This document shows, piece by piece, positions 1 to 64,000 of a stretch of DNA of 64,000 bases. The DNA lies in contig CAYPPJ010000005.1 in assembly GCA_964412585.1 (NCBI GenBank), positions 1,512-65,511 on the forward strand, written 5' to 3'. Position numbers and translations under genes: made by a program. The notes beneath the pieces were generated by a model. That model did not search any database, was not told the origin of the DNA, and saw nothing but the letters and a program-made list of their open reading frames with translations. Every line of letters begins with the position of its first letter. Positions within the stretch are counted from its first letter, which is position 1. Source of the DNA: an uncultured Candidatus Saccharibacteria bacterium (GTDB lineage Bacteria > Patescibacteriota > Minisyncoccia > Phycocordibacterales > PALSA-1337).

Positions 1-102
1 TAACATATCCAGAATAACGTGATTAAGGTGGAATTTCTAGTAGGTTGACAAAATTAATATGACGTTATATTATCTTCAACAACCTCTTAGCTCTCTACAA
101 TT

Positions 103-741
103 ATGACAACATCACCTATCCCTGTCTCTGACGTGGCAGATCATGCCAAATTGCGCGCCTTGTTGAACCGGCCAAGTTGGACTCTCTTTCCGCCTGCGGC
201 GCAGGCAAAAGAAGCAGGAAATCTCATCTCCCATCAACGCTGCTTGGCAATTCTTCGAAACGTTGAAATATTTACCGTCGGCCATGTCTGTATGAAGACG
301 GAGATGGAACTGCTTAAATACCGTTTCTTCGGACGAAGAGCTCTGGAATATCTCAAACAGTGCGTTGCATCACACAGTCTAAAACTTGGCATGACTTTTG
401 GGCCAGAACTACATGACCAACGCATCGACCACCAGTGCATTTACTGGTATGATACGAACTCCGGCATTAGCCCCCGAGCAAACTTACGTTTCTTTTTTCA
501 GGACCTCAAAAGGACGGATCGTGCGCGTATCATCACGTCGCTCATGGCCGGAGGTGTTTATGTTGCTTACCCCTACAATAGCAGCCCCGGTCACTCACTA
601 AACATTAGTTTCGCTCGGCAATTTCTCCTGTTCACTGAAGCCGACCTCCTCAAGTTTGCCCACGTAAAACCTCGTCACATCGAGTACATCAAGCAGCGGC
701 TGCAAGAACTCGGCGGATACACTTTGTGGAAATACCGGTAA
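103..741 (+). CDS. hypothetical DNA-binding protein with two RNA polymerase alpha-CTD-like helix-hairpin-helix segments
   Basis: Long ORF. The segment ILRNVEIFTVGHVCMKTEMELLKYRFFGRRALEYLKQ resembles the RpoA C-terminal domain HhH pattern (TVGDL..KTEEELLKIRNFGKKSLEEIK). A second similar segment lies near the C-terminus. No other recognisable domain. Confidence 0.45.
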   Translation: MTTSPIPVSDVADHAKLRALLNRPSWTLFPPAAQAKEAGNLISHQRCLAILRNVEIFTVGHVCMKTEMELLKYRFFGRRALEYLKQCVASHSLKLGMTFGPELHDQRIDHQCIYWYDTNSGISPRANLRFFFQDLKRTDRARIITSLMAGGVYVAYPYNSSPGHSLNISFARQFLLFTEADLLKFAHVKPRHIEYIKQRLQELGGYTLWKYR

Positions 742-791
742 CCTCAATTCGCGCAACATCGCGCACGCTCCAAGTGGGGTGTGTGCGAGTT

Positions 792-1187
792 TTATTTTTC
801 AATTTTAAATACTTTCCAACTAAAATAAACAAATACTACTGCGGTTACAACAATCATTATAATCCCAAATACTTTCCCTTGTGTGTTGTCAGTATAAGCG
901 AAGGTATATATGAACTGAAAAATTGCCACCAACAATTGAACAATCGCAAGCAAAAACATTGCAATCGTAAATTTTTCCGTACGGTCTGAAGATTCTTTTG
1001 CTTGCAAAGTACCTTTATCAATCGATTCGTTTAGCTCTTTGATCGCTCGTCTTGTTAGCTCATCAGATGCCAATGGACCAAAAATCGGACTTGATTCATT
1101 AATAATATGAAGCAACTGTTCTTTTGTAGAATCTTGTATTTTGGGATGAAAGTTACTCATATAATTATTATTTCTTGTAAGAAGCAA
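792..1187 (-). CDS. hypothetical small protein with two C-terminal transmembrane helices
   Basis: ORF in a very AT-rich patch. Hydrophobic C-terminus (FLLAIVQLLVAIFQFIY ... IIMIVVTAVVFVYF). The start is probably the internal Met at 1160. Forms a co-oriented pair with the next ORF. Confidence 0.4.
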   Translation of the reverse strand: MLLTRNNNYMSNFHPKIQDSTKEQLLHIINESSPIFGPLASDELTRRAIKELNESIDKGTLQAKESSDRTEKFTIAMFLLAIVQLLVAIFQFIYTFAYTDNTQGKVFGIIMIVVTAVVFVYFSWKVFKIEK

Positions 1188-1923
1188 CTCTTTGATTCAA
1201 TAACTCCATTCTTTCATCGTTAGTTTTTGGGATGTAGCCTATCTCTTTTTTCCAGATTTGGTAAAGTTTTGCAGTATACGAAAACTTATCATCCATAACT
1301 CCAATACGAACATATAGAGGGATTGCCAATGTCTCAATCAACTCAACAAAAGGTTTTTTAATGGATGACATCGCCAGATGTGTCTTGCTTTTTGTATTCA
1401 TAATTCCAATAGAAAATTCTTCTACTGTATTGAGGCAATACAAAATTGAATATTCCACCTCCACATCTCTGGAGACTATATCATTATAAGTTTTAACAAG
1501 ATCTTTTTGGCTCGTCCATGTCTTCTTATCAAAATCCTCCTTTGAAAATATTAGTGTGCGTGAATTTTTACTATTTGGAAGTTGTGGAATTATTATTTTC
1601 TTTTTATTTAATAATTGCTTCATTTCCCACTCAGAACGAAGCAACTTATCACGAAAAAACCCAACAAATTCAAGTGCTGTTTTAGTTTTTGTATCAGCCC
1701 TTTCTTCGTATCTACTAATATATTCAACAACTGCGAAAAGCGCGGTGTAAGCAATCAATAATTGTGCCCAATGATAAATTCTATCTATCGTAATGGACTC
1801 GTACCAATTCTCGATCGAAAAAAATATTATGACTTTATTTACTATCCAATATACAAGGAAAAAACCAACTAAATATACTCCCCACTTTAATATACAAGCC
1901 CCCCAAAATTTAACCTTTTCCAT
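1168..1923 (-). CDS. hypothetical membrane-anchored protein (N-terminal TM helices plus a ~170 aa soluble domain)
   Basis: The annotated ORF runs to 1992 but its first 23 codons (Arg/Lys-rich) overlap uvrB in another frame. The likely start is MEKVKFWG at 1923. AT-rich, like its partner ORF. Confidence 0.45.
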   Translation of the reverse strand: MEKVKFWGACILKWGVYLVGFFLVYWIVNKVIIFFSIENWYESITIDRIYHWAQLLIAYTALFAVVEYISRYEERADTKTKTALEFVGFFRDKLLRSEWEMKQLLNKKKIIIPQLPNSKNSRTLIFSKEDFDKKTWTSQKDLVKTYNDIVSRDVEVEYSILYCLNTVEEFSIGIMNTKSKTHLAMSSIKKPFVELIETLAIPLYVRIGVMDDKFSYTAKLYQIWKKEIGYIPKTNDERMELLNQRVASYKK

Positions 1924-1924
1924 A

Positions 1925-4105
1925 TTATTTTTCTTTCTTCCTTTCCCCCTTCTCCTTCTTAACCTCCTTCTCCGCCCTCTTTTCAATCTCAATCAACTCA
2001 TCTCGTATCAACGCCGCGGTCTCAAAATCCAGCGCCTTGACGGCCTCTTCCATGGCGGCCTGTTTCTGCTTCATCAAGAGCTTAGGATTGGTGCGCGCCA
2101 GTTCTTCATCGATCTTGACGAGCTCATTGACGGCCTTCTCATGCTCGGTACGCAGCTGATCGGTAATATCATGAATAGCTTTCTTGATGGTGACCGGCGT
2201 GATGCCATGCTCCTTATTGTAGGCAATCTGCAGCGCGCGGCGGCGATCGGTCTCCTTGATGGCGCGATCCATGGAACCGGTGAGGTTGTCGGCATAGAGG
2301 ATAACACGGCCGGCGGCATTGCGGGCAGCACGACCGATGGTCTGAATGAGCGCCGTTTCGGAGCGCAAAAAACCTTCCTTGTCGGCATCGAGAATACCGA
2401 TGAGCGAAACTTCAGGCAGGTCCAGTCCCTCGCGCAGGAGGTTGACGCCCACCACGATATCGTACTTCCCTTTGCGGAAATCCGTCAGAATATTGATGCG
2501 CTCGATGGTCTTGATGTCGCTATGCAGATACACCGCCTTGATCTGCTTTTCCTTGAGGAATTCAGAGAGGTCTTCAGCCATTTTCTTGGTTAATGTGGTA
2601 GCGATCACACGGTCGCCACTTTCTATAGTCTTTTGAGCTTCTTCAATGAAGTCAAAGATTTGACCCATGTAGGGAGTTTTTGAACGTTCCTTCGAAGGGG
2701 CCTTCGGACTGAGCGAAGGCGAAGGAGAACGAGCCGCGTCCTCAGCAGAGGACGACGGCGTACCCTGAGGAGGAATGTGCGAAAACTCCCGAATGGGTCT
2801 GATTTCTACAATTGGGTCAATCAATCCAGTAGGTCGAATAACTTGCTCCACCACCTGCTTACTCGTCTCTGCTTCATATTTGCCCGGCGTGGCCGAAGTA
2901 TAGATCATCGGACCCACACGCTCGAGGAATTCATTGAACTTCAGCGGTCGGTTATCTTTTGCCGAAGGCAGTCGGAAGCCATGCTCCACCAACGTATCCT
3001 TGCGCGAAAAGTCACCCGCATACATACCATTGAGTTGCGGGATGGTCACGTGCGATTCATCGATGATGGTCAAAAAATCTGCCACCATTTTGCCCGTCTT
3101 GGGATCTTTCTTTTTTGGGAAGTACGAGAGCAGCGTATCAGGCGGCTCGCCAGGCATCATGCCGGAGAAATGTCGTGAGTAGTTCTCAATGCCGTTGGTA
3201 TAGCCAATCTCCTTGATCATCGAGAGATCGTATTTGACGCGACGCTTGAGGCGCTCGGCTTCGAGCATTTTGCCCGCCTTCTCGAGCTCTTTGAGTCGAC
3301 CGACCAGCTCGGCCTGAATGGTTTTGTAGGCACGCTCACTCTGTTCATCAGTCGAGATAAAGTGCTTGGCCGGAAAAACAAAGATGGTGTCATGTGTGGC
3401 ACGGACCGAGCGCGAGACCGGATCCAGTTCGGTGATGGTAGAAATGCTCGAACCCTCGTATTCGAGTCGATAAATCGTTTTTTCATTGACCGGCATAATC
3501 TCGATAGTATTCCCCACCGCACGGAAGTTGCCGGAGTTCACATCAGCAGTGGTGCGTTCGAAATGAATGTCGATAAGCTTGCGAATAAGTTCAGCGCGCG
3601 ACAGTTCCATGCCCACTTTCAATTTCAAATTCACCTTTTCATATTCCTCCGGACTTCCCAAACCATAGATGCAGGAAACTGAAGCCACAATGATGACATC
3701 TTTACGAGTAAGGAGCGCCTGGGTCGATGCGTGGCGAAGCCTTTCAATTTCTTCGTTGATCATTGCCTCTTTCTCAATGTAGGTATCGCTTGAGGGAATG
3801 TAGGCCTCGGGCTGGTAGTAGTCATAGTACGAAACAAAGTAGTGCACCGCATTGTTGGGGAAAAATTCACGGTACTCCTGGGCAAGCTGGGCTGCGAGCG
3901 TTTTGTTGTGAGCAATGACGAGAGTTGGTTTGCCATATTGAGCAATTACATTGGCGGCCGTAAACGTCTTTCCTGAACCGGTCACACCGAGCAGAGTCTG
4001 ACTATCGAGCCCCTTCTTGAGCCCATCCACCAACGACAAAATAGCCTTTGGCTGGTCGCCGGCTGGTGCGAAGGGAGTGGCTATTTTGAAGGGTGAACTG
4101 CTCAT
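1925..4105 (-). CDS. uvrB: excinuclease ABC subunit B
   Basis: Walker A motif GVTGSGKTFT, helicase motifs, and a C-terminal UVR domain (ALIRDELIEIEKRAE). 726 aa. Contains a ~45 aa Ser/Pro-rich insertion and a Lys/Glu-rich tail. Confidence 0.95.
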   Translation of the reverse strand: MSSSPFKIATPFAPAGDQPKAILSLVDGLKKGLDSQTLLGVTGSGKTFTAANVIAQYGKPTLVIAHNKTLAAQLAQEYREFFPNNAVHYFVSYYDYYQPEAYIPSSDTYIEKEAMINEEIERLRHASTQALLTRKDVIIVASVSCIYGLGSPEEYEKVNLKLKVGMELSRAELIRKLIDIHFERTTADVNSGNFRAVGNTIEIMPVNEKTIYRLEYEGSSISTITELDPVSRSVRATHDTIFVFPAKHFISTDEQSERAYKTIQAELVGRLKELEKAGKMLEAERLKRRVKYDLSMIKEIGYTNGIENYSRHFSGMMPGEPPDTLLSYFPKKKDPKTGKMVADFLTIIDESHVTIPQLNGMYAGDFSRKDTLVEHGFRLPSAKDNRPLKFNEFLERVGPMIYTSATPGKYEAETSKQVVEQVIRPTGLIDPIVEIRPIREFSHIPPQGTPSSSAEDAARSPSPSLSPKAPSKERSKTPYMGQIFDFIEEAQKTIESGDRVIATTLTKKMAEDLSEFLKEKQIKAVYLHSDIKTIERINILTDFRKGKYDIVVGVNLLREGLDLPEVSLIGILDADKEGFLRSETALIQTIGRAARNAAGRVILYADNLTGSMDRAIKETDRRRALQIAYNKEHGITPVTIKKAIHDITDQLRTEHEKAVNELVKIDEELARTNPKLLMKQKQAAMEEAVKALDFETAALIRDELIEIEKRAEKEVKKEKGERKKEK

Positions 4106-4147
4106 AAATACCTAGTAAGAATCTCATATTTTGGGAAGGAGGGATAC

Positions 4148-4177
4148 TTGACTTTTATGTATAATATGTGTTATAAT
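4148..4177 (+). promoter_or_regulatory. sigma70-like promoter (TTGACT, 17-18 bp spacer, TATAAT) firing away from uvrB
   Basis: TTGACT at 4148-4153 and TTATAAT at 4171-4177. Directly upstream of a 21-bp inverted repeat and the ORF at 4380. Confidence 0.45.
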
Positions 4178-4214
4178 ACTAACAGTACAGAATCATTGAA
4201 ATAACAGTGGCGCT

Positions 4215-4280
4215 CACGAGATAGCTTCTTGCATGTCTTCCCTTTAACTATTATGAAGGCATGCAGCAAGCTATCTCGTA
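4215..4280. repeat. 21-bp near-perfect inverted repeat with a 24-nt loop (cacgagatagcttcttgcatg / catgcagcaagctatctcgta)
   Basis: Read directly: arms at 4215-4235 and 4260-4280, with one mismatch pair. No T-run follows, so it is probably not a terminator. Confidence 0.6.
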
Positions 4281-4379
4281 CAGGTAGTAAGTAAGTTGTC
4301 TGAACTTAATAGGGGTCATTGGCTGAAAAGTCATTGATCTCTGGACAACGGTACGTGCTACCGACCATGCCCAAAAAGC

Positions 4380-4802
4380 ATGACAACAGCGCACTCCATT
4401 GCTATGAAAGAAAAAACCCGCCAGGCGCTTCTTGCGCAGTCCAGTAATCACGTATACGTGCCGAAAATTGTTGCCCTAGCATTAGGGATAGAATGGGAGC
4501 ACGTCTCCATACATCGTGCGCAAAAAATGGGAGCAAAAAACATTCACATCAAAGAGAAGAATAATGGGATGGTGGCACAATGGCCACAATTCTTCTTTGA
4601 TCTCGCTGCGAGGGTTGAAAAAACGTTCGCGGAAAACCAGTACACCTGGCAGCATCGCGACGTGACAGTTCTGCAAGCCGCAGTAAAACTGCACATGGCT
4701 GGCCGCGGTGATGAAGCACTTGCTATGTGCTCGGAACACACTGGAGTTCCAAAGGCTGAAATGCCAACAAGCTTCCTTGAACAGGTAATGCCTGAATTGT
4801 GA
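4380..4802 (+). CDS. hypothetical protein
   Basis: 140-aa ORF with protein-like composition. Preceded by a promoter and leader hairpin, and followed by a strong hairpin at 4885-4917. Confidence 0.4.
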   Translation: MTTAHSIAMKEKTRQALLAQSSNHVYVPKIVALALGIEWEHVSIHRAQKMGAKNIHIKEKNNGMVAQWPQFFFDLAARVEKTFAENQYTWQHRDVTVLQAAVKLHMAGRGDEALAMCSEHTGVPKAEMPTSFLEQVMPEL

Positions 4803-4884
4803 AGAAATCAATTTTGTCCATTTTCCAAAATGGTCCGCCGAAAGGCAATGGAGATTACACGAACTTGCTCCGCAAGAAATCGTA

Positions 4885-4917
4885 GGGAGGGACGCGGCAC
4901 AGGGTCGCGTTCCTCCC
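4885..4917 (+). terminator. 12-bp GC-rich hairpin (gggagggacgcg...cgcgttcctccc), putative terminator of the 4380 ORF
   Basis: Stem at 4885-4896 and 4906-4917 with one G-U pair. A T-rich stretch follows. Confidence 0.4.
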
Positions 4918-6005
4918 TCTCTCACCACTGTTAGTGTTCTTTCAAGGGTCAGATGTCCCACATAAAATATCATGATGCCAGCCCACACATTCTGTGGGCT
5001 TTGTCGTTTATGGAATACAAAAAATCCCGCACACCACCTCCTTGGCAATGCGCGGGTCGTCGCTATGGCAGATCTCAGTCTGAACCTTAATAGCAACAAA
5101 ATTCAAAGTCCATTAGTGCCACCCCAACCACCGGATAGAAATTCCCACGATGAACGACTCCGACGATCGCGACCTTTGTATTGGCCGATTTTTTCACGGA
5201 GTGCATTTGGATGACTCTTGTAATACTGATAGTTGCGATCCTTGCGCTCTTTTGTGCGCCGACTGAACTCATCAATAGAAATCCACTCGGACTGATCTGG
5301 TGGTAATGACCAATAATGCCACCCAAGCCACTGTCCATCAACGAAGGTCCAACTAACACTTCCGTGTGTTGGCGCTTCAGTAAATGGACGTGTTGTGTCT
5401 TTTGAGCGAAACCGCTCGACTCCGTTAACCGTCGTTGTACTCATGTTATGCCTTTGGTTGTGCGCTGATGATGGGGTTCGTTTCGGCGGGAGGCCGCGGC
5501 ACAGAGGGAGCTGAAGTTGAGACAGCTCCGCCCCATACCATACGGCCATCCCGCCAAAGTGTTATGCGGTAACCGCGAGTTCGCATCGCAGCTGCACGGT
5601 AAATGCATATGTCGATGGATGTACCCAGCGGATCGGAATCGTGACCGGCAGCTTCTTCGATTTGAATAAGCGAAGCGTGCGTCCTCCCCGGCCCGACAGA
5701 CGGACCGAGCGACGCGCCGCCGGCAAAAGCGGTGTGGTTATGCCATTAGTGAGTGTTTTCATAGGCAATGGATGTTGAATTGTAAAGAACAAAACAGGCT
5801 CCGTGTTCGTTTGGAGCCTGTGTCTGTAATTAATTGAGGGGTGAATTCATTACAAAGACTGACTCCAAACATGCTTCCAAATGGTAAGCACGTACGAGTT
5901 GCGGGTCATCTTTGTAAAATGGAAATTCATATGCGTTAGTGATGAGTATTATACCAGGTATCGTAGATTATGCAAGCTATAAGTTATTCACAGCATAAAT
6001 AAACA

Positions 6006-6038
6006 AGGCCTCTACGAGAAAACGGTTCTCGCGAGGCC
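6006..6038 (-). terminator. hairpin ggcctc-ta-cgagaa aacgg ttctcg-c-gaggcc followed on the minus strand by a T-rich run
   Basis: Inverted repeat read directly. On the minus strand it is followed by TTGTTTATTTAT. Lies 260 nt downstream of the tkt C-terminal gene. Confidence 0.45.
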
Positions 6039-6046
6039 ATGTGGTT

Positions 6047-6250
6047 TCAGTGGACAGCTTCCAGTCGAGACGACCGAGCTGCCACCTCTCCGATGATTTC
6101 TCCGTCAATTCGGCGAAAAGGATTGAGCTGATGCCGAACTTCAGGTTGTTCATCGCGCGGTTCATGGTCTTCCCCGCCCTCGATACAGCTTGGGAATGGA
6201 ACACCAGAACTAGTCCGATCATGGAATAACTGCATGACGTTGCGTGCCAT
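6047..6250 (-). CDS. possible small protein (67 aa) co-transcribed downstream of split tkt
   Basis: The ORF ends 9 nt before the 6006-6038 terminator hairpin. The overlapping alternative ORFs would run through the terminator. Weak support. Confidence 0.2.
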   Translation of the reverse strand: MARNVMQLFHDRTSSGVPFPSCIEGGEDHEPRDEQPEVRHQLNPFRRIDGEIIGEVAARSSRLEAVH

Positions 6251-6298
6251 AATCAGGTTTGGTTCGCTCGAAACTATACCATATATATGTATAGACGG

Positions 6299-7315
6299 CT
6301 ATCTCCTCAACATCACCCTCTGAACCGCCGCATAGATGTCTTTTTCACCCATGCCATAATGTTCGATGAGCTCATCAGGCTTCCCCGTCTGCCCAAATTG
6401 ATCTTTGACACCAATAAATTCTATAGGTACTGGAAAATGTGCAGCTAGACATTCTGCTACTGCTGAACCCATACCGCCGGCAATCTGATGTTCTTCAACA
6501 GTAACTATTCCACCAGTCTCATGAGCGAGCTTGATAATTGCGTGTTCATCTAACGGTTTAATCGTGGCCAGATTTAATACAACAACCTCCTTCCCTTCGT
6601 CTTCAAGTTTTTGTGCGACTTTCAAAGCTTTGAAAAGAAGTGCTCCTGTGGCGATAATGCCAATAGAATTTTTTGGTGCTTTTGAATTACCCGCTACCTT
6701 TTTTGTCCGAAATACTTCTTGCGCCTTTCCGATTTCAAATGGCGTGTCTTCAGTGGTGATGATGGGTGTCTTTTCGCGAGCTAGACGTATATAGGTCGGC
6801 GAATTTGTCTTGGCCGCAGCGATAGTCGCTTTCTTTGCTTCGATTGCATCACATGGTGAAATGACCACCATCCTCGGCAATACGCGAGTAATGGCAATGT
6901 CCTCAAGCGCCTGATGACTTCCTCCATCAGGGCCTACTGACACTCCCGCGTGTGAGCCAGCAATCTTGACTGGTCGGTTGTTGTAACAGACCGTCGTGCG
7001 AATCTGTTCCCAATTTCTTCCTGGACTAAATACGGCATACGAACTCACAAATGGAATCTTTCCCATGGCTGCCATGCCAGATGCCACACTGACCAAGTTT
7101 TGTTCTGCTACACCAATCTCGGTAAAGCGTTCAGGAAATTTCTTTTTGAATGCTTCCATCTGGGTCGATTCGGTGAGATCTGCGCAAAGACCAACGACGT
7201 TTTTATCTGCTTCGGCTGCTTTTAATAGACCTTCGCCAAAACCTTTGCGAATAGGAACTTGCTCGACTGTTTCGTCGAAGAGTTTGGGGTTGAGTTTTTG
7301 AGAGGGGGTGAGCAT
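6299..7315 (-). CDS. transketolase, C-terminal subunit (pyrimidine-binding and C-terminal domains)
   Basis: 338-aa ORF with a transketolase pyrimidine-binding domain pattern (PIRKGFGEGL, FTEIGVAEQN, GPDGGSHQALEDIA). It is the second half of a split tkt. Confidence 0.9.
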   Translation of the reverse strand: MLTPSQKLNPKLFDETVEQVPIRKGFGEGLLKAAEADKNVVGLCADLTESTQMEAFKKKFPERFTEIGVAEQNLVSVASGMAAMGKIPFVSSYAVFSPGRNWEQIRTTVCYNNRPVKIAGSHAGVSVGPDGGSHQALEDIAITRVLPRMVVISPCDAIEAKKATIAAAKTNSPTYIRLAREKTPIITTEDTPFEIGKAQEVFRTKKVAGNSKAPKNSIGIIATGALLFKALKVAQKLEDEGKEVVVLNLATIKPLDEHAIIKLAHETGGIVTVEEHQIAGGMGSAVAECLAAHFPVPIEFIGVKDQFGQTGKPDELIEHYGMGEKDIYAAVQRVMLRR

Positions 7316-7322
7316 ATGACTA

Positions 7323-7649
7323 TTAACTAGCTACGATCGACTTAGAAATTCCCGCAACAACTACAGCAACCATCGAACAGACGAGGACAATTTTATGCAT
7401 CTTAGTGATCGGCTGTTTCCTCTTTTTATAAATTATAGCGCTGATTATAAGTCCCAAAATAGAAGCTGCTAACAGTGGCCAAAATATGAACAATTGAGCA
7501 AGAACAAATTGAAGGCCAGAAAATATACACTCCATGTGAGTGGTAGTACGGCATGTATTGAATTCTAATACATATGCAATATCGGATCCTACTGACCCCA
7601 ACACTCCTATAGAACTTAACCAAGCAAAAGTTTTTATTGTGTTATTCAT
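7323..7649 (-). CDS. small hypothetical membrane protein inserted between the two transketolase subunit genes
   Basis: 108 aa with 3 predicted TM helices. Tightly packed between 7657 and 7315, on the same strand. Confidence 0.5.
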   Translation of the reverse strand: MNNTIKTFAWLSSIGVLGSVGSDIAYVLEFNTCRTTTHMECIFSGLQFVLAQLFIFWPLLAASILGLIISAIIYKKRKQPITKMHKIVLVCSMVAVVVAGISKSIVAS

Positions 7650-7656
7650 AAGTATA

Positions 7657-8538
7657 TTAATTATAATGCGGACTCTCTACATGACCACCTAACGTACGAA
7701 CATTTTTAAGAGCTTGGCGAGCGGTTTCTATCTCCTCCGGCGTTGTTGGTGGCTTTCCATGCCATTCAAACTTACGCTCAAATGCAGGCACTCCCTTTGA
7801 GGCAATCGTATTGGCAATGATCACTGACGGCTTATCAAAGACCGCCTGCGCCTGACCTATGGCGCGGTCAATGTCCCGAAAATTGTGACCATCGATCTCC
7901 TGCACATGCCAGTTCCAGGCGCGCCATTTATCGGCGAGCGGATTGAGCGGCATGACATCTTCGGTGAAGCCATCTATCTGAATATTGTTGCGATCTATAA
8001 TAGCAGTCAGATTTTGTAGACGCTCCTTGCCTGCCAGCATGGCACCCTCCCAACTATTACCCTCATTGAGTTCACCATCACTCATCAAACAATAAAATTG
8101 TTTGCCTGACGTCTTGCCATTGTCCATCCTATCAGCGAGCGCCATACCGACTGTTTGAGATAATCCGGAGCCGAGTGGACCAGATGAATTTTCGAGTGCG
8201 GGTAAAAATTCTCGATGCGGATGACCTTGGAGTTTCGAACCAAACTTACGTAGGGTTTTCAATTCTGAAACAGGAAAATATCCTGCATGTGCCATGGTGG
8301 CATACAACACGGGCGCAATATGACCATTTGAAAGGACCAGTCGGTCACGATACGGCCAGTCGGGCTTCTTGGGGTCATGTTTGAGCGCGTGGAAATAGAG
8401 ATAGGTGAAGATGTCAGCCATATCCAGAGGTCCAGCGGTGTGACCACTTTTTGCCTCGATTAAGGACTCGACAAGAGAGCGGCGAATGTCTTTCGCCTTG
8501 GCTTCGAGAAATGCTATTTTTTCATCGGTCAGAGCCAT
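7657..8538 (-). CDS. transketolase, N-terminal subunit (thiamine-diphosphate-binding)
   Basis: GHTAGPLDMADIF, a GDG...NEG TPP-binding motif, and GHPHREF. The annotated ORF extends to 8592. The start is probably MALTDEK at 8538. Confidence 0.9.
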   Translation of the reverse strand: MALTDEKIAFLEAKAKDIRRSLVESLIEAKSGHTAGPLDMADIFTYLYFHALKHDPKKPDWPYRDRLVLSNGHIAPVLYATMAHAGYFPVSELKTLRKFGSKLQGHPHREFLPALENSSGPLGSGLSQTVGMALADRMDNGKTSGKQFYCLMSDGELNEGNSWEGAMLAGKERLQNLTAIIDRNNIQIDGFTEDVMPLNPLADKWRAWNWHVQEIDGHNFRDIDRAIGQAQAVFDKPSVIIANTIASKGVPAFERKFEWHGKPPTTPEEIETARQALKNVRTLGGHVESPHYN

Positions 8539-8626
8539 GTATGTATTATAGTATATCATGTTGTTGACAGAGGTTCCCAACGGGGGTAGCATTTCTGGTG
8601 AACCCAGATCTGCAAAGCGTCATACG

Positions 8627-9298
8627 ATGGCTTTGCATTACAAAAAACCAACGAAAGGCACTGCCATGAGCACAAAGCTCACCCTCCCGCCCCCTCCAAC
8701 AGCGTTGCGCAATCACCAAATACGGTTGCCCAACCCTCCGACCCGAAATGCCCGAACTCGACTCTTGGCCCAACGACCTCTCGCTTACCACTTGAGCATC
8801 CTCGGTGTTAAGCCGTTTGATGAGCACGCCATTGAGGCGTACAAGTTCGAACAGGTGTTCAAATTGCGCCATCCGCAGCGCGAATACCGGAAACTCAAAT
8901 CCTACGCCATTACGCTTGCAGTCATCGCATTCTTCGCGTACGGCGTCGGTTCAAACCTTCACAACGTCTGGACCATGATCGGCATGATCTGCGCCGGCAC
9001 TATCGCCTCCCTGATCGCCTGGGTATCTACTGGTCCGAACGAACCGATCAAGCGCCCCCTGGCACAATGGCGTGAAGTTTCGCTCGGCCATTTCCTGGAC
9101 ACGATGCTCCAAATGGTTCCGGAACCGGCCGTAGAACTTGCCGAGGAGGTCAAAACCCGCCTGCCGAGTGCCTCAGTTACGGTTGAATACTTGGACAAAG
9201 ATCCAATCATGTGGATCAAACACGAACGTCCTGGTACCAATCGTTTCGTTGAACGTTATGCAGTACAAGTCTGGGGCGAACCTGATTTCGTTCCCTGA
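8627..9298 (+). CDS. hypothetical protein with two central TM helices
   Basis: The ORF begins at 8558 overlapping tkt. In-frame ATGs occur at 8627 and 8666. Hydrophobic segments AITLAVIAFFAYGV and MIGMICAGTIASLIAWV. Confidence 0.4.
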   Translation: MALHYKKPTKGTAMSTKLTLPPPPTALRNHQIRLPNPPTRNARTRLLAQRPLAYHLSILGVKPFDEHAIEAYKFEQVFKLRHPQREYRKLKSYAITLAVIAFFAYGVGSNLHNVWTMIGMICAGTIASLIAWVSTGPNEPIKRPLAQWREVSLGHFLDTMLQMVPEPAVELAEEVKTRLPSASVTVEYLDKDPIMWIKHERPGTNRFVERYAVQVWGEPDFVP

Positions 9299-9345
9299 AA
9301 ACTCCGAACCATTCGGAAATCGCGCCGCTCGCACAGAGCGGCGCT

Positions 9346-10023
9346 TTAATGTCCCAATTTCTTGAACTCCGTCACCGCATCCACATAGTTGTCTGCCTCA
9401 AAAATAGCAGAGCCGACGACAAGCCTATTTGCACCCGCTTCAAGAAGCGCCGACCCATTCTCCAATGAAACTCCCCCATCTACGGAAATAGGTATCTCTG
9501 GGTAAGCAGCTCGAACCTCTTTTATTTTATCAATGACTTTGGCATCAAAAGGTTGATGTTGGAAGCCAATAGTATCTATACCCATAAGCTGAATGCCTTG
9601 AATCTTATCTTTGTATGGTTCAATAGCCGAAATGGGTGTATCTATATTGAGTGCCAGACTTACTTCGATTCGATCTTTCAACTGATCGACCGCACCCTCA
9701 ATATTTCCACGTGCTTCAACATGAATAATAATACGTGTCGCACCAGCACTGACCCATTCCTCAACAACTTCTTCGGGACGGTTGGCCATAAGGTCAATCT
9801 CAAAGTTGAGCTTCTCCCAGCCAGGCAAACCTTCTTCTTCAGTTACAATCTTATGAAAAGAATCGTCTTCTTTGCGGTACGGCCAGGTGGCACTCGGCAC
9901 GAACTGACCATCACAGACATCGATCTGCACGGTTTTTACGAAATCCTTGATAAGGTCAATTTTTTCCCGGAGCTCAGCAAAATCCTTAGGAAGAATGGCG
10001 GGGATTATTTCAGGGCGTTTCAT
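9346..10023 (-). CDS. rpe: ribulose-phosphate 3-epimerase-like (TIM barrel)
   Basis: The N-terminal IIPAILPKDFAELREKI matches the Rpe IAPSILSADFA pattern. Later segments IHVEA..G and DGGV fit as well. Clustered with tkt and rpiB. Confidence 0.7.
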   Translation of the reverse strand: MKRPEIIPAILPKDFAELREKIDLIKDFVKTVQIDVCDGQFVPSATWPYRKEDDSFHKIVTEEEGLPGWEKLNFEIDLMANRPEEVVEEWVSAGATRIIIHVEARGNIEGAVDQLKDRIEVSLALNIDTPISAIEPYKDKIQGIQLMGIDTIGFQHQPFDAKVIDKIKEVRAAYPEIPISVDGGVSLENGSALLEAGANRLVVGSAIFEADNYVDAVTEFKKLGH

Positions 10024-10057
10024 ACATCGCAGTATAGCAAACTACATCACATTAATA

Positions 10058-10105
10058 AATCTTCAGCGAATCTTTATCAAAACTTCAGCGGGCTTCAACT
10101 TGACA
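10058..10105 (+). promoter_or_regulatory. phased 11-bp repeat array ending in a TTGACA -35 element
   Basis: Repeats AATCTTCAGCG, AATCTTTATCA and AAACTTCAGCG lie at 10058-10090. TTGACA lies at 10100-10105, then a 16-nt spacer and TATAAT at 10122-10127. The same array type occurs at 36355 and 50966. Confidence 0.5.
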
Positions 10106-10133
10106 GTAGAAAAAAGATACTTATAATTATAGG

Positions 10134-10228
10134 CGATGTAGTCTGTTTATCAGACCATCTGGAGCCCGACGAAAGGCGAATCATATCGCCAGATGATCGG
10201 CACAAAAAATCCCTCAAGGGATTTTTTG
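10134..10228 (+). ncRNA. candidate small RNA (~95 nt) with its own promoter and an intrinsic terminator
   Basis: The promoter lies just upstream. Internal hairpins are gtctg-tttat-cagac and catctgg...ccagatg, plus ggcgat...atcgcc. Terminator ATCCC-tcaa-GGGAT followed by TTTTTTG at 10209-10228. No ORF. Convergent with rpiB. Confidence 0.5.
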
Positions 10229-10249
10229 TTTATACTAAAATAACCTAAC

Positions 10250-10708
10250 TTACTCAATCGCATCTATCTGCTCAATCCGGCGAGCATGCCTTTCGTCTCC
10301 ACTAAATGGCGTAGTCAGCCAAACTTCTACCGCATCACTCGCCGCATCAGCTTCAACATACTTTGCACCTATAGATAGCACATTGGCATCATTATGCTCA
10401 CGAGTCTTTTTGAGAATATCTTGGTCACCTCCGTACCAAACAGCTGCACGTACTCCTGGAAAACGATTTGCAACCATCGCTTCACCCTGTCCTGAGGCGC
10501 CAAAAATAATAGCTTTGGTATTCCCTTTCAAATCTTCTGCAACCTTGAGGGCTGCAGCGGCCATGTAGGTAGGATAATCATCGCCATCTTTGAGTTCATG
10601 TGCACCGACATCGGTAACCTGATACCCTTCACCAACAAGAAATGTCTTGACTACTTCTTTGACGGCAAATCCGGCGTGATCTGTAGCGAGAATGATTGAA
10701 GGTTTCAT
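10250..10708 (-). CDS. rpiB: ribose-5-phosphate isomerase B (RpiB/LacAB family)
   Basis: 152 aa. The N-terminus ILATDHAGF and the overall RpiB/LacAB fold pattern match. Confidence 0.85.
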   Translation of the reverse strand: MKPSIILATDHAGFAVKEVVKTFLVGEGYQVTDVGAHELKDGDDYPTYMAAAALKVAEDLKGNTKAIIFGASGQGEAMVANRFPGVRAAVWYGGDQDILKKTREHNDANVLSIGAKYVEADAASDAVEVWLTTPFSGDERHARRIEQIDAIE

Positions 10709-10721
10709 AAAATGTTATTTG

Positions 10722-11054
10722 TTATTGAATGCTCACAAAATACGCAATAAAGAAGAAAATCATGACCACAAAAATCGTCACAGTGGTATATCCAAGCAAC
10801 TTGAGCGCCTCTTTCTTCTTGCCATCAAGATACCACAAGATCGGACGTCCGAGAACAAGTCCACCACATACCAGTGCAGAAAAGATGAACAACAGAAGCA
10901 TGGCCATAGGAATGAGCGCATTATCAGGTCCATGCCCAAAGATAGTGCCTGCATTGCTGACAAATAAGGCCACCAAGGCAACATAAAATGCAGTTAGGAG
11001 AGCATTGGCGAGGGCGTATTTGAGAATTGATGGTTTGTTATTCATTGAATTCAA
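10722..11054 (-). CDS. small hypothetical membrane protein (3 TM helices)
   Basis: 110-aa hydrophobic ORF. Confidence 0.45.
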   Translation of the reverse strand: MNSMNNKPSILKYALANALLTAFYVALVALFVSNAGTIFGHGPDNALIPMAMLLLFIFSALVCGGLVLGRPILWYLDGKKKEALKLLGYTTVTIFVVMIFFFIAYFVSIQ

Positions 11055-11232
11055 TTATAGCATTTTACGAAATAGTAGTCTGATTTGACATTATGAAATA
11101 GTATCTGTATAGTTTATTAAATTCTTTTCCTCTAGCTTCCCCTGCACCACTGTTGGCGCTGGGGATCTTTGGAGGAAAGGATAGTTCCTTTACAAGATTC
11201 TGACTGTTCTATCCAATCTGACTGAATGTAGT

Positions 11233-12645
11233 GTGAAAACGAAACAACCAAAATATACTGGCCGGATCATATCGATTCCGGGAAACGACGGGTACGGATT
11301 CATCGGCATCGACACGATCGGATTGAGTGAAAGCGGTGACAGTGACAACCTCGATACGAAACACGACATCTTCCTGCACAAGGATGATTGCGGGTCTCCG
11401 CTCAAGGTCGGCATGACGGTCTCCTTCGATGTCGTTCCGGACAAAACACGGGGCGAAAAACATTTCCGCGCCGTTGGTGCGGTAGAATGCCTCGAAGCCG
11501 AACTGCTCTCCCCCAACGAAGCACCTCTACCGGGTTTCATGGCTCTTGCACCATTTGGGCAACAACCTTTGGGACAAGGCTTGCCAATTCTGCCCGCCAC
11601 GCCTGCACAACGCTCCATGAAGGCCGTCCCCGAAGAGGCCGTCCAGTGCGTTGTCCGCAATGAGCCACTTCATACAATTGCTCGGGATTCGTCGGTACCG
11701 GAACAACGCGATCTTCTGATTCAGGCATTCCTCGAATTTCTCTTCCCTACCATGAAACAATTCGGCGCCTCGTTCAAACTGGACGGCAGCGACGACGTGG
11801 AGGTTGATGCCCAGATCAAAGCTGCGCAAGAAGACCACAAAGCACTCGGCATGGAGGAACAGGATACCGTTATGACCAAGGAAGTTGAACGGTTTCGTTC
11901 ATTTCGCGGCGCGTTGAAGTTCATGGTCGAAGAAAACCTCGTCCGGCGTGACACCATCATCCCAATCGAGTACCTGCCTGATTTCTTCATGGCTGTACCA
12001 GTGTGGTTCCATTACACGAACGGGGCGCTCGCGGAACTAATCGAAAATGACTGGGCCAACCATGACCCTCACATCAATTCCGCAACCAAGTACTTCTGCA
12101 ACCTGTTCCCAAACCAGCGTTGGATGGATACGTTCCTCATGTTCAATCGCCGCTTGCGCACTCTGAGGATGTACAAGGGCGACATTATTCCGCCCCACGT
12201 ACTCAGAAGGATACGGGAGGCGGCAAAACTGTTCGACCATGTCGTAATCATGACACCGTATCTCGACGTCGCCGGAAAGGACTGGCAGGATGCGGCATGG
12301 ATTCGGTCAATTGATCCGTATGTGGTTGGATTCAAACAGGGCGTCCCGTACTTCTTTGTATTGGCACGATTCAGTGACTCGGGAACGTTTCCATTGTTCG
12401 AAAAACTCCTTGCGGATACGACGGAGTTTCTCCGTGTGCACAAAAACGACTTGCGAGGTTTCGACCGAGCCAGCTTCCCGTATTGGATGAATCCGATCGA
12501 AGAAAAACCATACGAAGGCAAACTTGGCGTTCACTTGATTGAACACGTTAATATGCTGCTCACCGCCTTCGGGCAGGGCAAGCTCTTCGACTGGCTGCGT
12601 GGCACCGTCTCGGATGACGAGGTGCTCAAGACAAAGAAGAAATAG
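11233..12645 (+). CDS. cold-shock-domain fusion protein: N-terminal CSD-like OB fold plus a ~370 aa uncharacterised C-terminal domain
   Basis: The N-terminus GRIISIPGNDGYGFIG ... DIFLHKDD ... KVGMTVSFDVVPD ... RAVGAV aligns with the CspA pattern GIVKWFNADKGFGFI..DVFVHFSAI..GQKVSF. The rest has no recognisable motif. Monocistronic, with a terminator at 12664-12700. Confidence 0.6.
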   Translation: MKTKQPKYTGRIISIPGNDGYGFIGIDTIGLSESGDSDNLDTKHDIFLHKDDCGSPLKVGMTVSFDVVPDKTRGEKHFRAVGAVECLEAELLSPNEAPLPGFMALAPFGQQPLGQGLPILPATPAQRSMKAVPEEAVQCVVRNEPLHTIARDSSVPEQRDLLIQAFLEFLFPTMKQFGASFKLDGSDDVEVDAQIKAAQEDHKALGMEEQDTVMTKEVERFRSFRGALKFMVEENLVRRDTIIPIEYLPDFFMAVPVWFHYTNGALAELIENDWANHDPHINSATKYFCNLFPNQRWMDTFLMFNRRLRTLRMYKGDIIPPHVLRRIREAAKLFDHVVIMTPYLDVAGKDWQDAAWIRSIDPYVVGFKQGVPYFFVLARFSDSGTFPLFEKLLADTTEFLRVHKNDLRGFDRASFPYWMNPIEEKPYEGKLGVHLIEHVNMLLTAFGQGKLFDWLRGTVSDDEVLKTKKK

Positions 12646-12663
12646 TCAGAATCTCAACGTCAT

Positions 12664-12700
12664 TGGCGCCAACTCAGACTTGGCGCCTTTTTTATTTATA
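12664..12700 (+). terminator. intrinsic terminator (GGCGCCAA...TTGGCGCC stem followed by TTTTTTATTT)
   Basis: Read directly downstream of the 12645 stop. Confidence 0.55.
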
Positions 12701-12717
12701 TTTGTATGTAAAATACA

Positions 12718-14019
12718 CTATATCTTCCTCAACTCCTCCCTCACCACCTTTCTATCATCCCACGCACTTCGTACACCACCGATAACTATCGACTGTTCCG
12801 CACCTTTTCCAGTAATGAGAACAACATCACCGGCCTGCGCCAATGAAAGCGCCTTGCGAATCCCCTCTCTGCGATCTTCAATGACGAAGAGGTCAGTGCC
12901 GCGCTTTTTGCCGAACTTTTCAGCAACCGTGGCAATATCTTCAAGGATTTCTTGTGGATCGTCTTCGTACGGATCCACATTCGTCACGATGACATAATCC
13001 GCCAGACGTGCCGACAATTCTCCCATAATTGGACGCTTTGACTTGTCACGACCTCCACCTTCAGCACCAAGGAGAATGATCGTGCGTGCACCAGGCTTTC
13101 GCATCTGCTTGGCAGTATTCAAGACGTTCGTCATGCTCTGTTTTTCGTGAGCATAATCAACAATCACGGTATACGGCTGACCTTCATTGATCTGCTCCAT
13201 GCGTCCTGGAATAACCTCGAGTCCCATTAACCCATTTCGGATGATCGAATCATTCATACCAGAGATATGGCCGATAATGATGGCGGGCAATGCATTGTAG
13301 ACATTAAATCTTCCAAGAATGCGTATGCTAAATGGCGTACCATCGACGGCAAACGTGACTCCGGTGTCGCTCTCCTTGATACTGGTTGCACGTATCTCAG
13401 CGGATGAATCAATACCAAAGGTAATCTTGCGATCAGCTTTGTATGATAAATAAAATTCACTATGCAAATCATCGGTATTGGCGATAATAACTTTCTCCAC
13501 ACGCTTTCCTGCAATAATTTTGTGTGCCGAACCAAGTGCGGCAAACATAGTACCCTTGGTTTTTTTGTAGTGTTCAAAACTTCCTCCATGAGAAGGCAAA
13601 TGTTCCGGCGTAAGGTTGGTAAAGACCGCGATGTCATAGTACACACCGACGTGACGATACTGAAGAATTCCTTCTGACGTTGTCTCAACAATACAATGCG
13701 TACAACCTTCACTAACCATGCGCGCGAGCAATGCCTGGATAGTAAAACGCCCTGGCATGGTCATGTGATATTTATTCAAAACCTCTTCAGTACCAATACG
13801 AATATTCGCCGTACTAATGATGCCCGTCTTGTGCCCTCCCGCCATCAGTGTTGACCAGATGAAATTGGTAGCCGACGTCTTTCCTTTGGTGCCCGTAATA
13901 CCGATAACCACCATCTTTTTCGATGGTGATCCATAGCGGAGAGCAGCAGCTCGTGCGAGACAGTAATGATACCAGCCGAGCACAAACTTCGGCGTCAGTG
14001 AATGAATGAATTTCTTCAT
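12718..14019 (-). CDS. Mur ligase family protein (MurE-like UDP-MurNAc-tripeptide synthetase, short N-terminus)
   Basis: GITGTKGKTS P-loop, DYAHEKQ (compare the DYAHTPDAL motif of MurE), and Mur ligase middle and C-terminal domains. 433 aa, without a typical MurE N-terminal domain. Confidence 0.8.
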   Translation of the reverse strand: MKKFIHSLTPKFVLGWYHYCLARAAALRYGSPSKKMVVIGITGTKGKTSATNFIWSTLMAGGHKTGIISTANIRIGTEEVLNKYHMTMPGRFTIQALLARMVSEGCTHCIVETTSEGILQYRHVGVYYDIAVFTNLTPEHLPSHGGSFEHYKKTKGTMFAALGSAHKIIAGKRVEKVIIANTDDLHSEFYLSYKADRKITFGIDSSAEIRATSIKESDTGVTFAVDGTPFSIRILGRFNVYNALPAIIIGHISGMNDSIIRNGLMGLEVIPGRMEQINEGQPYTVIVDYAHEKQSMTNVLNTAKQMRKPGARTIILLGAEGGGRDKSKRPIMGELSARLADYVIVTNVDPYEDDPQEILEDIATVAEKFGKKRGTDLFVIEDRREGIRKALSLAQAGDVVLITGKGAEQSIVIGGVRSAWDDRKVVREELRKI

Positions 14020-15059
14020 ATGAAGCGTTTTATCAGTTTACGCAGATTGTAGAGATAATACCAGAGGGGCTGCGCGACTACGTCATAGAAGTCAGAGTGA
14101 ATAAGTTCGTGTCCCCCAAAGCGTGTTTTGAAACGTGTCAGTCCTTCCCAGCCTTTGTAGAGGTTGCCCAGTGATACACCACCAAAATTATATTCAGTAC
14201 AACCGATCTTCTTGGCATGCTTAATAGCTTCCCACTGTGCAATGTGAGTGATTCCCAGATTGCGATGCTCATCACTCGATCCCGCAAAGACATAGTTCGC
14301 AACTTTTCCATGATAGATGATGAGATCAACAGTGAGAATCGCCCCTTCGAACTTTGCGAGGACTAAATATGCATATTCAGGTTTCAGTGTATTAAAAATA
14401 TTTTCGTAATATTCTTTTTCATGAAGACTGAATCCGTTTCTATCCGACGTCTCCTTCATCAGTTTATAAAAATCAGGAAAATAGCGCGCAAAGTCAGATG
14501 TAATGATTTCCGTCGTCACTCCTTTCCTTCCTGCTAGACGAATAGAATAGCGATTTTTCTCGTGAATTTCCTTGTAGATATCTTCCTCAGTTTTATGCAA
14601 ATTCAAAACCCATTCTGCACGAGGTTGGAAATAGGCTGAATGATACGTGTACGATGGCGCACGCTTGAAATGCTTGTCGAGCTGAGCAATCTTGTTCTGA
14701 TCTCGTGCAGCTGGTGTAAAGTCGAGACGAATAAAAACTGCATTTCGCTCACGTGCCACTGCCATCATTTTTTCTTTGACGGCCTCGAGTATTTCATTTG
14801 AAAATTCGCTGACCACGGGACCATAGGGTGCGTACAGATACTTTCTATCTTTGATGAGGGGATATTCAGTGAGTTGAATATATGCCACTGCCTTTCCATT
14901 TTTTTCGCCTACAAATCGAAAAGTAGTGCGGCCCAAGTTCTCTTGCCACTCGCCGTACAATCGTGCCTGCGTAAAAGGTGCATCCGCGGAGATGGTGAGC
15001 GGGTCAAAGGGTTCTGATTGAAGGATGGGGCGGAATTCGATAGACGACATTACCTGCAT
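14016..15059 (-). CDS. FemAB-family peptidoglycan aminoacyltransferase (FemX/MurM-like)
   Basis: 347 aa with a YLYAPYGPV motif and a GNAT-tandem length typical of FemAB (PF02388). A 4-nt overlap with the upstream Mur ligase gene points to an operon. Confidence 0.7.
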   Translation of the reverse strand: MQVMSSIEFRPILQSEPFDPLTISADAPFTQARLYGEWQENLGRTTFRFVGEKNGKAVAYIQLTEYPLIKDRKYLYAPYGPVVSEFSNEILEAVKEKMMAVARERNAVFIRLDFTPAARDQNKIAQLDKHFKRAPSYTYHSAYFQPRAEWVLNLHKTEEDIYKEIHEKNRYSIRLAGRKGVTTEIITSDFARYFPDFYKLMKETSDRNGFSLHEKEYYENIFNTLKPEYAYLVLAKFEGAILTVDLIIYHGKVANYVFAGSSDEHRNLGITHIAQWEAIKHAKKIGCTEYNFGGVSLGNLYKGWEGLTRFKTRFGGHELIHSDFYDVVAQPLWYYLYNLRKLIKRFI

Positions 15060-15081
15060 AGTATATCAGGAATTGTAATCA

Positions 15082-15663
15082 TTGACTAAACATGCAGTTA
15101 TGTGCTATAATAAGCCCGAATCTCATGAACATTCTCAACCAGAGCATGTGAAAGGTTCTGACCTCTCGCCTGAAATGAAAACATCGAATCCTACCATCAA
15201 GATTGGTACGGCAAATCTGCGACTGGCCGTAAATAAATCGGTCACAATTCCCTCATCATTTGGATATCATCTCGCCCGCGGTTTCAACCGCTTCGAATTG
15301 TGCAACGTCTCAAGCCCAGGACAACTCGGTGGCGACGCCTTCACTGAAGTGTACTTTACTACCATCTCCGGTAACCTGTACAAGATCTGGCAGCCGAAAG
15401 AGCCTGGTCACATCTGGGTTCTCGCCAACACGCGTGACAACAAGGGTTCAGGGGGAAATTTGAAAGTTTACCACTTTCCCCCGCCGGAGATTGAAAAAGC
15501 CATTCTCGAAGTCGGAATTCCATTCCACTTTGAAGATACTGGCGCCTCGACTCCCGTCGCTGCCATTCTGGCTGTGAATGCAAGAAGGAAGTACGGCGAT
15601 ACCAACACATCCCCCGAACTCTGGAGTGATATCCGCAACGAGTTCGACACCATGGTTAAGTAA
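15082..15663 (+). CDS. hypothetical protein
   Basis: 193-aa ORF with protein-like composition. Bidirectional terminator hairpin at 15691-15716. Confidence 0.4.
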   Translation: MTKHAVMCYNKPESHEHSQPEHVKGSDLSPEMKTSNPTIKIGTANLRLAVNKSVTIPSSFGYHLARGFNRFELCNVSSPGQLGGDAFTEVYFTTISGNLYKIWQPKEPGHIWVLANTRDNKGSGGNLKVYHFPPPEIEKAILEVGIPFHFEDTGASTPVAAILAVNARRKYGDTNTSPELWSDIRNEFDTMVK

Positions 15664-15729
15664 GCCTGCAAGCTTACACAACCAGCCCCGCGACTAGCAA
15701 TGGTCGCGGGGTAGATTGTTTACATTAAT

Positions 15730-16761
15730 TTACACCAACCTCCCCGCCTTTATCACATGCTCCACCAATGTATATGTATACCCCATCTCATTGTCATACC
15801 ACGCCAATACTTTGACTAGATTTCCATCGACCACACGTGTCATCTCGAGATCAGCAATAGATGCATGGCGGTTGCCAATAATGTCATGAGAAACGAGGGG
15901 CTCCTCGGTCACGGTGAAGATACCATTCCAACGAGGATCCTTGGCGGCTTTTTTGAGAAGTGAGTTGACTTCCTCGGCAGTGGTATTTTTCTTTGAGATA
16001 AATGTCACATCGACGATAGAGCCTGCGACTACCGGCACGCGGATAGAGATACCATCAAACTTTCCTTGAAGTTGAGTAGCGACCTTGGTTACGGCGATAG
16101 CGGCGCCAGTTGAAGACGGGACAATATTTTGGGCAGCGGCGCGACCTTCTCGAAGATCTTTCTTTGAAGGACCGTCAACAATAGCTTGTGAAGCTGTATA
16201 GGCGTGAACCGTATTCAAGACTGCTTTTTCAATGCCAAGAGTCTCGCCGAGAATAGCGATGAGTGGCGAACCAGCGTTGGTGGTACATGATGCATTTGAA
16301 GAAATAACACAACCTTCGAGCTTGTCTTCATTCATGCCCATGAGAACAGTCGAGCTCTGGAATGGAGAATCGGGAGCATCCTTCGTTGGCGCAGAAACAA
16401 CTACCCTTTTTGCACCAGCAGTAATATGAGCCTGCGCCTTTTCGGCAGACGTGAAGAGACCAGTCGACTCAACGACTATATCAATACCTAAAGATTTCCA
16501 TGGAAGCTTGGTCGGATCCTTCTCTGAGATAAACTGTACTTCCTGGCCGTCGATAACGAGTGAATTGGTTTTCTCATTTACCGTGACATCAAAAGGGCTG
16601 ACGCCGTAGGCACTATCATACTTCAATAGATAGGCGAAATTCTGAATACTGCCAAGGTCATTGATAGCAACAATCTCCAATTCTTGACGATTTTTGGCGA
16701 CTTTGACGAATGCCCTGCCGATACGACCGAACCCATTGATAGCAACGCGGATTTTTTTCAT
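15730..16761 (-). CDS. gap: glyceraldehyde-3-phosphate dehydrogenase, type I
   Basis: N-terminal MKKIRVAINGFGRIGR Rossmann motif, the catalytic SNASCTTN, and 343 aa. Confidence 0.95.
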   Translation of the reverse strand: MKKIRVAINGFGRIGRAFVKVAKNRQELEIVAINDLGSIQNFAYLLKYDSAYGVSPFDVTVNEKTNSLVIDGQEVQFISEKDPTKLPWKSLGIDIVVESTGLFTSAEKAQAHITAGAKRVVVSAPTKDAPDSPFQSSTVLMGMNEDKLEGCVISSNASCTTNAGSPLIAILGETLGIEKAVLNTVHAYTASQAIVDGPSKKDLREGRAAAQNIVPSSTGAAIAVTKVATQLQGKFDGISIRVPVVAGSIVDVTFISKKNTTAEEVNSLLKKAAKDPRWNGIFTVTEEPLVSHDIIGNRHASIADLEMTRVVDGNLVKVLAWYDNEMGYTYTLVEHVIKAGRLV

Positions 16762-16815
16762 GGAATTAAGGGTAAAAAGCTATGTGGATAACAGTCTTAT
16801 TCTATCATATACACA

Positions 16816-17445
16816 TTGGATTTCGTATGTGCTATGCTCGAAACTGGTTTAGAGCAGCAAACGGCACAGTATGTGCCACACAACCAAGGAGTACTTCGTA
16901 TGCCTCAGTTTGAAGATGCACCGGCTCAAGCAGAAACACAGCCCAAAACGGCCGAACAGCTCAGGTTTGAATGGTTCAGGGAAAATGTTGAAACCGAGTT
17001 GAAAATCCTTCGTGATGGTACAGGCAAAAAATTCGGCCGAATGGTTGCGCATTTTGACCACACTCTCAACCGGCGCGGTATCGAAGCCAGTCCGGAAGTA
17101 AAGGAAGTGTATCGGATTAAGCTTCACTGCGGTAAACCATGCTCGCTTGTCCTCGTCGAATCGGAGGAAGACCTTCGCACATTCACCCAGCGGTGCTGGG
17201 AAAGCGACACCTTCATTCCAGTGATCGCACCAAAAGATCCTGAGGATGAACCTGAATTGGATTATGAGTTGCGTAAACGGATCTTCAACACCTTCAAGCG
17301 TGGACTCCAGCAACTTCGGCGGATTCGCCGGCGGCAACACCGCGGTGCGACGTACCAGCGATTCGTCAATGGTTCACAACGGCTCTTTCAACGGCATGTC
17401 TTTCAGCGACAACCCTTTCACAACGGAAGTGGTGTAGCGGCCTAA
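16816..17445 (+). CDS. hypothetical protein (acidic N-terminus, Arg-rich C-terminus)
   Basis: ORF only. The start is uncertain. A bidirectional terminator follows at 17462-17500. Confidence 0.35.
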   Translation: MDFVCAMLETGLEQQTAQYVPHNQGVLRMPQFEDAPAQAETQPKTAEQLRFEWFRENVETELKILRDGTGKKFGRMVAHFDHTLNRRGIEASPEVKEVYRIKLHCGKPCSLVLVESEEDLRTFTQRCWESDTFIPVIAPKDPEDEPELDYELRKRIFNTFKRGLQQLRRIRRRQHRGATYQRFVNGSQRLFQRHVFQRQPFHNGSGVAA

Positions 17446-17496
17446 TCAGCCACGCAATCAATCGAGCGCGGTCCAGGTGACCGCGCTTTTTATTTT

Positions 17497-18582
17497 TTAC
17501 TTACCACGCATCTGTGCGTATCTTTTCCCCAACTTTTTGATGAGCCCCGGTCCTTCAAAAATCATGCCTGTTATGACCTGAACAAGATCCGCTCCTGCGT
17601 CGAACTTTTCTTTCATTGTCTCAGGTGACATCACGCCACCAACACCCATAATCGTAAACCGTTTACCAAATGCCTCTCGTGTTTTGTATATCAAATCTGT
17701 CGAAAGATGAGTGCAGGGCTTGCCTGAAAGACCTCCTTTATAGATTACCGGGGCTTCCGATCGAACATCGAGCGAATCATAGTCTTTATTGAGGTTACCG
17801 ATTACAACACCTTGTAGTCCGTGAGCCTCGATAATCTTGAGAAGCGCTTCAAATTGAGTCCACGGAATATTGATTGGCATTTTTATATACACCGGCTTCG
17901 TACATGGAATTGCCTTGAGTGCGGTAAGTAGTCGAGTCAACAATTCAGGTGTTGCAAACGCTTCTCCTCCAAAAGAATTGGGACATGAAATATTGATGGT
18001 GTAATAATCACCAACGTTTTCTTCATTGAGGCGCCTAAATGAATACACGTAGTCAGCAATGCCTGCTTCTATCTGCACAGATTGTTCGTCATTGGTACGC
18101 GCGATCGAAATACCGATAACAAAAGGCGGTCGACTTCTTATATCTGAAACTCCTTCTTTGTTTTGAACAGCGCGTGCTTTTTTGAGACGCTCGATGATCG
18201 CATCCACACCTTCATTTTTTAATCCTTTATTAACTAAAAGGCTTTGGGACTTGGGCAATCGAGTCAATCGCGGTGCAGGATTGCCTGTACACGGACGCGC
18301 AGTAACCGAACCAATCTCCTCCCCACCGAGTCCAATATGCTCGAGTGTACGAGTAAGTTGACCATTGTAGTCAAAACCAGCCGATAAAAGAAACGGTGTT
18401 TGGTACGATACACCATCGACAGTTTTTGAAATATCGGGACCATGGTATCCGTAGACAATACAGAGAATCTTTCGGGTCAAAGCTGTCGAACCTATCCAAC
18501 TACCCCATGCAATAAAAAAGTCATGCACGGCCTCCGGGTCGAACATGAACAGGATTGGCTTGAGAATATGCTTGTAGAGCAT
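17497..18582 (-). CDS. pyrD: dihydroorotate dehydrogenase (quinone), class 2
   Basis: N-terminal MLYKHILKPILFMFDPEAVH, the TARPCTGNPAPRLTRL motif, and an FMN-binding TIM barrel. Confidence 0.85.
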   Translation of the reverse strand: MLYKHILKPILFMFDPEAVHDFFIAWGSWIGSTALTRKILCIVYGYHGPDISKTVDGVSYQTPFLLSAGFDYNGQLTRTLEHIGLGGEEIGSVTARPCTGNPAPRLTRLPKSQSLLVNKGLKNEGVDAIIERLKKARAVQNKEGVSDIRSRPPFVIGISIARTNDEQSVQIEAGIADYVYSFRRLNEENVGDYYTINISCPNSFGGEAFATPELLTRLLTALKAIPCTKPVYIKMPINIPWTQFEALLKIIEAHGLQGVVIGNLNKDYDSLDVRSEAPVIYKGGLSGKPCTHLSTDLIYKTREAFGKRFTIMGVGGVMSPETMKEKFDAGADLVQVITGMIFEGPGLIKKLGKRYAQMRGK

Positions 18583-18643
18583 AGTGATAATTCACTATAC
18601 CATAGATTATGCTATAATTTCCTCACTAACCTCTCATATATTC

Positions 18644-20167
18644 ATGAATAGCATCAAGAAACACCCCCTCATTTGGGGCTTTATCGGTATCATTGTCATC
18701 ATTATCGTCATTATTATTGCTTTTGGTAGCAAGGGACCAGAGGAACAGACTATGATTGTGCACCGAGCAGACTATACCAACACTGTCGCCGTCTCAGGAA
18801 AAGTAGTGGCAGCACAGAACTCGGATCTTGGATTTGATCAAAGTGGACGAGTCGCAACCATATCCGCGGCTGTTGGCGACAAGGTCAAAGTTGGTACAGT
18901 CATCGCCTCTATCGACAATGCTGCCATTCGCGCCGATCTTGCCCAAAAGCAGGCAACACTTGAAAAAGAACAGGCCAAACTCGCGGCCCTCCGCCGAGGT
19001 ACGAGGACCGAAGAACTTGCCGTATCCGAACAAAAATATCTTGACGCATCATCTGCTCTTATCATTGCTTTGCGAAATGCATATACACAAACAGAAGGAG
19101 CTATCCTCACAAAAGCAGATACTTTGTTCAATAATGGCAACAGCGTCAATCCGACACTCAACATCAATGCGCAGTCTGATACCCAAAAGCGCGCAATCGA
19201 ACTTGAGAGAATCGCACTTGGTGACACGCTTGCTACATGGAGAAGTGCACTCGCCACGTTGACGGCAGGAGCAGACGCTAAAACACTCGCGAGCGTTCGT
19301 ACAAAAGGGACACAAGTAATGGCCGCCACAAAATTATTTATTGACCACCTTGCGACTATTACCAACAATCTCAACATCAATAACGCGGGAGTATCGCAGG
19401 CAACGATCGACACATATCGCTCGACAATAAATGCTGCAGCGCAACAGATTGGTACTACCGCTTCGACAGAGCAAGAAAGCTACAGCGTATGGACATCTTC
19501 TTCCAAGTCGCTCACTCTTGACCAATCAGGATCAGCTACAGAAGACATTACCGCACAAGCGGCACAGGTCAGATCTGCTGAAGCGGATGTCGCCAATGCC
19601 CAAGCCCAGCTTCGTAAAACACTTATTGTCGCGCCTTTTGATGGAAGTATCACAAAGATGGATCTCAAGATAGGAGAGATCGCTTCACCAAACACTTCAA
19701 AAGTCTCTATGATGAGTACCAACACATTTGAAATAGACAGTTATATTCCTGAAGTCTATATCGCCCGTGTCACCGTTGGTAACACTGCCACCCTCACACT
19801 CGACGCTTTTGGCAGCGAGCGCACATTCAATGCTTCTGTCATCTCTATTGAACCAGCCGAGACAGTGAAAGATGGCGTTTCGACATACAAAACAAAACTT
19901 CGTCTCGTCGATGGTGACCCGCAGATTCGTTCAGGTATGACAGCTAATATTCAGATTATAACCGAAATCAAGGAACAGGTTATCGCCGTACCTCAAGGTG
20001 TCATCATATCTGCCGATGGAACAAAGTATGTCGAGGTCAAACGTGGCGCTGTCAATGAACGCGTACCAGTCACACTTGGCGGCACAGCAGGCTTTGGTCA
20101 CATCGAGGTCATTTCTGGCTTGCAAGAAGGAGATATCGTCGTCCTCCCGCCAGTCACCACCAATTAA
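18644..20167 (+). CDS. efflux periplasmic adaptor (HlyD/MacA-like membrane fusion protein) with a long coiled coil
   Basis: N-terminal TM helix, a biotinyl/lipoyl-like beta segment, a long Ala/Gln-rich helical hairpin, and a C-terminal beta-barrel. The ORF opens at 18584. The start is probably MNSIKK at 18644. Confidence 0.7.
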   Translation: MNSIKKHPLIWGFIGIIVIIIVIIIAFGSKGPEEQTMIVHRADYTNTVAVSGKVVAAQNSDLGFDQSGRVATISAAVGDKVKVGTVIASIDNAAIRADLAQKQATLEKEQAKLAALRRGTRTEELAVSEQKYLDASSALIIALRNAYTQTEGAILTKADTLFNNGNSVNPTLNINAQSDTQKRAIELERIALGDTLATWRSALATLTAGADAKTLASVRTKGTQVMAATKLFIDHLATITNNLNINNAGVSQATIDTYRSTINAAAQQIGTTASTEQESYSVWTSSSKSLTLDQSGSATEDITAQAAQVRSAEADVANAQAQLRKTLIVAPFDGSITKMDLKIGEIASPNTSKVSMMSTNTFEIDSYIPEVYIARVTVGNTATLTLDAFGSERTFNASVISIEPAETVKDGVSTYKTKLRLVDGDPQIRSGMTANIQIITEIKEQVIAVPQGVIISADGTKYVEVKRGAVNERVPVTLGGTAGFGHIEVISGLQEGDIVVLPPVTTN

Positions 20168-20173
20168 CACCGC

Positions 20174-21430
20174 ATGTCTTCACTGCTCAATGTCCGTATT
20201 GGCGCATTCCTGGCACTTCGCCAGATCAAACGCTCAAGCAAGTGGACCACGACATTGATTATTTTCGTGATGATTTTGACGTTCCTGAACCTCGTCGTCG
20301 TTTCAGGTGTTCTGGTGGGACTCATCCAAGGATCGGTTGATGCTCAGCGCAGACAATATACCAGTGATGTCATCATTTCGACATTAAGTACCAAGACATA
20401 TATTGAGCACAGCGCCGATATCATTTCCCTGCTGCGTTCCTTGCCAGAAGTTGATGCAATCAGTCCACGCTATGTGAGCGGTGTGCAACTTGAGGCAAAC
20501 TACAAGACTCGTATCAACCAAAACGACAAAGCAAATACGGCAGGTGGCGAACTCGTCGGTATCGACCCACGAAGTGAAGACGAGATTACCAATCTCTCGA
20601 AGTTCGTTATCGAAGGATCATACCTCTTGCCGACTGATTATGACCAAATCTTACTTGGTTCCTTCTTGGTCAAAAAATATGTCCCAGTCAACAACCCTGG
20701 GTTTAGCGCCTTGGAAAATGTTGAACCTGGATCAAAAATCCGTATCAAAGTTAATGGCATCGTCCGCGAGGTTACCGTTAAAGGTATCCTCAAAAGCAAG
20801 GTCAACGAGACTGGTTTGCGCTCATTTATGGTCGACAGCCAACTCCGTAGCTTGATTGGTCGCAATGATTTTAATGTGGGAGAAATTGCGGTACGCCTCA
20901 AAGCGGGGGCTGATCCTATACTGGTGCGCGACACACTGATTCGCAGCGGGGTCAACACAGTCGCCAAGGTGCAAACGTATGTTGATGCACAGCCAAAGTT
21001 TCTCAAAGATATCAAAGATACCTTTGCACTCCTAGGTAATATGATTAGCTCTATTGGTCTCGTCGTAGCCTCAATTACCATCTTTATTGTGATCTTTATC
21101 AATGCTATTACTCGCCGCAAATTCATTGGTATTCTGAAAGGCATCGGCATCAATGGTAAAGCCATTGAGATTTCATACGTCATTCAGTCTATTTTCTATG
21201 CAGCCTGTGGTTCTATTATTGGGCTTGTATTTATCTTCGGATTCCTTCAGCCACTCATAGCCGCACACCCGATCGACTTCCCCTTCAGTGACGGTATTCT
21301 CGTGGCTCCATTCGGCGAGACATTGCTCCGCGTTGGATTACTCATCTTTGCCACCATCATTGCGGGATATATCCCCGCACGCATGATTGTTCGCAAGAAT
21401 ACACTTGATTCGATATTAGGGCGAAAATAA
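20174..21430 (+). CDS. ABC transporter permease, FtsX/MacB type with a periplasmic domain
   Basis: 418 aa. TM1, then a ~250 aa extracytoplasmic domain, then 3 C-terminal TM helices (FtsX fold). Confidence 0.8.
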   Translation: MSSLLNVRIGAFLALRQIKRSSKWTTTLIIFVMILTFLNLVVVSGVLVGLIQGSVDAQRRQYTSDVIISTLSTKTYIEHSADIISLLRSLPEVDAISPRYVSGVQLEANYKTRINQNDKANTAGGELVGIDPRSEDEITNLSKFVIEGSYLLPTDYDQILLGSFLVKKYVPVNNPGFSALENVEPGSKIRIKVNGIVREVTVKGILKSKVNETGLRSFMVDSQLRSLIGRNDFNVGEIAVRLKAGADPILVRDTLIRSGVNTVAKVQTYVDAQPKFLKDIKDTFALLGNMISSIGLVVASITIFIVIFINAITRRKFIGILKGIGINGKAIEISYVIQSIFYAACGSIIGLVFIFGFLQPLIAAHPIDFPFSDGILVAPFGETLLRVGLLIFATIIAGYIPARMIVRKNTLDSILGRK

Positions 21431-21439
21431 ACAACTACC

Positions 21440-22117
21440 ATGATAGAAACACGCAACCTCAAAAAAGCATTCCAAAATGGAGCAACGACAACCGAGATTC
21501 TCAAAGGTATCGATTTTCATGTCGAGCGTGGTGAGTTCGTAGCGATCATGGGACGTTCTGGTGCCGGCAAAAGTACGTTCATGTACCAGATCAGTCTCCT
21601 CGACGAACCGACCAGTGGTGAGATCATCATCAATGGTGGACACAATGCAGCCCTCATGAGCAATGAAGAAAAAACAGACTTCAGATTGACTCGTCTCGGG
21701 TATGTATTCCAAGATTACGCACTCATTCCAGAACTAACCGCACTCGAGAACGTTGCTCTGCCACTCTTGATGCAGGACATACCGCAAAAAACAGCCTACG
21801 TGCAGGCCGGAGAAGCCTTGAGACGTGTTGGACTATCTACTCATATGAATCAGTTACCGAGTCAGCTCTCAGGCGGTGAGCAGCAACGTGTCAGTATCTC
21901 ACGTGCCATCGCTCATAAGCCAGACATTCTCTTTGCTGATGAACCAACCGCCAACCTCGATAACGAGTCATCAAAGGTCATCATGAATATCTTCCTCGAG
22001 CTTCATCGTGCGGGCCAAACTATCATCATGGTTACGCACGAACCAGAATATGGAAAAATGGCACAAAAGATTGTACACCTAGATGATGGAAGGATTGTGA
22101 ATATTACGAAGAATTAG
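21440..22117 (+). CDS. ABC transporter ATP-binding protein (MacB/LolD type)
   Basis: Walker A GRSGAGKST, signature LSGGEQQRV, and Walker B ILFADEPT. Confidence 0.9.
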   Translation: MIETRNLKKAFQNGATTTEILKGIDFHVERGEFVAIMGRSGAGKSTFMYQISLLDEPTSGEIIINGGHNAALMSNEEKTDFRLTRLGYVFQDYALIPELTALENVALPLLMQDIPQKTAYVQAGEALRRVGLSTHMNQLPSQLSGGEQQRVSISRAIAHKPDILFADEPTANLDNESSKVIMNIFLELHRAGQTIIMVTHEPEYGKMAQKIVHLDDGRIVNITKN

Positions 22118-22243
22118 GCTTTGCAAATTCCCCTATGCAGCGCTAGGGTTTTCGAACAACAACATAAAGTCACAGCCGTACTCCGCGTACCTCCGTCTTT
22201 TCATGTTGTTGTGAGGAAACCTCTGGCGCTGTATAGGGGAATT

Positions 22244-22837
22244 TTAATACTTCCTGACCACACCAGTCACCTTTGCAGCAATCTTGATATCGTACTCGGG
22301 ATAGATAGGCTTGTAGTTTTTGTTTGCAGGCTCAAGATAGACTTGCCCACCCTTTTTCCTCAAATACTTCATCGTCCAGCCACCGTCCACCTCGGCAATG
22401 ACAATATCTCCTTCGCGAGGGTTCGATGTGCGCTCCGCAACCACCAAGTCTCCTTCTTGGATGCCCGCATCGATCATGGAATCTCCCTTGACCTCAAGCA
22501 GGTAGGTTTTATCTTTGTCATTTATCAAATATTCATCAATACTCAACGTATCAAGTACTGTCTCCTCTGCCACTGTCGGAAAGCCAGCCTCAACAAGCCC
22601 AAGCATAGGAACTTCTCCGATAAGCTTGTTGGGTATCAGGCGACCGCTGGAATCTTTTTCAAGCACACCTTCGCCAATAAGCTTGTTGACGAGCTTGTAA
22701 ACGGCATTTTTGGACTTGAAACCAACCAGCTGCATAATCTCCGCATAACTCGGCATGCGCTTGGTACGTTTGTAGAAAGATATGATTTTGTTCTTGTAAG
22801 AATCACTCATGGGGTTAAGTAACGTTAAGTTGGGCAT
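22244..22837 (-). CDS. lexA: LexA repressor (S24 peptidase family)
   Basis: N-terminal winged HTH. A VEAG-F cleavage region. Ser-Lys dyad context with GDSMIDAGIQEGDLVV and GDIVIAEVDGGWTMKYL. Confidence 0.9.
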   Translation of the reverse strand: MPNLTLLNPMSDSYKNKIISFYKRTKRMPSYAEIMQLVGFKSKNAVYKLVNKLIGEGVLEKDSSGRLIPNKLIGEVPMLGLVEAGFPTVAEETVLDTLSIDEYLINDKDKTYLLEVKGDSMIDAGIQEGDLVVAERTSNPREGDIVIAEVDGGWTMKYLRKKGGQVYLEPANKNYKPIYPEYDIKIAAKVTGVVRKY

Positions 22838-22938
22838 GTATCAATTGTAGCACTTGTGCCGCTCTTACAGTCCACGAAGCAGATACACTCGGGGAGAATA
22901 CATCCGTTTCATAGACTTGAAGCACGGCACAAGTCCAA

Positions 22939-23130
22939 CTAATTGAATGCGAGTGTGAAGAAGCTAAACATCGAACGACGAGGAGCAAGACGAGCAAGCT
23001 GGGCCATCAAGAACCTGTGTCGGAGCGCTTCACGCCTGTACGAAACGCCTTTGATGATGCGGAGGTCAATCTCTTGATTGAGACGATCTATCTCAGCTCG
23101 AATAGTTTTGATGGTTTGATGCTTGCTCAT
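22939..23130 (-). CDS. small hypothetical protein (63 aa) behind the SOS-box promoter, upstream of lexA
   Basis: ATG at 23130 lies 50 nt downstream of the promoter that contains the Cheo box. Helical, basic. Confidence 0.4.
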   Translation of the reverse strand: MSKHQTIKTIRAEIDRLNQEIDLRIIKGVSYRREALRHRFLMAQLARLAPRRSMFSFFTLAFN

Positions 23131-23177
23131 ACTTGTCTTCGTTTATATTGATAAATGCAGTTCACTACTGCCTTATC

Positions 23178-23206
23178 ATTATAGGTGAACTATCGTTCAC
23201 CTGCAA
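23178..23206 (-). promoter_or_regulatory. promoter with a LexA (Cheo-type) operator in the spacer: TTGCAG, then gGTGAACgataGTTCACc, then TATAAT
   Basis: On the minus strand, a -35 TTGCAG, a 17-nt spacer equal to the perfect palindrome AGGTGAAC-TATC-GTTCACCT (GAAC-N4-GTTC core), and a -10 TATAAT. Confidence 0.65.
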
Positions 23207-23286
23207 GTATAAAGGTGTGGACAACCCTTGATTGTGCCTGCTATGGACACAATCAAGGAGCCGTGGCCGGATGGCCATAACCTTAT

Positions 23287-24264
23287 CTATTGCACACCAT
23301 TCGCACCTTCAATAAGCTTTGGCTTGTCAGGATCCTGTGCCGATTCAGGAGGAACATATCGAGTACCTGGATAATTTGGTGATGAAGGTGGCTGATAATT
23401 TGGATCGCTTGAATTGGGTGAAGATGTATTATCCGGAACGACTGAGGTGTCAGTGTTCCCTGTGCCATCATCTGATGATGGTGTGGAACTTTGTCCTGAG
23501 GGATTGTTCGCTTCTTGTAAATCATGCTGCAAGTCGGCAACGTGTTGATTTGCGGCAGAAGTATCGTCTTGTTGTTGCTGTACAACCGACGGAGGGACCG
23601 ACGTCTGCGCCAGATCCGAAACTGCTTGGTTCGCATCTTTGATAGCCTGATCAACGGCACTCTGGTCCGCAGAAATATCAGAAGGGCTCAGTCCTGAATT
23701 TTCTGGAGTAAGTTGTTCGACTAATTTTTTCAAGTCCTGAATATCTTGTTTAATCTCGGCAGCATACTGTGAAGCCTGCGCGGCAGCGGTTGGATTTGAG
23801 TTCAGTGAAGGATTGCTTACCAATTGCCTCCATTCTTCGAGTATTTGTTTTATGTGTTCTTGCTCGGCAATAATATTCTGTTGGATTTTCAGCTGAGCGG
23901 GAGATGGCTGTGATGCCTTGAGGTCTCCGATAACCCTATCGATACGTCCCACGATATCAGTCAGGACATTCTCGTAGACTTCTTGTCGAACTGCAGCGAG
24001 CGCCTCAGCTGAAGTCGGATAATTTGTTAAGAGGTTCAAACGTTCAAGCTCTACGCGCGCATCGATGCGTGCCTGCGCCAGTTCAGCCGCAATCTGCTCA
24101 GCACTGGCATGGCCAGTAGCAAGCATTTCAGCACTCTTCACGAGGGCATCCTTACCCGCTTCATCATCACGAATCTGCACAGAAACGTAGACCCCTCCCG
24201 CAACGAGAGCTAGGATGAAAACCGAACTAATAATAAAAGCTGGTTGTAAGAGGAGCCGATTCAT
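23287..24264 (-). CDS. hypothetical membrane-anchored protein with a coiled-coil and a Gln/Ser/Pro-rich low-complexity C-terminus
   Basis: N-terminal TM helix. The start codon overlaps the livF stop (translational coupling). Low-complexity tail. Confidence 0.55.
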   Translation of the reverse strand: MNRLLLQPAFIISSVFILALVAGGVYVSVQIRDDEAGKDALVKSAEMLATGHASAEQIAAELAQARIDARVELERLNLLTNYPTSAEALAAVRQEVYENVLTDIVGRIDRVIGDLKASQPSPAQLKIQQNIIAEQEHIKQILEEWRQLVSNPSLNSNPTAAAQASQYAAEIKQDIQDLKKLVEQLTPENSGLSPSDISADQSAVDQAIKDANQAVSDLAQTSVPPSVVQQQQDDTSAANQHVADLQHDLQEANNPSGQSSTPSSDDGTGNTDTSVVPDNTSSPNSSDPNYQPPSSPNYPGTRYVPPESAQDPDKPKLIEGANGVQ

Positions 24265-25002
24265 CTATGTTTTACCCAAAAATACTTTTTCTAATACTCC
24301 GGCTGAGATAATGGTGTGCGGATTGCCTTCAGCATAAACCTTCCCCTTATCGAGCACATACGCACGGGTGGTAATTTCGAGCAGTGATTTCAAATTGTGT
24401 TCAACCACAACAATGGCCATCTTGCGACGCTCATTGATCTCCTTCACTTTGGCAAATACCTCCTTTACAATCTTGGGTGCCAAGCCAAGCGATGGCTCGT
24501 CGAGAAGAAGAATTTTTGGATCAGTCATGAGACCACGTGCAATAGCGAGCATCTGCTGCTGACCGCCAGAAAGTGTGCCTGACTTTGCTTTGAGCTTGCC
24601 ACGAAGCGCAGGAAAGAGGTCGAGTACATTTTCCATACGCTCCTTGCGTTCTTTGGCGCTCGCAATGGACCAGCCGCCAATCTCGATATTTTCATAGACA
24701 GTCAAATGTTTGAAGACGCGACGCCCTTGTGGCACAAATGAAATGCCTCGATGAACAACTTCATGAGATACAGGCGCAAATTCCTTGCCTTCCCAGTAAA
24801 CTTTGCCGGTCTCAATAGGGGCCAGACCAAAGATGGCTTTGAGGATAGTAGATTTGCCCGCGCCGTTGGGACCCATGAGTGCAACGACTTCCCCTTCGTC
24901 GATAGAAACAGATGCTCCTGCAAGCGCTTTGACGCCGCCATAGTGGACATGGATGTCGTTGAGGCGCAACAATGTTTCTGAAGCGGTTTTATCCTGTGAC
25001 AT
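24265..25002 (-). CDS. livF: branched-chain amino acid ABC transporter ATP-binding protein LivF-like
   Basis: GPNGAGKST, LSGGQQQMLAIARGL, LLLDEPSLGLAP. Promoter TTGCAA, then 17 nt, then a TG-extended CACAAT at 25010-25040, with a short leader. Confidence 0.9.
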   Translation of the reverse strand: MSQDKTASETLLRLNDIHVHYGGVKALAGASVSIDEGEVVALMGPNGAGKSTILKAIFGLAPIETGKVYWEGKEFAPVSHEVVHRGISFVPQGRRVFKHLTVYENIEIGGWSIASAKERKERMENVLDLFPALRGKLKAKSGTLSGGQQQMLAIARGLMTDPKILLLDEPSLGLAPKIVKEVFAKVKEINERRKMAIVVVEHNLKSLLEITTRAYVLDKGKVYAEGNPHTIISAGVLEKVFLGKT

Positions 25003-25091
25003 AGGTAAATTGTGCCATTTTTTCGAAACTATTGCAAAATCTTACAGCGCTGATAGGATTGGGGTAAACTGCGGTCAAAGAAAGGCCCCCT

Positions 25092-25391
25092 ATGGTACAC
25101 AATGCAATACTCCAGGCAGTTTTGGAGGGTCGCACTGTTACTGTAGTGGTTACCGGCGGAGAGGTAGACGTTGGCATATTCAAGGCCAATATTCGGAGGA
25201 TACACGGCGGCGTCGCATTCGGCGTCATCAAAGGTGTATCCAACGGAGTGATCGAGCAAAAAATCACCATACCCCCTTCGGGTGTGGAAGGAATACGGAA
25301 TCAGCTCATGAGTCTCTTGAGCCAATCCTCTCTCGACATCAAACCCTTCGAACCGGAACCAGCACATGAAACACACGACTCGCCAAAATAG
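25092..25391 (+). CDS. possible small protein (99 aa) in a GC-rich 438-bp spacer
   Basis: ORF of protein-like composition, followed by a C8 tract and a hairpin/T-run. Opposite in orientation to all its neighbours. Confidence 0.2.
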   Translation: MVHNAILQAVLEGRTVTVVVTGGEVDVGIFKANIRRIHGGVAFGVIKGVSNGVIEQKITIPPSGVEGIRNQLMSLLSQSSLDIKPFEPEPAHETHDSPK

Positions 25392-25440
25392 CCCCCCCCG
25401 TCGCGCTCCCTAGGAACTTCTTTTCTTCGGAGCGTGATTT

Positions 25441-26583
25441 TTATTTTATTTCTTCTGCGATACCACCTTTCATAACTCGCATTGTAATCGCTCGATCTAC
25501 TTCACAATCACTATTGAACGTAAACGGCCCACTAACGCCAGAGTAGGTGCCGAGTTTATTTATAAGATAGCTTGAAACAGCTTCTGGAGTTTGAGTATCA
25601 GCATTCGCAAGTCCTTGAGCTAATACGCGAATAGAATCATAACTGTTTGCCGCGTGTGGAGACGGATATTCGCCATATCGCTCTTTGTACGCGGATTTGA
25701 AGGAGACAATGTCGGGGTTTTCGCCTTCAGCAGGATCTGATGTATATGCGTAATCTGCGTAAAATACACCCTCCTCAAGGTCCTTATTTTTGAACTGCGG
25801 ATTCATGGTCGTCCAATTCTCACTTACAATAGGCTTCGATAGGCCGAGGTCTCGAATTTGTTTGAACATTGGTTCGACTGTATTGTAAATATTCGTAGTC
25901 ACGAGAATATCATAATCTTTCTCCATGCCCTTGAGTTTGGTAACCTGCGTCCTAAAATCTGAAGCTGCTTGATCGAACTTTTCTTGAGCGACGACTGTAC
26001 CTCCAATTGCTTTCAATCGCTCAATGGTCTTATCTTGAATGCCTTGACCATAATCGTTATTCGGCATCAAAAATGCGACGCGTGGTTTGGAAAACTTTTT
26101 GGCTATAAAATCAGCTAATGCCGGACCATAACTGTCTGCGGTCAACGCAAGACGGCACGTGAGAGGATTGTCGTCTTTATATGCCGGAATTGCGGCCGAT
26201 GGAACAATACCGAGGTTACCATCTGCCCTGATAACAGGCCCCACAGCTGCGGCAGCAGATGATCCGTCAAGAAAGAAGAACTTTATCCCTTGCCCTTTTA
26301 ATTTTTCATATGAAGGAACCGCGCGCTTTGAGTCATAAGCATAATCTTCAATGACGGTCTCAACTTTACGTCCATTTATTCCGCCCGTTTTGTTGATATC
26401 ATCGACTGCCAACGAAATGCCGTTCAGGCTTATTTTTGCAAAAGCAGCTGCTGGACCAGTCGGGAATGATACGACACCGATTTTGATGGTATCGGAAACT
26501 GTCGACTTACGAGAAGATGAAATGACCCAAATTATTATAATTATAACTACAATTCCTATTATAATTTTGGCTGTTTTATTCAT
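25441..26583 (-). CDS. LivK-family (PBP type I) ABC substrate-binding protein, N-terminal TM anchor (paralog 1)
   Basis: N-terminal signal anchor KIIIGIVVIIIIIWVI. Periplasmic-binding fold with a GPxxG loop. Similar to 11 other SBPs in the window. Confidence 0.85.
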   Translation of the reverse strand: MNKTAKIIIGIVVIIIIIWVISSSRKSTVSDTIKIGVVSFPTGPAAAFAKISLNGISLAVDDINKTGGINGRKVETVIEDYAYDSKRAVPSYEKLKGQGIKFFFLDGSSAAAAVGPVIRADGNLGIVPSAAIPAYKDDNPLTCRLALTADSYGPALADFIAKKFSKPRVAFLMPNNDYGQGIQDKTIERLKAIGGTVVAQEKFDQAASDFRTQVTKLKGMEKDYDILVTTNIYNTVEPMFKQIRDLGLSKPIVSENWTTMNPQFKNKDLEEGVFYADYAYTSDPAEGENPDIVSFKSAYKERYGEYPSPHAANSYDSIRVLAQGLANADTQTPEAVSSYLINKLGTYSGVSGPFTFNSDCEVDRAITMRVMKGGIAEEIK

Positions 26584-26588
26584 ATAAT

Positions 26589-27590
26589 TTATATTACTTC
26601 CACCTCACTCCCTTTCACCTGCTTAAGAATAAGCGGTCTCTTATATACTCCGAAACTATCAAACATGCCCGACGAATCAAGCTTCTTTTTTACACACAAT
26701 GCATCTCCATCGCATTCTTTCAACGTGGTCGCCGCAATATGCGCTGCTTGCTTTGATAATTCATAGACTGCACCCTGTGTTCCTCCCAAATCCCCCGCAA
26801 ATGAATAGAATACATCAGGAACCAGTGTACGCACGGCAGGCAACTCGGTAACGTAGGTGCCGAAGATTGGCGCAGTCACGCCAAGCTGACGGATTTTGAT
26901 GACCCCACTTCCAAAAAAGAATGCGGCATCAGGTGAATAGATCGCGTCAGGCTTCTCGGATTTGATTTTTGCCAATTCAGGCGCAACATCAGCTGTATTA
27001 TCAACAAAGGTGTGTTCGATAATTTCACCCTTAAACGCAGCCTTAAAGGCCTTTAGATGCGTTTCAGAAAAAGCATTGCGATAACTTACGACTGCCACCT
27101 TTTTGTAGCCGCGCTCCATCATTTTCTGCGCAATAAATGTAGATTCATTTTCAAGTGAATATTGGACGTTGAAGAACCGCCCGTCACTTTGAGTATAGAG
27201 ATCACTTGAAGCTGCTGAAGGTACCAACACAACTGCACCTGTCTCTTTGATTAACGGAATGACTGCCTCTTGTGGTGAACCGCAAGCCGGACCGATGATA
27301 ACTTGAATTTTTTCGAATTGGACGAGCTTGTTAAATGCGGAGACGGCATCCTTTGGCTCACACTTGTCATCTTCGAATACAAACTGAACGTCCAGCGTTG
27401 ACGAAGCTTCAGCCAAGACACCCTTGCGAATCTCTTCACCATAGTCAGCAAATGGTCCCGAAAGCACCGCAATGACGCCAACACGGAGATTTTTCGCTGT
27501 TGGCTTTTCCCCCTTCGTCGCAATCACCCAGACAATAAAAGCGAGGATGATGGCGGTGATTGTTATTTTAAGGGATTTGTTCATGCGCAT
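26589..27590 (-). CDS. LivK-family ABC substrate-binding protein (paralog 2, shorter)
   Basis: TM anchor and a type I PBP pattern. Confidence 0.8.
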   Translation of the reverse strand: MRMNKSLKITITAIILAFIVWVIATKGEKPTAKNLRVGVIAVLSGPFADYGEEIRKGVLAEASSTLDVQFVFEDDKCEPKDAVSAFNKLVQFEKIQVIIGPACGSPQEAVIPLIKETGAVVLVPSAASSDLYTQSDGRFFNVQYSLENESTFIAQKMMERGYKKVAVVSYRNAFSETHLKAFKAAFKGEIIEHTFVDNTADVAPELAKIKSEKPDAIYSPDAAFFFGSGVIKIRQLGVTAPIFGTYVTELPAVRTLVPDVFYSFAGDLGGTQGAVYELSKQAAHIAATTLKECDGDALCVKKKLDSSGMFDSFGVYKRPLILKQVKGSEVEVI

Positions 27591-27594
27591 GTAC

Positions 27595-36674: not shown

Positions 36675-37751
36675 CTACTTCACATCCACCATCTTCCCTC
36701 CTTGCATCACCATCATCTTTGTATCAGGAAGTCTGTTGCCTGTTGCGCCGAACTTTATTGTGCCGCTCGCTCCGGGGAATGAAATAGTTTTTATGTTTTT
36801 AGTCCAGGTGTCACGATCCGCACTATATGCTTGAGCCAGGATATTGAAAGCGTCATATCCAACGTCAGAGAAGAAACCGGCTTCCACTCCATATCGTGCC
36901 TTGTATGCCGCTTTGAATGCTTCAGTAGAATCCAATTTCATTCCACCGACAATTGCCCCGTCTATAACAGACAGATCTCCGAGAATGCGTTGATAGTCAG
37001 TAAATCCTGAGACGAAACTAGTGTCAAAGAAAAGGGCCGGCTTATTCTTTACCACTTTCAGAAATTCTTTTATAAACTGTGCACCCTGTTGCGGATAGAT
37101 AAACAAGCCAACTGCCTGCGGATTACCTGCCGCAGCCTTCAACGCATGCGTACGGAAATCTTTTTCAGACGCGTCAATCTTAAAATCAGTCGTCGAGCCT
37201 TGGAATCCTTTTTTGAAACTCTCCACGAAACGAACCATGGCATCAAGGTTGGTATACACCAAATTCATCTGTGTGATGCCCTTATTTCTCATATAGACAC
37301 CGTAATCATATTCAGAGACGATGCTATCTGGGAAAAGTCCGAAGACATTGTCATCTGTCGGCTCACGTCCCTGTTCTCCGCCTTGCATGACTGGCATGTG
37401 CGCCTGGGTTACCGTGTCATAAATTGAATCAATAGTTGGTGTCGACGCGTTGATGAGCGCATCGATCTTATTCACATTCACCAACTTCTGATAGGCGCTT
37501 ACTCCCTTGCCGCCACTAAAGCCATCGTCCTCGATAGAGAGATTGATAGGGGCATCCGGATGTTTTGCATTGTACTCTTCATTTGCAAGAACAACTCCAT
37601 TCTTCAAATTTTCTCCGACAGCGGCATAATCACCGCTCAAGATGCTGATAAGTCCGACATTGAAACCTTTTACTGGCGTCTTACTGCCTGTACCAAAGTA
37701 AATAACAACGATTATGATAATAACGATCAGGGCCCAAAGATATTTTTTCAT
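36675..37751 (-). CDS. LivK-family ABC substrate-binding protein (paralog 7)
   Basis: The likely start is MKKYLWALIVIII at 37751. PBP type I. Confidence 0.85.
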   Translation of the reverse strand: MKKYLWALIVIIIIVVIYFGTGSKTPVKGFNVGLISILSGDYAAVGENLKNGVVLANEEYNAKHPDAPINLSIEDDGFSGGKGVSAYQKLVNVNKIDALINASTPTIDSIYDTVTQAHMPVMQGGEQGREPTDDNVFGLFPDSIVSEYDYGVYMRNKGITQMNLVYTNLDAMVRFVESFKKGFQGSTTDFKIDASEKDFRTHALKAAAGNPQAVGLFIYPQQGAQFIKEFLKVVKNKPALFFDTSFVSGFTDYQRILGDLSVIDGAIVGGMKLDSTEAFKAAYKARYGVEAGFFSDVGYDAFNILAQAYSADRDTWTKNIKTISFPGASGTIKFGATGNRLPDTKMMVMQGGKMVDVK

Positions 37752-37905
37752 GGAGACACTATACCATATACCAAAGCACACGCTATTTTAGTCAAAAAAT
37801 ATGATATTTGAATAGTCACAATAGCCCTCAATGTAATGCTCAAATCAATTTTACTAAAATATCATCAGAATTGCTGATAAATATAAAGTGTGCTAGAAAG
37901 AGTCT

Positions 37906-38640
37906 ATGGATACCATACAGCGAACACTCATCGAAGCGGGCTTTACTGACAAAGAAGCCGTCGTATACCTTACCCTCTTGAGTTGTGGAAGCGCCTCGGC
38001 ATATACTGTCGCTGAAAAATCAGGACTCAAACCTTCCACCAGTTATCTAACTCTTTACAACCTCACTCGCAAAGGCCTTGTATCTACTATTCCACGCGCC
38101 AAGAAAAAACTCTTTATTGCAAAAGATCCCCGTGAAGTCATCTCCTATCTTGAAGAACGAACTGCTCGTGCTAAGCGTGCTTTGCCGGAGATGCTTTCAC
38201 TTATTCCTGCTCATGTACCAAAACTCAAGATTCAGTACTTTCAAGGCATGAAGGGTGTTCAGGAGGCTCTCAACTATGGCATCACGCACAAAATACCTAC
38301 GACAGAAATCGTCGGCTTCTATGCCAGTGGCAGTCGTGTGGAACGTCAATATATGGATATGTCAGTCCAATTTATGCGCAGTCTCAAAAAGCGCGGTGTC
38401 CGTGTGCGTGGTATTACGCCAGATGATGCAACCATCCGCGAGATCAAGAAGCTCAACGATACGCTCGGTCATGAGCTACGCACGATTCCCCTTTCAGAAT
38501 ATTCAGCGCAGGCTTCGATAGAGGCTGAAGACAAGCTCGTGCGCATCATTCTCAACAATGACCAGCGTGCACTCATCATCGAAGATGCTGAGCTTGCCAG
38601 CATGGTCAAACAGATTTTTGAGATGGTGTGGAAGAAATAA
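37906..38640 (+). CDS. TrmB-family transcriptional regulator (copy 1)
   Basis: N-terminal wHTH EAGFTDKEAVVYLTLLSCGSASAYTVAEKSGLKPSTSYLTLYNLTRKGLV, typical of TrmB. C-terminal effector-like domain. Confidence 0.7.
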   Translation: MDTIQRTLIEAGFTDKEAVVYLTLLSCGSASAYTVAEKSGLKPSTSYLTLYNLTRKGLVSTIPRAKKKLFIAKDPREVISYLEERTARAKRALPEMLSLIPAHVPKLKIQYFQGMKGVQEALNYGITHKIPTTEIVGFYASGSRVERQYMDMSVQFMRSLKKRGVRVRGITPDDATIREIKKLNDTLGHELRTIPLSEYSAQASIEAEDKLVRIILNNDQRALIIEDAELASMVKQIFEMVWKK

Positions 38641-39792
38641 TTATTCTACTTTGACAAACTTCCCTGCGCGAACAGTTTGCATCTCGAATGCGTTCTCCGG
38701 CGTAGCAACGAAACCCATGGCATCAAACGACAGGTCATCGTATGCTACACCCTTCAATCCTTTCATATCAGCCAACGTCTTTTGCAACGCCTCACCGCCC
38801 TGCCCATTTGTTTTTTTGAGTCCCCAGGCAATCACTTGAACTGCATCATATGCCGTAGCGGCGGAAGGAAACTTTGGATACTCACCAAATCGCACCTTAA
38901 ATTTCTCCGCAAATGCTTTGTATCTTTCAGTTTGAACTGGAGTACTAAAGTATCTATTCTCCATTAATTTGGCGCATTGAGATAATGACGTCGGATCACC
39001 AGATGATTCAGTCCCTAAGGTAATACCTTTGTAGCCAAGTTGTGCCACCTGCTTCAAAAACGTGCATTGATTGTAATCGCTTGAAACAATGAAAATGGCT
39101 TCTGGTTTTTTCTGCATTGTGCGAGCTAGATTTGTCTTGAAATCAAGCTCCAACGGATTGCCCATGTCAATCTCGTCGATAACGGTCACTCCATAATTGG
39201 AGGCTTCTTTTTTGAATATACTTGCGGTGTATTCCCAGAATCCAGCAGCAACGGGTTTGATTATAGAAACTCTCTTTATACCACGTTTTTGAGCGAATCG
39301 AAGTAATTCACGAATACCAACTCGATTGTCATACCACGTTGAGAAAAAGTACGGATTATCATGATCTTTCTCGAGCATCGGACTACTATCCGCACCAACT
39401 GTCGGAACTTTTGCCGCCTCAATTATTGGCAATATGGGAAAAGCAGGCTCATCCCATTGTGGGCCGACGATGGCAGTTACCTTGTCTACAGATATCAGTT
39501 TTTGCGCAACAGCTACTACAACCTTAAGTTTATCTAGAGAGACGTCTTCACTGATCAATTCAAGTGGTTGTCCATTAATCCCACCTGACTCATTTATTTC
39601 GGTAACAGCCAAAGCTGCGCCACGTCGTTCCTCTTCGCCGATCGCTACACCAACACCAGTTAGCGCAGAAATTCCTCCAATTTTTATTGGTTGATTTTTA
39701 TTAGGAGATTGCGGTGCTCTTTGGCTCACAGCAACTCCGATAACAATAAGTGCGACAACAGCAATAAGTATTTTTGTAGTATTCGTTTTCAT
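38641..39792 (-). CDS. LivK-family ABC substrate-binding protein (paralog 8)
   Basis: TM anchor and a PBP type I fold. Confidence 0.85.
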   Translation of the reverse strand: MKTNTTKILIAVVALIVIGVAVSQRAPQSPNKNQPIKIGGISALTGVGVAIGEEERRGAALAVTEINESGGINGQPLELISEDVSLDKLKVVVAVAQKLISVDKVTAIVGPQWDEPAFPILPIIEAAKVPTVGADSSPMLEKDHDNPYFFSTWYDNRVGIRELLRFAQKRGIKRVSIIKPVAAGFWEYTASIFKKEASNYGVTVIDEIDMGNPLELDFKTNLARTMQKKPEAIFIVSSDYNQCTFLKQVAQLGYKGITLGTESSGDPTSLSQCAKLMENRYFSTPVQTERYKAFAEKFKVRFGEYPKFPSAATAYDAVQVIAWGLKKTNGQGGEALQKTLADMKGLKGVAYDDLSFDAMGFVATPENAFEMQTVRAGKFVKVE

Positions 39793-39814
39793 TGGATTAG
39801 TGCGTATTTACGAT

Positions 39815-39837
39815 AAAAACCTTGGTTCGCCCAAGGT
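39815..39837. promoter_or_regulatory. 9-bp perfect palindrome AAACCTTGG-ttcgc-CCAAGGTTT abutting the -35 TTGACA of the TrmB copy 2 promoter
   Basis: Read directly. It sits in a divergent intergenic region, so it is not a terminator. Candidate operator. Confidence 0.4.
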
Positions 39838-39917
39838 TTGACAGCAGTATATAAAATGGTAATATGTATGCAAACTCTCCTGTTTGGGAGAGTAAATATC
39901 ATAAAATTATTACGTTG

Positions 39918-40673
39918 ATGAACACCTCCATCCTAAAAAATTACGGCCTCAATAGGAATGACATCGCCGTCTATGACGCACTCCTTCGACTTGGACGATC
40001 AAAAACTGGACCTATTATCCACGGGACCGATATTGTCAGTTCCCGCGTGTATGAATCACTCCGCATCCTCGTTTCGCGCGGACTTGTCTCTTACCAGGTC
40101 AAAAACAATATCAAATACTATCAAGCCGAGTCCCCCGACCAGCTCATCGATGAAGCCGGCAAGAATATTGGTGAACTAAAAACTCTGGCAAAAGATATCG
40201 ACTCCTTTTCTATTCCCCTTCCCTCACGTAACGACGCCAATATATTCGAAGGTAGACATGGATTTAAGATGGCTTTCACACAGCACATAGAACACATAAA
40301 AAGGGGTGAGAAAGTTTCTATCATCGGCTTTTCGCACCGCGCATATCTAAAAGGCGCCGGTAGTCGTGAACTTCGATCATTTTTTACCAACAGCGACACT
40401 CTCATGATGCCCAAGAAAGCTCATGCTCGACTCCTTACTGAACGTGAACTTATGCCCATACTCACCAAGGAACGCATTGATTCGTCCATTTACAACATTA
40501 AATATTTGCCATCTGGATATTTTGGACCCTGCGCGGTCAATATCTCTGAAACAGAAGTCCTGCTTTCTGTATGGGGCGAGAGTCCAATTGTATTTAGTAT
40601 CAAAAACCCAACTGTCGTAAAGACATTTCAGAAAAACTTTGACTTTTTGTGGGGACTGGCGAAGAAGAAATAA
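39918..40673 (+). CDS. TrmB-family transcriptional regulator (copy 2)
   Basis: The wHTH NYGLNRNDIAVYDALLRLGRSKTGPI begins at the internal Met 39918. The ORF opens at 39864. Confidence 0.65.
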   Translation: MNTSILKNYGLNRNDIAVYDALLRLGRSKTGPIIHGTDIVSSRVYESLRILVSRGLVSYQVKNNIKYYQAESPDQLIDEAGKNIGELKTLAKDIDSFSIPLPSRNDANIFEGRHGFKMAFTQHIEHIKRGEKVSIIGFSHRAYLKGAGSRELRSFFTNSDTLMMPKKAHARLLTERELMPILTKERIDSSIYNIKYLPSGYFGPCAVNISETEVLLSVWGESPIVFSIKNPTVVKTFQKNFDFLWGLAKKK

Positions 40674-40750
40674 AAGGGTCAACTGCCCATCCGGGTATGA
40701 AAAAAGGAGTCACGCTCTCACTGCGTGACTCCTTCAAACCAACATCTCGA

Positions 40751-41533
40751 TTAGAACTTGAGACTGATGCCCCCCGAAACGACGGCATCTGTTTCCCGAC
40801 TATCGCGCACCGTGAGTGGTACGTAATAGCTGATCCTCGGAAGGATCAGGGAAATGTGCGAAGTGACCTTCCAGTCGGCTTCGACACATCCTTTGAGCAG
40901 AAACCCGTTATCAAATCCGAATCCGCCATCGTCGTAAGTACACGACAATGAGCAGAACAGACTGAGTGGGGTTTTTGGTACCGGGCGAAAGGTGCTCGCA
41001 CCCACCGAATAAAGGTTTCCCCCTTCGAAAGTGCTGCCCGGCGCCACCGTGTAGTTCTCGAACAAAGCGAACACGTTCACCTTGTCGATACTCTTGGTGA
41101 GTTTGACATGGCTGTACCACACATCGCCAGGACCGAAGGAGAAAACCCCCGGTTCGTCGAAGTAGGTTATGCCCAAGTCAACCACCAAGTCGCCGGCCTG
41201 ACCCTTGAGACCAAACTTGCTCAGCGGACCAGACCATCCGAGGCCGTAGTCCATTTCGCTCGCGAAGTTTTCATTCCACGGGCTGTGACCGACGGGGGCC
41301 GAGTGCCAGAGTAAGGCATAGGCACCGTTGTTCAACGTCATAACCAGGTCCGACTGAACGACCGGCTTTCCGTAGAACAGGGCTCCGTTACCAAAACCAA
41401 GGTATTTATCCGCAACGACGCTACTCGCCGTCACCGACGATATACCCCAGGGTGCGTTTGTTTCGCCCGCAGCACAAGCTACGTGCGTCGCGACAAAAAG
41501 CGCGACACTGATACTGACAATGATCTTTTTCAT
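40751..41533 (-). CDS. secreted beta-rich protein with a signal peptide and a C-terminal Phe (outer-membrane-protein-like)
   Basis: Signal peptide MKKIIVSISVALFVATHVACA. Alternating Gly/aromatic beta-strand pattern, ending in SLKF. Higher GC than its neighbours. Confidence 0.45.
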   Translation of the reverse strand: MKKIIVSISVALFVATHVACAAGETNAPWGISSVTASSVVADKYLGFGNGALFYGKPVVQSDLVMTLNNGAYALLWHSAPVGHSPWNENFASEMDYGLGWSGPLSKFGLKGQAGDLVVDLGITYFDEPGVFSFGPGDVWYSHVKLTKSIDKVNVFALFENYTVAPGSTFEGGNLYSVGASTFRPVPKTPLSLFCSLSCTYDDGGFGFDNGFLLKGCVEADWKVTSHISLILPRISYYVPLTVRDSRETDAVVSGGISLKF

Positions 41534-41706
41534 AATTTCTTTCCGATTACAGCATTTCAGAGTTGTTTACCAACGATATGACGGAATTATAGCAAACTTT
41601 ACACTATTTGTCAATATTTTATATTGACTATATGCCGTTTTTTTGATACAGTTTTGCGGAATTTGAACCCGCTTTTATCGTTAAGGCGGTACCCTGAAAA
41701 CAGCAT

Positions 41707-42465
41707 ATGAACAAGCCACCTACGGCAACAACCGGCGAGCCTCAATACCGTGTTCGACTTGCCCACAACCTGTCCGAAATTCGTGCGGCAATGGCACTCC
41801 GGTATCGAGTCTTCTACGAAGAAATGGGTGAGGGTTCAGAGAATCCCCTCGGTCTCGACCAAGACCCTTTTGATATGGCTTGCCAGCATATCAACGTGTA
41901 TGACCAGCACGATCAAGTCATCGGTACCTACCGTATGCAAACGGGAAAAATGGCAGCACAGAATCTTGGCTATTACTTTGCCAATGAATTCGAAATGGAA
42001 CCCTTCGAACCAATTCGGGGAGAAATCCTCGAACTTGGACGGGCATGCATTGCACGCGAACACCGCAAACCCGGCGTGCTTTCCTATCTATGGAGCGGTA
42101 TCGCAGATTATGCGGGACTACATGGGGTTCGGTACCTTATCGGGTGCAGCTCGATTCACACGGTTGAACCCGCTGACGGTAATGCGGTATGGGAGCATCT
42201 TGAACGTAAAGGCTTCCTTGTGGACTCCCGTTTTGCCACGGCACCCCTGGCTCACGGCTCATGTGGTAATGTGCCACCAAGCCCGAAACTTCCCGAAATT
42301 CCCAAGCTCTTCGGTCTCTACCTGACCATTGGAGCAAAGGTCTGCAGTCGGCCGTTCATTGATAGCAGTTTCAAAACCATTGATTTTTTGACTCTGCTCG
42401 ACCTTAAGGAGGTCCCACCCCGCGTCGCTCAACGATACTTGAAGCGTGTCAAAATCGGCACATGA
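41707..42465 (+). CDS. GNAT-family N-acyltransferase (OlsB / N-acyl amino-acid synthase-like, Acetyltransf_5 type)
   Basis: LRYRVFYEEMGEG and GTYRMQTG motifs, characteristic of OlsB/NAS hemolysin-like acyltransferases. 252 aa. Confidence 0.55.
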   Translation: MNKPPTATTGEPQYRVRLAHNLSEIRAAMALRYRVFYEEMGEGSENPLGLDQDPFDMACQHINVYDQHDQVIGTYRMQTGKMAAQNLGYYFANEFEMEPFEPIRGEILELGRACIAREHRKPGVLSYLWSGIADYAGLHGVRYLIGCSSIHTVEPADGNAVWEHLERKGFLVDSRFATAPLAHGSCGNVPPSPKLPEIPKLFGLYLTIGAKVCSRPFIDSSFKTIDFLTLLDLKEVPPRVAQRYLKRVKIGT

Positions 42466-42526
42466 CATAGCGTGACAAAGCAAACACCCAGTTGGAAGTT
42501 CCAGCTGGGCGTTTTTATTTTACATT

Positions 42527-43393
42527 TTACAACCTATATTCCCCCACCAATCCCTGCGGTCTATACAACATGAGTAGTATCAAAATAACTCCATACACCA
42601 CCTGTCTCATTTGCGCCGCAATATCTGATGGAAAACCGACAAAACGGAGGATCTCTGGCAACAGGATCAGACAGACGGCGCCAAGCACCGCACCTTTGTT
42701 GTTCGCCAATCCGCCAAGAATAACGATGGCCAGCAAGAAGATAGATTCATTCAAGGTGAATGTCGATGGATCGATGAAGGTAATGTAACTCGCGAACAAT
42801 GCACCGGCCACCGAAGCTAGCACCGCGCCGATAACAAAGATGGCAAGTTTGTACCAGAGTGTGTGGTAACCAAAGACACGGATTGCTTCTTCATCTTCAC
42901 GGATGGCTTTGAGAACACGACCAAATGACGAGCGAGTCACAAAGACACAAACACCATAGACCAGAAGTCCGAGTACAATAGCAAGAATCAGAAATGATAA
43001 GTTGTCGGAAAAAGTAAAGCCAAACAATGATGGACGTGGGATGCCCGGAATGCCGAGAGGGCCGCGAGTCAGACTTTGCCAATTCAAGAAGACACTGTAA
43101 ATAATGACATTGAAGCCGAATGAGCCGAGCGCGTAATAGTCGTCTTTGAATTTGGACAACACAAACCCAATCGCCAGTGACAACACAGCGGTGATGATCA
43201 TACCGATAATCAGGGCCACAAAGAAATTCATCCCTGTGGTCGTCAACAAGATGGCCGTGACGTATGCACCGATACCATAGAATGCCGCCTGCGTGATCGA
43301 AAGCAGTCCTGCATAGCCGACTATGAGGTTAAGCGACAACCCGAGGATGCCGTAGATGCAGATGAGTATGGCGAGGTGGATGAGGTATTCCAT
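42527..43393 (-). CDS. livM: branched-chain amino acid ABC transporter permease LivM-like
   Basis: 8-10 TM helices with conserved LivM segments (GYAGLLSITQAAFYGIGAY, LTRGPLGI). Confidence 0.85.
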   Translation of the reverse strand: MEYLIHLAILICIYGILGLSLNLIVGYAGLLSITQAAFYGIGAYVTAILLTTTGMNFFVALIIGMIITAVLSLAIGFVLSKFKDDYYALGSFGFNVIIYSVFLNWQSLTRGPLGIPGIPRPSLFGFTFSDNLSFLILAIVLGLLVYGVCVFVTRSSFGRVLKAIREDEEAIRVFGYHTLWYKLAIFVIGAVLASVAGALFASYITFIDPSTFTLNESIFLLAIVILGGLANNKGAVLGAVCLILLPEILRFVGFPSDIAAQMRQVVYGVILILLMLYRPQGLVGEYRL

Positions 43394-43394
43394 G

Positions 43395-44468
43395 TTAATT
43401 CCAAATTTCTATTGTTGTCGGTAATACAATATCTCCATTGGGCTGTATTTTTACTTTCTCATATTTACCTTCGAAAGTCCCCAAGTTCTTGATGTACTGT
43501 ATCAACGTCTGAGGATCACGGGATCCAGTCTTTTTAACAGCGTCGACAAGTAATTCCAAATCTGTGTACGCCACATAGCCGAGCGGTGAGACGTCATTGC
43601 CGTATTTAGCTTTATAATCAGTGCTGAATTGCGGATTTAATACATATTTCTGATACTTCAATCCTTGTGCACTATCACCAGCAATCTTCTGCGCATCTGG
43701 CGTAAGACCAAACCCAACGCCAGCATACATCGCTCCAGTATAGCCAAGTTCTTTTGTTTGTTTTATAACAACACCGGCCGCGGATCCAAATACCCCATAT
43801 ACAAACGCGTCAGGATTTTGTGACTTCAATTTTGTAATCTGTGATTTAAAATCTGCCGACTTGTTATCAATTGCCTCAGAAGAAACAATGACGCCCTGTT
43901 GAGTGAGAATATCAGTAAGAAGCTTATTGAACACAACCCCCCATTCATCCTGCTGATATACAATAGCAACTTTCTTCCTTCCATCTTTCATCAACGAATC
44001 CGAAATAACATCTGCCCCTCCCGACGCGGTACTACTGTGGCGTAATATAAATTCTGTATTATTGGTCAAATCCGGATGAGTGGCATTGGCCCACAGTATC
44101 GCGTTCTTCCTCTCTTCAACCAAAGGTTTAAGAGCCATACTATCTGAAGATATTATGGTAAACACGACAATATCTTTTTTGACATCTGTAAGCAGATTGA
44201 ATGCAGCAATCGCCTTCTTTTGATCAGTTCCCGAATCTTCTATGTCGAGCTGAATAGGAAAACCGCCCGCATTCAGTTCGTCAGCCTTGAATTGATACCC
44301 ATTCCTAACTATCTCGCCAACACCTGCACCAGGACCTGACAATGCCAATACGGCACCAACTTTCAGCGGTACGCTTGTCGATACAATACTTTGTTTGGAG
44401 CTTGAAAGCGCCCACACAATAACTGCGAGTGCTGCCAGGATTATGATTATCCAAATAATTTTCTTCAT
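43395..44468 (-). CDS. LivK-family ABC substrate-binding protein (paralog 9)
   Basis: TM anchor and a PBP type I fold. Confidence 0.85.
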   Translation of the reverse strand: MKKIIWIIIILAALAVIVWALSSSKQSIVSTSVPLKVGAVLALSGPGAGVGEIVRNGYQFKADELNAGGFPIQLDIEDSGTDQKKAIAAFNLLTDVKKDIVVFTIISSDSMALKPLVEERKNAILWANATHPDLTNNTEFILRHSSTASGGADVISDSLMKDGRKKVAIVYQQDEWGVVFNKLLTDILTQQGVIVSSEAIDNKSADFKSQITKLKSQNPDAFVYGVFGSAAGVVIKQTKELGYTGAMYAGVGFGLTPDAQKIAGDSAQGLKYQKYVLNPQFSTDYKAKYGNDVSPLGYVAYTDLELLVDAVKKTGSRDPQTLIQYIKNLGTFEGKYEKVKIQPNGDIVLPTTIEIWN

Positions 44469-44474
44469 AATGAT

Positions 44475-45341
44475 TTATTTCTTCAAAATTCCCTGCGGTC
44501 TCCACAACAGGAAAATAATAAGTACAGCAAACGCAATGGCGTCTTTCCATTCTCCTGAAATCTTCCAGATACCAAAGTTCTCGACGAAACCGAGGAAGAA
44601 TGCACCCAGTACGCCACCATATATATTACCAATACCGCCGATAATAGAAGCGATCACACCTTTGAGCAACAAGGACATACCCATGGTCGGCTCGATGCCA
44701 GTGTCGAAACCTATCAGGATACCCGCAAGACCCGCGATCGAAGAACCGATGAAGAAAATCCACCCAATAACTTTCGGCGTATTGATACCCACAATCTTTG
44801 AAACTTCTTCATCGTCACTCACCGCTTTGACGGCTTTGCCGAAGATGGTGAACTTGAGAACGAGAGCCATGATGGCCATGATCACAATACCGCAGATGAG
44901 GATGATGAGCTGTACTTCGGTGATGACACCGCCAAAAATATCGTAGACCTTCCCCGCTCCCGCACTCTGCGACAGTGTCTGAAACTGGCTAGTGAAAAGA
45001 ATGGCGATGATTGCCTGGATTGCCGTAAAGGCGCCGAGCGAACCAACAAGGAGCACCATACCAGATGATTTGCGAGCACGGAGCGGAGAGTAAATAAATT
45101 TGTAGAGCAAGAATCCGAGGATGCCGGCAATCAAGAAGCCAAGGATGATGGAAAGATAGAGGTTGAGGCCGAGGGTCTTGTAGAAATAGTAGACCGAGTA
45201 TCCACCAACCGCCGTGAGCGCGCCATAGCCGAGGTCAAAGAATTTGACGGTTCCGTAGATGAGATTAAAACCGAGGGCAACCATGGTATAGATTGCTCCG
45301 GCAATGATACTGTTCACAATCAGTTGAGGAATGATGTCCAT
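44475..45341 (-). CDS. livH: branched-chain amino acid ABC transporter permease LivH-like
   Basis: IIAGAIYTMVALGFNLIYG is a typical LivH N-terminus. Polytopic. Confidence 0.85.
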   Translation of the reverse strand: MDIIPQLIVNSIIAGAIYTMVALGFNLIYGTVKFFDLGYGALTAVGGYSVYYFYKTLGLNLYLSIILGFLIAGILGFLLYKFIYSPLRARKSSGMVLLVGSLGAFTAIQAIIAILFTSQFQTLSQSAGAGKVYDIFGGVITEVQLIILICGIVIMAIMALVLKFTIFGKAVKAVSDDEEVSKIVGINTPKVIGWIFFIGSSIAGLAGILIGFDTGIEPTMGMSLLLKGVIASIIGGIGNIYGGVLGAFFLGFVENFGIWKISGEWKDAIAFAVLIIFLLWRPQGILKK

Positions 45342-45419
45342 GAATGGTTGTGGTTGTAGCGCTATAAATATATACCAAAACCCGCTCTGTGGCGAGCGGG
45401 TTTTGTTGATTACGTTTCA

Positions 45420-46535
45420 TTACTGACTGATAGTCACCGGCTTTCCATCCTTTATCATACGAAGCACAGCCTTGGTGATAACCACATGGTCAGGACCAAT
45501 TTCGATATTGTCACCGAGAGCTCCGTCGTAGTCTTTGATTTCCGCAATTGCGTGAGCAAGTTGTGTTGTGGTCGGCTTGACTGTGCCATCAAATGTTTCG
45601 GCTGCTTGCACAACCATCTTGGTAATGTCGTAGGCGTTTGGTGTACCGATAGATACTGGCTTTCCATATTCAGCGAAGTAATGATCAGAAAATGCTTTGG
45701 TTGGGTCAGCGGCGTTCACATACCAGAGTCCTTCGAAAATCGCAGGAGTGTCCGAAAGTTCAAATGACTCAATCGCGGTGATCGGTGTCTTTACGCCAAG
45801 CTCTTTGATCTGCGCATTCAAGACTTCGAGTTCCGGCGAAAACATACAGATAACAAAGTAATCTGAACCTGATGCTTTCGCTTTGGCGATTGCAGTTCTA
45901 AAATCCTTAGTTCCAAAATTTGAGATGTCCTCAGAAACAACGGTAATGCCTGTTCCCGGAAGCTGTTTCCTCAACTCATCGAACACGGCAGTAATGCCAG
46001 AAATAGTCTGACCGAACAGTGAGATCTTCTTGATACCACGCTTCTTGGCTTCGGCAAGAAATACCTTTATCTCTTCTTTTGGTGGGGTCCAGTTGGTAAA
46101 GTTGAATTCACCCTTAGCGATAGCTGGGTCAGAAGCCGTGCTGATATGAACAATCTTCATTTTCTCGGCAATCGGATTGGCAACACCGCCAGCTGCCGAG
46201 GCAACCGTAGAAACTACGTCTACTTTATCAATATTGATCAGCTTGTTGAGTGCCGTCGCGGTCTTTGCGGGAGTAAAGGCATCATCTTCAAACAATACTT
46301 CATAGTTGTACTTCGTATCTGTTGCCTTAATATCCTTCAACGCCAACTCGGCAGATCGCTTCATGCCTTCACCAAGATATGATGCTCCACCTGACAACGG
46401 TAGAACGAAACCAATCTTAATAGTCTCCTTGGCAGCTGGCTGTACGGGAGCCTTTGTTGAGGCCAGTGAGATAATCACGAGGACGATGATCACAATCGCC
46501 ACGATGCTTCCAATAATTTTTGATGTTTTACTCAT
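45420..46535 (-). CDS. LivK-family ABC substrate-binding protein (paralog 10)
   Basis: TM anchor and a PBP type I fold. Confidence 0.85.
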   Translation of the reverse strand: MSKTSKIIGSIVAIVIIVLVIISLASTKAPVQPAAKETIKIGFVLPLSGGASYLGEGMKRSAELALKDIKATDTKYNYEVLFEDDAFTPAKTATALNKLINIDKVDVVSTVASAAGGVANPIAEKMKIVHISTASDPAIAKGEFNFTNWTPPKEEIKVFLAEAKKRGIKKISLFGQTISGITAVFDELRKQLPGTGITVVSEDISNFGTKDFRTAIAKAKASGSDYFVICMFSPELEVLNAQIKELGVKTPITAIESFELSDTPAIFEGLWYVNAADPTKAFSDHYFAEYGKPVSIGTPNAYDITKMVVQAAETFDGTVKPTTTQLAHAIAEIKDYDGALGDNIEIGPDHVVITKAVLRMIKDGKPVTISQ

Positions 46536-46706
46536 AAAAGTGTGTATTAATAGTACGCCATGAGTATAGCAGATATGTCTATACTGTTACTTGGATGTGT
46601 GAATATATTTACTTGCATATGGCTCAGCAAGGCCAAATCCACCTATATAATGATATTTTGTTCGTAAGAAGTGACAAAAATATGATTATGTGTTACTATA
46701 CTAAGC

Positions 46707-55206: not shown

Positions 55207-56223
55207 TTACGCGCAAATCTTCACTGTAGCCAATTCCAAAGGTAACGCACTGATATGTGCGCGACTCACCCCATCCGTAGCTTCAAGTAAGGCAACGAGT
55301 ATCGCTGGTGTTACCGCTTTCTTCCCTGCGAGAGATTCGATACATGCCCAATCATCATCTGACACGCGCTCCTTGATAGAAGATTTCGAAGATGCAGAAT
55401 GTTGGAGCAATAAAATAAAACGGGCTTTTTCAAGGATGAGTGTTGCGAATGTTGCCATTGAGATACCAGCTTGGTCTGTCTCTGAAATGATCTTGAGTGC
55501 CGCATCAGCATTTTTTGTAGCCAATGCTTCGATAAAAGAATTGACCAGTGAAGCTCGCGGTGCGCCCGTGATGGCCTCGACTTCGGTACGAGTTAATTTT
55601 TTATCAGCAGATGATGAAATAACTTTTTCAAGAGTTCCAAGAGCATCGCGGAATGAGCCATCACCGAGGAGCGCAATCAGGTCTGAAGCTCCTGCATCTA
55701 GATCGTACCCTTCTTTCTTGGCAATAGGTCCGATCAACTTGCGGATCTGATCACGTGACGGTGTACGGAATGAAAAGGTCTGACAGCGAGAAATAATAGT
55801 ATCGGGAACTTTATCAAGCTCAGTGGTCGCAAGAATGAAAATGACGTGCTTGGGCGGCTCTTCAAGCGTCTTCAACAGCGCATTCCAGGCATCCTTTGAA
55901 AGCATGTGGACCTCGTCGATAATATAGACTTTGAAGGCGCTTGAAAACGGAAGGACAGACACATGTTCGCGCAGTTCACGAATATCATCAATACCACGAT
56001 TTGAGGCCGCATCTATTTCATAAATATCTTCGTCAGCAGTTTTGAGTGCTTTAGCAAGAATACGAGCCGTCGTCGTCTTGCCAGTGCCGCGAGTACCAGA
56101 AAAAAGATATGCGTGGGATGGACGGCTATTCTCAACACTCTCTTTGAGCGCAGTGACAATCTGGTCCTGTCCGATGACTTCAGACCATTTCGATGGACGA
56201 TATGTGCGATAGAGGACGGGCAT
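55207..56223 (-). CDS. dnaX: DNA polymerase III subunit gamma/tau, short form (AAA+ clamp-loader ATPase)
   Basis: YRPSKWSEVIGQ, GTRGTGKTTTARILAKAL, DEVHML and a SRC motif. 338 aa. Confidence 0.8.
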   Translation of the reverse strand: MPVLYRTYRPSKWSEVIGQDQIVTALKESVENSRPSHAYLFSGTRGTGKTTTARILAKALKTADEDIYEIDAASNRGIDDIRELREHVSVLPFSSAFKVYIIDEVHMLSKDAWNALLKTLEEPPKHVIFILATTELDKVPDTIISRCQTFSFRTPSRDQIRKLIGPIAKKEGYDLDAGASDLIALLGDGSFRDALGTLEKVISSSADKKLTRTEVEAITGAPRASLVNSFIEALATKNADAALKIISETDQAGISMATFATLILEKARFILLLQHSASSKSSIKERVSDDDWACIESLAGKKAVTPAILVALLEATDGVSRAHISALPLELATVKICA

Positions 56224-56350
56224 ATGAGTAGTATAAAGGAAAGAAGGAAAAAAGGAAGAAGGAAAAATGAGGTAAAAAAATACGCCGCTCTACCAATCCC
56301 CCCGGGGGGACGAGTAGAACGGCGTGCGAGCGCAAAGCTTGAGTTTTCTT

Positions 56351-56770
56351 TCAGGAGCTGCCGAGCTGGGCAGCGCCGGTGGTCGTAAACGCAACTTCGT
56401 CGGCCGCGACGGCAATCTTGTAGGCTAGCTGATCGGTGATGACACCGGGCTCAGCGGAGCTCAAGTTCGCAGTTGTCGGCGCAAAGGCGGCATTCTTCTG
56501 GATTTGAACGGCGGCGAAAGTATTCGCTGCCACACGTTCGGTGTCCACGAGCGCCGGGTCTTCTTTGATCGCGAGCAGTGCGACGTCGAGTTGGCCAATC
56601 TGGCCGGCTTCAGCAACTGAGGCGTCCGTGACCACCAAGGAGTATGTCACATCAGCCTCCTTCCCAATAGTGACGCCAGTATTCGTTGCCTTTTGCATCT
56701 TCGCGCTGATGGTCATCGCACTGATCGCGGCGATTGCCATTATTGCCAGGAACTTCGGATTCCATTTCAT
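56351..56770 (-). CDS. hypothetical secreted Ala-rich protein
   Basis: The ORF opens at 56839. The likely start is MKWNPKF (56770), with signal peptide FLAIMAIAAISAMTISA. Confidence 0.4.
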   Translation of the reverse strand: MKWNPKFLAIMAIAAISAMTISAKMQKATNTGVTIGKEADVTYSLVVTDASVAEAGQIGQLDVALLAIKEDPALVDTERVAANTFAAVQIQKNAAFAPTTANLSSAEPGVITDQLAYKIAVAADEVAFTTTGAAQLGSS

Positions 56771-56936
56771 AGGCGGTTTCCAGAAAGACAAACAGTCTTT
56801 GGTTGTCTGTTGCCCTTCCGTCAAGGAATAAATTCCCATCCGGTACGTCTTCCAATACTTAAAGAACTGTCTGTCACCTTTCTACATGCAAAAGTGTACG
56901 ACTAAATAATGGCGCTGGCAAGATATTTATCCCCAG

Positions 56937-58043
56937 TTATTTTTTAAGATACTCTTTTACAATCTTGTCAACTTGGGCAGCATTCTCGGTCTCCATCAAT
57001 TTCATGCGCAACTCCTTTGCACCATCCCACCCAGAGACATATGCTTTGAAATGTTTCTTCATGACCGCAAAACTCTTGAACCGCTTGATGCCGTTTTTGC
57101 CACAAAATGTTTTCTCAAATAACTTAGCGTGTTCAACCATGATAGTCAGGCGCTCCTCAGGGGTTTTGGTTCTCGAAAAAGTGACTACTTCTTGGTCACT
57201 TTTTTTGCTGCGAGATACCCCTTGTCCCCCGCCACGAACCAATTCAATATCTTTAAATAGCCACGGCGTCCCGAAAATTCCCCTTCCAATCATCACGCCA
57301 TCACATCCATATTTTTTGATCTGAGTCGCACCATCAGCCACAGATTCAACATCCCCATTTCCGATAAGAAGGGTTCTCTCTTCGACAGGAATATCTTTCT
57401 GTACCTCATCGCGCATCTTTACAATCTCTGGCATCAACTCCCAATGTGCCGGCACATCGGACATTTCTTTGCGCGTGCGAAGATGTACAGTGAGCGCGGG
57501 TAGCTTTTGTTCAAGAAGCAATCTCAACCAATCCATTTCGACACGGTTGTATCCAATGCGTGTCTTCACGCTGACCGCATCTGGACGACCAAATCCCGCA
57601 CGTGCCGCGTGGAGTACTCTGATTGCATTCTGCGGATCTCGGATCGACGCCGAACCACCACCCTGCTTTTCAACGGCGCGGTCTGGACAGCCCATATTAA
57701 TATCGAGTCCGTCGTATCCAAGCTCCGCACATAGTTTTGCGGCTTTCTTCATCGCCTCTGGATGCCCCGTAAACAACTGGGCAACAATGGGCTTTTCTTT
57801 TTTTGAAAACTGCAAATCAACTAACAATCGATCTTTGCCTGGCGAACAAAGCCCGTCAGCAGAGACAAATTCATTCCAGATCACATCTGGTTTGCCATAT
57901 TTGGCAATCATCGCTCGAAAAGCCACGTCAGTCACATTTGCCATGGGCGCAAGTACGAAAAAAGGCTTCGGGAGGGACTTCCAAAATGATGCCTTTTTGG
58001 CTGCTTTAACCATAGCTTGAGCACGTTTTGCCATAACCGACAC
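56937..58043 (-). CDS. dus: tRNA-dihydrouridine synthase (Dus family)
   Basis: VLAPMANVTDVAFR, DINMGCP, and a catalytic Cys context. Confidence 0.85.
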   Translation of the reverse strand: MSVMAKRAQAMVKAAKKASFWKSLPKPFFVLAPMANVTDVAFRAMIAKYGKPDVIWNEFVSADGLCSPGKDRLLVDLQFSKKEKPIVAQLFTGHPEAMKKAAKLCAELGYDGLDINMGCPDRAVEKQGGGSASIRDPQNAIRVLHAARAGFGRPDAVSVKTRIGYNRVEMDWLRLLLEQKLPALTVHLRTRKEMSDVPAHWELMPEIVKMRDEVQKDIPVEERTLLIGNGDVESVADGATQIKKYGCDGVMIGRGIFGTPWLFKDIELVRGGGQGVSRSKKSDQEVVTFSRTKTPEERLTIMVEHAKLFEKTFCGKNGIKRFKSFAVMKKHFKAYVSGWDGAKELRMKLMETENAAQVDKIVKEYLKK

Positions 58044-58096
58044 AGTCTACATTTTCTAACTACTAATTACTAGTTACTAGTAACTTTACCCTCTCC

Positions 58097-59101
58097 CTAC
58101 TCAGCCACTTTACTGAGCAGTTTGAGCATATCAGCATCACGGTTTTTGCTGTTCAAAATAATGATTGCGTAGACATTCTTATTTTTTCCAAGTGTGAACA
58201 ACGCCACGGATGTATGATTTGCCTCTGAAGTATATCCATTCTTACCGCCAGAATAGTACGACCAGCTCAAGAAATGCGTCGGATTGACCCAGGTATGTGA
58301 ACGAATCGTTTTTGTTTTCAATAATGACGTTTCGAGAATAGCAGGATCATTTTTCCTGATCCAGTCGACTATGAGTGAAAGGTCATGCACTGTCGACACA
58401 TTCTTTGGCGACAAACCGGAAGGATCCGCAAAGTATGTGCGGTATGCGCCGATCGATTGTGCCCAGTCATTCATCGCACGCATAAATGCCGCACGACCAT
58501 AATCTTGCGCAAATGCTTCGGCTGCATCATTCGAAGATACCATCATCAGCGGGTAGAGCAAGTCAGAAGCCTTGAGCGTCTCCCCCACCTTAAAAAGCGC
58601 CGTGTTTCCAAAGGTCGACATGATGTCACGGGTGATAGTCACGCGCTCATCCGCACTGATAAGTTTGCGCGCTACAACCGCGGTTACCAATTTGCTCACT
58701 GAAGCAATCGGTAATGCTTGATCTGAATTGCGCTCGATGACAACGGTACCCTGAGTGAGATTGTGTATGAGATAGGCTTTGGCAGTAACTCCCTTTTGAG
58801 TTGCCGCAGGTAACGCCTGAGTCGCGGCTTCGATGAGATTTTCCTCCTCACTGGCAGTATAGCGGATAGTACGACGCGTTCCCGAAATCGAGGTACCATC
58901 GCTCGGTGTAACTGCAGTAGTAACTGCCGCAGAAAAAGAAGGCAGGTGCAAAGATGCCATGCGTGGTCGTAAACTACGCCACGCATACGAGCCGCCATAG
59001 GCAATGCCAACACCGATACCAATGGCCGCCAACCCACCAAAGACGACTACAAAAAATTGTTTCATTGCTACGTATCTTACACCAATGATGGCTCGACGCA
59101 C
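58097..59101 (-). CDS. serine-type D-Ala-D-Ala carboxypeptidase (PBP5/DacA-like, S11)
   Basis: SxxK active site ASVSKL, SxN as SSND, and a KNG triad. N-terminal TM or signal. Confidence 0.7.
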   Translation of the reverse strand: MRRAIIGVRYVAMKQFFVVVFGGLAAIGIGVGIAYGGSYAWRSLRPRMASLHLPSFSAAVTTAVTPSDGTSISGTRRTIRYTASEEENLIEAATQALPAATQKGVTAKAYLIHNLTQGTVVIERNSDQALPIASVSKLVTAVVARKLISADERVTITRDIMSTFGNTALFKVGETLKASDLLYPLMMVSSNDAAEAFAQDYGRAAFMRAMNDWAQSIGAYRTYFADPSGLSPKNVSTVHDLSLIVDWIRKNDPAILETSLLKTKTIRSHTWVNPTHFLSWSYYSGGKNGYTSEANHTSVALFTLGKNKNVYAIIILNSKNRDADMLKLLSKVAE

Positions 59102-59113
59102 ACCCGTCCCTTA

Positions 59114-60013
59114 TTAGCGTACAAACCGATGGTACACATTGGGACTATAGCGAACATCAATATAATCAAATTCAATCTGTTCTTTTTTTGCACGCGCCAC
59201 TTCGATGGTGTGATTCCAGAAAGAGATAAGATTGGCGATTTGCTCATCAACAGGTGCAATCGTATTAAAATAGATGACCGCAGTACTCGAGCTCACTCCT
59301 GGATTGCGTACATATACCTCATACTCGCCGCCCGATTTCATGAGCATGGCATCGACAGTCATGTCTGCATGCTGCAACGCATCATACACACCTTGGATAA
59401 TCCTAAATTCCTTTGTAGAAGTGGCGAGTGACCCAATGAGCGCAGATGAGGTCGCGTCATTATTAAGTGCCAAATCAGGAATGTAATAACGTTTGTACAC
59501 TGCCCCGGAAAATGAAGGGGCTCTCTTGAACAAGATGCCGACATCATCAGTAAAATAACATGCCCCCGAATCAGTGACTGACACGTGGTCACCATCAAAG
59601 TCAGGCAGCGTCGCACAGACGACGGCCGCGGGATCTTTTTCATGTATCGAGACTATGAGCGTATGACGATCTGCCCGTGCAACTTCGACAGACTGTGCCT
59701 CCGGATATTCGGCGCTGACCGTGTCACGAATAGAGGCACGCGGATACACGTAGGAATTGCTCCGCGAAAAGAGTCCGAGGTATGAACCTGAGAGTGCATT
59801 CATCGTCGCCTGATGAATTGCCGCGACTTCATACTGGTCAATGCCAGCAACCTGTACATTGGTGATCGTTAAGAAACTCATCGATGAAACAGCGGACACA
59901 AGCATGACCGCAAGCACTACTGAGACGACACCAATACTCCAACGCATCACCAACCGCGTGCGCTGTTTGGCAGCAAAAGTTTTGGATTGTCGTGATGAAT
60001 ATCGTGGACGCAT
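59114..60013 (-). CDS. FtsQ/DivIB-like cell-division protein (TM plus a POTRA-like domain)
   Basis: TM helix, then ITNVQVAG...HTLIVSIHEKDPAAVV, which resembles the FtsQ POTRA pattern. Not located in a dcw cluster. Confidence 0.45.
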   Translation of the reverse strand: MRPRYSSRQSKTFAAKQRTRLVMRWSIGVVSVVLAVMLVSAVSSMSFLTITNVQVAGIDQYEVAAIHQATMNALSGSYLGLFSRSNSYVYPRASIRDTVSAEYPEAQSVEVARADRHTLIVSIHEKDPAAVVCATLPDFDGDHVSVTDSGACYFTDDVGILFKRAPSFSGAVYKRYYIPDLALNNDATSSALIGSLATSTKEFRIIQGVYDALQHADMTVDAMLMKSGGEYEVYVRNPGVSSSTAVIYFNTIAPVDEQIANLISFWNHTIEVARAKKEQIEFDYIDVRYSPNVYHRFVR

Positions 60014-60018
60014 GCGCG

Positions 60019-61278
60019 TTAACCAATGGTGTCCTTGCCCATATATGGTATGAGGACGTCAGGAATCTTGATGGTGCCATCTGCCTGCTGGTAGTTTTCG
60101 ATGAGTGAGACGAGGATGCGCGGCGTCGGAATAGCAGTCGAATTAAGTGAGTGGGTATAACGAAGTGTTCCATCAGCATCACGGTAACGAATGTTGAGAC
60201 GACGCGTCTGGAAATCATGGAAATATGACGCCGATGAAATCTCGCGATACTTGCCCTCTTTCGGTACCCAAAGCTCAATGTCGTATTTCTTGACCTGACC
60301 GAGTCCAAGGTCACCACCACAATTGACGACAGTATGATATGGAATTTTCAACGTTTCAATGAATTCTTCGGTATTGCGGTTAACCTCTTCGTGATATTTG
60401 ACTGATGTCTCGTGGTTAGCTTCGCAAATAATAACTTGTTCAAATTTGTAAAATTCATTGACGCGAATGAGTCCGTTGGTGTCTTTGCCATGCGCACCAG
60501 CTTCCCTACGATAACACGGAGAAAATCCGAGATAACGTTTTGGTAATTCTGCCGCGTTAAGAGTTTCATCGTTGTGCATACCCATGAGAGGAACTTCGGC
60601 AGTACCAGCAAGATAATCACCATCTTGAGTCTTGTACATATCCTCCTCACCTTGTGGCAAATAACCTGTACCGAACAGATTTATCTTACGTACAACAATC
60701 GGTGGCAAAATCGGCGTGAAGTTTTTCTTTGAAAAAAAGTCGAGTGCGTAGTTCCATATAGCAAAACAGAGCTTTACACCATCACCAGTCAGAAAATAAC
60801 CACGGAAGCCGTGCACCTTGCCACCACGCTCAAAGTCGGCCATGCCGAGCTTGGTCATGAGTTCGATATGATCTTTTGGAGTGAATGTGAACGCCGGCTT
60901 TTCTCCCCAGACTTTTATTTCTTTGTTTTCCGCATCACTAACACCATCAGGAACTGACATGTCGGGAATGTTTGGAACACGGAGCATCAGGTTCTGCCAG
61001 TCAACCATCACCTGTTTGAGGTTGTTCTCATCTGCCTCAAGAGCTGACTTGACTGCTTTCATGTCAGCAATGAGCTTTGCACGATCATCTGGTGTTGCAG
61101 TAGTAATCTTGGCGCTCGCGGCATTTTGCTCGGCACGACGAGCTTCGACGCCGGTAAGCAAAGCTTTACGCTTGTCGTCGAGAGCAATGAGCTCATCTAC
61201 CTTAAAATCGAGACGCTTTTTCTGTGCCGCCAAGGTAATGAGGTCCTTATTCTCACGGATAAATTTGATGTCTAACAT
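60019..61278 (-). CDS. serS: seryl-tRNA synthetase
   Basis: N-terminal coiled-coil arm. Class II motifs (FRGYFLTGDG, GYSPCYRREAG). 419 aa. Confidence 0.95.
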   Translation of the reverse strand: MLDIKFIRENKDLITLAAQKKRLDFKVDELIALDDKRKALLTGVEARRAEQNAASAKITTATPDDRAKLIADMKAVKSALEADENNLKQVMVDWQNLMLRVPNIPDMSVPDGVSDAENKEIKVWGEKPAFTFTPKDHIELMTKLGMADFERGGKVHGFRGYFLTGDGVKLCFAIWNYALDFFSKKNFTPILPPIVVRKINLFGTGYLPQGEEDMYKTQDGDYLAGTAEVPLMGMHNDETLNAAELPKRYLGFSPCYRREAGAHGKDTNGLIRVNEFYKFEQVIICEANHETSVKYHEEVNRNTEEFIETLKIPYHTVVNCGGDLGLGQVKKYDIELWVPKEGKYREISSASYFHDFQTRRLNIRYRDADGTLRYTHSLNSTAIPTPRILVSLIENYQQADGTIKIPDVLIPYMGKDTIG

Positions 61279-61360
61279 ATAAATAGTGTAACATACTCAA
61301 TGCGAATGTTGAATTTCTCCTCCTTGTAGCCAATGAAACTCAATAGGGCTTGCTCATGGC

Positions 61361-61500
61361 GGCCTCTTCATGAGATACGTGTCTTGCCGCTACGATAAAA
61401 GATGTGGTATGCGGATAACGAGGTAGCTACTATCTCCGCTTCAAGACACGTATCTCATTTCGAGGCCTAAAAAGAGCGACCCCCCCCGAGCGCCTCGAAA
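61361..61500. promoter_or_regulatory. highly structured divergent leader region with a 26-bp interrupted stem, overlapping alternative stems, and a C8 homopolymer
   Basis: ggcctc-tt-catgagatacgtgtcttg (61361-61386) pairs with caagacacgtatctcat-ttc-gaggcc (61442-61467). The gaggcc arm also belongs to tttcgaggc (61458-61466) / gcctcgaaa (61492-61500). C8 tract at 61480-61487. Confidence 0.5.
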
Positions 61501-61534
61501 CGACCAAACGATTACTCACTAACATTTTAATACT

Positions 61535-62512
61535 ATGAAAATAACAACGCGACGAATTACACCTGAAAAATATCCTTGGCTCTTACAACAGATAGAACCG
61601 ATGCCAAAGTTTCTCGAAGTTGCTGGCACCATCCCGCCCGATGACCAGAAGTTTCTCTGTGTGGTCGGATCACGTACACCGAGCAGTTATGGCATCGAAA
61701 CCTGTCGCAAACTTATTCTTGAGCTTCAAGGTCAGCCGGTGGTCATTGTTTCGGGCATGGCAATTGGTATTGATTCTATCGCGCATGAGGCAGCTTTGGA
61801 TGCTGGTCTCAAGACCATTGCATTTCCTGGTTCCGGACTTTCTCCGGATGTGCTGTATCCTCCCAGTCGACGAAATCTTGCCGAACGTATTGTTGATTCC
61901 GGTGGCGCGCTCATTTCTTCTTTCAAACCTGATCAAGCTGGAGCTCCTTGGACCTTCCCTGTCCGCAATCGCTGGATGGCTGGCATGTCGCACGCGGTAC
62001 TCATAGTAGAGGGTATGAAAGGGTCTGGCACACTGGGAACTGCCACGTATGCAACAGAACTGAATCGTAATGTTCTGATCGTACCTGGATCTATCTACTC
62101 CGAACTTTCCTACGGCCCACTCCTCCTTTTGAAAGAAGGGGCAACGCCGGTAACATGTGCAGCAGAGATTATGGAAGAACTAACTTTTACCGAAGAACGT
62201 GTCGCAAAAGTAGCACGTAGTCCGGAACGTCTTGCCGCGACTCTTGCGGAGATGAAAAAGAAAGAAGAAGCGAGGCTGGCGGGTAATACGACGACGGGAG
62301 CAGCGCCTCGCGCAACGCGCATCAATCTCGATGCGCTCGCATTATCGATAGACGAACGCAAAGTGTGTGAACACTTGAAGCTCGGCGCACTCAATGCTAC
62401 ACACCTTATGGAAAAAACAGGGCTCACAATTTCAATGCTTAATATCACTATTTCGGAGCTGGAAATGAGAGGTCTTGTCACGCAAGAAATCGGTAGCTAT
62501 CGAATGAACTAA
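61535..62512 (+). CDS. dprA: DNA-processing protein DprA (Smf)
   Basis: Rossmann-like DprA domain (VVGSRTPSSYG, IVSGMAIGIDSIAHEAAL) plus a C-terminal winged helix. Leaderless (TAATAC -10 just before the ATG). Confidence 0.85.
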   Translation: MKITTRRITPEKYPWLLQQIEPMPKFLEVAGTIPPDDQKFLCVVGSRTPSSYGIETCRKLILELQGQPVVIVSGMAIGIDSIAHEAALDAGLKTIAFPGSGLSPDVLYPPSRRNLAERIVDSGGALISSFKPDQAGAPWTFPVRNRWMAGMSHAVLIVEGMKGSGTLGTATYATELNRNVLIVPGSIYSELSYGPLLLLKEGATPVTCAAEIMEELTFTEERVAKVARSPERLAATLAEMKKKEEARLAGNTTTGAAPRATRINLDALALSIDERKVCEHLKLGALNATHLMEKTGLTISMLNITISELEMRGLVTQEIGSYRMN

Positions 62513-62540
62513 TTTGCCACTCCTCTATATATCATGTAAT

Positions 62541-64000
62541 ACTGTCTGCAATGAAACTAGTCATCGTCGAGTCCCCTTCAAAATCAAAGACCATTACCAA
62601 ATATCTCGGTGATGGTTTTACGGTGCGTGCATCAGTCGGACACGTGCGTGATCTCCCCAAGTCCAGCACCAAAGCAATAGATATAGAAGGAGGATTTATC
62701 CCCCACTATGAAGTCGTGGCCAAGAAGGAAGAAGTTCTGGCTGACATTTCTGCACAAGCAAAAAAAGCTGACGAAATTATCCTTGCATCCGATCCGGACC
62801 GCGAAGGAGAAGCTATTGCATGGCACATTTCCGAAGTTCTCAAAGAGCGCCTGGGCAAAGCGGTGGCCAAGAAAATAAAGCGCATCACCTTCCACGAAAT
62901 CACCAAGGAGGCTATTGAGGAAGCGCTATTGCATCCACGCATTGTTGATGAGAACCTCAAAGAAGCACAAGAGGCACGCCGCGTGCTCGACCGTCTCGTC
63001 GGCTATGACCTCTCCGGCATCGTATGGAAAAAAGTCCGCTATGGTCTCTCTGCCGGCCGCGTCCAATCTCCAGCTCTCCGCATTCTCGTTGAACGTGAGC
63101 GTGAGATCGAAGCATTCAAACCAGAAACATTCTGGGTCATTGAAGGTAATTGGAAAACACTTACAGGAGCACCTCTCAAACTTACCTGTTCAAAAGAGCC
63201 TCGCGACAAAAAAGAAGTCGAGTCTATTTTGGCAAAGGCTCGTGCCGAAAAGTGGCAGGTCGTCGACGTTGAAGAGTCAGAAGTCAAACGCTCGCCACGC
63301 GCACCATTCATCACCTCAACTTTACAGCAAGCAGCGAGCTCACGTCTCGGTTTTTCTCCTTCTCGAACCATGGGCATCGCTCAGAAACTCTACGAATCTG
63401 GCGCCATCACCTATATGCGTACCGATTCCACCAACCTTGGCCAACAGGCACTCGATCAGATCGGTGCAGTGGTCAAAAAGCAGTATGGAGAGAAGTATCT
63501 CTCATTCCGCAAATACACCACCAAGAGCAAGAATGCCCAAGAGGCACACGAAGCTATTCGCCCATCACATTTTGATAAGCTGAATGCGGGACATACCGAT
63601 GAGCAAAAGAAGCTCTACCGTCTGATCTGGCAGCGTGCCGTCGCTTCGCAGATGGCTGATGCCACCATGATGCGTACCAAGATCATCGCTAATACAGAAA
63701 AAGACAGTGTCCCCAACTTTGAAGCTACTGGCTCGCGCATCCTCTTTGACGGGTGGCTCAAGGCAGATCCCGATTCTGTCGGTGAGGAAGTAACCTTACC
63801 AAAGTGCGCAAAAGATGAAGCCCTCGAGCTTGTTGCGATTGATTCACTCGAAAAACAAACTCTGCCACCACCACGATATACCGAAGCTGGCCTCATCAAG
63901 GAGCTCGAGAAGCGCGGCATCGGACGTCCTTCAACATACGCATCTATCTGCAAGACCATCGAAGATCGTGGCTATGTCGGCAAAGAAGGCCGTTCGCTCA
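62541..64000 (+). CDS. topA: DNA topoisomerase I (5' partial, runs off the window)
   Basis: MKLVIVESPSKSKTI, DPDREGEAIAWH Toprim, the RLYESGAITYMRTDS active-site Tyr region, and LPPRYTEA. It is not in the ORF table because it has no stop within the window. Confidence 0.9.

Follow-up and report, generated by a model that had tools for sequence, protein, structure and literature searches.

That accessory DNA collects in variable hotspots between conserved core genes and in defence islands is a general concept. The AT-rich Abi genes of lactococci are examples of single-gene abortive-infection systems in which the protein carries a membrane anchor at its N-terminus, and in the proteins of the family DUF4760 a hydrophobic helix at the N-terminus precedes a helical domain. 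The CPR bacteria (Patescibacteria) have tiny genomes, which mostly lack CRISPR, and are nucleotide scavengers that depend on DNA uptake. To our knowledge, little has been established about how these bacteria deal with phages and foreign DNA.

In this work we analysed a stretch of DNA of 64,000 nucleotides, referred to below as the window, in which two genes for membrane proteins, A and B, lie directly behind uvrB. The features of this locus are listed in Table 1. We judge it slightly more probable than its contrary that the stretch from 792 to 1923 is foreign cargo in a variable hotspot, made up of two stacked, independent membrane-protein genes that may have a role in the conflict with phages or foreign DNA.

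Table 1. Features of the uvrB-proximal AT-rich stretch and its surroundings (positions in the window)
Feature	Position	Strand	Basis
uvrB, 726 aa; its 3' end bounds the insertion on the upstream side	1925..4105	-	Pfam domains of the called gene
Gene A, 251 aa + stop; N-terminal membrane anchor and C-terminal all-alpha domain	1168..1923 (coding 1923-1171)	-	ORF and family
Gene A, residues 6-38; strong hydrophobic segment, first membrane helix	1810..1908	-	Kyte-Doolittle; AlphaFold2 helix 2-36
Gene A, residues 50-68; weaker conserved hydrophobic helix	1720..1776	-	Hydrophobic block in alignment A1; start of AlphaFold2 helix 46-107
Gene A, residues 71-251; conserved all-alpha domain with FFR, LNxLEEF, E197 and Y221..W224	1171..1713	-	Alignment A1; AlphaFold2
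Gene B, 122 aa + stop; small membrane protein	792..1160 (coding 1160-795)	-	ORF and CPR-wide family
Gene B, residues 1-60; conserved N-terminal soluble domain with motif PLASDELTRR	981..1160	-	Alignment A4; AlphaFold2 helices 6-9, 13-21, 28-88
Gene B, residues 61-120; C-terminal two-helix membrane hairpin	801..980	-	Kyte-Doolittle segments 61-90, 92-120; AlphaFold2 helices 28-88, 93-121
Convergent 212-aa gene; RNA polymerase alpha-CTD-like domain	103..741	+	Pfam RNA_pol_A_CTD, 8.7e-6
Terminator-like hairpin with T-run	759..798	+	50-nt gap between gene B and the convergent 212-aa gene

The stretch from 792 to 1923 is strikingly AT-rich. Its GC content is 32.4%, against 47.5% in the left flank (1-791), 51.2% in uvrB (1924-4105) and 46.6% in the whole window, which agrees well with the estimate of about 30% versus 45-50% made in an earlier reading of the bare sequence (hereafter the sequence-only reading). 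When a segment of 1132 nt was slid along the window, the mean GC content was 46.6% with a standard deviation of 2.9; the global minimum (32.3%) was located at position 788, and the next lowest non-overlapping segment had 41.1%. The stretch thus lies 4.9 standard deviations below the mean and is the lowest of its length, 1.1 kb, in the window. Gene A has a GC content of 32.4% and a GC3 of 30.6, and gene B 33.1% and 27.6, respectively, compared with a mean GC of 47.2% (standard deviation 4.1) and a mean GC3 of 48% for the 61 genes of the window, counted at ORF level.

Both genes are co-oriented, as had been read from the sequence, and lie on the minus strand, but the overlap described in the same reading was not borne out. 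An overlap needs a TTG at 1187 as the start of gene B. This start was rejected, and since all homologues of gene B begin with MSNF or MKNF, which corresponds to the ATG at 1160, the two genes do not overlap; the ATG of gene B follows the stop codon of gene A by 7 nt. For gene A, a TTG at 1992 was rejected as well, the true start being the ATG at 1923, located 1 nt after the uvrB stop codon TAA (1925-1927). No strong promoter-like site was found between uvrB and gene A. Because of this and of the spacers of only 1 and 7 nt, we propose that A and B, stacked head to tail between uvrB and the response-regulator and uvrA genes, would be transcribed by read-through from uvrB. The terminator-like hairpin beyond gene B (759-788) has a stem of 13 pairs, 8 of which are GC pairs, followed by GTTTTATTTT; the minus strand of the same segment, when folded alone, was no better than shuffled sequences (z = -0.17). 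The Rfam scan of the window detected a tRNA-Gln only.

A word-indexed protein search with gene A returned no match, not even the protein itself, and an exhaustive phmmer search was required. By this search, against 1.84 billion representative sequences, 80 relatives were obtained at E <= 1e-3, most of which are 200-260 aa in length. In their sources they are named 'hypothetical' only; one source gives Candidatus Pacebacteria / Paceibacterota. In the alignment of 55 sequences of the family (alignment A1), N165, E168 and W224 are invariant, F89, F90, R91, E169, E197 and Y221 are near-invariant, and the motifs FFR(E), LNxLEEF and LYxxWK can be recognized. The AlphaFold2 model of gene A (pLDDT 92.3, pTM 0.79) is entirely helical, with an N-terminal helix, a helix of 60 residues that opens with the second hydrophobic stretch, and seven more helices. 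The sequence-only reading had described N-terminal transmembrane helices and a domain of about 170 aa. The anchor at residues 6-38 and a helical domain of about 180 residues were recovered, while the second helix is weak: the segment 50-68 scores under the Kyte-Doolittle threshold of 1.6, and it is either a second membrane helix or a membrane-associated one. The positive-inside rule predicts a cytoplasmic location for the all-alpha domain, in which the conserved polar residues R91, N165, E168, E169 and E197 may constitute a binding or catalytic site. A HEPN-like active site was considered and dropped, as gene A has no Rx4-6H motif and H182 is not conserved in the family. Comparison by hhalign showed no relation of family A either to the DUF8370/DUF8371 protein described below or to an anchored 362-aa protein that follows uvrB in another species.

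A single-sequence search with gene B returned 4 proteins only, and a profile built from three of these retrieved at least 185 proteins at E <= 0.1. Wherever the source name gives a taxon, the members of this family come from CPR bacteria only, namely Kaiser-, Portnoy-, Wildermuth-, Magasanik- and Daviesbacteria, Pacebacteria, and the Parcubacteria and Patescibacteria groups. Among the matches listed, most have about 87 aa, with a single C-terminal helix behind the N-terminal domain; two helices are found in a subgroup of about 120 aa, to which the protein of the window belongs. The N-terminal 45 residues are highly conserved, and in alignment A4 the residues F4, L16, N21, L30, A31, S32, E34, L35, T36, R37, R38 and L43 are invariant. 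The AlphaFold2 model (pLDDT 78.7) comprises two short helices, a long one (28-88) extending into the membrane and a last one (93-121) that leads back. The small protein with two C-terminal transmembrane helices that had been read from the sequence is therefore confirmed by the two hydrophobic segments given in Table 1. By the positive-inside rule the soluble N-terminal domain would be cytoplasmic, and B would then be a conserved cytoplasmic domain of about 55 residues tethered to the membrane by its C-terminal hairpin. A sub-threshold match to XRN1_D2_D3 was seen in 26 of 34 members of family B.

Neither protein gave a significant match in Pfam, PADLOC, NCBIfam or PHROGs; the two families have no entry in these collections, and no literature on them was found. 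In the search of defence profiles that had been proposed with the sequence-only reading, no family of PADLOC-DB 2.0 matched A or B at E <= 1. The sequence-profile search of the PDB gave noise only for both proteins, and Foldseek with the model of gene A gave no match at E < 0.1 in PDB and BFVD together and none at E < 1 in the PDB. A and B are thus membrane proteins of no known family, as had been supposed. The missing family annotation and the AT-rich sequence are what one would also expect of chance reading frames in non-coding or decaying DNA. We regard this explanation as refuted, with practically no probability left to it, on the grounds that diverged homologues of both proteins are numerous and keep the motifs and the length, that the two models are confident, and that the sequence is identical in 8 independent assemblies (the identical 251-aa protein A is called on 8 metagenome contigs among the contigs listed). 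The identical protein B is found on 22 contigs. Since each gene belongs to a conserved protein family, we concluded that A and B are real genes.

The UvrB of the window shares 95% identity with its counterpart in a Candidatus Taylorbacteria MAG and 66-82% with those of about 78 other Paceibacteria/Patescibacteria species, and on the sequence of this protein the host genome is assigned to Candidatus Taylorbacteria (Patescibacteria/CPR). In the relatives the usual order is uvrB, a response regulator gene (about 265 aa) and uvrA, which, judged from these sequences, is the ancestral order. Among 80 related species, the response regulator gene lies no more than 300 nt from uvrB in 41 and behind an insertion of 0.36-3.7 kb in 10; in 16 species there is none within at least 2.5 kb of uvrB, and the contigs of 13 are too short to place it. 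In the strain of the window, 3462 nt separate uvrB from the response regulator gene, and the order, with signs relative to uvrB, is uvrB, A, B, the 212-aa gene (-), a 48-aa gene, a 151-aa gene (-), a RhuM-family gene, the response regulator gene, GerE (-) and UvrA. This strain is represented by 8 contigs from several metagenomes, among those listed, one of which (L001) is identical to the window over 4045 nt. The 212-aa gene belongs to the same insertion of about 3.5 kb as A and B and has a host-like GC content of 49%; the remaining genes of the insertion are host-like in GC content too.

None of gene A, gene B and the 212-aa gene was found within 6 kb of uvrB in any of the 80 related species. 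The closest species (uvrB 95% identical) carries a gene for an AAA_15/OLD-type ATPase at the same junction. In other species the junction is occupied by genes for the membrane-anchored 362-aa protein and a PIN_12 protein, by DUF3800 and hydrolase genes, by a DUF2335 gene or by unassigned genes, and this alternative cargo is often AT-rich. Since different species hold different cargo there, the junction is a recurrent variable hotspot between conserved repair genes. There is no integrase among the called genes of the insertion and no tRNA near it, and no boundary or flanking repeats of the island were found beyond short, probably chance matches. An example of the latter is the 14-nt TGAGTTGATTGAGA, which is present in uvrB and in gene A and encodes ELIE in both. 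It has been reported that in groundwater Patescibacteria horizontal transfer takes place mostly among Patescibacteria, and that their genomic islands carry restriction-modification (R-M) systems (PMC12455944). The comparison among relatives, another check proposed with the sequence-only reading, showed that A and B are not syntenic with uvrB across the lineage, and neither gene belongs to a housekeeping family. Together with the other cargo at the junction and the low GC content of family A in all its hosts (see below), this supports the claim of a horizontally acquired accessory insertion. As far as our searches show, the hotspot and its cargo families are undescribed.

The position of gene A right behind uvrB might also be taken to mean that A and B serve UvrB as partners specific to this lineage, being accessory factors of repair that are associated with the membrane and transcribed together with uvrB. 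Indeed, in an organism whose UvrB shares 70% identity with that of the window, uvrB is immediately followed by a homologue of A (48% identical), and in a third organism a homologue of B (60%) is found one gene downstream of uvrB. We nevertheless consider this explanation very improbable and largely refuted by the absence of A and B near uvrB in the 80 related species. The closer relatives, with uvrB 77-95% identical, hold the response regulator gene or other cargo at this place, and most members of families A and B are far from uvrB. The repeated adjacency to uvrB is better explained by a hotspot that is flanked by a conserved core gene.

Seven contexts of family A were examined beyond the lineage of the window. 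In all seven the family A gene is solo, and in two of them it adjoins mobile-element genes. The family A genes are AT-rich in every host examined, with 30-38% GC compared with 39-52% in the hosts. Apart from the homologue after uvrB mentioned above, one member is located 3 nt after a histidine kinase gene, one follows rpsG, and others are found among genes of no assigned family. A member that is 40% identical to gene A lies between genes for Bro-N, a 2'-5' RNA ligase and a tail-fibre chaperone (Peptidase_S74) and a gene for a PLD-SNF2 helicase, and another adjoins a gene for a 613-aa serine recombinase. Family A thus consists of single AT-rich genes scattered in Paceibacteria, often 3' of housekeeping genes or beside mobile-element genes. 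Most neighbours in the seven contexts are housekeeping genes or genes of no known family.

The last two contexts, and the RhuM-family gene in the same insertion as A and B, would fit an origin from a CPR phage or another mobile element, of which A and B would be a remnant or moron beside uvrB; they might, for example, be superinfection-exclusion genes. On the other hand, neither family was found in the IMG/VR contigs, gene A has no match in GenBank phages and plasmids, and in the island of the window neither an integrase nor att-like repeats nor a structural phage gene is present. We consider such an origin unlikely.

The genes of family B trail a co-oriented, highly variable partner, usually with a gap of 3-8 nt after the stop codon of the partner. 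This spacing had been considered as a sign of a self-inserting cassette, an idea that was dropped, such gaps being usual in these operons. The upstream partners include the restriction proteins type III Res/ResIII, EcoO109I, Eco57I/MmeI-type enzymes, type I S subunits and MutH/DpnI-like nucleases, and also AbiTii, reverse transcriptase (RVT) and T5orf172. A further partner, a DUF8370+DUF8371 protein, matches the PADLOC candidate PDC-M36A (7e-12); no literature was found on DUF8370, DUF8371 or PDC-M36. A 369-aa partner without a Pfam match is, in our own reading, EVE-like plus PD-(D/E)xK-like. Some upstream genes match housekeeping-type Pfam families (GyrA, and the RNA polymerase alpha-CTD, DnaA_C and sigma-70 region 4 domains), and for this reason family B is not exclusively tied to defence genes.

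For a census of these neighbourhoods, 134 non-redundant proteins encoded within 3 genes of B at 62 loci were scanned with Pfam. The commonest families were N6_N4_Mtase (10), ResIII, Eco57I, Methylase_S and UPF0020 (6 each) and N6_Mtase (5), followed by Peptidase_S24 and SWI2_SNF2 (4 each) and AAA_15 and AAA_21 (3 each); MvaI_BcnI, GmrSD_N, OLD TOPRIM and SLFN_AlbA_2 were each counted twice. From these counts we concluded that family B marks R-M and defence neighbourhoods in CPR genomes. The link of the family to R-M operons across CPR phyla appears to be new.

Since B is nearly always found a few nucleotides behind a co-oriented partner, its role could be that of a second component of a generic kind, for which A would be the partner at this locus. 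The sequence-only reading had likewise seen a dedicated gene pair, and the 7-nt spacing, the common orientation and the near-equal GC and GC3 of the two genes fit a single acquisition. Under this explanation A and B would be a two-component module (effector and membrane partner, toxin and immunity protein, or a holin-like pair) that was acquired together and functions only jointly. However, among 187 loci fetched, A and B occur together only in the lineage of the window (L001-L008); B was found at none of the 13 other A loci, and A at none of the 85 other B loci. Besides, family A is solo in the other contexts examined, the partners of B are unrelated to one another, short gaps are normal in CPR operons (for example at locus L107), and no lysis or toxin family was matched. 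These results show that A and B are unrelated, independently moving families with no conserved pairing. The claim of a dedicated pair is not upheld, and we regard a joint module as rather unlikely.

We return to the reading that we favour, two independent cargo genes in a variable hotspot. A and B would be accessory genes of the pool engaged in conflict with phages and foreign DNA, acting at the membrane, and the role of this cargo is probably membrane-level phage defence or exclusion. Since A and B match neither a known defence model or Pfam family nor a solved or phage protein structure, a defence function is suggested here by association, namely by the place of family B in R-M and defence operons. 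The product of gene A is probably a sensor-effector of the single-gene, Abi-like or exclusion type. B probably acts alone, as a factor tethered to the membrane, and its N-terminal domain would bind a conserved component of the cell or of the invader. We infer such a target, and not a neighbouring gene product, because the N-terminal domain is conserved while the neighbours vary.

It may be asked whether the two proteins are something more specific, B being a genuine R-M or defence component of a new, CPR-specific membrane-tethered class and A a new single-gene membrane defence protein. We put this forward tentatively, as a possibility that we do not expect to hold. If it did, the target of the N-terminal domain, with its motif PLASDELTRR, would be a conserved component of the cell or of the invader, bound at the membrane. 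B could then bring nucleases to where DNA enters the cell, or could itself be a membrane effector or an exclusion factor. A would then represent a fold without a detectable relative among solved or phage protein structures.

As an island the locus is ordinary, and it is potentially a useful lead to undescribed membrane-level immunity components in CPR bacteria. The hotspot between uvrB and the response-regulator and uvrA genes could be mined for new defence genes in Paceibacteria. Family B is a widespread set of unannotated membrane-tethered proteins that mark R-M and defence operons across CPR phyla, and family A a set of confidently folded all-alpha membrane proteins without a detectable structural relative. 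If B does work with restriction systems at the membrane, DNA uptake would be linked to restriction; if it is not tied to restriction, the locus is ordinary accessory DNA.

Among described systems, gene B resembles the SLATT proteins and the holins in being small and forming a two-helix membrane hairpin. It differs from them in the C-terminal position of the hairpin and in that conservation lies in the soluble N-terminal domain, and most members of family B have a single helix. The matches of gene B to SLATT_1 and SLATT_5 (E 0.08-0.11) score about 12.4 bits, compared with cutoffs of 41 and 60 (SLATT models NF033634, NF033631 and PF18160), and 2 of 34 family members reach E 0.009; the matches to holin PHROGs have E values of 0.24-0.8. 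No SMODS, SLOG or TIR genes are present near gene B, and there are no endolysin or lysis genes near A and B, the neighbours of which are uvrB and the RNA polymerase alpha-CTD-like gene. With no PADLOC model matched, the holin and SLATT matches far below threshold and no lysis context, these searches do not bear out any of the classes named in the sequence-only reading (abortive-infection-like modules, toxin-immunity pairs and holin-like modules).

Family A shares with the CBASS 2TM effector (2TM_IV) and with Csx23 the layout of two N-terminal membrane helices and a small cytoplasmic helical domain. Weak PADLOC matches were seen among the 55 members, to 2TM_IV in 3 (best E 3.9e-4), to Csx23 in 1 (2.3e-4) and to PDC-M02B; in contrast, the protein of the window matches neither 2TM_IV nor Csx23. 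No cyclase/CD-NTase, cas or other signal-generating genes were found near the cassette or in the other contexts of family A. DUF4760 (PF15956) is the only Pfam family matched by more than one member of family A, namely by 2 of 55, with a best E value of 0.0056 that is far below threshold; gene A itself does not match it. The N-terminal hydrophobic helix and the helical domain are common to both, and beyond one incidental mention no function of DUF4760 was found in the literature.

The single-gene Abi proteins show no match to gene A in sequence or fold, as judged with the Abi models in Pfam and PADLOC. Gene A is nevertheless like them in being solo, in its GC content below that of the host, in its patchy distribution and in the combination of a membrane anchor with a cytoplasmic domain. 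At the level of the locus, recombination sites, in which the uvrB junction would resemble other core-gene hotspots and defence islands, were not found there. What the junction between uvrB and the response-regulator and uvrA genes does have in common with them is that each species carries different, mostly AT-rich, defence-type cargo at a place bounded by core genes and without a dedicated integrase. Cargo in a core-gene-flanked hotspot or defence island is a well-known kind of feature, and it is to this kind that the locus belongs.

In Taylorbacteria and Paceibacteria, the junction of uvrB with the response-regulator/uvrA genes recurrently carries cargo; in the window, its uvrB boundary is at position 1925. 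Among the uvrB loci of 80 related species (L018-L097), 41 have no insertion at this junction, and insertions ranging from 0.36 to 3.7 kb are present in at least 10; examples of the cargo are listed in the table below together with the other features analyzed. The 212-aa gene convergent to gene B is lineage-specific and host-like in GC content, and it belongs to the same insertion as genes A and B.

Features of the window and of related loci (positions with no locus prefix are those of the window)
Feature	Position	Strand	Description
uvrB-junction cargo	L018		OLD-type AAA_15 ATPase
uvrB-junction cargo	L031		PIN_12
uvrB-junction cargo	L032		DUF3800 + alpha/beta hydrolase
uvrB-junction cargo	L033		DUF2335
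212-aa gene	103-741	+	RNA polymerase alpha-CTD-like helix-hairpin-helix domain (Pfam 8.7e-6); convergent to gene B
14-nt exact direct repeat TGAGTTGATTGAGA	1332-1345; 1987-2000		within gene A; uvrB 3' end
UvrB Pro/Ser-rich low-complexity insertion, ~35 residues (PPQGTPSSSAEDAARSPSPSLSPKAPSKERSKT)	~2681-2785		uvrB residues ~441-475
Second AT-rich ORF	7326-7649	-	37% GC; 108-aa protein, several hydrophobic segments
DUF8370+DUF8371 protein, 486 aa	L104:3536-4996		
Two-helix B-family gene	L104:5001-5375		
369-aa protein	L009:4895-6004		Candidatus Kaiserbacteria genome; preceded by MazG-like gene
B-family gene	L009:6001-6525		4-nt overlap with gene of 369-aa protein

We compared two contigs of the window's own lineage, L001 and L003, the latter from a different sample. 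Their identity is limited to the stretch bounded by the uvrB 3' end and the 151-aa gene (L001 coordinates 4974 and 7498), outside which L003 runs into other genes, namely DUF5874, EF-G and S7. Either the region around the cassette has been rearranged at the strain level, or the assembly is chimeric.

The 14-nt repeat shared by uvrB and gene A encodes ELIE in both genes, and its occurrence is probably due to chance. Comparison of the sequences showed that the UvrB of L013, which is 70% identical and whose gene is followed by a family A gene, lacks the Pro/Ser-rich insertion of the window UvrB. The second AT-rich ORF has the second-lowest GC content of the ORF-level genes in the window.

A word-indexed protein search with gene A gave no match, though gene calls on contigs in the searched collection include the identical 251-aa protein; exhaustive phmmer returned 80 relatives. 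In a Paceibacteria contig, a family A gene (L102:5368-6723) lies directly 3' of rpsG (S7), at the usual place of fusA, and the order of the str operon is therefore broken there.

Of the 34 aligned B-family proteins, 26 resemble Pfam XRN1_D2_D3 weakly, with scores below threshold (best E 1.3e-4); this similarity may be a coincidence of short motifs. The 369-aa protein encoded next to the B-family gene of L009 has no Pfam match; on visual inspection, its N-domain appears EVE/PUA-like and its C-domain PD-(D/E)xK-like. In two separate contexts, L104 and the contig of P0003, a two-helix B-family gene lies 4 nt downstream of a DUF8370+DUF8371 gene, and in one of the two this arrangement again lies directly 3' of uvrB. 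The two genes may form a true recurrent pair, and the DUF8370+DUF8371 protein of L104 matches the PADLOC candidate PDC-M36A (7e-12).

Follow-up and report, generated by a model that had tools for sequence, protein, structure and literature searches.

Phased 11-bp repeat arrays, tRNA-like RNAs and their complementary partner RNAs in an uncultured Saccharibacteria bacterium

Introduction

What is the function of an array of 11-bp direct repeats that recurs three times within 64 kb of an uncultured Candidatus Saccharibacteria genome? The window (the whole stretch of 64,000 nucleotides that was analysed) bears such arrays at 10058, 36355 and 50966, referred to below as sites 1, 2 and 3, or W2 and W3 for the last two. 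An earlier, sequence-only reading placed each array upstream of a -35-like TTGACA or TTGATA element and of a non-coding structured locus, and compared its geometry with OmpR/PhoB-type sites and with the UP-element or Fis-type arrays of stable-RNA promoters. The comparison with related bacteria made here extends over a small sample of cassettes, eight loci from five or six genomes. In relatives, the full cassette consists, in this order, of an array promoter, a tRNA-like RNA (RNA-A), a near-consensus sigma-70 promoter, a second RNA (RNA-B) and a terminator. All features of the three window sites described below lie on the + strand.

Occurrence and Periodicity of the Array

The 21-nt core AATCTYCAGCGAATCTTTAWC is present in the window at the three sites only, where chance predicts none, and the 22-mer AATCTTCAGCGAATCTTTATCA, with up to three mismatches allowed, gives exactly three matches, all on the + strand, and none in shuffled sequences. 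The short 11-mer consensus suggested earlier as a search pattern is marginal on its own (4 matches vs 1.08 expected in the window). Profiles of the array element used with nhmmer returned no further match in the 64 kb, neither genic nor intergenic, so that a scatter at random positions, genes included, is not seen here.

The period is strict. When a window array is compared with itself, identity reaches 0.55-0.68 at a shift of 11 and only 0.11-0.36 at the other shifts from 5 to 16 (P <= 0.0004 for each of the three peaks). The shift-11 peak is also found in six of the seven related arrays, with L026 being weak (0.44, P = 0.046), and direct repeats with an 11-bp period are supported at P < 0.001 in 9 of the 10 arrays (self-identity 0.55-0.68). 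The coordinates and the periodicity given by the sequence-only reading are confirmed, and the placement of the repeats on one helical face, directly upstream of promoters, agrees with this strict period.

The unit consensus derived from 30 units is WWTCTTYAKCR, where A at position 8 is invariant and positions 4 and 10 are each occupied by C in 23 of the 30. Recognition of the units by a protein is favoured because curvature alone would not demand such conserved C positions. The units are mutually 55-70% alike, which is why Tandem Repeats Finder detects site 1 (period 11, score 38) and misses sites 2 and 3. In L008 the array comprises six units instead of four, the additional 22 bp being exactly two units in the same 11-bp register; the register is also kept, despite sequence differences, in the diverged arrays of L023, L038 and (weakly) L026. 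At L028 there is no recognisable array.

Four contigs from related uncultured bacteria, unrelated to one another, contain the identical 21-mer, which always points to a downstream gene or RNA. An exact-pattern scan of genome contigs gave four matches, of which only L004 is real, and that of metagenome contigs gave nine, three of them real (L008, L009 and L011). The remaining matches were discarded as one gut-phage coding sequence or chance, the phage sequence being all that viral contigs returned. In L004 and L009 the element precedes protein genes, MazF-like and ComM/YifB-like, respectively. The expectation that such arrays stand before small-RNA loci is therefore borne out for the window, where a non-coding structured locus follows at all three sites, and does not extend to these two relatives.

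The Three Sites of the Window

At site 2, a conserved upstream flank (36338-36354) leads into four 11-bp units, AATCTCCAGCG, AATCTTTAACG, TTTCTCCAGCA and TTTCTTCAGTT (36355-36398), whose invariant A falls at -57, -46, -35 and -24. The extended -10, TG-A-TACAGT (36404-36412), shares motif and spacing with relatives and gives a predicted start near 36419. The transcript would open with a 5' leader hairpin (36419-36440), a fold with equivalents in L008 and L038, followed by a degenerate tRNA-like RNA-A (36445-36511; covariance model R1, 41 bits, E = 5e-9). The mini D-arm of this RNA-A reads GAG-CGGT-CTC and its anticodon-like arm is long; T-arm and acceptor stem are weak. A segment of the arm, GCCCATCCTCATCAGTT (36464-36480), is complementary at 17/17 positions to 36578-36594, the 5' end of RNA-B. 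The latter (36578-36650) has its own sigma-70 promoter (TTGACT, 17-nt spacer, TATACT; 36543-36571) and a terminator at 36617-36647.

The array of site 3 is interrupted. Its distal units 1-3 (50966-50998) are separated from unit 4 by an insertion of about 25 bp (50999-51023), which contains AATGTGCTCA, a sequence present also in the spacer of the site 3 RNA-B promoter (51183-51192); 25 bp is not a multiple of 11, and the distal units are 3 bp out of phase. The proximal unit 4, again TTTCTTCAGTT, and the extended -10 TG-A-TAGAGT (51040-51048) together occupy 51024-51048, with a predicted start near 51055. RNA-A of this site (51077-51144) is a 68-nt tRNA-like cloverleaf found by descriptor scan, by its minimum free energy (MFE) fold and with R1 (74.9 bits). 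It has the acceptor stem GGGGGTG/CACCTCC with G3:U70, A73, the D mini-arm CCA-AGGT-TGG and the T-loop TTCGATT, and its CCA is not encoded; its best Rfam match is tmRNA, at 20 bits vs a gathering score of 47. The RNA-B promoter (TTGACA, 16-nt spacer, TATACT) lies at 51177-51204. RNA-B itself (51211-51284) is complementary through 51211-51224 to the RNA-A arm at 51098-51111, and its terminator spans 51250-51282.

Site 1 carries an orphan RNA-B. The upstream flank ACTACATCACATTAATA (10041-10057) contains the motif tTACAyCAyA common to sites 1-3, L004 and L009, and three units follow, AATCTTCAGCG, AATCTTTATCA and AAACTTCAGCG (10058-10090). Relative to the syntenic cassettes of L023 and L038, about 100 bp are missing, i.e., unit 4, the -10 and RNA-A; alignment to the same cassettes identifies GGCTTCAAC (10091-10099) as a remnant of the 3' end of the deleted RNA-A. 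The RNA-B promoter, read directly as TTGACA, a 16-nt spacer and TATAAT (10100-10127), is conserved in L023, L026, L028 and L038. RNA-B (10133-10232; folding z-score -4.0) is composed of a 5' hairpin, the invariant block CATCTGGAGCCC, of which TGGAGCCCG is the stretch at 10160-10168, an internal hairpin, CCAGAT and a bidirectional terminator at 10202-10229. The block is conserved across four relatives.

A Predicted Extended -10 Promoter without a -35 Box

The 'TTGATA' of sites 2 and 3 reads as TG-n-TAnnnT, an extended -10. TGnTAnnnT is found in 8 of the 10 elements, and motif and spacing are the same in L004, L008, L009, L023 and L038. A promoter scan of sites 2 and 3 found no promoter with TTGATA as the -35, and there is no acceptable -10 at 16-18 bp after it. 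In L004 and L009 the ATG starts at the 7th nucleotide after the TAnnnT hexamer, 15 nt after (T/C)TGATA; a -35 reading fails because the transcription start would land inside these open reading frames. The -10 reading is supported by the genes of the window, since their -10-to-ATG spacing agrees with it: TAnnnT stands 6-7 nt before the ATG in 10 of the 43 genes, the peak position of the motif, and a Shine-Dalgarno-like motif is found in none of the 43. In L023 and L026, the predicted start coincides with position -1/+1 of the RNA-A acceptor stem.

If transcription begins 7 nt after TAnnnT, as inferred from the leaderless ATG spacing, the repeats lie at about -60 to -20. The four 11-bp direct repeats then span about -64 to -21, with units at about -57, -46, -35 and -24 in the place of a -35 box, which is the kind of geometry that had been likened to OmpR/PhoB-type sites; that likeness stands. 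The proposal of -35-like elements is not supported. TTGATA at sites 2 and 3 belongs to the extended -10. At site 1, TTGACA does represent a -35, that of RNA-B's own promoter, and it adjoins the array only through the deletion of RNA-A together with unit 4 and the -10. The likening to UP or Fis-type arrays of stable-RNA promoters is not supported either. The tRNA-Gln promoter of the window has no array, so that the array is not a general stable-RNA element; other promoters of the window likewise do without it, and the units, which extend as far as -21, contain conserved C/G positions.

RNA-A, a Family of tRNA-like RNAs

RNA-A is a real structured RNA family. The typical member is 68 nt long. 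Its acceptor stem has 7 bp and its mini D-arm a GG tetraloop, the anticodon-like arm is long and the T-arm canonical; CCA is not genome-encoded. As RNA-A is not followed by a terminator, transcription would read into RNA-B. MFE folding gives a cloverleaf for 7/7 sequences, which combine a four-way junction, a 7-bp acceptor, a TTCRAnn T-loop, GG in the D-loop and a discriminator. The fold is also supported by covariation: 90.9% of pair cells are paired and compensatory double changes occur in 20 of 22 pairs, a level reached by 0/500 shuffles, with slid partners giving 39-57%. Model R1 assigns 34-81 bits to family members vs 16-30 bits to true tRNAs. G3:U70 together with A73, the identity set of tmRNA and tRNA-Ala, is a feature of W3, L008, L011 and L038, four of the seven RNA-As whose acceptor stem is intact, and the site-1-type RNA-As of L023, L026 and L028 have C3-G70 and U73 instead.

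Standard tools miss the family. ARAGORN reports only tRNA-Gln in the window, with no match at any cassette, and Rfam at gathering thresholds gives no match for the cassette RNAs. By either detector (RF00005 or ARAGORN) RNA-A is not a tRNA; its D-arm has 3-4 bp and a 4-nt loop, and in its anticodon-like arm about 5-11 bp of stem carry a loop of 8-10 nt, as parsed here, vs the canonical 7 nt. GTT/GTC in the loops of L023, L026 and L028 might suggest a genuine, if odd, tRNA-Asp/Asn, but the stem and loop sizes are wrong and both detectors fail. A literature search on tmRNA, tRNA-like RNAs, promoter motifs and leaderless genes of Saccharibacteria and Patescibacteria returned nothing describing these elements.

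RNA-B and Its Complementarity to RNA-A

RNA-B would be transcribed from promoters of the type TTGAC(A/T/G), a 16-17-nt spacer and a -10 of about TAnnAT, except in L028, where the spacer has about 19 nt. It ends at a terminator, and the next gene is usually convergent. Each RNA-B is complementary to its own RNA-A, either to 10-17 nt of the anticodon-like arm or to 7-12 nt of the mature 3' end including CCA. The longest perfect complements are 17 nt in W2, 16 in L011, 12 in L028, 10 in both W3 and L008, and 9 in L023; in non-cognate pairs the maximum is 8-10 nt, and comparison with shuffles yields P <= 0.0135. In an all-against-all duplex matrix, the cognate pair is the most stable of its column for 6 of 7. 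RNA-A and RNA-B are matched cognate pairs, and their pairing matches no Rfam family.

The complement to the 3' end is anchored at A76 of N73-CCA and extends over 7-12 nt in five cassettes, which represent only three independent lineages because L023, L026 and L028 are orthologues; with the genomic trailer in place of CCA it falls to <=4 nt. W2, W3 and L011 have no CCA complement. The RNA-B base opposite the discriminator covaries with it, U73 being matched by A and A73 by U (UGGA vs UGGU), and a compensatory change at acceptor position 68 in L028 is matched in the L028 RNA-B. Part of the RNA-B similarity could derive from an ancestral inverted duplication of RNA-A and not from selection. Other complements found in the window by short-word BLAST for sRNA targets have at most 12 perfect bases (14 with one mismatch), all at E >= 0.2. 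A conserved peptide ORF is found in neither RNA-A nor RNA-B; the idea that RNA-B is a small mRNA was dropped, the 22-codon ORF of W2 being present there only and not conserved.

Comparison with Known Systems

In the pho-box promoters (E. coli PhoB, the core binding region of B. subtilis PhoP) and other OmpR-family arrays, 11-bp tandem direct repeats at about -60 to -20 replace the -35 while the -10 is kept, and two to four or more head-to-tail units lie on one helical face. The array resembles the pho-box promoters in period, position, replacement of the -35 and the retained -10. It differs from them in its unit, WWTCTTYAKCR being unrelated to CTGTCAT or TT(A/T)ACA, in the TG-extended -10, and in driving small RNAs and leaderless mRNAs in a bacterium of the candidate phyla radiation (CPR). 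A cognate winged-helix regulator was sought among the scanned ORFs of the window, and no gene with a Response_reg or Trans_reg_C domain was found; encoded there are three TrmB-like regulators and one protein with an alphaCTD-like domain (103-741; a weak match, 25.8 bits). Relatives encode Response_reg proteins elsewhere. TrmB-type palindromes do not fit, the units being direct and not inverted repeats, and reading TTATCA as a DnaA box or iteron gives no match to TTATNCACA.

RNA-A of W3, L008, L011 and L038 resembles tmRNA (RF00023) in G1-C72, G2-C71, G3:U70, A73, a TTCGAnn T-loop and a CCA that is not encoded. The tmRNA matches are sub-threshold, however (20-22 bits vs gathering 47), with the RNA-A ends alone aligned, and RNA-A differs in its 68 nt, D mini-arm, closed anticodon-like arm, lack of pseudoknots and several copies per genome. 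Direct reading of the sequences shows no tag frame with a stop in RNA-A and none conserved in RNA-B. A two-piece or permuted tmRNA is rejected on this ground and because RNA-A has both acceptor strands and several copies per genome. With mascRNA/MEN-beta (RF01684) and other tRNA mimics RNA-A shares the compact cloverleaf with a reduced D-arm; RNA-A of L011 scores 26 bits on the mascRNA model, every such match being below family thresholds. It has no sequence homology to mascRNA, YrlA Y RNA, B. cereus tRNA-Other or allo-tRNAs (PMC4201824, PMC5389517), and we know of none of these with an adjacent dedicated complementary RNA or an array promoter. Irregular tRNA genes near toxin-antitoxin systems, toxic when expressed, are described in the allo-tRNA paper. 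RNA-RNA antagonist pairs offer another comparison. The cassettes resemble type I and type VIII toxin-antitoxin systems and sRNA sponges in the strong, constitutive-type promoter of the antagonist and the special promoter of its partner, and RNA-RNA antagonist pairs in pair specificity, patchy distribution and one antagonist-only orphan, that of site 1. They differ in having no conserved peptide ORF, and the putative 'toxin' would be a tRNA mimic.

RNA-B would read RNA-A at the anticodon region and the 3' NCCA end, as T-box leaders and retroviral primer-binding sites read tRNA. Unlike a T-box, it is a separate short transcript and not a leader, and its pairing of 7-17 nt, vs 3-4 nt, would unzip stems; unlike retroviral primer sites, the cassettes contain no reverse transcriptase. 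The cassettes have no Rfam match to the T-box (RF00230) even at E <= 5-10. Behind RNA-B come a terminator and, in most cases, a convergent gene, and only the UGGN-NCCA principle is shared with this riboswitch.

Distribution and Mobility of the Cassettes

The cassettes are patchily distributed. The same site is empty in L020 (92% rpe identity) and occupied by a different cassette in L038 (88%). Around dnaX, synteny in the three relatives L035-L037 reveals no W3 orthologue, the downstream region not being conserved. Two copies sit in a large amino-acid-uptake island. Only a promoter module of about 75 bp is common to the three sites, and neither the flanks nor the downstream RNAs are identical. 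Terminal inverted repeats or target-site duplications flanking the cassettes were not found. A mobile element or MITE is rejected for these reasons, and the three sites are not copies of one element with identical flanks. A trace of recombination is seen in the W2 upstream flank, which resembles the RNA-A/RNA-B spacer.

Discussion

The model favoured here, with modest confidence as a whole, is a specialised -35-less array promoter that drives an antagonistic RNA-A/RNA-B cassette. The array would be the upstream half of this promoter, with four (in one relative, six) head-to-tail units and a fifth, degenerate unit merging into the extended -10, placing an invariant A at -57, -46, -35, -24 and -13 on one face of the helix. 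A sequence-specific protein may bind the units cooperatively, head to tail, and control the recruitment of RNA polymerase. This protein is more likely an activator, of the response-regulator type, than a repressor; a repressor site or an architectural element is possible, too, because an extended -10 can work without an activator. RNA-A is presumably processed by tRNA maturation enzymes, with CCA added post-transcriptionally, and RNA-B is presumably expressed constitutively from its near-consensus sigma-70 promoter. By pairing either to the anticodon-like arm or to the acceptor 3' strand together with discriminator and CCA, RNA-B would unfold RNA-A or block its 3' end. Judged from the sequences, the best guess at the function is antagonism between two RNAs controlled by a regulated promoter: a conditionally induced tRNA mimic may be buffered by a constitutive anti-RNA, in the manner of RNA-RNA toxin-antitoxin or sponge systems.

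Could the array act without a dedicated regulator, by DNA shape or through the alpha C-terminal domain of polymerase, as a curved or UP-like element? This is unlikely, although T/A-rich tracts recur every 11 bp (e.g., GGATTTTATCT and AAATTTTATCA in L008, L011 and L023), an extended -10 needs no -35 and the window encodes the weakly matching alphaCTD-like protein. The conserved C at positions 4 and 10 and the invariant A8 speak against it, as do alpha-type units (TTTCTTCAGCG) with only short T runs, the reach of the array to -21, well within the region of direct polymerase contact, and the promoters, including that of tRNA-Gln, that lack an array; 21 nt identical across genomes, moreover, exceed the constraint that curvature needs. 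That the array is an operator for a DNA-polymerising repressor, which would silence RNA-A and, elsewhere, the MazF-like toxin and ComM until a signal arrives, seems rather improbable. From -64 the array runs to -21 and leaves the -10 and the start site uncovered, as is classic for class II activators, and no repressor candidate was found. The TG-extended -10 could nevertheless be constitutively active, the array overlaps the expected position of sigma region 4, and a toxin-family gene (L004) and an RNA with a dedicated antagonist lie downstream; the sequence alone does not separate this model from an activator.

It is very unlikely that the three sites are merely recent copies of a recombining repetitive cassette, with the array conserved through youth and not through function. 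In diverged orthologues the sequence has changed but the unit consensus and the 11-bp register persist, and unrelated protein genes, read as leaderless mRNAs, follow the same module at exact spacing; the sharing of only about 75 bp and the absence of terminal repeats or duplications point the same way. The variable presence of the cassette in close relatives (L020, L038), the 10-mer that the W3 array insert shares with the RNA-B promoter, and the W2 flank are what this explanation has to offer. Least credible is the initial version, with TTGATA/TTGACA as the -35 and the array as a UP/Fis-type stable-RNA enhancer, which is already contradicted by the spacing data (the position of the ATG in L004 and L009 and the absence of a -10 at the required distance in sites 2 and 3) and by the array-less promoter of a genuine tRNA, tRNA-Gln. 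It drew on the tRNA-like RNAs among the downstream products and on site 1, where the array adjoins a perfect TTGACA-16-TATAAT promoter, a juxtaposition that results from a deletion.

The -35-less array promoter with its antagonistic cassette thus remains the preferred reading. A wider interpretation, possible rather than probable, is that the cassettes are undescribed RNA-only modules of Patescibacteria, each with a 68-nt tRNA mimic, often bearing the alanine identity pair G3:U70, that would be matured by the tRNA pathway, CCA-tailed and switched on from a lineage-specific phased-array promoter, and with a cognate anti-tRNA RNA directed at its CCA end or anticodon-like arm. Such modules might serve as a toxin-antitoxin or defence switch, or as a trans-acting, T-box-like charging sensor linked to the amino-acid-uptake island.

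To our knowledge, almost nothing is known of promoters, regulators and small RNAs in the candidate phyla radiation. The elements described here provide a concrete CPR promoter architecture in which leaderless starts are combined with an extended -10, and the phased array upstream marks a small regulon and could serve as bait for its regulator. They also include a new, well-supported family of tRNA-like RNAs, overlooked by the usual tRNA and Rfam tools. That a tRNA mimic pairs, at its CCA-tailed 3' end or through its anticodon-like arm, with a dedicated partner RNA, as the sequences suggest, may represent a new principle; we know of no description of such pairing outside T-box leaders and retroviral primer sites. 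If the cassettes are indeed an RNA-only toxin-antitoxin system or a charging sensor, they would constitute a new regulatory mechanism in minimal-genome bacteria.

Phased arrays and their promoters

Three arrays of phased 11-bp units, at 10058 (site 1), 36355 (site 2) and 50966 (site 3), had been described in the sequence-only reading, and their sequences are indeed as described. The core AATCTTCAGCGAATCTTTATCA matches the window, with up to three mismatches, at these positions only, all on the + strand, and has no match in shuffled sequence; profile searches built from the element revealed no further copies, genic or intergenic, in the 64 kb. The claimed 11-bp periodicity holds in each array, where self-identity peaks at shift 11 (55–68%, versus 11–36% at the other shifts from 5 to 16). 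Tandem Repeats Finder reports site 1 alone because the array is degenerate as a tandem repeat. The consensus of 30 units, WWTCTTYAKCR, has an invariant A at position 8 and a C at positions 4 and 10 in 23/30 units each. At site 3, a 25-bp insertion separates units 3 and 4.

The window comes from a bacterial chromosome bearing uvrB, rpe, rpiB, dnaX, serS, and dprA; the nearest rpe and dnaX homologues belong to Patescibacteria/CPR metagenome-assembled genomes (source labels Paceibacteria or Parcubacteria), and identical contigs are found in JGI metagenomes 33000453xx. When public genomes and metagenomes were scanned for exact patterns, the 21-mer of the array turned up in four related contigs: 5′ of a MazF-like ORF in L004, 5′ of a ComM/YifB-like ORF in L009, and 5′ of RNA loci sharing the plan of sites 2 and 3 in L008 and L011. 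The remaining matches were chance occurrences in coding sequence. The L008 array has six units versus four, exactly 22 bp more, and the 11-bp register is kept despite sequence drift in the diverged orthologues L023, L038 and, weakly, L026. The array is conserved, phased, and promoter-linked.

In 8 of 10 elements, the array leads into TG-n-TAnnnT, and the ATG in L004 and L009 starts at exactly the seventh base past the TAnnnT hexamer. None of the 43 ATG-start genes in the window has a Shine–Dalgarno-like motif, while TAnnnT peaks 6–7 nt upstream of the start codon (10/43), as in rpe, where TGCTATACT lies 7 nt ahead of the ATG at 10023; this implies that leaderless mRNAs are widespread. Together, the ATG position and the window-wide TAnnnT spacing suggest that TGnTAnnnT is an extended -10 with a predicted start site 7 nt downstream. 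The element TTGATA, earlier taken for a -35 box, would then consist of the TG motif and the first -10 bases, and the promoter scan found no promoter in which TTGATA serves as -35. Counted from this predicted start, successive units have their invariant A at -57, -46, -35, -24, and -13, and the array extends from about -64 to -21, taking the place of the -35. PhoB/PhoP-type regulator-dependent promoters share such geometry, so the OmpR/PhoB-like arrangement proposed earlier would stand under the predicted start site; the layout would be a new variation on a known promoter type.

It is proposed that the units are bound by a sequence-specific protein, which would govern a promoter that otherwise has no -35. 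No response regulator is encoded among the window ORFs scanned, and no regulator could be assigned to the array; the window does encode three TrmB-like regulators and, at 103-741 (+), a 212-aa protein with a weak match (25.8 bits) to PF03118, the C-terminal domain of RNA polymerase alpha. This 212-aa protein is apparently an alphaCTD-like DNA-binding protein that stands alone.

Curvature or UP-like action needing no regulator is rather unlikely, as C/G positions are conserved in the units and the array reaches -21. That the array is a repressor operator is also considered unlikely. A young repetitive cassette is improbable: flanks and cargo differ among the copies, terminal repeats are absent, and the register is maintained in diverged orthologues. 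The original proposal of a -35 box with a UP/Fis-type array, typical of stable-RNA promoters, is scarcely credible, being contradicted both by the spacing data and by the tRNA-Gln gene (55061-55131), whose ordinary TTGATT-17-TATTCT promoter has no array; the array is therefore not a general stable-RNA feature.

Cassette layout and turnover

In the relatives L023, L026, L028, and L038, a complete cassette occupies the syntenic rpiB–rpe spacer. It comprises, in order, the array promoter, a 68-nt tRNA-like RNA (RNA-A), a near-consensus sigma-70 promoter (TTGACx, 16–17 nt, TAnnAT), a second small RNA (RNA-B), and a bidirectional terminator. Sites 2 and 3 (cassettes W2 and W3), L008, and L011 match this plan. 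When aligned with L023, site 1 lacks about 100 bases corresponding to unit 4, the -10, and RNA-A, of which the 3′ edge GGCTTCAAC alone is left, fused to the RNA-B promoter; it is because of this deletion that the site 1 array seemingly abuts a perfect TTGACA. The whole cassette is absent from L020 (rpe identity 92%), and at the same locus in L038 (88%) the RNA-A/RNA-B pair is a different one; therefore, cassettes turn over quickly.

The RNA-B terminators (10202-10229, 36617-36647, and 51250-51282) are symmetric (A-tract, stem, T-tract) and lie opposite convergent genes (rpiB, a binding-protein gene, and an ORF without known function, respectively), so that each probably stops transcription from both directions. 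AATGTGCTCA is common to the W3 array insert (51007-51016) and the RNA-B promoter spacer (51183-51192), and the W2 upstream flank resembles the RNA-A/RNA-B spacer (36307-36339 versus 36521-36566); these shared segments suggest past recombination or duplication among cassette modules. L020/L022 bear two diversity-generating-retroelement-like gene pairs (bAvd plus reverse transcriptase, 2976-4359 and 18318-20199) and a phage integrase, all near the rpiB–rpe locus, which is cassette-free in that strain.

RNA-A, a tRNA-like family

All seven RNA-A sequences with a full T-arm fold, unaided, into the same cloverleaf. It consists of a 7-bp acceptor stem, a D mini-arm of 3–4 bp, usually with a GG-containing tetraloop (TGGC, TGGT, AGGT or TCGG), an anticodon-like arm of 20–26 nt (stem of about 5–11 bp; loop of 8–10 nt as parsed, not the canonical 7 nt), and a T-arm with a TTCGAnn loop (TGCAAAT in L038); the 3′ end has a discriminator base, and CCA is not encoded. 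An alignment of six sequences gives 90.9% pairing over the pair cells and compensatory double changes at 20 of the 22 pairs, a result equalled by 0/500 shuffles; sliding the partners by 1–3 columns lowers pairing to 39–57%. RNA-A is a covarying tRNA-like family. Its covariance model, R1, scores members at 34–81 bits and true tRNAs at 16–30 bits, and it recovers the non-seed members W2 (41 bits, 36445-36511) and L038 (34 bits). Neither ARAGORN nor Rfam calls any RNA-A; the best sub-threshold matches are mascRNA (26 bits), tRNA-Sec (24 bits), and tmRNA (20–22 bits).

W3, L008, L011, and L038, the A73 type with an intact acceptor stem, carry G1-C72, G2-C71, and G3:U70, thereby sharing the alanine/tmRNA identity set, while the U73 type (three orthologues) has G1-C72, C2-G71, and C3-G70. 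In the related contig L042 (10900-11260, -), 5′ of uvrB, a TTGACT/TG-extended -10 promoter precedes a 51-nt mini tRNA-like element (R1 25.7 bits; acceptor stem 4 bp; T-loop TTCGACC), beyond which about 300 nt of non-coding DNA extend to a strong terminator; ARAGORN makes no call for this element and reports no tmRNA there.

Complementarity of RNA-B to RNA-A

In RNA-B of the site 1 type, a 5′ hairpin is followed by the invariant block CATCTGGAGCCC, then by a variable hairpin and by CCAGAT, likewise invariant; all four parts are kept across relatives while the remaining intergenic DNA has diverged. The site 1 upstream flank CAAACTACATC (10038-10048) is 91% complementary to the RNA-B 5′ end GATGTAGTCTG (10135-10145), which may be chance.

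Each RNA-B, which lies adjacent to its cognate RNA-A and has a separate promoter, is complementary to that RNA-A. The match lies in the anticodon-like arm in W2 (17/17 nt), L011 (16/16), and W3 (10 perfect, 14/15 overall), or in the acceptor 3′ strand with discriminator and CCA in L028 (12 nt), L008 (10), L023 (9), L026 (7), and L038 (7). The latter matches are anchored at the terminal A76 and shrink to at most 4 nt when the genomic trailer replaces CCA. The RNA-B base opposite the discriminator covaries (UGGA with U73, UGGU with A73), and L028 has a further compensatory change deeper within the acceptor stem. In an all-against-all duplex matrix, the cognate pair is the most stable in 6/7 columns. 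It is suggested that RNA-A would undergo tRNA-like processing and CCA addition, after which RNA-B would capture its 3′ end or unzip the long arm.

Possible roles of the cassettes

No Rfam family matches the RNA-A/RNA-B cassette, and no description was found in the searchable literature, where irregular tRNA-like genes close to toxin-antitoxin loci (PMC5389517) and tRNA-mimicking Y RNAs of bacteria (PMC4201824) come nearest.

Sites 2 and 3 lie within an amino-acid-uptake island (23287-50889) that is unusually large for a CPR genome. It encodes 13 Liv-type substrate-binding proteins (Peripla_BP_6), paralogous to one another, together with Liv permeases, ATPases, and the three TrmB-like regulators (37906-38640, 39864-40673, and 46707-47498). 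A trans-acting, T-box-like charging sensor is the main alternative for the function of the cassette. At about 12718-15059 (L014 5650-7991), a FemAB-family transferase gene adjoins a Mur ligase gene, and FemAB-family transferases use aminoacyl-tRNA; that cell-wall synthesis might draw on an alanine-identity, non-decoding tRNA mimic as its dedicated donor is only an idea.

In the preferred scheme, RNA-A would be made conditionally, and a constitutive RNA-B would antagonise it. The cassette thus envisaged resembles an RNA–RNA toxin-antitoxin or sponge pair, a likeness seen in its patchy distribution, the occurrence of several mutually specific RNA pairs in a genome, the orphaned RNA-B of site 1, and the array promoter that also precedes a MazF-family gene.

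What the first reader, a model, noticed from the sequence alone, without database searches (positions are those of the whole stretch)
10134..10228. Free-standing ~95-nt sRNA gene between rpe and rpiB
A near-consensus promoter (TTGACA, 16 nt, TATAAT) is followed by a hairpin-rich sequence and a textbook intrinsic terminator (ATCCC-tcaa-GGGAT plus T6). There is no ORF.

The start of the sequence, UCUGUUUAUCAG, resembles the SRP RNA UCUGUUUACCAG segment. The downstream GGAAG/AGCAG motifs of SRP domain IV are not evident, so its identity is open.
Basis: seen in the sequence. Interest (0 to 1): 0.6.

Follow-up and report, generated by a model that had tools for sequence, protein, structure and literature searches.

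The report
Orphan partner RNA of tRNA-like cassette
This is a real, conserved ~95-nt small RNA gene, not SRP RNA: it is the surviving half of a repeated two-RNA cassette in which a small RNA is complementary to the CCA-tailed end of a neighbouring tRNA-like RNA, an arrangement I could not find described anywhere.

Summary
A 12/12 sigma-70 promoter (10100-10127) is followed by a hairpin-rich ~95-nt RNA (about 10134-10231) and a terminator. The SRP idea fails: no Rfam family matches, even at E<=10.

The RNA belongs to a cassette present three times in the window (10039-10232, 36336-36648, 50947-51283) and in related Patescibacteria. A full cassette has a conserved leader, a 68-100-nt tRNA-like RNA (TL), then a consensus promoter, a small RNA and a terminator.

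In all 12 cassettes that keep a TL, the small RNA is complementary to its own TL. In 8 of them the core UGG-N-(acceptor complement) pairs for 7-13 consecutive bases with the TL 3' end plus a CCA that the gene does not encode. N covaries with the discriminator base. Net predicted duplex energy is -16.7 kcal/mol for cognate pairs and -4.8 for non-cognate pairs.

At this locus the TL body has been deleted. The small RNA is still far more conserved (72-91%) than synonymous sites of rpiB (45-49%).

Best reading: an orphan "anti-tRNA-like" base-pairing RNA that masks its partner's acceptor end. Physiological role unknown; expression untested.

The parts
10039..10089 (+). Conserved cassette leader, copy 1 of 3. 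The core is TCTTCAGCGAATCTTTA.
   Evidence: Direct-repeat family D2 with copies at 10039-10089, 36336-36386 and 50947-50997. The 17-mer occurs 3 times against 0.32 expected. An nhmmer profile of the leader also finds it in front of the cassettes of L001, L093 and L081.
10084..10099 (+). Deletion scar of the tRNA-like (TL) gene. TTCAG is joined to CGGGCUUCAAC, so only the last bases of the acceptor 3' strand, the discriminator U and the trailer remain.
   Evidence: Read against L001, which has ..TTCAGTGGCCC[TL body]GATGGGCTTCAATTTGACA. Ten same-species contigs from different samples carry the identical 226-nt spacer.
10100..10127 (+). Sigma-70 promoter of the small RNA: TTGACA, 16 nt, TATAAT.
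   Evidence: 12 of 12 match. 3 such sites in the window against 0.02 expected. A near-consensus promoter sits at the same place in all 12 cassettes examined, and in L231.
10134..10231 (+). Small RNA sRNA1, about 95-98 nt. The start is inferred from the -10 box; the end falls in the U-run 10222-10231.
   Evidence: Fold of -36 kcal/mol, z = -4.97. Homologues fold the same way with z from -3.0 to -4.2. 72-91% identity against 45-49% at synonymous sites.
10135..10159 (+). 5' domain: GAUG/CAUC closing helix around hairpin P1 (GUCUG-UUUAU-CAGAC).
   Evidence: P1 is kept with different sequences in relatives: GUCUGC/GCAGAC, CGACAU/AUGUCG, UGAUAUG/CAUGUCA, AAGGUCUG/CAGAUCUU.
10156..10168 (+). Core CAUC-UGG-A-GCCCG. 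CAUCUGGAGCC is invariant in all 7 type A RNAs. UGGAGCC.. is the complement of a TL 3' end ..GGC-U-CCA.
   Evidence: Invariant block in alignment A1. 7-13 consecutive Watson-Crick pairs counted from A76 of TL+CCA in 8 cassettes. Pair counts on A3.
10175..10190 (+). Hairpin GGCGA-AUCAUA-UCGCC. It resembles a diverged antisense copy of a T arm (GAGGG-AAUCGAA-CCCUC).
   Evidence: In L093 the matching segment GAAUCGAAC is a perfect complement of the TL T loop. The homology claimed for the window copy is by reading only.
10204..10227 (.). Symmetric intrinsic terminator AAAAAAUCCC-UCAA-GGGAUUUUUU. It ends sRNA1 on the + strand and lies just past the rpiB stop (10250) on the - strand.
   Evidence: Sequence and fold.
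36402..36540 (+). Cassette 2, TL gene. It comprises the extended -10 TTTGATACAGT (36402-36412), the leader hairpin 36420-36439, and the TL 36443-36540. The acceptor is GGGCCCG/CGGGUCC (G3.U70), followed by A73 and an encoded CCA.
   Evidence: Sequence, fold, weak hit of TL model R1 at 14.8 bits. Not called by ARAGORN or Rfam.
36543..36648 (+). Cassette 2, promoter TTGACT-17-TATACT and sRNA2. AACUGAUGAGGAUGGGC (36578-36594) is a perfect 17-nt complement of the TL segment 36464-36480. A terminator follows.
   Evidence: 17 nt for the cognate pair, at most 7 for non-cognate pairs. Fold. ddG of -17.0 kcal/mol.
51038..51146 (+). Cassette 3, TL gene. It comprises the extended -10 TTTGATAGAGT (51038-51048) and the TL 51077-51144: GGGGGUG...CACCUCC (G3.U70) plus A73.
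   Evidence: TL model R1, built only from relatives, scores 43.2 bits, E 8.7e-10, over its full length. The Rfam tmRNA model matches only the tRNA-like ends (20 bits, E 2.8e-6, below the gathering score of 47).
51177..51283 (+). Cassette 3, promoter TTGACA-16-TATACT and sRNA3. ACUGUCGAGG (51211-51220) and AAGCUCCA (51242-51249) complement the contiguous TL stretch 51102-51119.
   Evidence: Fold. ddG of -24.0 kcal/mol.

Best explanation
The feature is an independently transcribed small RNA. It is the 'anti-tRNA-like' half of a two-gene RNA cassette.

A complete cassette runs in this order:
- a conserved leader and an extended -10 promoter
- a 68-100-nt tRNA-like RNA (TL)
- directly after it, with no terminator of its own, a consensus promoter, the small RNA and the only terminator

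The TL has a 7-bp acceptor stem, a mini D arm with GG, an 8-10-bp 'anticodon' stem, a canonical T arm and a discriminator base. The 3' CCA is not encoded in 11 of the 12 TL genes; cassette 2 of this window (36538-36540) does encode it. The promoter arrangement means the small RNA should always be made in at least the amount of TL (inferred).

The small RNA is built to base-pair with its own TL. In type A RNAs such as this one, the invariant single-stranded UGG-A-GCC... pairs with the mature 3' end ...GGC-U-CCA and runs on into the acceptor 3' strand. In some cassettes it also covers the T loop. A short segment just before the terminator matches the TL apical loop.

The inferred effect is that the acceptor stem is unzipped and the CCA end is masked. 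This would hold the TL inactive or mark it for decay. The logic is that of an RNA antitoxin, anti-sRNA or sponge.

At this locus the TL body and its promoter have been deleted. The window copy is therefore an orphan partner RNA, still intact and under purifying selection.

Shown by computation: the cassette architecture, the TL fold, cognate-specific complementarity including the non-templated CCA, and conservation. Inferred: transcription, the in vivo interaction, its consequence, and what the TL does.
For: 1. Real gene. The promoter is 12/12. The fold has z = -4.97. Homologues fold alike. Identity is 72-91% against 45-49% at four-fold sites of rpiB.

2. Cassette. There are three leader copies in the window. 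Two of them carry TL plus sRNA. The same layout is seen in L001, L081, L093, L009, L099, L100, L002, L089, L005 and L231.

3. TL is a structured RNA distinct from tRNA. 94% of cells pair, 16 of 24 pairs show compensatory change, and 0 of 500 shuffles reach this. Model R1 finds the untrained window TL at 43 bits, while the true tRNA-Gln scores 10.7 bits. ARAGORN calls only the L005 TL, as an implausible tRNA-Asp with anticodon AUC, and none of the others; no TL reaches Rfam's tRNA threshold in the sources scanned.

4. Pairing with the CCA end.
- Runs of 13, 12, 12, 10, 9, 8, 7 and 7 Watson-Crick pairs counted from A76 in 8 cassettes.
- Only 2-5 pairs if the genome-encoded trailer is used in place of CCA.
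- The discriminator pair is U-A in 6 cassettes and A-U in 2.
- 0 of 500 shuffles reach the observed pairing or covariation score.

5. The other cassettes pair elsewhere, again specifically with the cognate TL: 17, 14, 10+8 and 15 nt.

6. At the locus orthologous to cassette 3 (L231), both the TL apical region and the sRNA 5' end have been replaced, and they are still complementary to each other.

7. Net cofold ddG is -16.7 kcal/mol for cognate pairs and -4.8 for non-cognate pairs, p = 2e-7. sRNA1 is still predicted to bind the type A TLs of L081 (-22.5) and L001 (-11.7).

8. Accessory behaviour.
- The same rpiB-rpe spacer is empty in many relatives.
- In others it holds a RelB/YafQ toxin-antitoxin pair.
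- L230 has lost a whole cassette.
Against: - There are no transcript data, so neither RNA is shown to be made, processed or CCA-tailed.
- The partner TL is absent from this locus. No TL ending ...CGUCGGGCU was found in the 64 kb. The window copy has no known target, so its conservation needs another explanation: a TL elsewhere in the genome, other targets, or a recent deletion.
- The acceptor-complement segment equals the TL's own 5' strand. Part of the covariation could therefore come from duplication or gene conversion. This does not explain the UGG.
- The 8 cassettes with the CCA match fall into two sequence families, so they count as far fewer than 8 independent events for the shared 7-mer.
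- Where the sRNA pairs on the TL differs between cassettes. That fits generic antisense action but no single precise mechanism.
- In L001, L100 and L089 the run is only 7-8 bp and must compete with an intact acceptor stem.
- All energies are nearest-neighbour predictions.
Confidence: 0.55

Rival explanations
1. An ordinary trans-acting regulatory sRNA whose real targets are mRNAs elsewhere in the genome. On this view the relation to the tRNA-like RNA is historical, reflecting descent from a tRNA-like gene.
For: The window copy survives intact without its neighbouring TL and is strongly conserved. UGGAGCC is presented unpaired. The sRNA looks partly derived from TL sequence.
Against: No stand-out complementary site was found in the 64 kb: 14 non-self 10-mers against 7.7 +/- 3.9 in shuffles. 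The part of the RNA that varies tracks the neighbouring TL in every complete cassette. mRNA targeting does not predict that.
Confidence: 0.12
2. The two RNAs form a stable, functional heterodimer, a two-piece RNA analogous to two-piece tmRNA or crRNA:tracrRNA. They are not an inhibitor and its target.
For: - The TLs of cassettes 2 and 3 and of L002, L089 and L005 have the G3.U70 + A73 acceptor of tmRNA and tRNA-Ala.
- The tmRNA model matches the cassette 3 TL ends at E 2.8e-6.
- The permuted-tmRNA model pairs the TL 3' strand with GGGGGAG of sRNA3.
Against: - Both hits are far below gathering score (20 and 14.9 bits against 47).
- The sRNAs hold no conserved tag reading frame or stop. Frames differ by indels between W1 and L001.
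- The TL already has its own 5' acceptor strand.
- L231 has G3-C70.
- An obligate heterodimer would not leave a conserved orphan half.
Confidence: 0.1
3. A decaying remnant or a passive sequence. The hairpin is merely the rpiB terminator, and the promoter match has no role now that the partner gene is gone.
For: The terminator is symmetric and abuts the rpiB stop. The TL and its promoter are deleted here. Whole-cassette loss occurs in L230.
Against: The promoter is 12/12. All helices are intact. Identity to L001 is 91% where synonymous sites are 49%. The differences from L001 fall in loops and linkers. The sequence is fixed and identical in 10 contigs from several samples.
Confidence: 0.08
4. 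A primer-template pair. The CCA-ended TL anneals to the UGG... site as a tRNA does to a retroviral primer-binding site, and is extended by a polymerase copying the sRNA 5' hairpin.
For: UGG plus the acceptor complement (7-13 nt, plus the T-loop complement in L093) sits about 25-35 nt from the sRNA 5' end. This is the layout of R-U5-PBS.
Against: - A Pfam sweep of about 57 window ORFs found no reverse transcriptase. About 17 of the ORFs scanned have no family.
- Cassettes 2 and 3, L005 and L231 lack a match reaching the TL 3' terminus: 2-3 consecutive pairs from A76 for cassettes 2 and 3 and L005, none seen by reading for L231. They pair with internal TL regions instead.
Confidence: 0.07
5. A T-box-like sensor acting in cis. 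Binding of an uncharged tRNA or TL to UGGN would control the terminator, and so control antisense read-through into the convergent rpiB.
For: UGGN:NCCA pairing with covariation of N is the T-box hallmark. A second contact to the apical loop exists in five cassettes. All three window cassettes face a convergent gene.
Against: - No T-box model hit, even at E<=10.
- No alternative antiterminator overlaps the terminator stem in the fold.
- No same-strand gene lies downstream.
- The pairing extends deep into the acceptor stem, which a T-box never does.
Confidence: 0.05
6. A divergent SRP (4.5S) RNA.
For: A 12-nt resemblance (UCUGUUUAUCAG, or UCUGUUUACCAG in L001) to a segment recalled from E. coli 4.5S RNA.
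Against: - No SRP hit at any threshold.
- No domain IV motifs.
- The fold is three hairpins.
- The RNA is absent from the same site in many close relatives.
- Its variable part tracks a neighbouring tRNA-like gene.
Confidence: 0.01

Closest known systems
T-box riboswitch (tRNA-sensing leader, Rfam RF00230)
   Same: It reads a tRNA-shaped RNA at two points. One is UGGN pairing with the N-CCA 3' end, with N covarying with the discriminator. The other, in several cassettes, is a short segment pairing with the apical 'anticodon' loop.
   Different: - It is a free-standing ~95-nt RNA with its own promoter and no downstream gene.
- The order of the two contacts is reversed.
- There is no Stem I, platform or antiterminator.
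- The pairing continues 3-9 bp into the acceptor stem.
- There is no covariance-model match.
Retroviral / LTR-retrotransposon primer-binding site
   Same: A stretch beginning UGG that complements the CCA end, the acceptor 3' strand and, in L093, part of the T arm of a tRNA-shaped RNA. It is placed a short distance from the 5' end of the RNA that carries it.
   Different: It is shorter (7-13 nt against 18). No reverse transcriptase was found nearby. Sister cassettes pair with internal TL regions instead. The host is bacterial and the 'primer' is encoded next door.
Type I and type VIII toxin-antitoxin loci and sRNA/anti-sRNA sponge pairs (e.g. tisB/istR-1, SdsR/RyeA, 3'ETS-leuZ); comparison from general knowledge
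   Same: - Two small adjacent genes, each with its own promoter.
- A constitutively strong promoter on the base-pairing RNA.
- Partial, cognate-specific complementarity.
- Several diverged copies per genome and patchy presence among close relatives.
- The cassette occupies a site that holds a RelB/YafQ pair in other relatives.
   Different: The partner encodes no conserved peptide (read from the sequences). It is a folded tRNA-like RNA. Toxicity is untested. The pairing targets a non-templated CCA end.
tmRNA tRNA-like domain and two-piece (permuted) tmRNA. This applies to the partner RNA, not to the finding itself.
   Same: Some TLs have the G3.U70 + A73 acceptor, a T arm, and a long helix in place of the anticodon arm. 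The Rfam tmRNA model aligns to their two ends.
   Different: The TLs are only 68-100 nt with no mRNA-like domain. The score is below threshold. Type A TLs have a GCC.../U73 acceptor. L231 has G3-C70.

Membership tests
Bacterial SRP RNA (Rfam RF00169 / RF01854) | Covariance-model match at or near the family's gathering score | tested here: not met
   No SRP hit on the whole window at gathering score. None on 10000-10270 at E<=10. None on six related loci.
Bacterial SRP RNA (Rfam RF00169 / RF01854) | One long hairpin pairing the 5' and 3' ends, with the domain IV loops and a GNAR tetraloop | tested here: not met
   The MFE and the centroid show three separate hairpins. The apical loops are UUUAU, AUCAUA and UCAA.
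Bacterial SRP RNA (Rfam RF00169 / RF01854) | Universal single-copy housekeeping gene kept in all close relatives | tested here: inconclusive
   The RNA is absent from the syntenic spacer in many close relatives, but their whole genomes could not be scanned.
T-box leader (RF00230) | Covariance-model match; Stem I with specifier loop; antiterminator that competes with the terminator | tested here: not met
   No hit at E<=10. No alternative pairing with the terminator stem in the fold.
T-box leader (RF00230) | UGGN pairing with the NCCA end of the tRNA, with N covarying with the discriminator | tested here: met
   A3: the pairs to A76, C75 and C74 are invariant. The discriminator pair is U-A in 6 cassettes and A-U in 2. 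This is a resemblance in mechanism only.
T-box leader (RF00230) | Controls a downstream gene on the same strand | tested here: not met
   Downstream on the + strand is only the antisense of rpiB. The same holds for cassettes 2 and 3.
tRNA (for the partner TL RNAs) | Called by ARAGORN or reaches the Rfam tRNA threshold; 5-bp anticodon stem with a 7-nt loop | tested here: not met
   ARAGORN and Rfam call only tRNA-Gln in the window. Among the related loci only L005 is called, as an implausible tRNA-Asp with anticodon AUC. Type A TLs have a 10-bp stem and a 6-nt loop.
tmRNA / two-piece tmRNA (for TL plus sRNA) | Model match at gathering score; a tag reading frame with a stop; pseudoknots | tested here: not met
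   20 and 14.9 bits against a gathering score of 47. No conserved frame in the sRNAs. ARAGORN finds no tmRNA.
Antisense RNA / RNA antitoxin paired with a neighbouring gene (type I or type VIII-like) | Adjacent partner gene, own promoters, cognate-specific complementarity | tested here: met
   for the family as a whole. At the window locus itself the partner is deleted.
Antisense RNA / RNA antitoxin paired with a neighbouring gene (type I or type VIII-like) | The partner is harmful when expressed alone and is neutralised by the RNA | not testable with these tools
   This needs expression experiments.
Retroelement primer-binding site | An associated reverse transcriptase and a cDNA product | tested here: not met
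   No RT domain among about 57 window ORFs scanned. The rest of the genome was not seen, and products are not testable here.

The most novel reading that the evidence does not exclude
Patescibacteria of this lineage carry a previously undescribed class of RNA-only cassettes. Each holds a non-decoding tRNA-like RNA with an over-long anticodon stem, some with the alanine G3.U70 acceptor. Each TL is coupled to a dedicated small RNA that recognises it at the post-transcriptionally added CCA end and at the apical loop, like a trans-acting T-box.

The pair would work in one of two ways:
- as an RNA-toxin/RNA-antitoxin system in which the toxin is a tRNA or tmRNA mimic, or
- as a controlled pool of non-ribosomal aminoacyl carriers, for example for the FemAB-type transferase encoded at 14016-15059.

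The window RNA would be an orphan antitoxin or sensor.
Probability: 0.4. Interest if true: 0.9.

Novelty: categorically new. Interest (0 to 1): 0.78.

Why it matters
If the pairing is real, this is a small RNA whose target is the acceptor end of a folded tRNA-like RNA, including the CCA added after transcription. Until now that kind of recognition has been known from T-box leaders, RNase P, the ribosome and retroviral primer sites, not from free-standing bacterial sRNAs.

It would also define a new family of non-decoding tRNA-like RNAs in the Candidate Phyla Radiation, where almost no regulatory RNA biology is known. The family has three copies in 64 kb of a very small genome.

The questions it raises can be tested directly. 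Are these RNAs aminoacylated? Do they poison or serve translation, ribosome rescue or cell-wall synthesis? Do RNA-only addiction modules exist?

The cassettes are short and self-contained, and the cognate pairs are already in hand. Gel-shift, probing and heterologous toxicity assays could therefore be set up from the sequences alone.

Tried and rejected
- SRP, 6S, tmRNA, T-box and all other Rfam families. Nothing was found on the finding at gathering score or at E<=10. The hits listed at E<=10 are terminator look-alikes.

- ARAGORN on the window and on 14 loci. No tRNA or tmRNA was found at the cassettes, apart from one doubtful call in L005.

- Peptide-coding readings. I read the small ORFs in the sRNA and TL regions, and possible tmRNA-like tags in the sRNAs, in the sequences. 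None is conserved in frame or length.

- Attachment-site or duplication origin. This would give direct repeats of the tRNA 3' part. It explains neither the UGG nor the inverted complementarity of cassettes 2, 3, L005 and L231.

- RNAduplex on full-length RNAs. It allows huge interior loops and was uninformative. I replaced it with exact-run counts and cofold ddG.

- Two DNA-pattern scans of viral contigs. The 40 hits to the loose core pattern are unrelated, mostly one phage coding region. The single leader hit lies in a giant-virus MAG contig (L229) with no cassette-like features around it. The cassette was not found there.

- mRNA target search within the window. Not significant.

- Homologues of the gene next to cassette 3 (51347-52420). 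None were found; it is an orphan. I used the binding-protein neighbour instead.

- Six literature searches. No paper describes such a cassette. The held library is incomplete, so this is not proof of absence.
Full report
**1. The observation.**
The window's 10024-10249 is the spacer between rpe (9346-10023, minus strand; Ribul_P_3_epim) and rpiB (10250-10708, minus strand; LacAB_rpiB).

On the plus strand, TTGACA (10100-10105), a 16-nt spacer and TATAAT (10122-10127) form a 12/12 promoter. Exact consensus promoters occur three times in the window against 0.02 expected. The other two precede protein genes.

The RNA that would start near 10134 folds at -36 kcal/mol, z = -4.97. Its parts are:
- a 5' stem, GAUG/CAUC around the hairpin GUCUG-UUUAU-CAGAC
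- four unpaired bases, UGGA
- a second domain holding the hairpin GGCGA-AUCAUA-UCGCC
- the terminator AAAAAAUCCC-UCAA-GGGAUUUUUU

The terminator is symmetric and lies 22 nt past the rpiB stop, so it probably serves both strands.

**2. Not SRP RNA.**
A scan of all 4227 Rfam families finds only tRNA-Gln (55061-55131) in the window. At E<=10 on 10000-10270 it finds only terminator look-alikes. The UCUGUUUAUCAG segment is a local hairpin.

**3. Organism and relatives.**
RpiB relatives place the window in the Patescibacteria (Candidate Phyla Radiation), among MAGs labelled Ca. Taylorbacteria, Paceibacterota and Parcubacteria.

The rpiB-rpe spacer varies among close relatives:
- Many have rpiB directly followed by rpe.
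- Some carry a RelB/YafQ toxin-antitoxin pair there (L095, confirmed; similar inserts in L096, L013, L103 and L107).
- About ten lineages carry small-RNA genes on the opposite strand.

L001, L081, L093, L009/L102, L099 and L100 hold homologues of the window RNA, which I call type A. Their invariant block is CAUCUGGAGCC. Each has a near-consensus promoter, and they share the same three-part fold.

The window RNA is 91/82/72% identical to the L001/L081/L093 copies. Four-fold degenerate sites of the adjacent rpiB are 49/45/48% identical. The RNA is therefore under purifying selection. Ten same-species contigs from different samples carry an identical spacer.

**4. A second gene in the unit.**
In every one of those relatives, a ~68-nt tRNA-like element (TL) lies between rpe and the small-RNA promoter. 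It is preceded by an extended -10 box (TTGATACAGT) and a conserved leader.

Six type A TLs align without difficulty and support the following structure:
- a 7-bp acceptor stem
- a 2-bp D stem with a GG loop
- a 10-bp 'anticodon' stem with the 6-nt loop UUGUYA
- a canonical T arm
- discriminator U

In this alignment 94% of cells pair, 16 of 24 pairs show changes on both sides, and 0 of 500 shuffles reach that. Slid controls pair at about 50%.

ARAGORN calls none of the TLs except L005, as an implausible tRNA-Asp with anticodon AUC, and none reached Rfam's tRNA threshold in the sources scanned.

The window has lost this TL by a clean deletion. It reads ...TTCAG|CGGGCTTCAACTTGACA where L001 reads ...TTCAGTGGCCC[TL body]GATGGGCTTCAATTTGACA.

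**5. Three cassettes in the window.**
The ~50-nt leader occurs three times: 10039-10089, 36336-36386 and 50947-50997. The second and third copies are followed by complete cassettes.

Cassette 2:
- TL at 36443-36540, with acceptor GGGCCCG/CGGGUCC (G3.U70), A73 and CCA
- promoter at 36543-36571
- sRNA2 at 36578-36648

Cassette 3:
- TL at 51077-51144
- promoter at 51177-51204
- sRNA3 at about 51210-51283

A covariance model built only from the relatives' type A TLs finds the cassette 3 TL at 43.2 bits (E 8.7e-10). It scores the genuine tRNA-Gln at 10.7 bits. The TLs are therefore one family, distinct from tRNA.

Rfam's tmRNA model aligns only to the two ends of the cassette 3 TL (20 bits, E 2.8e-6, gathering score 47).

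The TL genes have no terminator of their own. The -35 box of the small RNA follows within 2-35 nt (read). TL transcription should therefore run on into the small-RNA gene (inference).

**6. The small RNAs match their own TL.**
The segment after the invariant CAUC is UGG, then one base, then a copy of the TL's 5' acceptor strand. That makes it the exact complement of the TL's acceptor 3' strand, its discriminator and CCA.

The CCA is not encoded. Type A genes continue UCAA, UAC, UUAG or UAG after the discriminator. L002 and L089 continue CAAU.

Counting consecutive Watson-Crick pairs from A76 gives 13 (L093), 12 (L009), 12 (L099), 10 (L002), 9 (L081), 8 (L001), 7 (L100) and 7 (L089). With the genome-encoded trailer in place of CCA the counts are only 2-5.

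The base opposite the discriminator covaries. It is A opposite U73 in six type A cassettes and U opposite A73 in two type B cassettes. Percent paired and covariation score exceed all 500 shuffles, and slid controls fall to 30-52%.

Further complementary patches:
- In L093 the next segment, GAAUCGAAC, complements the T loop.
- In L009, L099, L093, L002 and L089, six bases just before the terminator (UGACAA, GACAAC or UGGUAA) complement the TL apical loop.
- The window lineage keeps only ACAA at that position.

Cassettes without the CCA match pair elsewhere on their own TL:
- cassette 2: 17 nt
- L005: 14 nt
- cassette 3: 10+8 nt on a contiguous TL stretch
- L231: 15 nt with one G.U

L231 sits at the locus orthologous to cassette 3. 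There, both the TL apical region and the sRNA 5' end differ from the window's, yet they remain complementary to each other.

After paying for each monomer's own fold, predicted heterodimer formation averages -16.7 kcal/mol for the 12 cognate pairs and -4.8 for the 132 non-cognate pairs (Mann-Whitney p = 2e-7). sRNA1 is still predicted to bind the type A TLs of L081 (-22.5) and L001 (-11.7).

**7. Interpretation.**
The finding is a real small-RNA gene, the base-pairing half of a two-RNA cassette. The most economical mechanism is that the small RNA anneals to the mature TL, opens its acceptor stem and covers the CCA end, inactivating or destabilising it.

Four observations support this mechanism:
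- The small RNA is made from a consensus promoter and, additionally, by read-through from the TL promoter (inferred).
- Copies are multiple and diverged.
- Distribution among relatives is patchy. Loss can be total (L230) or TL-only (this locus).
- The same site holds a protein toxin-antitoxin pair in other relatives.

These features resemble addiction-type or sRNA/anti-sRNA modules. That is an analogy, not a demonstration.

What the TLs do is unknown. Their over-long anticodon stem argues against decoding. From established tRNA biology, G3.U70 plus A73 is the AlaRS identity set and works in minihelices. Five of six type B TLs have it, so they could be alanylated; L231 has G3-C70.

Two speculative roles are a tRNA/tmRNA mimic that is harmful unless masked, and a non-ribosomal aminoacyl carrier. 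A FemAB-family aminoacyl-tRNA transferase gene lies at 14016-15059.

**8. The orphan problem.**
No TL with the matching 3' end (...CGUCGGGCU) exists in the 64 kb, and no strong mRNA target was seen. There are three possibilities: the partner lies elsewhere in the genome, the RNA has other targets, or the deletion is recent. The data here cannot separate these.

**9. Rivals and limits.**
- A two-piece functional RNA, a primer-template pair and a T-box-like attenuator each explain some features but fail others (see the rival entries).
- No reverse transcriptase, integrase or Cas gene was found among about 57 window ORFs. About 17 of those scanned have no Pfam family.
- Nothing similar was found in IMG/VR with two patterns.
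- Six literature searches found nothing similar.
- Everything rests on sequence. No expression, processing or binding data exist.
- The cassettes sampled come from one family-level clade and three loci, so independent events are fewer than the cassette count suggests.

Noticed in passing
window 36336-36648 and 50947-51283 (+ strand): Two complete, unannotated cassettes of the same family: leader, tRNA-like RNA, consensus promoter, small RNA, terminator. Each small RNA is complementary to its own tRNA-like RNA (17 nt and 10+8 nt).
   Followed up: yes
window 51077-51147: The tRNA-like RNA of cassette 3 aligns to the two ends of Rfam's tmRNA model (G3.U70, T arm, ...UCCAC) at E 2.8e-6. The 328 central model positions are replaced by 26 nt. 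It looks like a tmRNA tRNA-like domain without the message part.
   Followed up: partly
L095 2522-3076; also L096, L013, L103, L107 (rpiB-rpe spacer of relatives): The same spacer that holds the RNA cassette here holds a RelB antitoxin + YafQ toxin pair in other close relatives, and nothing in many others. The site is a hot spot for small accessory modules.
   Followed up: partly
L230 1620-1805 (minus strand): At the locus orthologous to cassette 3, the leader ATCTTCAGCAAATCTTT is fused directly to the terminator CCGCCAGTGGGCGGATTTTTGATTATAT. The whole cassette has been excised, leaving only its two ends.
   Followed up: no
window 14016-15059 (-), next to Mur ligase 12718-14019 (-): A FemAB-family gene (aminoacyl-tRNA-dependent peptidoglycan bridge transferase; Pfam E 2e-36) lies 4 kb from the finding. 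It is a conceivable user of non-decoding, chargeable tRNA-like RNAs. No link was tested.
   Followed up: no
window 10120-10133 and 10153-10126 (- strand): The -10 region reads TATAATTATA, so a TATAAT also exists on the minus strand. Together with CTGATA it makes a 10/12 promoter-like site facing rpe. In addition, TGCTATACT (an extended -10) lies just upstream of the rpe ATG, which suggests a leaderless or near-leaderless rpe mRNA.
   Followed up: no
window 50990-51030; L002 (leader of its cassette): The cassette 3 leader carries a ~40-nt insertion with the hairpin GGTGAATG-TGCT-CATTCAGC. It is also present, slightly diverged, in the L002 cassette leader. The leaders also contain TTCTTCA-like boxes repeated at roughly 11-nt spacing, which may be regulator binding sites.
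   Followed up: no
window 25441-50889: A striking expansion: 13 Peripla_BP_6 (LivJ-like) binding-protein paralogues, with liv-type permeases and ATPases and three TrmB-family regulators. Cassettes 2 and 3 both abut such binding-protein genes.
   Followed up: partly
window 6299-7315 and 7657-8592 (-): Transketolase is split into separate C-terminal (Transket_pyr + Transketolase_C) and N-terminal genes. They are separated by a small 108-codon ORF with a hydrophobic, membrane-like sequence (7323-7649).
   Followed up: no
window 51347-52420 (-): A 357-aa protein next to cassette 3 has no Pfam family. It has no homologue at E<=1e-30 other than itself among 5.8 billion protein clusters.
   Followed up: partly

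What the first reader, a model, noticed from the sequence alone, without database searches (positions are those of the whole stretch)
11233..12645. Cold-shock-domain fused to a large uncharacterised domain
The first ~95 residues align convincingly with the CspA-type OB fold (GYGFI..DIFLH..VSF..AVGAV), with a 15-aa insertion. They are followed by ~370 aa with no recognisable motif. This C-terminal part is Trp/Phe-rich (DPYVVGF, YFFVLARF).

The gene is monocistronic, with its own promoter region and a clean terminator. It is flanked by unrelated genes. CSD fusions to unknown domains are candidates for nucleic-acid-targeting effectors or RNA chaperone-enzyme fusions.
Basis: partly seen in the sequence, partly recalled or inferred. 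Interest (0 to 1): 0.65.

Follow-up and report, generated by a model that had tools for sequence, protein, structure and literature searches.

The report
Cold-shock-domain protein with orphan module, switch leader
This gene from a tiny-celled Patescibacteria bacterium encodes a real cold-shock RNA-binding domain tethered to a 350-residue module unlike any known protein, and its mRNA begins with a previously uncatalogued, conserved RNA structure that can probably fold in two alternative ways.

Summary
ORF 11233-12645 (+, GTG start, 470 aa) is a real, stand-alone gene with about 190 relatives, apparently all in Patescibacteria.

**N-terminus.** Residues 1-88 are a divergent but genuine cold-shock domain (CSD). 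Single-sequence Pfam misses it, but the family profile matches E. coli CspA (hhalign 96.4%, E 1e-9). The top 27 Foldseek PDB hits are all CSD proteins. The RNP1 (GYGFI) and RNP2 (DIFLH) motifs are kept.

**C-terminus.** A disordered linker leads to a compact module (AF2 pLDDT 90, pTM 0.89). It has no Pfam, NCBIfam, PADLOC, PHROGs or PDB sequence match, and no PDB or viral fold match (best Foldseek E 0.89). It also occurs without the CSD. No neighbouring gene is conserved, and no homologue was found in phage or viral collections.

**New finding.** A conserved sigma-70-type promoter drives a ~110-nt structured leader (11122-11227).
- It occurs in 25 of 50 further loci searched, plus two metagenome contigs, always directly upstream of this gene family.
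- It is absent from Rfam.
- The 5' hairpin has strong covariation.
- A second helix and a competing alternative helix suggest a two-state switch, resembling csp-gene 5'UTR thermoswitches.
- A CUGNCUG motif before the start codon is enriched family-wide.

The function of the C-terminal module remains unknown. The "effector" reading gained no support.

The parts
11085..11113 (+). Sigma-70-type promoter: -35 TTGACA (11085-11090), 17-nt spacer, -10 TATAGT (11108-11113). The inferred transcription start is near 11120.
   Evidence: 11 of 12 consensus positions. The -35 and -10 boxes align at the same place in homologous loci, just 5' of the leader hairpin (alignment A3).
11122..11227 (+). Conserved structured 5' leader RNA (covariance-model match).
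   Evidence: Model R1 scores 94 bits, E 2e-17 in the window. 25 further loci hit at the same position upstream of homologous genes, and nowhere else in 470 kb apart from reverse-strand echoes of the same hairpins. No Rfam match.
11126..11178 (+). Leader 5' hairpin. P1 pairs 11126-11135 with 11169-11178 (pyrimidine-rich 5' arm, purine-rich GGAGGAAA 3' arm). P2 pairs 11138-11149 with 11154-11165. A small asymmetric internal loop lies between them.
   Evidence: RNAalifold: 20 of 24 pairs show compensatory changes. 93.6% of cells are paired against 42-56% in slid controls, and 0 of 500 shuffles reach the observed values. Window fold: -37.9 kcal/mol, z -3.3.
11179..11214 (+). Leader helix P3: GGAUAG (11179-11184) pairs with CUAUCC (11209-11214), enclosing a 24-nt loop.
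   Evidence: A helix at the same position in 23 leaders uses more than 12 different arm sequences. Cognate duplex -7.9 against non-cognate -2.8 kcal/mol. The unbiased chimera control is weaker: 15.9 against 12.3.
11161..11200 (+). Alternative helix, mutually exclusive with P1, outer P2 and P3. GGGGAUCUUUGGAGGAAA (11161-11178) pairs with UUCCUUUACAAGAUUC (11185-11200).
   Evidence: A 9-16 bp duplex is found in 23 of 24 leaders, mean z -2.6 against shuffled loops. Cognate -14.7 against non-cognate -10.4 kcal/mol. Column-based support is modest: 72.7% paired against 40-62% in slid controls.
11200..11224 (+). Two copies of CUGACUG (11200-11206 and 11218-11224) between the leader structures and the start codon.
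   Evidence: CTGNCTG occurs within 60 nt upstream of 23 of 39 family genes against 3 of 417 other ORFs in the same loci (Fisher p 3e-25). It is also present in distant members that lack the hairpin.
11233..12645 (+). Coding sequence, 470 aa, GTG start, TAG stop.
   Evidence: There are 121 homologues at E<=1e-3; the full-length ones cover 95-100% of the query at 31-57% identity.
11233..11496 (+). Residues 1-88: divergent cold-shock domain (five-stranded OB barrel). It has RNP1 GYGFI (residues 20-24), RNP2 DIFLH (45-49), and a ~12-residue insertion between strands 2 and 3.
11497..11598 (+). Residues 89-122: acidic, Pro-rich linker predicted to be disordered.
   Evidence: pLDDT is below 50 at residues 89-93 and 100-116. 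Length varies across the family. Charge is -2.2.
11599..12642 (+). Residues 123-470: orphan C-terminal module. It comprises an acidic helical part with a long helical hairpin (residues 188-233), followed by an alpha/beta core. Conserved motifs: LPDxFMAVPVW, FNRRxR, GDxIPP, TPY(H)D, IDPYVVGF, ARFSDSGTFP, LFDWLRG.
   Evidence: AF2 pLDDT 90.4, pTM 0.89. Invariant residues listed. No sequence or fold match. Only 194 relatives among 1.84 billion representatives.
12665..12697 (+). Intrinsic-terminator-like hairpin (8 bp, 6 G-C pairs) followed by TTTTTTATTT, lying between convergent genes.

Best explanation
**What it is.** A chromosomal, stand-alone gene of a Patescibacteria (CPR) bacterium. It encodes a cytoplasmic, acidic two-module protein.

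**Module 1 (shown).** A divergent CspA-type cold-shock domain. It keeps the RNP1 and RNP2 aromatic/His residues that contact single-stranded nucleic acid in canonical cold-shock proteins.

**Module 2 (shown).** A compact ~350-residue helical plus alpha/beta module, joined by a ~30-residue disordered linker. It belongs to a small lineage-restricted family with no detectable sequence or fold relative. It also exists on its own, without the CSD.

**The mRNA (shown).** Transcription starts from a conserved sigma-70-type promoter. The mRNA begins with a conserved, covarying ~110-nt leader.

**Inferred mechanism.**
- The leader is a two-state regulatory switch. State A (P1-P2 hairpin plus P3) locks away a pyrimidine-rich, anti-SD-like 5' arm. 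State B (the alternative helix) frees that arm.
- This resembles the mutually exclusive 5'UTR conformations that thermoregulate and CSP-regulate csp genes in S. aureus, E. coli and Listeria.
- The protein is therefore most likely a cold/stress-type RNA-binding protein. Its CSD would capture single-stranded RNA and hand it to, or anchor, the C-module.
- Its synthesis is probably controlled after transcription: by temperature, by feedback binding of its own CSD to single-stranded elements (CUGNCUG repeats, the UCCUUUAC loop), or by both.

What the C-module does chemically is not known.
For: **Gene and family.**

**CSD.** (96.4%, E 1e-9, RNP1/RNP2 aligned).

**Linker and compact module.**

**Orphan status.**

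**CSD-less and other N-terminal variants.**

**Stand-alone gene.** No neighbour is shared by more than 4 of 53 loci. Intergenic gaps lie on both sides in nearly all loci. Contexts are housekeeping genes.

**Leader.**
- Covariation.
- Exclusive association with the family.
- P3 and alternative helix.
- State A is the minimum-free-energy fold. In constrained state B, at least 4 nt of the SD/start region pair with the freed 5' arm in 12 of 18 leaders.
- CUGNCUG enrichment.

**Precedent.** csp 5'UTRs of 110-160 nt with mutually exclusive conformations, modulated by a CSP that binds a single-stranded U-rich loop: PMC8034633.
Against: - No direct evidence that the CSD binds RNA, or that it binds its own leader.
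- The protein is acidic overall (pI ~5.4; helical part charge -7.5). The C-module is therefore not an obvious nucleic-acid-binding surface.
- State A is predicted to be 5-12 kcal/mol more stable than state B in most leaders, and the gap grows at 10 C. A purely thermal switch is not evident, so a factor would be needed.
- Pairing between the 5' arm and the SD shows no covariation (cognate equals non-cognate).
- Column-based support for the alternative helix is only moderate.
- The leader is not detected in about 14 CSD-bearing distant homologues. It is clade-specific or has diverged.
- The window's own SD is weak (GUAG) and the start codon is GTG.
Confidence: 0.5

Rival explanations
1. CSD-targeted RNA enzyme. 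The C-module would be a new nuclease, phosphotransferase or RNA-modifying catalytic domain. The CSD would deliver single-stranded RNA substrates, as the CSDs of RNase II/R feed the RNB domain.
For: - The alpha/beta core carries a few invariant polar residues at strand ends and helix starts: N305, D361, Y363 and R379. Near-invariant residues include R306, R307, R309, D335, T341, Y343, E391 and D395.
- The module is compact and confidently folded.
- The CSD-plus-catalytic-domain logic is established for RNase II/R (own knowledge).
Against: - No known catalytic motif or fold was found. There is no RNB, PIN, HEPN, PD-(D/E)xK or RNase H match by Pfam or Foldseek.
- No conserved Lys or His: the His of TPYHD is Leu in the window protein.
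- A single NucC hit in 1 of 53 members (E 0.003) is at noise level.
Confidence: 0.25
2. Non-enzymatic adaptor or chaperone. The C-module would be a protein-protein or RNP-docking scaffold (for example ribosome, RNA polymerase or an RNase) that positions a cold-shock-type RNA chaperone. The acidic helical hairpin could be a dimerisation or partner-binding element.
For: - The net charge is acidic and there is a long helical hairpin.
- Most invariant residues are aromatic, Pro or Gly, which suggests structural roles.
- The module functions without the CSD in many lineages.
- Contexts are housekeeping genes.
Against: No conserved neighbour points to a partner. The distribution is sporadic: 47 of 185,579 GTDB species by a pattern-based scan, which is a lower bound. 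That argues against a core-machinery role.
Confidence: 0.2
3. Conflict-system effector or toxin. A CSD would sense or target foreign nucleic acid, fused to a novel toxic domain.
For: - Distribution is sporadic.
- GC is 0.528 and GC3 0.626, against 0.466 and 0.458 for neighbouring genes (z about 2.3).
- CSD fusions do occur in predicted RNA-targeting defence systems such as CoCoNuTs (PMC11090510, listed, not read in detail).
Against: - No PADLOC family recurs.
- There is no adjacent immunity or partner gene, and no conserved neighbourhood.
- No homologue was found in phage or viral collections.
- Full-length conservation extends across several Patescibacteria groups.
- The promoter is strong and the leader is csp-like.
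- Elevated GC3 is equally compatible with high expression.
Confidence: 0.05

Closest known systems
Bacterial cold-shock proteins (CspA/CspB family, Pfam PF00313 CSD)
   Same: Both share the five-stranded OB barrel. RNP1 (GYGFI against GFGFI) and RNP2 (DIFLH against DVFVH) align. Both are acidic. Both genes carry a long structured 5'UTR.
   Different: Canonical Csps are single-domain proteins of ~70 aa. Here the CSD has a 12-residue insertion, is too divergent for a single-sequence Pfam hit, and makes up only the first 19% of a 470-aa protein.
csp-gene 5'UTR thermoswitches (E. coli cspA, L. monocytogenes cspA, S. aureus cspB/cspC; PMC8034633)
   Same: The 5'UTR is ~110 nt. A long 5' hairpin sequesters a pyrimidine-rich, anti-RBS-like strand. 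A mutually exclusive alternative pairing exists. Single-stranded pyrimidine-rich motifs are available for CSP binding.
   Different: There is no sequence or Rfam similarity. The downstream gene is a multidomain protein. RBS sequestration and temperature dependence are not demonstrated. The predicted energy gap favours one state at all temperatures.
RNase II / RNase R (CSD1-CSD2-RNB-S1) and other CSD-enzyme fusions
   Same: An N-terminal CSD is followed by a large (>300 aa) alpha/beta domain, so the same logic of feeding single-stranded RNA into a larger module could apply.
   Different: No RNB domain is detected by Pfam or by fold. There is a single CSD, no S1 domain, and a flexible linker.
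Eukaryotic CSD fusion proteins (Lin28, YB-1, Unr)
   Same: The CSD serves as a single-stranded RNA-recognition module attached to other parts. These proteins appear among the fold hits.
   Different: The partner domains differ (zinc knuckles, disordered tails, tandem CSDs). No homology exists outside the CSD.
Autoregulatory leaders of RNA-binding proteins (ribosomal-protein leaders)
   Same: A structured leader is found strictly upstream of the gene for one RNA-binding protein family, independent of synteny.
   Different: Binding of the product to the leader is untested. No mimicry target is known.

Membership tests
Cold-shock domain (PF00313, CspA-type OB fold) | Five-stranded antiparallel beta-barrel (OB) fold | tested here: met
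   The AF2 model has strands at 7-14, 21-24, 46-49, 62-69 and 78-85. The top 27 Foldseek PDB hits are all CSD proteins, prob 1.00.
Cold-shock domain (PF00313, CspA-type OB fold) | RNP1 (K/G-G-F/Y-G-F-I) and RNP2 (V-F-V-H) nucleic-acid-binding motifs | tested here: met
   GYGFI (20-24) and DIFLH (45-49) align with CspA GFGFI and DVFVH. F23, D45 and H49 are invariant and F47 is near-invariant in the family.
Cold-shock domain (PF00313, CspA-type OB fold) | Significant sequence match to the CSD profile | tested here: met
   The single sequence gives no Pfam hit at E<=10. At family level: hhalign 96.4%, E 1e-9; 4 of 53 members hit PF00313; the PDB profile search returns only CSD proteins.
Cold-shock domain (PF00313, CspA-type OB fold) | Binds single-stranded RNA or DNA | not testable with these tools
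   Inferred only from conserved RNP residues.
Canonical small Csp (CspA family protein) | Single-domain protein of ~65-75 aa | tested here: not met
   The protein is 470 aa, with a 350-aa additional module.
RNase II/R family | RNB catalytic domain following the CSD(s) | tested here: not met
   No RNB hit in Pfam for 53 members. No RNase II/R structure appears among the Foldseek hits.
Known anti-phage defence proteins (PADLOC) | Match to a defence-family profile and a conserved multi-gene locus | tested here: not met
   No recurrent PADLOC hit in 53 members. No conserved neighbour.
csp-type 5'UTR RNA switch (functional class) | Long (110-160 nt) 5'UTR upstream of a CSD-encoding gene | tested here: met
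   The promoter -10 box ends at 11113 and the start codon is at 11233, giving a leader of ~112 nt.
csp-type 5'UTR RNA switch (functional class) | Two mutually exclusive conserved conformations | tested here: met
   P1/P2 has strong covariation. The alternative helix uses the same 3' strand in 23 of 24 leaders. Its column-based support is moderate.
csp-type 5'UTR RNA switch (functional class) | One conformation sequesters the ribosome-binding site | tested here: inconclusive
   In constrained folds, the freed 5' arm pairs with at least 4 nt of the SD/start region in 12 of 18 leaders. There is no covariation.
csp-type 5'UTR RNA switch (functional class) | Temperature- or CSP-dependent switching | not testable with these tools
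   Predicted free-energy differences favour state A at both 10 C and 37 C. Experiments are needed.
Rfam cspA thermoregulator or any Rfam family | Covariance-model match | tested here: not met
   No leader match at E<=1 in the window or at E<=0.1 in six other loci.

The most novel reading that the evidence does not exclude
The C-terminal module is a new protein fold with a new RNA-directed activity, specific to Patescibacteria. The leader is a new class of protein- and/or temperature-responsive riboregulator, through which the CSD-X protein senses its own level or the cold. Together they would form a self-contained post-transcriptional stress circuit in ultra-small bacteria.
Probability: 0.3. 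Interest if true: 0.8.

Novelty: new variant of a known kind. Interest (0 to 1): 0.6.

Why it matters
Patescibacteria are abundant, mostly uncultured bacteria with reduced genomes, and their regulation is almost unknown.

This locus offers three things:
- A confidently folded ~350-residue domain family with no sequence or fold relative in the libraries searched. It is a candidate new fold or activity, attached to a nucleic-acid-binding handle.
- A new structured RNA motif with strong covariation and apparent bistability. It is tied to a single gene family and can be tested directly by probing, reporter assays and binding assays.
- Evidence that csp-style 5'UTR switching extends to a multidomain CSD protein in a deeply divergent lineage.

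If the leader is bound by its own product, the leader would also reveal the protein's RNA recognition motif and so give a route to its cellular targets.

Tried and rejected
**Single-sequence searches.** Pfam, NCBIfam, PADLOC, PHROGs and PDB gave nothing.

**Family-wide scans for recurrent weak hits.** Only one-off hits at noise level appeared: baeRF_family2, PLN_propep, NucC, oMTase, PhoU.

**C-module profile against PDB sequences.** Two spurious hits at E 0.5 and 1.6.

**Fold searches.**
- The PDB search with the C-module alone gave a best E of 0.89 and TM<=0.19.
- BFVD returned only CSD hits.

**Catalytic motifs checked by eye.** PD-(D/E)xK, RNase H-like, HEPN, PIN, nucleotidyltransferase and SGNH ideas were checked against the conserved motifs and dropped. 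The required residues are not conserved: there is no invariant Lys or His, and His344 is Leu in the window protein.

**Conserved-neighbour search.** No family is shared by more than 4 of 53 loci.

**Phage or viral origin.** No matches.

**Leader.**
- Pairing between the 5' arm and the SD as a covarying helix is not supported.
- RNAalifold on the sub-region predicted nothing, because the MAFFT alignment varies in register.
- The RNAalifold \"helix 3\" (A3 columns 118-127) was replaced by the longer-range P3.
- No intrinsic-terminator-like U-run follows either hairpin, so transcription attenuation is unlikely.
- Model R1 with filters off finds no leader in 12 more distant or CSD-less loci. L030 keeps P3, the alternative helix and the CUG repeats but lacks P1. 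L015, L033 and L009 carry CUA-type repeats instead.

**Literature.** A search for CSD proteins in Patescibacteria found nothing relevant.
Full report
**1. The observation**

Public gene calls on 11 contigs give the identical 470-aa product. The quoted motifs are present: GYGFI at residue 20, DIFLH at 45, DPYVVGF at 361 and YFFVLARF at 373.

A sigma-70-like promoter, TTGACA-17-TATAGT, lies at 11085-11113 and matches 11 of 12 consensus positions. A G+C-rich hairpin followed by a T-run lies at 12665-12697. The neighbours are unrelated housekeeping genes on the opposite strand: rpe, rpiB, a small membrane protein, a Mur ligase and FemAB.

**2. The N-terminal domain is a cold-shock domain, but a divergent one**

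The single sequence hits nothing in Pfam, NCBIfam, PADLOC, PHROGs or PDB, even at E<=10.

Family-level evidence rescues it:
- 4 of 53 homologues reach PF00313, best E 9.3e-6.
- A profile of 20 N-termini aligns to E. coli CspA with hhalign probability 96.4% and E 1e-9. RNP1 (GYGFI/GFGFI) and RNP2 (DIFLH/DVFVH) are in register, and a 12-residue insertion lies between strands 2 and 3.
- All 35 PDB sequences matched at E<1 are CSD proteins.
- The AF2 model (pLDDT 88) has five strands. Its top 27 Foldseek PDB hits are all CSD proteins at probability 1.00.
- G10, F23, D45, H49, F65 and A80 are invariant in the family.

Retention of nucleic-acid binding is inferred from these residues. It was not tested.

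**3. The C-terminal module is an orphan**

Residues 89-116 are predicted to be disordered. Residues ~120-470, folded alone, give pLDDT 90.4 and pTM 0.89.

The module consists of:
- short N-terminal helices;
- a long helical hairpin (residues 188-233 in full-length numbering);
- an alpha/beta core.

The conserved motifs are LPDxFMAVPVW, FNRRxR, GDxIPP, TPY(H)D, IDPYVVGF, ARFSDSGTFP and LFDWLRG.

Nothing known matches it:
- No Pfam family recurs among 25 or 53 members.
- No NCBIfam or PADLOC family recurs.
- The profile search against PDB gives only two spurious hits.
- Foldseek against PDB gives a best E of 0.89, probability 0.04 and TM<=0.19.
- BFVD returns only CSD hits.

The family is small and closed. 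An exhaustive HMM search of 1.84 billion representative proteins with the C-module profile finds only 194 proteins at E<=1e-3.

The N-termini of those proteins vary:
- Many carry the CSD.
- One subfamily has a different, CSD/OB-like N-terminus (P0154, P0187 and others).
- Many proteins of ~370-420 aa have no CSD at all.

The module is therefore an autonomous unit.

The family's distribution and composition were also examined:
- 47 GTDB species representatives carry the family. Nearly all are labelled as Patescibacteria groups: Moranii-, Kaiser-, Nomura-, Uhr-, Doudna-, Taylor-, Falkow-, Kuenen- and Andersenbacteria, and Paceibacterota.
- The protein is acidic: family median pI 5.4, helical part charge -7.5.
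- The invariant polar residues are few: N305, D361, Y363 and R379. No Lys or His is invariant.

I could not assign a catalytic class.

**4. Genomic context**

Across 53 loci, no neighbouring gene family is shared by more than four loci. The gene is separated from its neighbours by intergenic gaps on both sides almost everywhere. Contexts are housekeeping genes. No homologue was found in INPHARED phages or IMG/VR contigs.

This argues against an operon-encoded system or a mobile defence island. The gene's GC (0.528) and GC3 (0.626) lie about 2.3 sd above those of other genes in the window. That is compatible with either high expression or foreign origin.

**5.

Folding the upstream regions of homologues showed the same ~55-nt hairpin at about -120 to -60 in most loci.

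*Promoter and hairpin.* An alignment of 17 upstream regions shows conserved -35 and -10 boxes immediately 5' of the hairpin. The structure therefore sits at the 5' end of the mRNA, with transcription starting near 11120. RNAalifold predicts P1 (10 bp: pyrimidine-rich 5' arm, purine-rich GGAGGAAA 3' arm) and P2 (11 bp). 20 of 24 pairs show compensatory changes. 93.6% of cells are paired against 42-56% in slid controls, and 0 of 500 shuffles reach the observed values.

*Specificity.*
- A covariance model (R1) finds the element in the window (11122-11227, 94 bits) and in 25 other loci. Every hit lies directly upstream of the homologous gene on its strand.
- There are no other hits in 470 kb, apart from reverse-strand echoes of the hairpins.
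- A degenerate DNA pattern scanned over the metagenome collection gave five hits. The two that are true model matches (79.5 and 71 bits) are both followed by a family gene.
- Rfam 15 has no match.

*Further elements.* Downstream of P1, a helix P3 (window GGAUAG 11179-11184 with CUAUCC 11209-11214) recurs at the same position with more than 12 different arm sequences. An unbiased chimera control supports it less strongly: 15.9 against 12.3.

*An alternative pairing.*
- The 3' half of P1/P2 (11161-11178) is complementary to the 5' part of the P3 loop (11185-11200) in 23 of 24 leaders. The duplex is 9-16 bp, with mean z -2.6 against shuffled loops.
- Cognate duplexes average -14.7 kcal/mol against -10.4 for non-cognate pairs.
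- On a fixed-register MAFFT alignment the column statistics are moderate: 72.7% paired against 40-62% in slid controls, and covariation score 0.335 against 0.271, reached by 3 of 500 shuffles.
- This helix cannot coexist with P1, the outer part of P2, or P3. The leader therefore appears to have two mutually exclusive conformations.

*Energetics.* State A (P1-P2 plus P3) is the predicted minimum-free-energy fold. It is 5-12 kcal/mol more stable than state B in most leaders, and more so at 10 C. In constrained state B, the freed anti-SD-like 5' arm pairs with at least 4 nt of the SD/start region in 12 of 18 leaders. That pairing shows no covariation, so I treat it as inference only.

*A repeated motif.* CUGNCUG occurs within 60 nt upstream of 23 of 39 family genes, against 3 of 417 other ORFs (p 3e-25). 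The window has copies at 11200-11206 and 11218-11224. The motif also occurs in distant members that lack the hairpin.

*Limits of the distribution.* The leader is not detected in 12 more distant or CSD-less loci, even with the model's filters off. All six CSD-less loci that have upstream sequence lack it. So do about 14 CSD-bearing loci (Fisher p 0.004 without correction for phylogeny).

**6. Interpretation**

The leader has the defining anatomy of csp-gene 5'UTR switches. Those are 110-160 nt long. A long hairpin sequesters an anti-RBS strand, a mutually exclusive alternative fold exists, and a CSP modulates the switch by binding a single-stranded U-rich motif. This has been shown for S. aureus cspB/cspC and proposed to be general for csp genes (PMC8034633).

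I therefore read the gene as a cold/stress-type RNA-binding protein under post-transcriptional control. Its CSD tethers single-stranded RNA to an orphan module of unknown activity.

| Status | Points |
|---|---|
| Shown | the gene; the CSD; the orphan, autonomous module; the stand-alone context; the promoter; P1/P2 covariation; the exclusive link between leader and gene family; the CUGNCUG enrichment |
| Supported but weaker | P3; the alternative helix |
| Inferred | switching; RBS control; autoregulation or thermosensing; RNA as the substrate of the C-module |

**7. Rivals**

| Reading | Confidence |
|---|---|
| New RNA enzyme | 0.25 |
| Non-enzymatic adaptor or chaperone | 0.20 |
| Conflict-system effector | 0.05 |

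The first two are variants of the best explanation that differ only in what the C-module does.

**8. Novelty and score**

The CSD itself is ordinary. The combination is not. It comprises a lineage-restricted, confidently folded module with no sequence or fold match. It also includes a new covarying, apparently bistable leader RNA that is absent from Rfam.

I rate it a new variant of a known kind (a CSD fusion protein with csp-like regulation), with interest 0.6.

Noticed in passing
window 11122-11227 (+), and the same position in L001, L003, L005-L014, L016, L017, L019-L023, L025, L026, L028, L029, L035, L054, L056: A conserved, covarying ~110-nt 5' leader RNA with an apparent two-state fold. 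It occurs exclusively upstream of this gene family and is not in Rfam. It is now part of the main report.
   Followed up: yes
window 11200-11206 and 11218-11224; upstream of family genes in L003, L008, L010, L022, L030, L041, L043, L045, L047 and others: CUGNCUG repeats with 4-nt periodicity, for example CUGACUGACUGGAGG, lie directly 5' of the SD or start codon. They occur upstream of 23 of 39 family genes against 3 of 417 other ORFs. L015, L033 and L009 carry CUA(N)CUA-type repeats instead. What binds them is unknown.
   Followed up: partly
window 11233-12645: The gene's GC (0.528) and GC3 (0.626) are about 2.3 sd above those of the 40 other long ORFs in the window (0.466 and 0.458). This may reflect codon bias from high expression or horizontal acquisition. 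It was not resolved.
   Followed up: no
L024 (3986-5146) and L032 (Uhrbacteria): These close relatives (38-45% identity) start right after the CSD. No leader was detected upstream of either gene, and in L024 an opposite-strand ORF ends 44 nt upstream. The CSD and leader may have been lost together by a 5' deletion. Whether these copies are functional or pseudogenes was not examined.
   Followed up: partly
L030 about 3850-3980: A variant leader keeps P3 (GGAUAG/CUAUCC), the alternative helix and the CUG repeats but has no P1 5' arm. It is a natural "half-switch" that could be informative for the mechanism.
   Followed up: no
window 8558-9298 (+): A 246-aa ORF lies in a locally GC-rich stretch (0.52-0.55). 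It is Pro/Thr-rich at the N-terminus and has one predicted hydrophobic segment. It overlaps the end of a minus-strand ORF. It was not analysed.
   Followed up: no
window 10722-11054 (-): A small (110 aa) hydrophobic, membrane-like ORF is transcribed divergently from the CSD-X gene and shares the 179-bp intergenic region. It has no Pfam hit in public gene calls. It is not conserved next to homologues.
   Followed up: no
window 12647-12694 (+): A weak Rfam hit to Burkholderia sRNA ncS54 (20.8 bits against a gathering score of 43, E 0.13) overlaps the terminator hairpin. It is almost certainly a chance match to a terminator.
   Followed up: no
P0154, P0187, P0182, P0203, P0172, P0227: A subfamily has a different N-terminal domain of ~130-165 aa with a CSD/OB-like pattern (GKVV..GY.FI....NGDVFCP...VG..V.F). 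It gives no Pfam hit. It may be a second, even more divergent OB-fold partner for the same C-module.
   Followed up: partly

Follow-up and report, generated by a model that had tools for sequence, protein, structure and literature searches.

A predicted LexA operator in the promoter of an unnamed small-protein gene next to lexA in Patescibacteria

Patescibacteria (CPR) account for a large part of the diversity of bacteria, almost none of them have been cultured, and the control of their cell cycle is essentially unknown. Autoregulation of LexA through a box of the GAAC-N4-GTTC type is classical. The SOS network of Patescibacteria was reportedly the subject of a comparative study by Sanchez-Osuna, Barbe and Erill. 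A paper by these authors (Environ Microbiol 2017;19:3465) is cited as reference 9 of PMC8565304. The Gram-positive SOS box, or Cheo box, has the consensus CGAAC-N4-GTTCG with GAAC-N4-GTTC as its core (PMC11442139). Genes for small SOS division inhibitors lie next to lexA, among them those for SosA of S. aureus (77 aa), YneA of B. subtilis and SulA, and these proteins share a common function while their sequences are non-homologous (PMC11442139). The box of DnaA has the consensus TTATCCACA (PMC8203912). As a transcription factor, DnaA shares control of E. coli uvrB and recN with LexA (Wurihan et al. 2018, summarised in PMC8203912), and the gene for Sda, a small checkpoint protein, is under its control as well (PMC8203912).

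The locus described here lies in a 64-kb stretch of DNA from a Taylorbacteria/Paceibacteria-like genome, referred to as the window. A sequence-only reading had described a palindrome between a -35 element TTGCAG and a -10 element TATAAT on the minus strand, with a 63-aa ORF and then lexA behind it. The coordinates confirm this arrangement, with both genes downstream on the minus strand (Table 1). The promoter region, here called P1, reads acTTGCAGgtgaacgatagttcaccTATAATgataagg on that strand. The palindrome had been placed exactly in the spacer between the two hexamers. All 17 nt of the spacer are indeed covered, but the palindrome is longer than the spacer and takes in 2 nt of the -35 and 1 nt of the -10. 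Its core in the window is GAAC-N4-GTTC, so that the claimed Cheo-box core is present and overlaps the promoter.

P1 has a sigma-70-type layout, in which the -10 agrees with consensus at 6/6 positions and the -35 agrees with TTGACA at 3/6, across a spacer of 17 nt. At the -35 position of relatives stands TTGACA or TTGCAG, and at their -10 position TATAAT or TATACT. In eight relatives there are 6-7 nt between the end of the -10 and the ATG of the small ORF, a leaderless geometry. As this spacing would otherwise be hard to explain, it argues both that P1 is a real promoter and that the ATG of the small ORF is used. A scan for consensus promoters did not list P1 among its matches because of the poor -35, and for the same reason we discarded this omission as an argument against the promoter. 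The predicted leader in the window contains a weak 5-bp hairpin (GCAGU...ACUGC; -6 kcal/mol, z = -1.5) that is not significant, and a Shine-Dalgarno sequence is not clear within it. Upstream of P1, the stop codon of a 325-aa gene ends at 23287. The two stem-loops that follow this gene probably terminate its transcription, and P1 would therefore be independent of it.

Table 1. Features of the lexA locus, in positions of the window; descending coordinates follow the minus strand.
Feature	Coordinates	Strand	Remarks
Two stem-loops after the upstream 325-aa gene	23226..23282	-	MFE -31.1 kcal/mol, z = -5.5
DnaA-box-like 9-mer TTGTCCACA	23224..23216	-	8/9 to TTATCCACA; 9 nt upstream of the -35
P1 -35 hexamer TTGCAG	23206..23201	-	Read directly from the sequence
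P1 spacer	23200..23184	-	17 nt
Palindrome AGGTGAAC-N4-GTTCACCT, centre TATC in the window	23183..23202	both	Perfect, 20-bp
P1 -10 hexamer TATAAT	23183..23178	-	Read directly from the sequence
Predicted P1 leader	23131..23171	-	~41 nt; start inferred from the position of the -10
Small ORF, 63 aa	22939..23130	-	Net charge +8; unnamed family
Intergenic RNA hairpin, clade-specific	22852..22934	-	33 base pairs; -49.6 kcal/mol, z = -8.1
Extended -10 TGcTACAAT (probable P2)	22852..22844	-	6 nt before the ATG at 22837
lexA	22244..22837	-	197 aa from the first ATG
Long hairpin between the convergent lexA and ABC-ATPase genes	22125..22244	both	-62.7 kcal/mol, z = -9.4

The downstream protein is by homology a true LexA, for which self-cleavage and operator binding are predicted. 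Its start homologous to that of relatives is the ATG at 22810, which gives 188 aa, relatives aligning from residue 10 of the longer form. The protein scores 130.4 bits against the TIGR00498 equivalog (cutoff 110.95) and contains a Peptidase_S24 domain at 7.9e-29. The N-terminal domain PF01726 reaches 21.1 bits, below its cutoff of 23.7; a phmmer alignment to E. coli LexA extends across both domains and covers residues 20-80 in the N-terminal part. Ala75-Gly76, Ser111 and Lys148 (numbering of the 188-aa form) are conserved, and the corresponding segments align as VEAGFP/VAAGEP, GDSM/GMSM and TMKYL/TVKRL (window/E. coli). The identification of the gene as lexA in the sequence-only reading is thus upheld, both by the equivalog score and by the aligned Ala-Gly, Ser and Lys.

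Linkage between the small ORF and lexA is strict. In all 39 informative genome loci (39/39) the small ORF has an S24/LexA gene behind it on its own strand, the remaining 3 of 42 ending at a contig edge and being uninformative for linkage, and the same holds in distant family members wherever the contig permits. Among the loci examined, the small ORF never occurs without lexA, and the arrangement proposed from the window alone is therefore one that relatives keep. The flanking genes vary from locus to locus, from which it follows that P1, the small ORF and lexA form a conserved unit. The gap between the two genes is 1-25 nt in about 12 loci, an indication that they are transcribed together in these genomes and that their translation is probably coupled. 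Tight co-translation with LexA fits a partner of LexA as well as an effector.

Within the window the palindrome is unique, even with three mismatches allowed. The bare core GAAC-N4-GTTC occurs four times against 1.3 expected, and at least four copies were found in 7/100 shuffles; this enrichment is not convincing and the count is weak on its own. The remaining three matches to the core lie inside ORFs. Judged from its relatives, it is conservation rather than window statistics that raises the palindrome above chance. The loci fetched for comparison were 42 genome loci with relatives of the small ORF and 7 more for distant members. The layout TTGACA/TTGCAG, GGTGAAC-N4-GTTCACC, TATAAT/TATACT is present in 40/40 genome loci with sufficient upstream sequence, and also in all distant-member loci examined. 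Across 49 related promoters the arms GTGAAC/GTTCAC are essentially invariant, and at least 19 different tetramers occupy the centre among related promoters. Invariant arms around four free central nucleotides point to the site of a dimeric protein and not to an RNA stem. As synonymous sites of the adjacent small ORF are saturated (dS 0.4 to >2), the conservation of the palindrome reflects selection. The flanks of the core are T/A in all 49 promoters (GGTGAAC...GTTCACC), and the C/G flanks of CGAAC...GTTCG are absent from them. GTGAAC-N4-GTTCAC has no further copy within 289 kb of the 42 genome loci, and the bare core elsewhere is found eight times in 353 kb of related DNA, which is chance level.

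A metagenome scan with GGTGAACNNNNGTTCACCV returned at least about 110 chance or terminator-like matches from unrelated GC-rich genomes. The matches listed also include additional copies of the operon. One match (L068) is an orphan promoter with no clear gene behind it. Two loci among the matches listed, L067 and L077, carry the same operator directly before lexA and have no small ORF. L067 has a GC content of 0.39 and a leaderless lexA whose product is 50% identical; L077 has a GC content of 0.61, a LexA of 40% identity and a gene for a Y-family polymerase after lexA. The presumed recognition helix of LexA reads RSKNAVSKL or RSKAAVSKL in L067 and L077 and KSKNAVYKL in the window. On these alignments, the operator travels with the type of LexA that the window, L067 and L077 have in common.

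Because the operator stays with lexA in loci that have no small ORF, it is very probably a LexA operator, and we hold predicted binding by LexA with high confidence. The sequence-only reading had reached the same assignment from the window, and the invariant arms, the free centre, the overlap with the promoter and the tracking of lexA without the small ORF now all speak for it. It is also quite likely that the small ORF is SOS-induced. A second operator at other genes was found neither in the window nor in 353 kb of related DNA, a sample without recA, uvrA and dinB, and none lies upstream of uvrB in the window (1925..4105, minus strand), as had been noted before. The best-looking extra core match (L034:303) sits within a DEAD-box helicase gene and was rejected. 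A signature search for DnaA, RecA, UvrA, DinB, FtsZ and Nrd across the loci gave a single weak match, to the Nrd pattern in L001. The lack of a second site near other repair genes in this sample might suit an operator for another repressor, or a chance or structural feature. Such a reading is nevertheless very improbable, given that the motif accompanies lexA whether or not a lineage has the small ORF, bears the Gram-positive LexA core and has the arms and centre of a protein dimer site instead of those of an RNA stem.

The 63-aa ORF had been assigned to no known family, and homology searches and structure prediction had been proposed as a check. A word-indexed search yielded 74 homologues from assemblies of Candidatus Taylorbacteria, Paceibacterota and Parcubacteria, and a profile search of 1.8 billion representatives yielded 335 clusters, all 48-130 aa long. 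Over the first 50 codons dN/dS is 0.02-0.18. By these measures of conservation the small ORF is a genuine, conserved and translated gene, and its family is so far confined to Patescibacteria. Members open with an N-terminal block of some 50 residues (consensus MSKHQAIKTIRxEIxRLNQEIDLRIIKGVSYRREALRHK), continue with a basic linker that varies, and finish in a hydrophobic, aromatic C-terminal end (...VSAFLF; ...FFTLAFN in the window). The AlphaFold model is a confidently predicted helical hairpin with a pLDDT of 84, formed by helices 3-27 and 32-48, and a disordered tail. The absence of a known family is borne out, as no match was found in Pfam, NCBIfam, PHROGs, PADLOC or PDB sequences. A fold search gave generic matches only, with no significant structural match, and the protein lacks a transmembrane segment and does not resemble any known inhibitor. 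We considered the tail as an amphipathic membrane-targeting helix and rejected this, its hydrophobic moment being barely above that of shuffles (mean z 0.5); the tail is hydrophobic and aromatic but not clearly amphipathic.

The mean net charge across the family is about +8.5, and the long antiparallel helical hairpin resembles the tRNA-binding arm of seryl-tRNA synthetase, at non-significant scores. Both features would be consistent with a nucleic-acid binder, associated with the nucleoid or with RNA, that protects or compacts DNA during damage instead of acting as a brake on the cell cycle. We consider this unlikely, since no nucleic-acid-binding family was matched significantly in structure or sequence and the conserved hydrophobic C-terminal tail would be left unexplained.

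A second conserved element, which the sequence-only reading had passed over, lies upstream of P1, where a 9-mer resembles the DnaA box. Among the 49 related promoters it agrees with TTATCCACA exactly in 34 and with one mismatch in 13; nine relatives carry the variant TTATCCCCA in its place. The orientation is common to 46/49 promoters, with a single inversion, in L109, and in 42/49 the 9-mer ends 14-16 nt before GTGAAC. Its distance to the -35 is fixed at 7-9 nt, and is 0-19 nt in distant members. There is a single DnaA-type box at P1; DnaA-regulated promoters often have several. TTATCC[AC]CA occurs in 38 copies at most 200 nt upstream of the small ORF, against 8 elsewhere in 289 kb of loci, and 9-mers of the TTATCCACA type are not enriched in the window as a whole. 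A general promoter element was therefore rejected, the 9-mer being neither enriched in the window nor common elsewhere in the loci. At the gap gene, TTATCCACA is exact in only 2/7 loci and is placed in the leader. In the two loci that have lexA only, L067 and L077, the 9-mer is absent at its canonical place. In these loci the DnaA-type box is a companion of the small ORF and not of lexA.

On balance we favour, with modest confidence, a site for DnaA, whose binding is predicted from the 9-mer. The window variant TTGTCCACA is one that we take to be the mycobacterial form of the DnaA box, which speaks for the same assignment. Alternatively, the element may be the site of another regulator or an upstream promoter element. 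This is possible, although rather less than probable. A lone box, the fixed 7-9 nt to the -35, which is the typical position of an activator site or UP element, and variants such as TTATCCCCA and TATTCCACA, which disrupt the canonical CACA, would all be in keeping with it. Set against it are the 34/49 promoters with the exact consensus 9-mer of DnaA (PMC8203912) and the rarity of the element away from these promoters, with only eight other copies in 289 kb, which is not what a general promoter feature would give. The inverted box in L109 and the 0-19 nt spacing in distant members likewise suit an autonomous protein site better than a UP element.

Downstream of the small ORF, the window belongs to a clade (with L001-L004, L006, L007 and L009) in which the gap to lexA is wide, at 100-250 nt. 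The gap holds a hairpin with compensatory changes at 15/33 pairs among seven genomes, and because G-U pairs are conserved the hairpin forms in sense-strand RNA. An Rfam scan found only a tRNA and gave no match for the P1 leader or the intergenic hairpin. Immediately after the hairpin, an extended -10 of the form TGnTAYAAT is found in most of nine clade members, less clearly in L003 and L004, and no operator is present near this probable second promoter, P2. The spacing from P2 to the ATG is leaderless in the window, L001 and L006, and promoters of the gap gene in seven loci are of the same TGnTAnAAT type. The conserved operator-less extended -10 behind the hairpin suggests that lexA in the window clade probably has its own basal promoter. 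In another relative, L043, the second promoter before lexA carries a degenerate copy of the operator-promoter. The single operon proposed in the sequence-only reading is indicated in those relatives, about 12, with gaps of 1-25 nt, but in the window clade it is interrupted by the hairpin and the extended -10, neither of which that reading had noticed.

For the P1 transcript, the intergenic hairpin may be a terminator, an attenuator or a processing site. Many genes in the window, the 325-aa gene and lexA included, have a strong hairpin without a U-tract behind them, and the one between lexA and the convergent ABC-ATPase gene is probably a bidirectional terminator. It could be that the small ORF in the window is effectively monocistronic, the hairpin ending or processing the P1 transcript and lexA being expressed mainly from P2 and not autoregulated. 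We judge the prospects of this to be close to even. The hairpin is as strong as those behind neighbouring genes and likewise has no U-tract; TGnTAYAAT is kept directly 3' of it in most clade members, the leaderless spacing of P2 to the ATG recurs in the window, L001 and L006, and the gap gene uses the same type of promoter. However, a hairpin without a U-tract could be read through, and its conserved G-U pairs indicate sense transcription only. In addition, the two genes are clearly co-transcribed in most relatives, and the second promoter of L043 has retained an operator-like site.

A model in which P1 is repressed by LexA, modulated by DnaA and drives production of a small effector appears moderately probable. 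A LexA dimer on GGTGAAC-N4-GTTCACC would block RNA polymerase at P1. DNA damage would lead to RecA-stimulated self-cleavage of LexA, P1 would be freed and the basic 63-aa helical-hairpin protein would be made. Where the genes abut, new LexA would be made alongside the small protein and would reset the switch by autoregulation. DnaA at the single 9-mer upstream of the -35 would most likely modulate P1, whose output would then reflect the state of replication in addition to damage. In the window clade, insertion of the hairpin and the operator-less extended -10 between the two genes would provide a basal expression of LexA that does not depend on damage.

For the small protein itself, we tentatively propose a short-lived effector of the SOS or replication-stress response that would pause the cell cycle through a block on either division or initiation. 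Small lineage-specific genes that lie beside lexA under LexA control have repeatedly turned out to encode division inhibitors, the DnaA-type box goes with the small ORF and not with lexA, and the hydrophobic C-terminal tail could serve as a handle for membrane, partner or protease. The principal alternative is an accessory factor of LexA or RecA, a stoichiometric partner that aids binding of LexA or tunes its RecA-dependent cleavage, for which the small helical co-repressor gp7 of phage GIL01, DinI and RecX would be analogues. The strict gene order, with gaps often of 1-3 nt that suggest coupled equimolar synthesis, the constant company of lexA and the small helical protein of the model are features such a partner might have. 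It is nonetheless fairly unlikely. LexA with the same operator occurs without the small ORF in L067 and L077, the hairpin and separate promoter in the window clade loosen the stoichiometry, and searches by sequence and by fold gave no match to gp7, DinI or RecX. Even for the favoured effector, the fullest version of the proposal, namely a cell-cycle checkpoint brake of these ultra-small, host-dependent bacteria, found Patescibacteria-wide, produced from a two-signal promoter under LexA and DnaA and split from its repressor in one clade, is speculative and unlikely as a whole.

Our results provide two testable entry points into this system. One is a compact cis-regulatory module of DnaA-type box, -35, LexA operator and -10 that is conserved despite saturated synonymous sites; the other is the unannotated small-protein family itself, whose 335 clusters are found only next to lexA. 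If the small protein is an SOS checkpoint effector, it would represent a new answer to a problem that SulA, YneA, SosA and SidA have each solved independently. If it is a partner of LexA, it would be a chromosomal counterpart of the phage-encoded LexA modulators. If the box binds DnaA, the locus would be a widely conserved case of joint control by DnaA and LexA. Three features seem to extend the classical scheme: an unnamed family of small proteins that is locked to lexA, the DnaA-type box conserved at P1, and the clade-specific hairpin with the probable second promoter.

Compared with lexA promoters that carry a Cheo box, the locus shares the GAAC-N4-GTTC core, an operator that overlaps the promoter of the unit containing lexA, and a LexA of the S24 self-cleaving type with Ala-Gly, Ser and Lys conserved. 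It differs in its arms, which are GGTGAAC/GTTCACC and not CGAAC/GTTCG, in the small gene that precedes lexA, and in the operator-less promoter that lexA of the window clade seems to have gained. With the Patescibacteria SOS network of Sanchez-Osuna and colleagues (2017) it has the superphylum and the regulator in common, and the LexA motif was presumably defined there.

The likeness to SosA, YneA and SulA lies in a small, lineage-restricted gene beside lexA under a LexA operator, here a predicted one. In contrast to those genes, which are divergent, the small ORF lies upstream of lexA on the same strand, and its product, modelled as a soluble hairpin, lacks the SulA fold, LysM domain or N-terminal transmembrane helix of the class of SulA, YneA, SosA and SidA. 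Sda of B. subtilis is also a very small protein whose promoter contains DnaA-box sequence and responds to replication or DNA stress, and by analogy the promoter described here may respond likewise. Sda forms a helical hairpin; there is no sequence relationship between it and the small protein. There are several DnaA boxes at sda, and we know of no LexA box there; the targets of Sda are sporulation kinases, and to our knowledge sporulation is not to be expected in these Patescibacteria. Closest in promoter architecture are E. coli uvrB and recN, where a DnaA box and a LexA operator meet at one promoter, as the predicted sites do at P1. Here, the arrangement is instead placed at a small gene linked to lexA, and it is conserved across a family of genomes.

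The segment separating the small ORF from lexA carries a 33-bp RNA hairpin in the Taylorbacteria-like clade only, to which the window belongs. Across the seven genomes compared, 15 of its base pairs covary and its apical UUCCCCGAG is invariant; the hairpin may act as a terminator, a processing site or a protein-binding site. The extended -10 element TGcTACAAT, 3' of the hairpin, is kept in most clade members and is probably a lexA promoter without an operator. Other arrangements of this segment occur in further relatives: loci L014 and L022 (about 4205-4600) have an additional ORF of ~125 aa (MDDYKGVIIEESL...) inserted there, and a degenerate second promoter-operator copy, TTGACAGGTAAGCACTCGTTCACG, occupies this position in L043 (about 1360-1430).

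Features located in the window
Feature	Position	Strand	Context	Folding
33-bp RNA hairpin	22852..22934	-	between small ORF and lexA	
Extended -10 TGcTACAAT	22844..22852	-	6 nt upstream of first lexA ATG	
120-nt hairpin, very stable	22125..22244		between convergent lexA and ABC-ATPase genes	-62.7 kcal/mol, z = -9.4
Exact TTATCCACA	16783..16791	-	predicted leader of gap gene (15730..16761)	

Many further window genes also have a strong hairpin 3' of the gene, without a U-tract. The window also contains, at about 25400..50900, some 12 paralogous genes of 330-400 aa with lipoprotein-like N-termini. ABC transporter components are interspersed among these paralogues, which by eye look like LivK-type solute-binding proteins.

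In relatives L007 (3868-4000), L009 (3852-4000) and L025 (3859-4000) the small-ORF leader holds an inserted element of ~80 nt, apparently structured, in which the string gtttagcaggcgctac is common to all three; the insertion shifts the operator-to-ATG distance to 133-149 nt. At the gap gene the DnaA-box-type 9-mer TTATCCACA stands directly 3' of an extended -10, TGaTAGAAT; it is also exact in L009, and is degenerate or differently placed in five further loci.

A groundwater contig (L068, 9717-9750) carries a perfect promoter-operator, TTGACGGTGAACATTTGTTCACCTATAAT, with no obvious ORF for >1 kb 3' of it; this site could belong to a regulon member that is non-coding or atypical in some other way. 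Four unrelated metagenome contigs (L065, L090, L149 and L161; GC 0.39-0.42) have in common a repeated element, gagtcagaaaccccgtccacgtctggtga(a/c)GGTGAAC(GTAA/ATAA)GTTCACCgaatcat. In metagenome contig L077 (498-2770; GC 0.61), the operator GGTGAAC-N4-GTTCACC lies 13 nt upstream of a lexA whose product has 40% identity, followed by a Y-family polymerase gene. Because this GC-rich contig combines operator and lexA, this type of LexA and operator is not confined to Patescibacteria.
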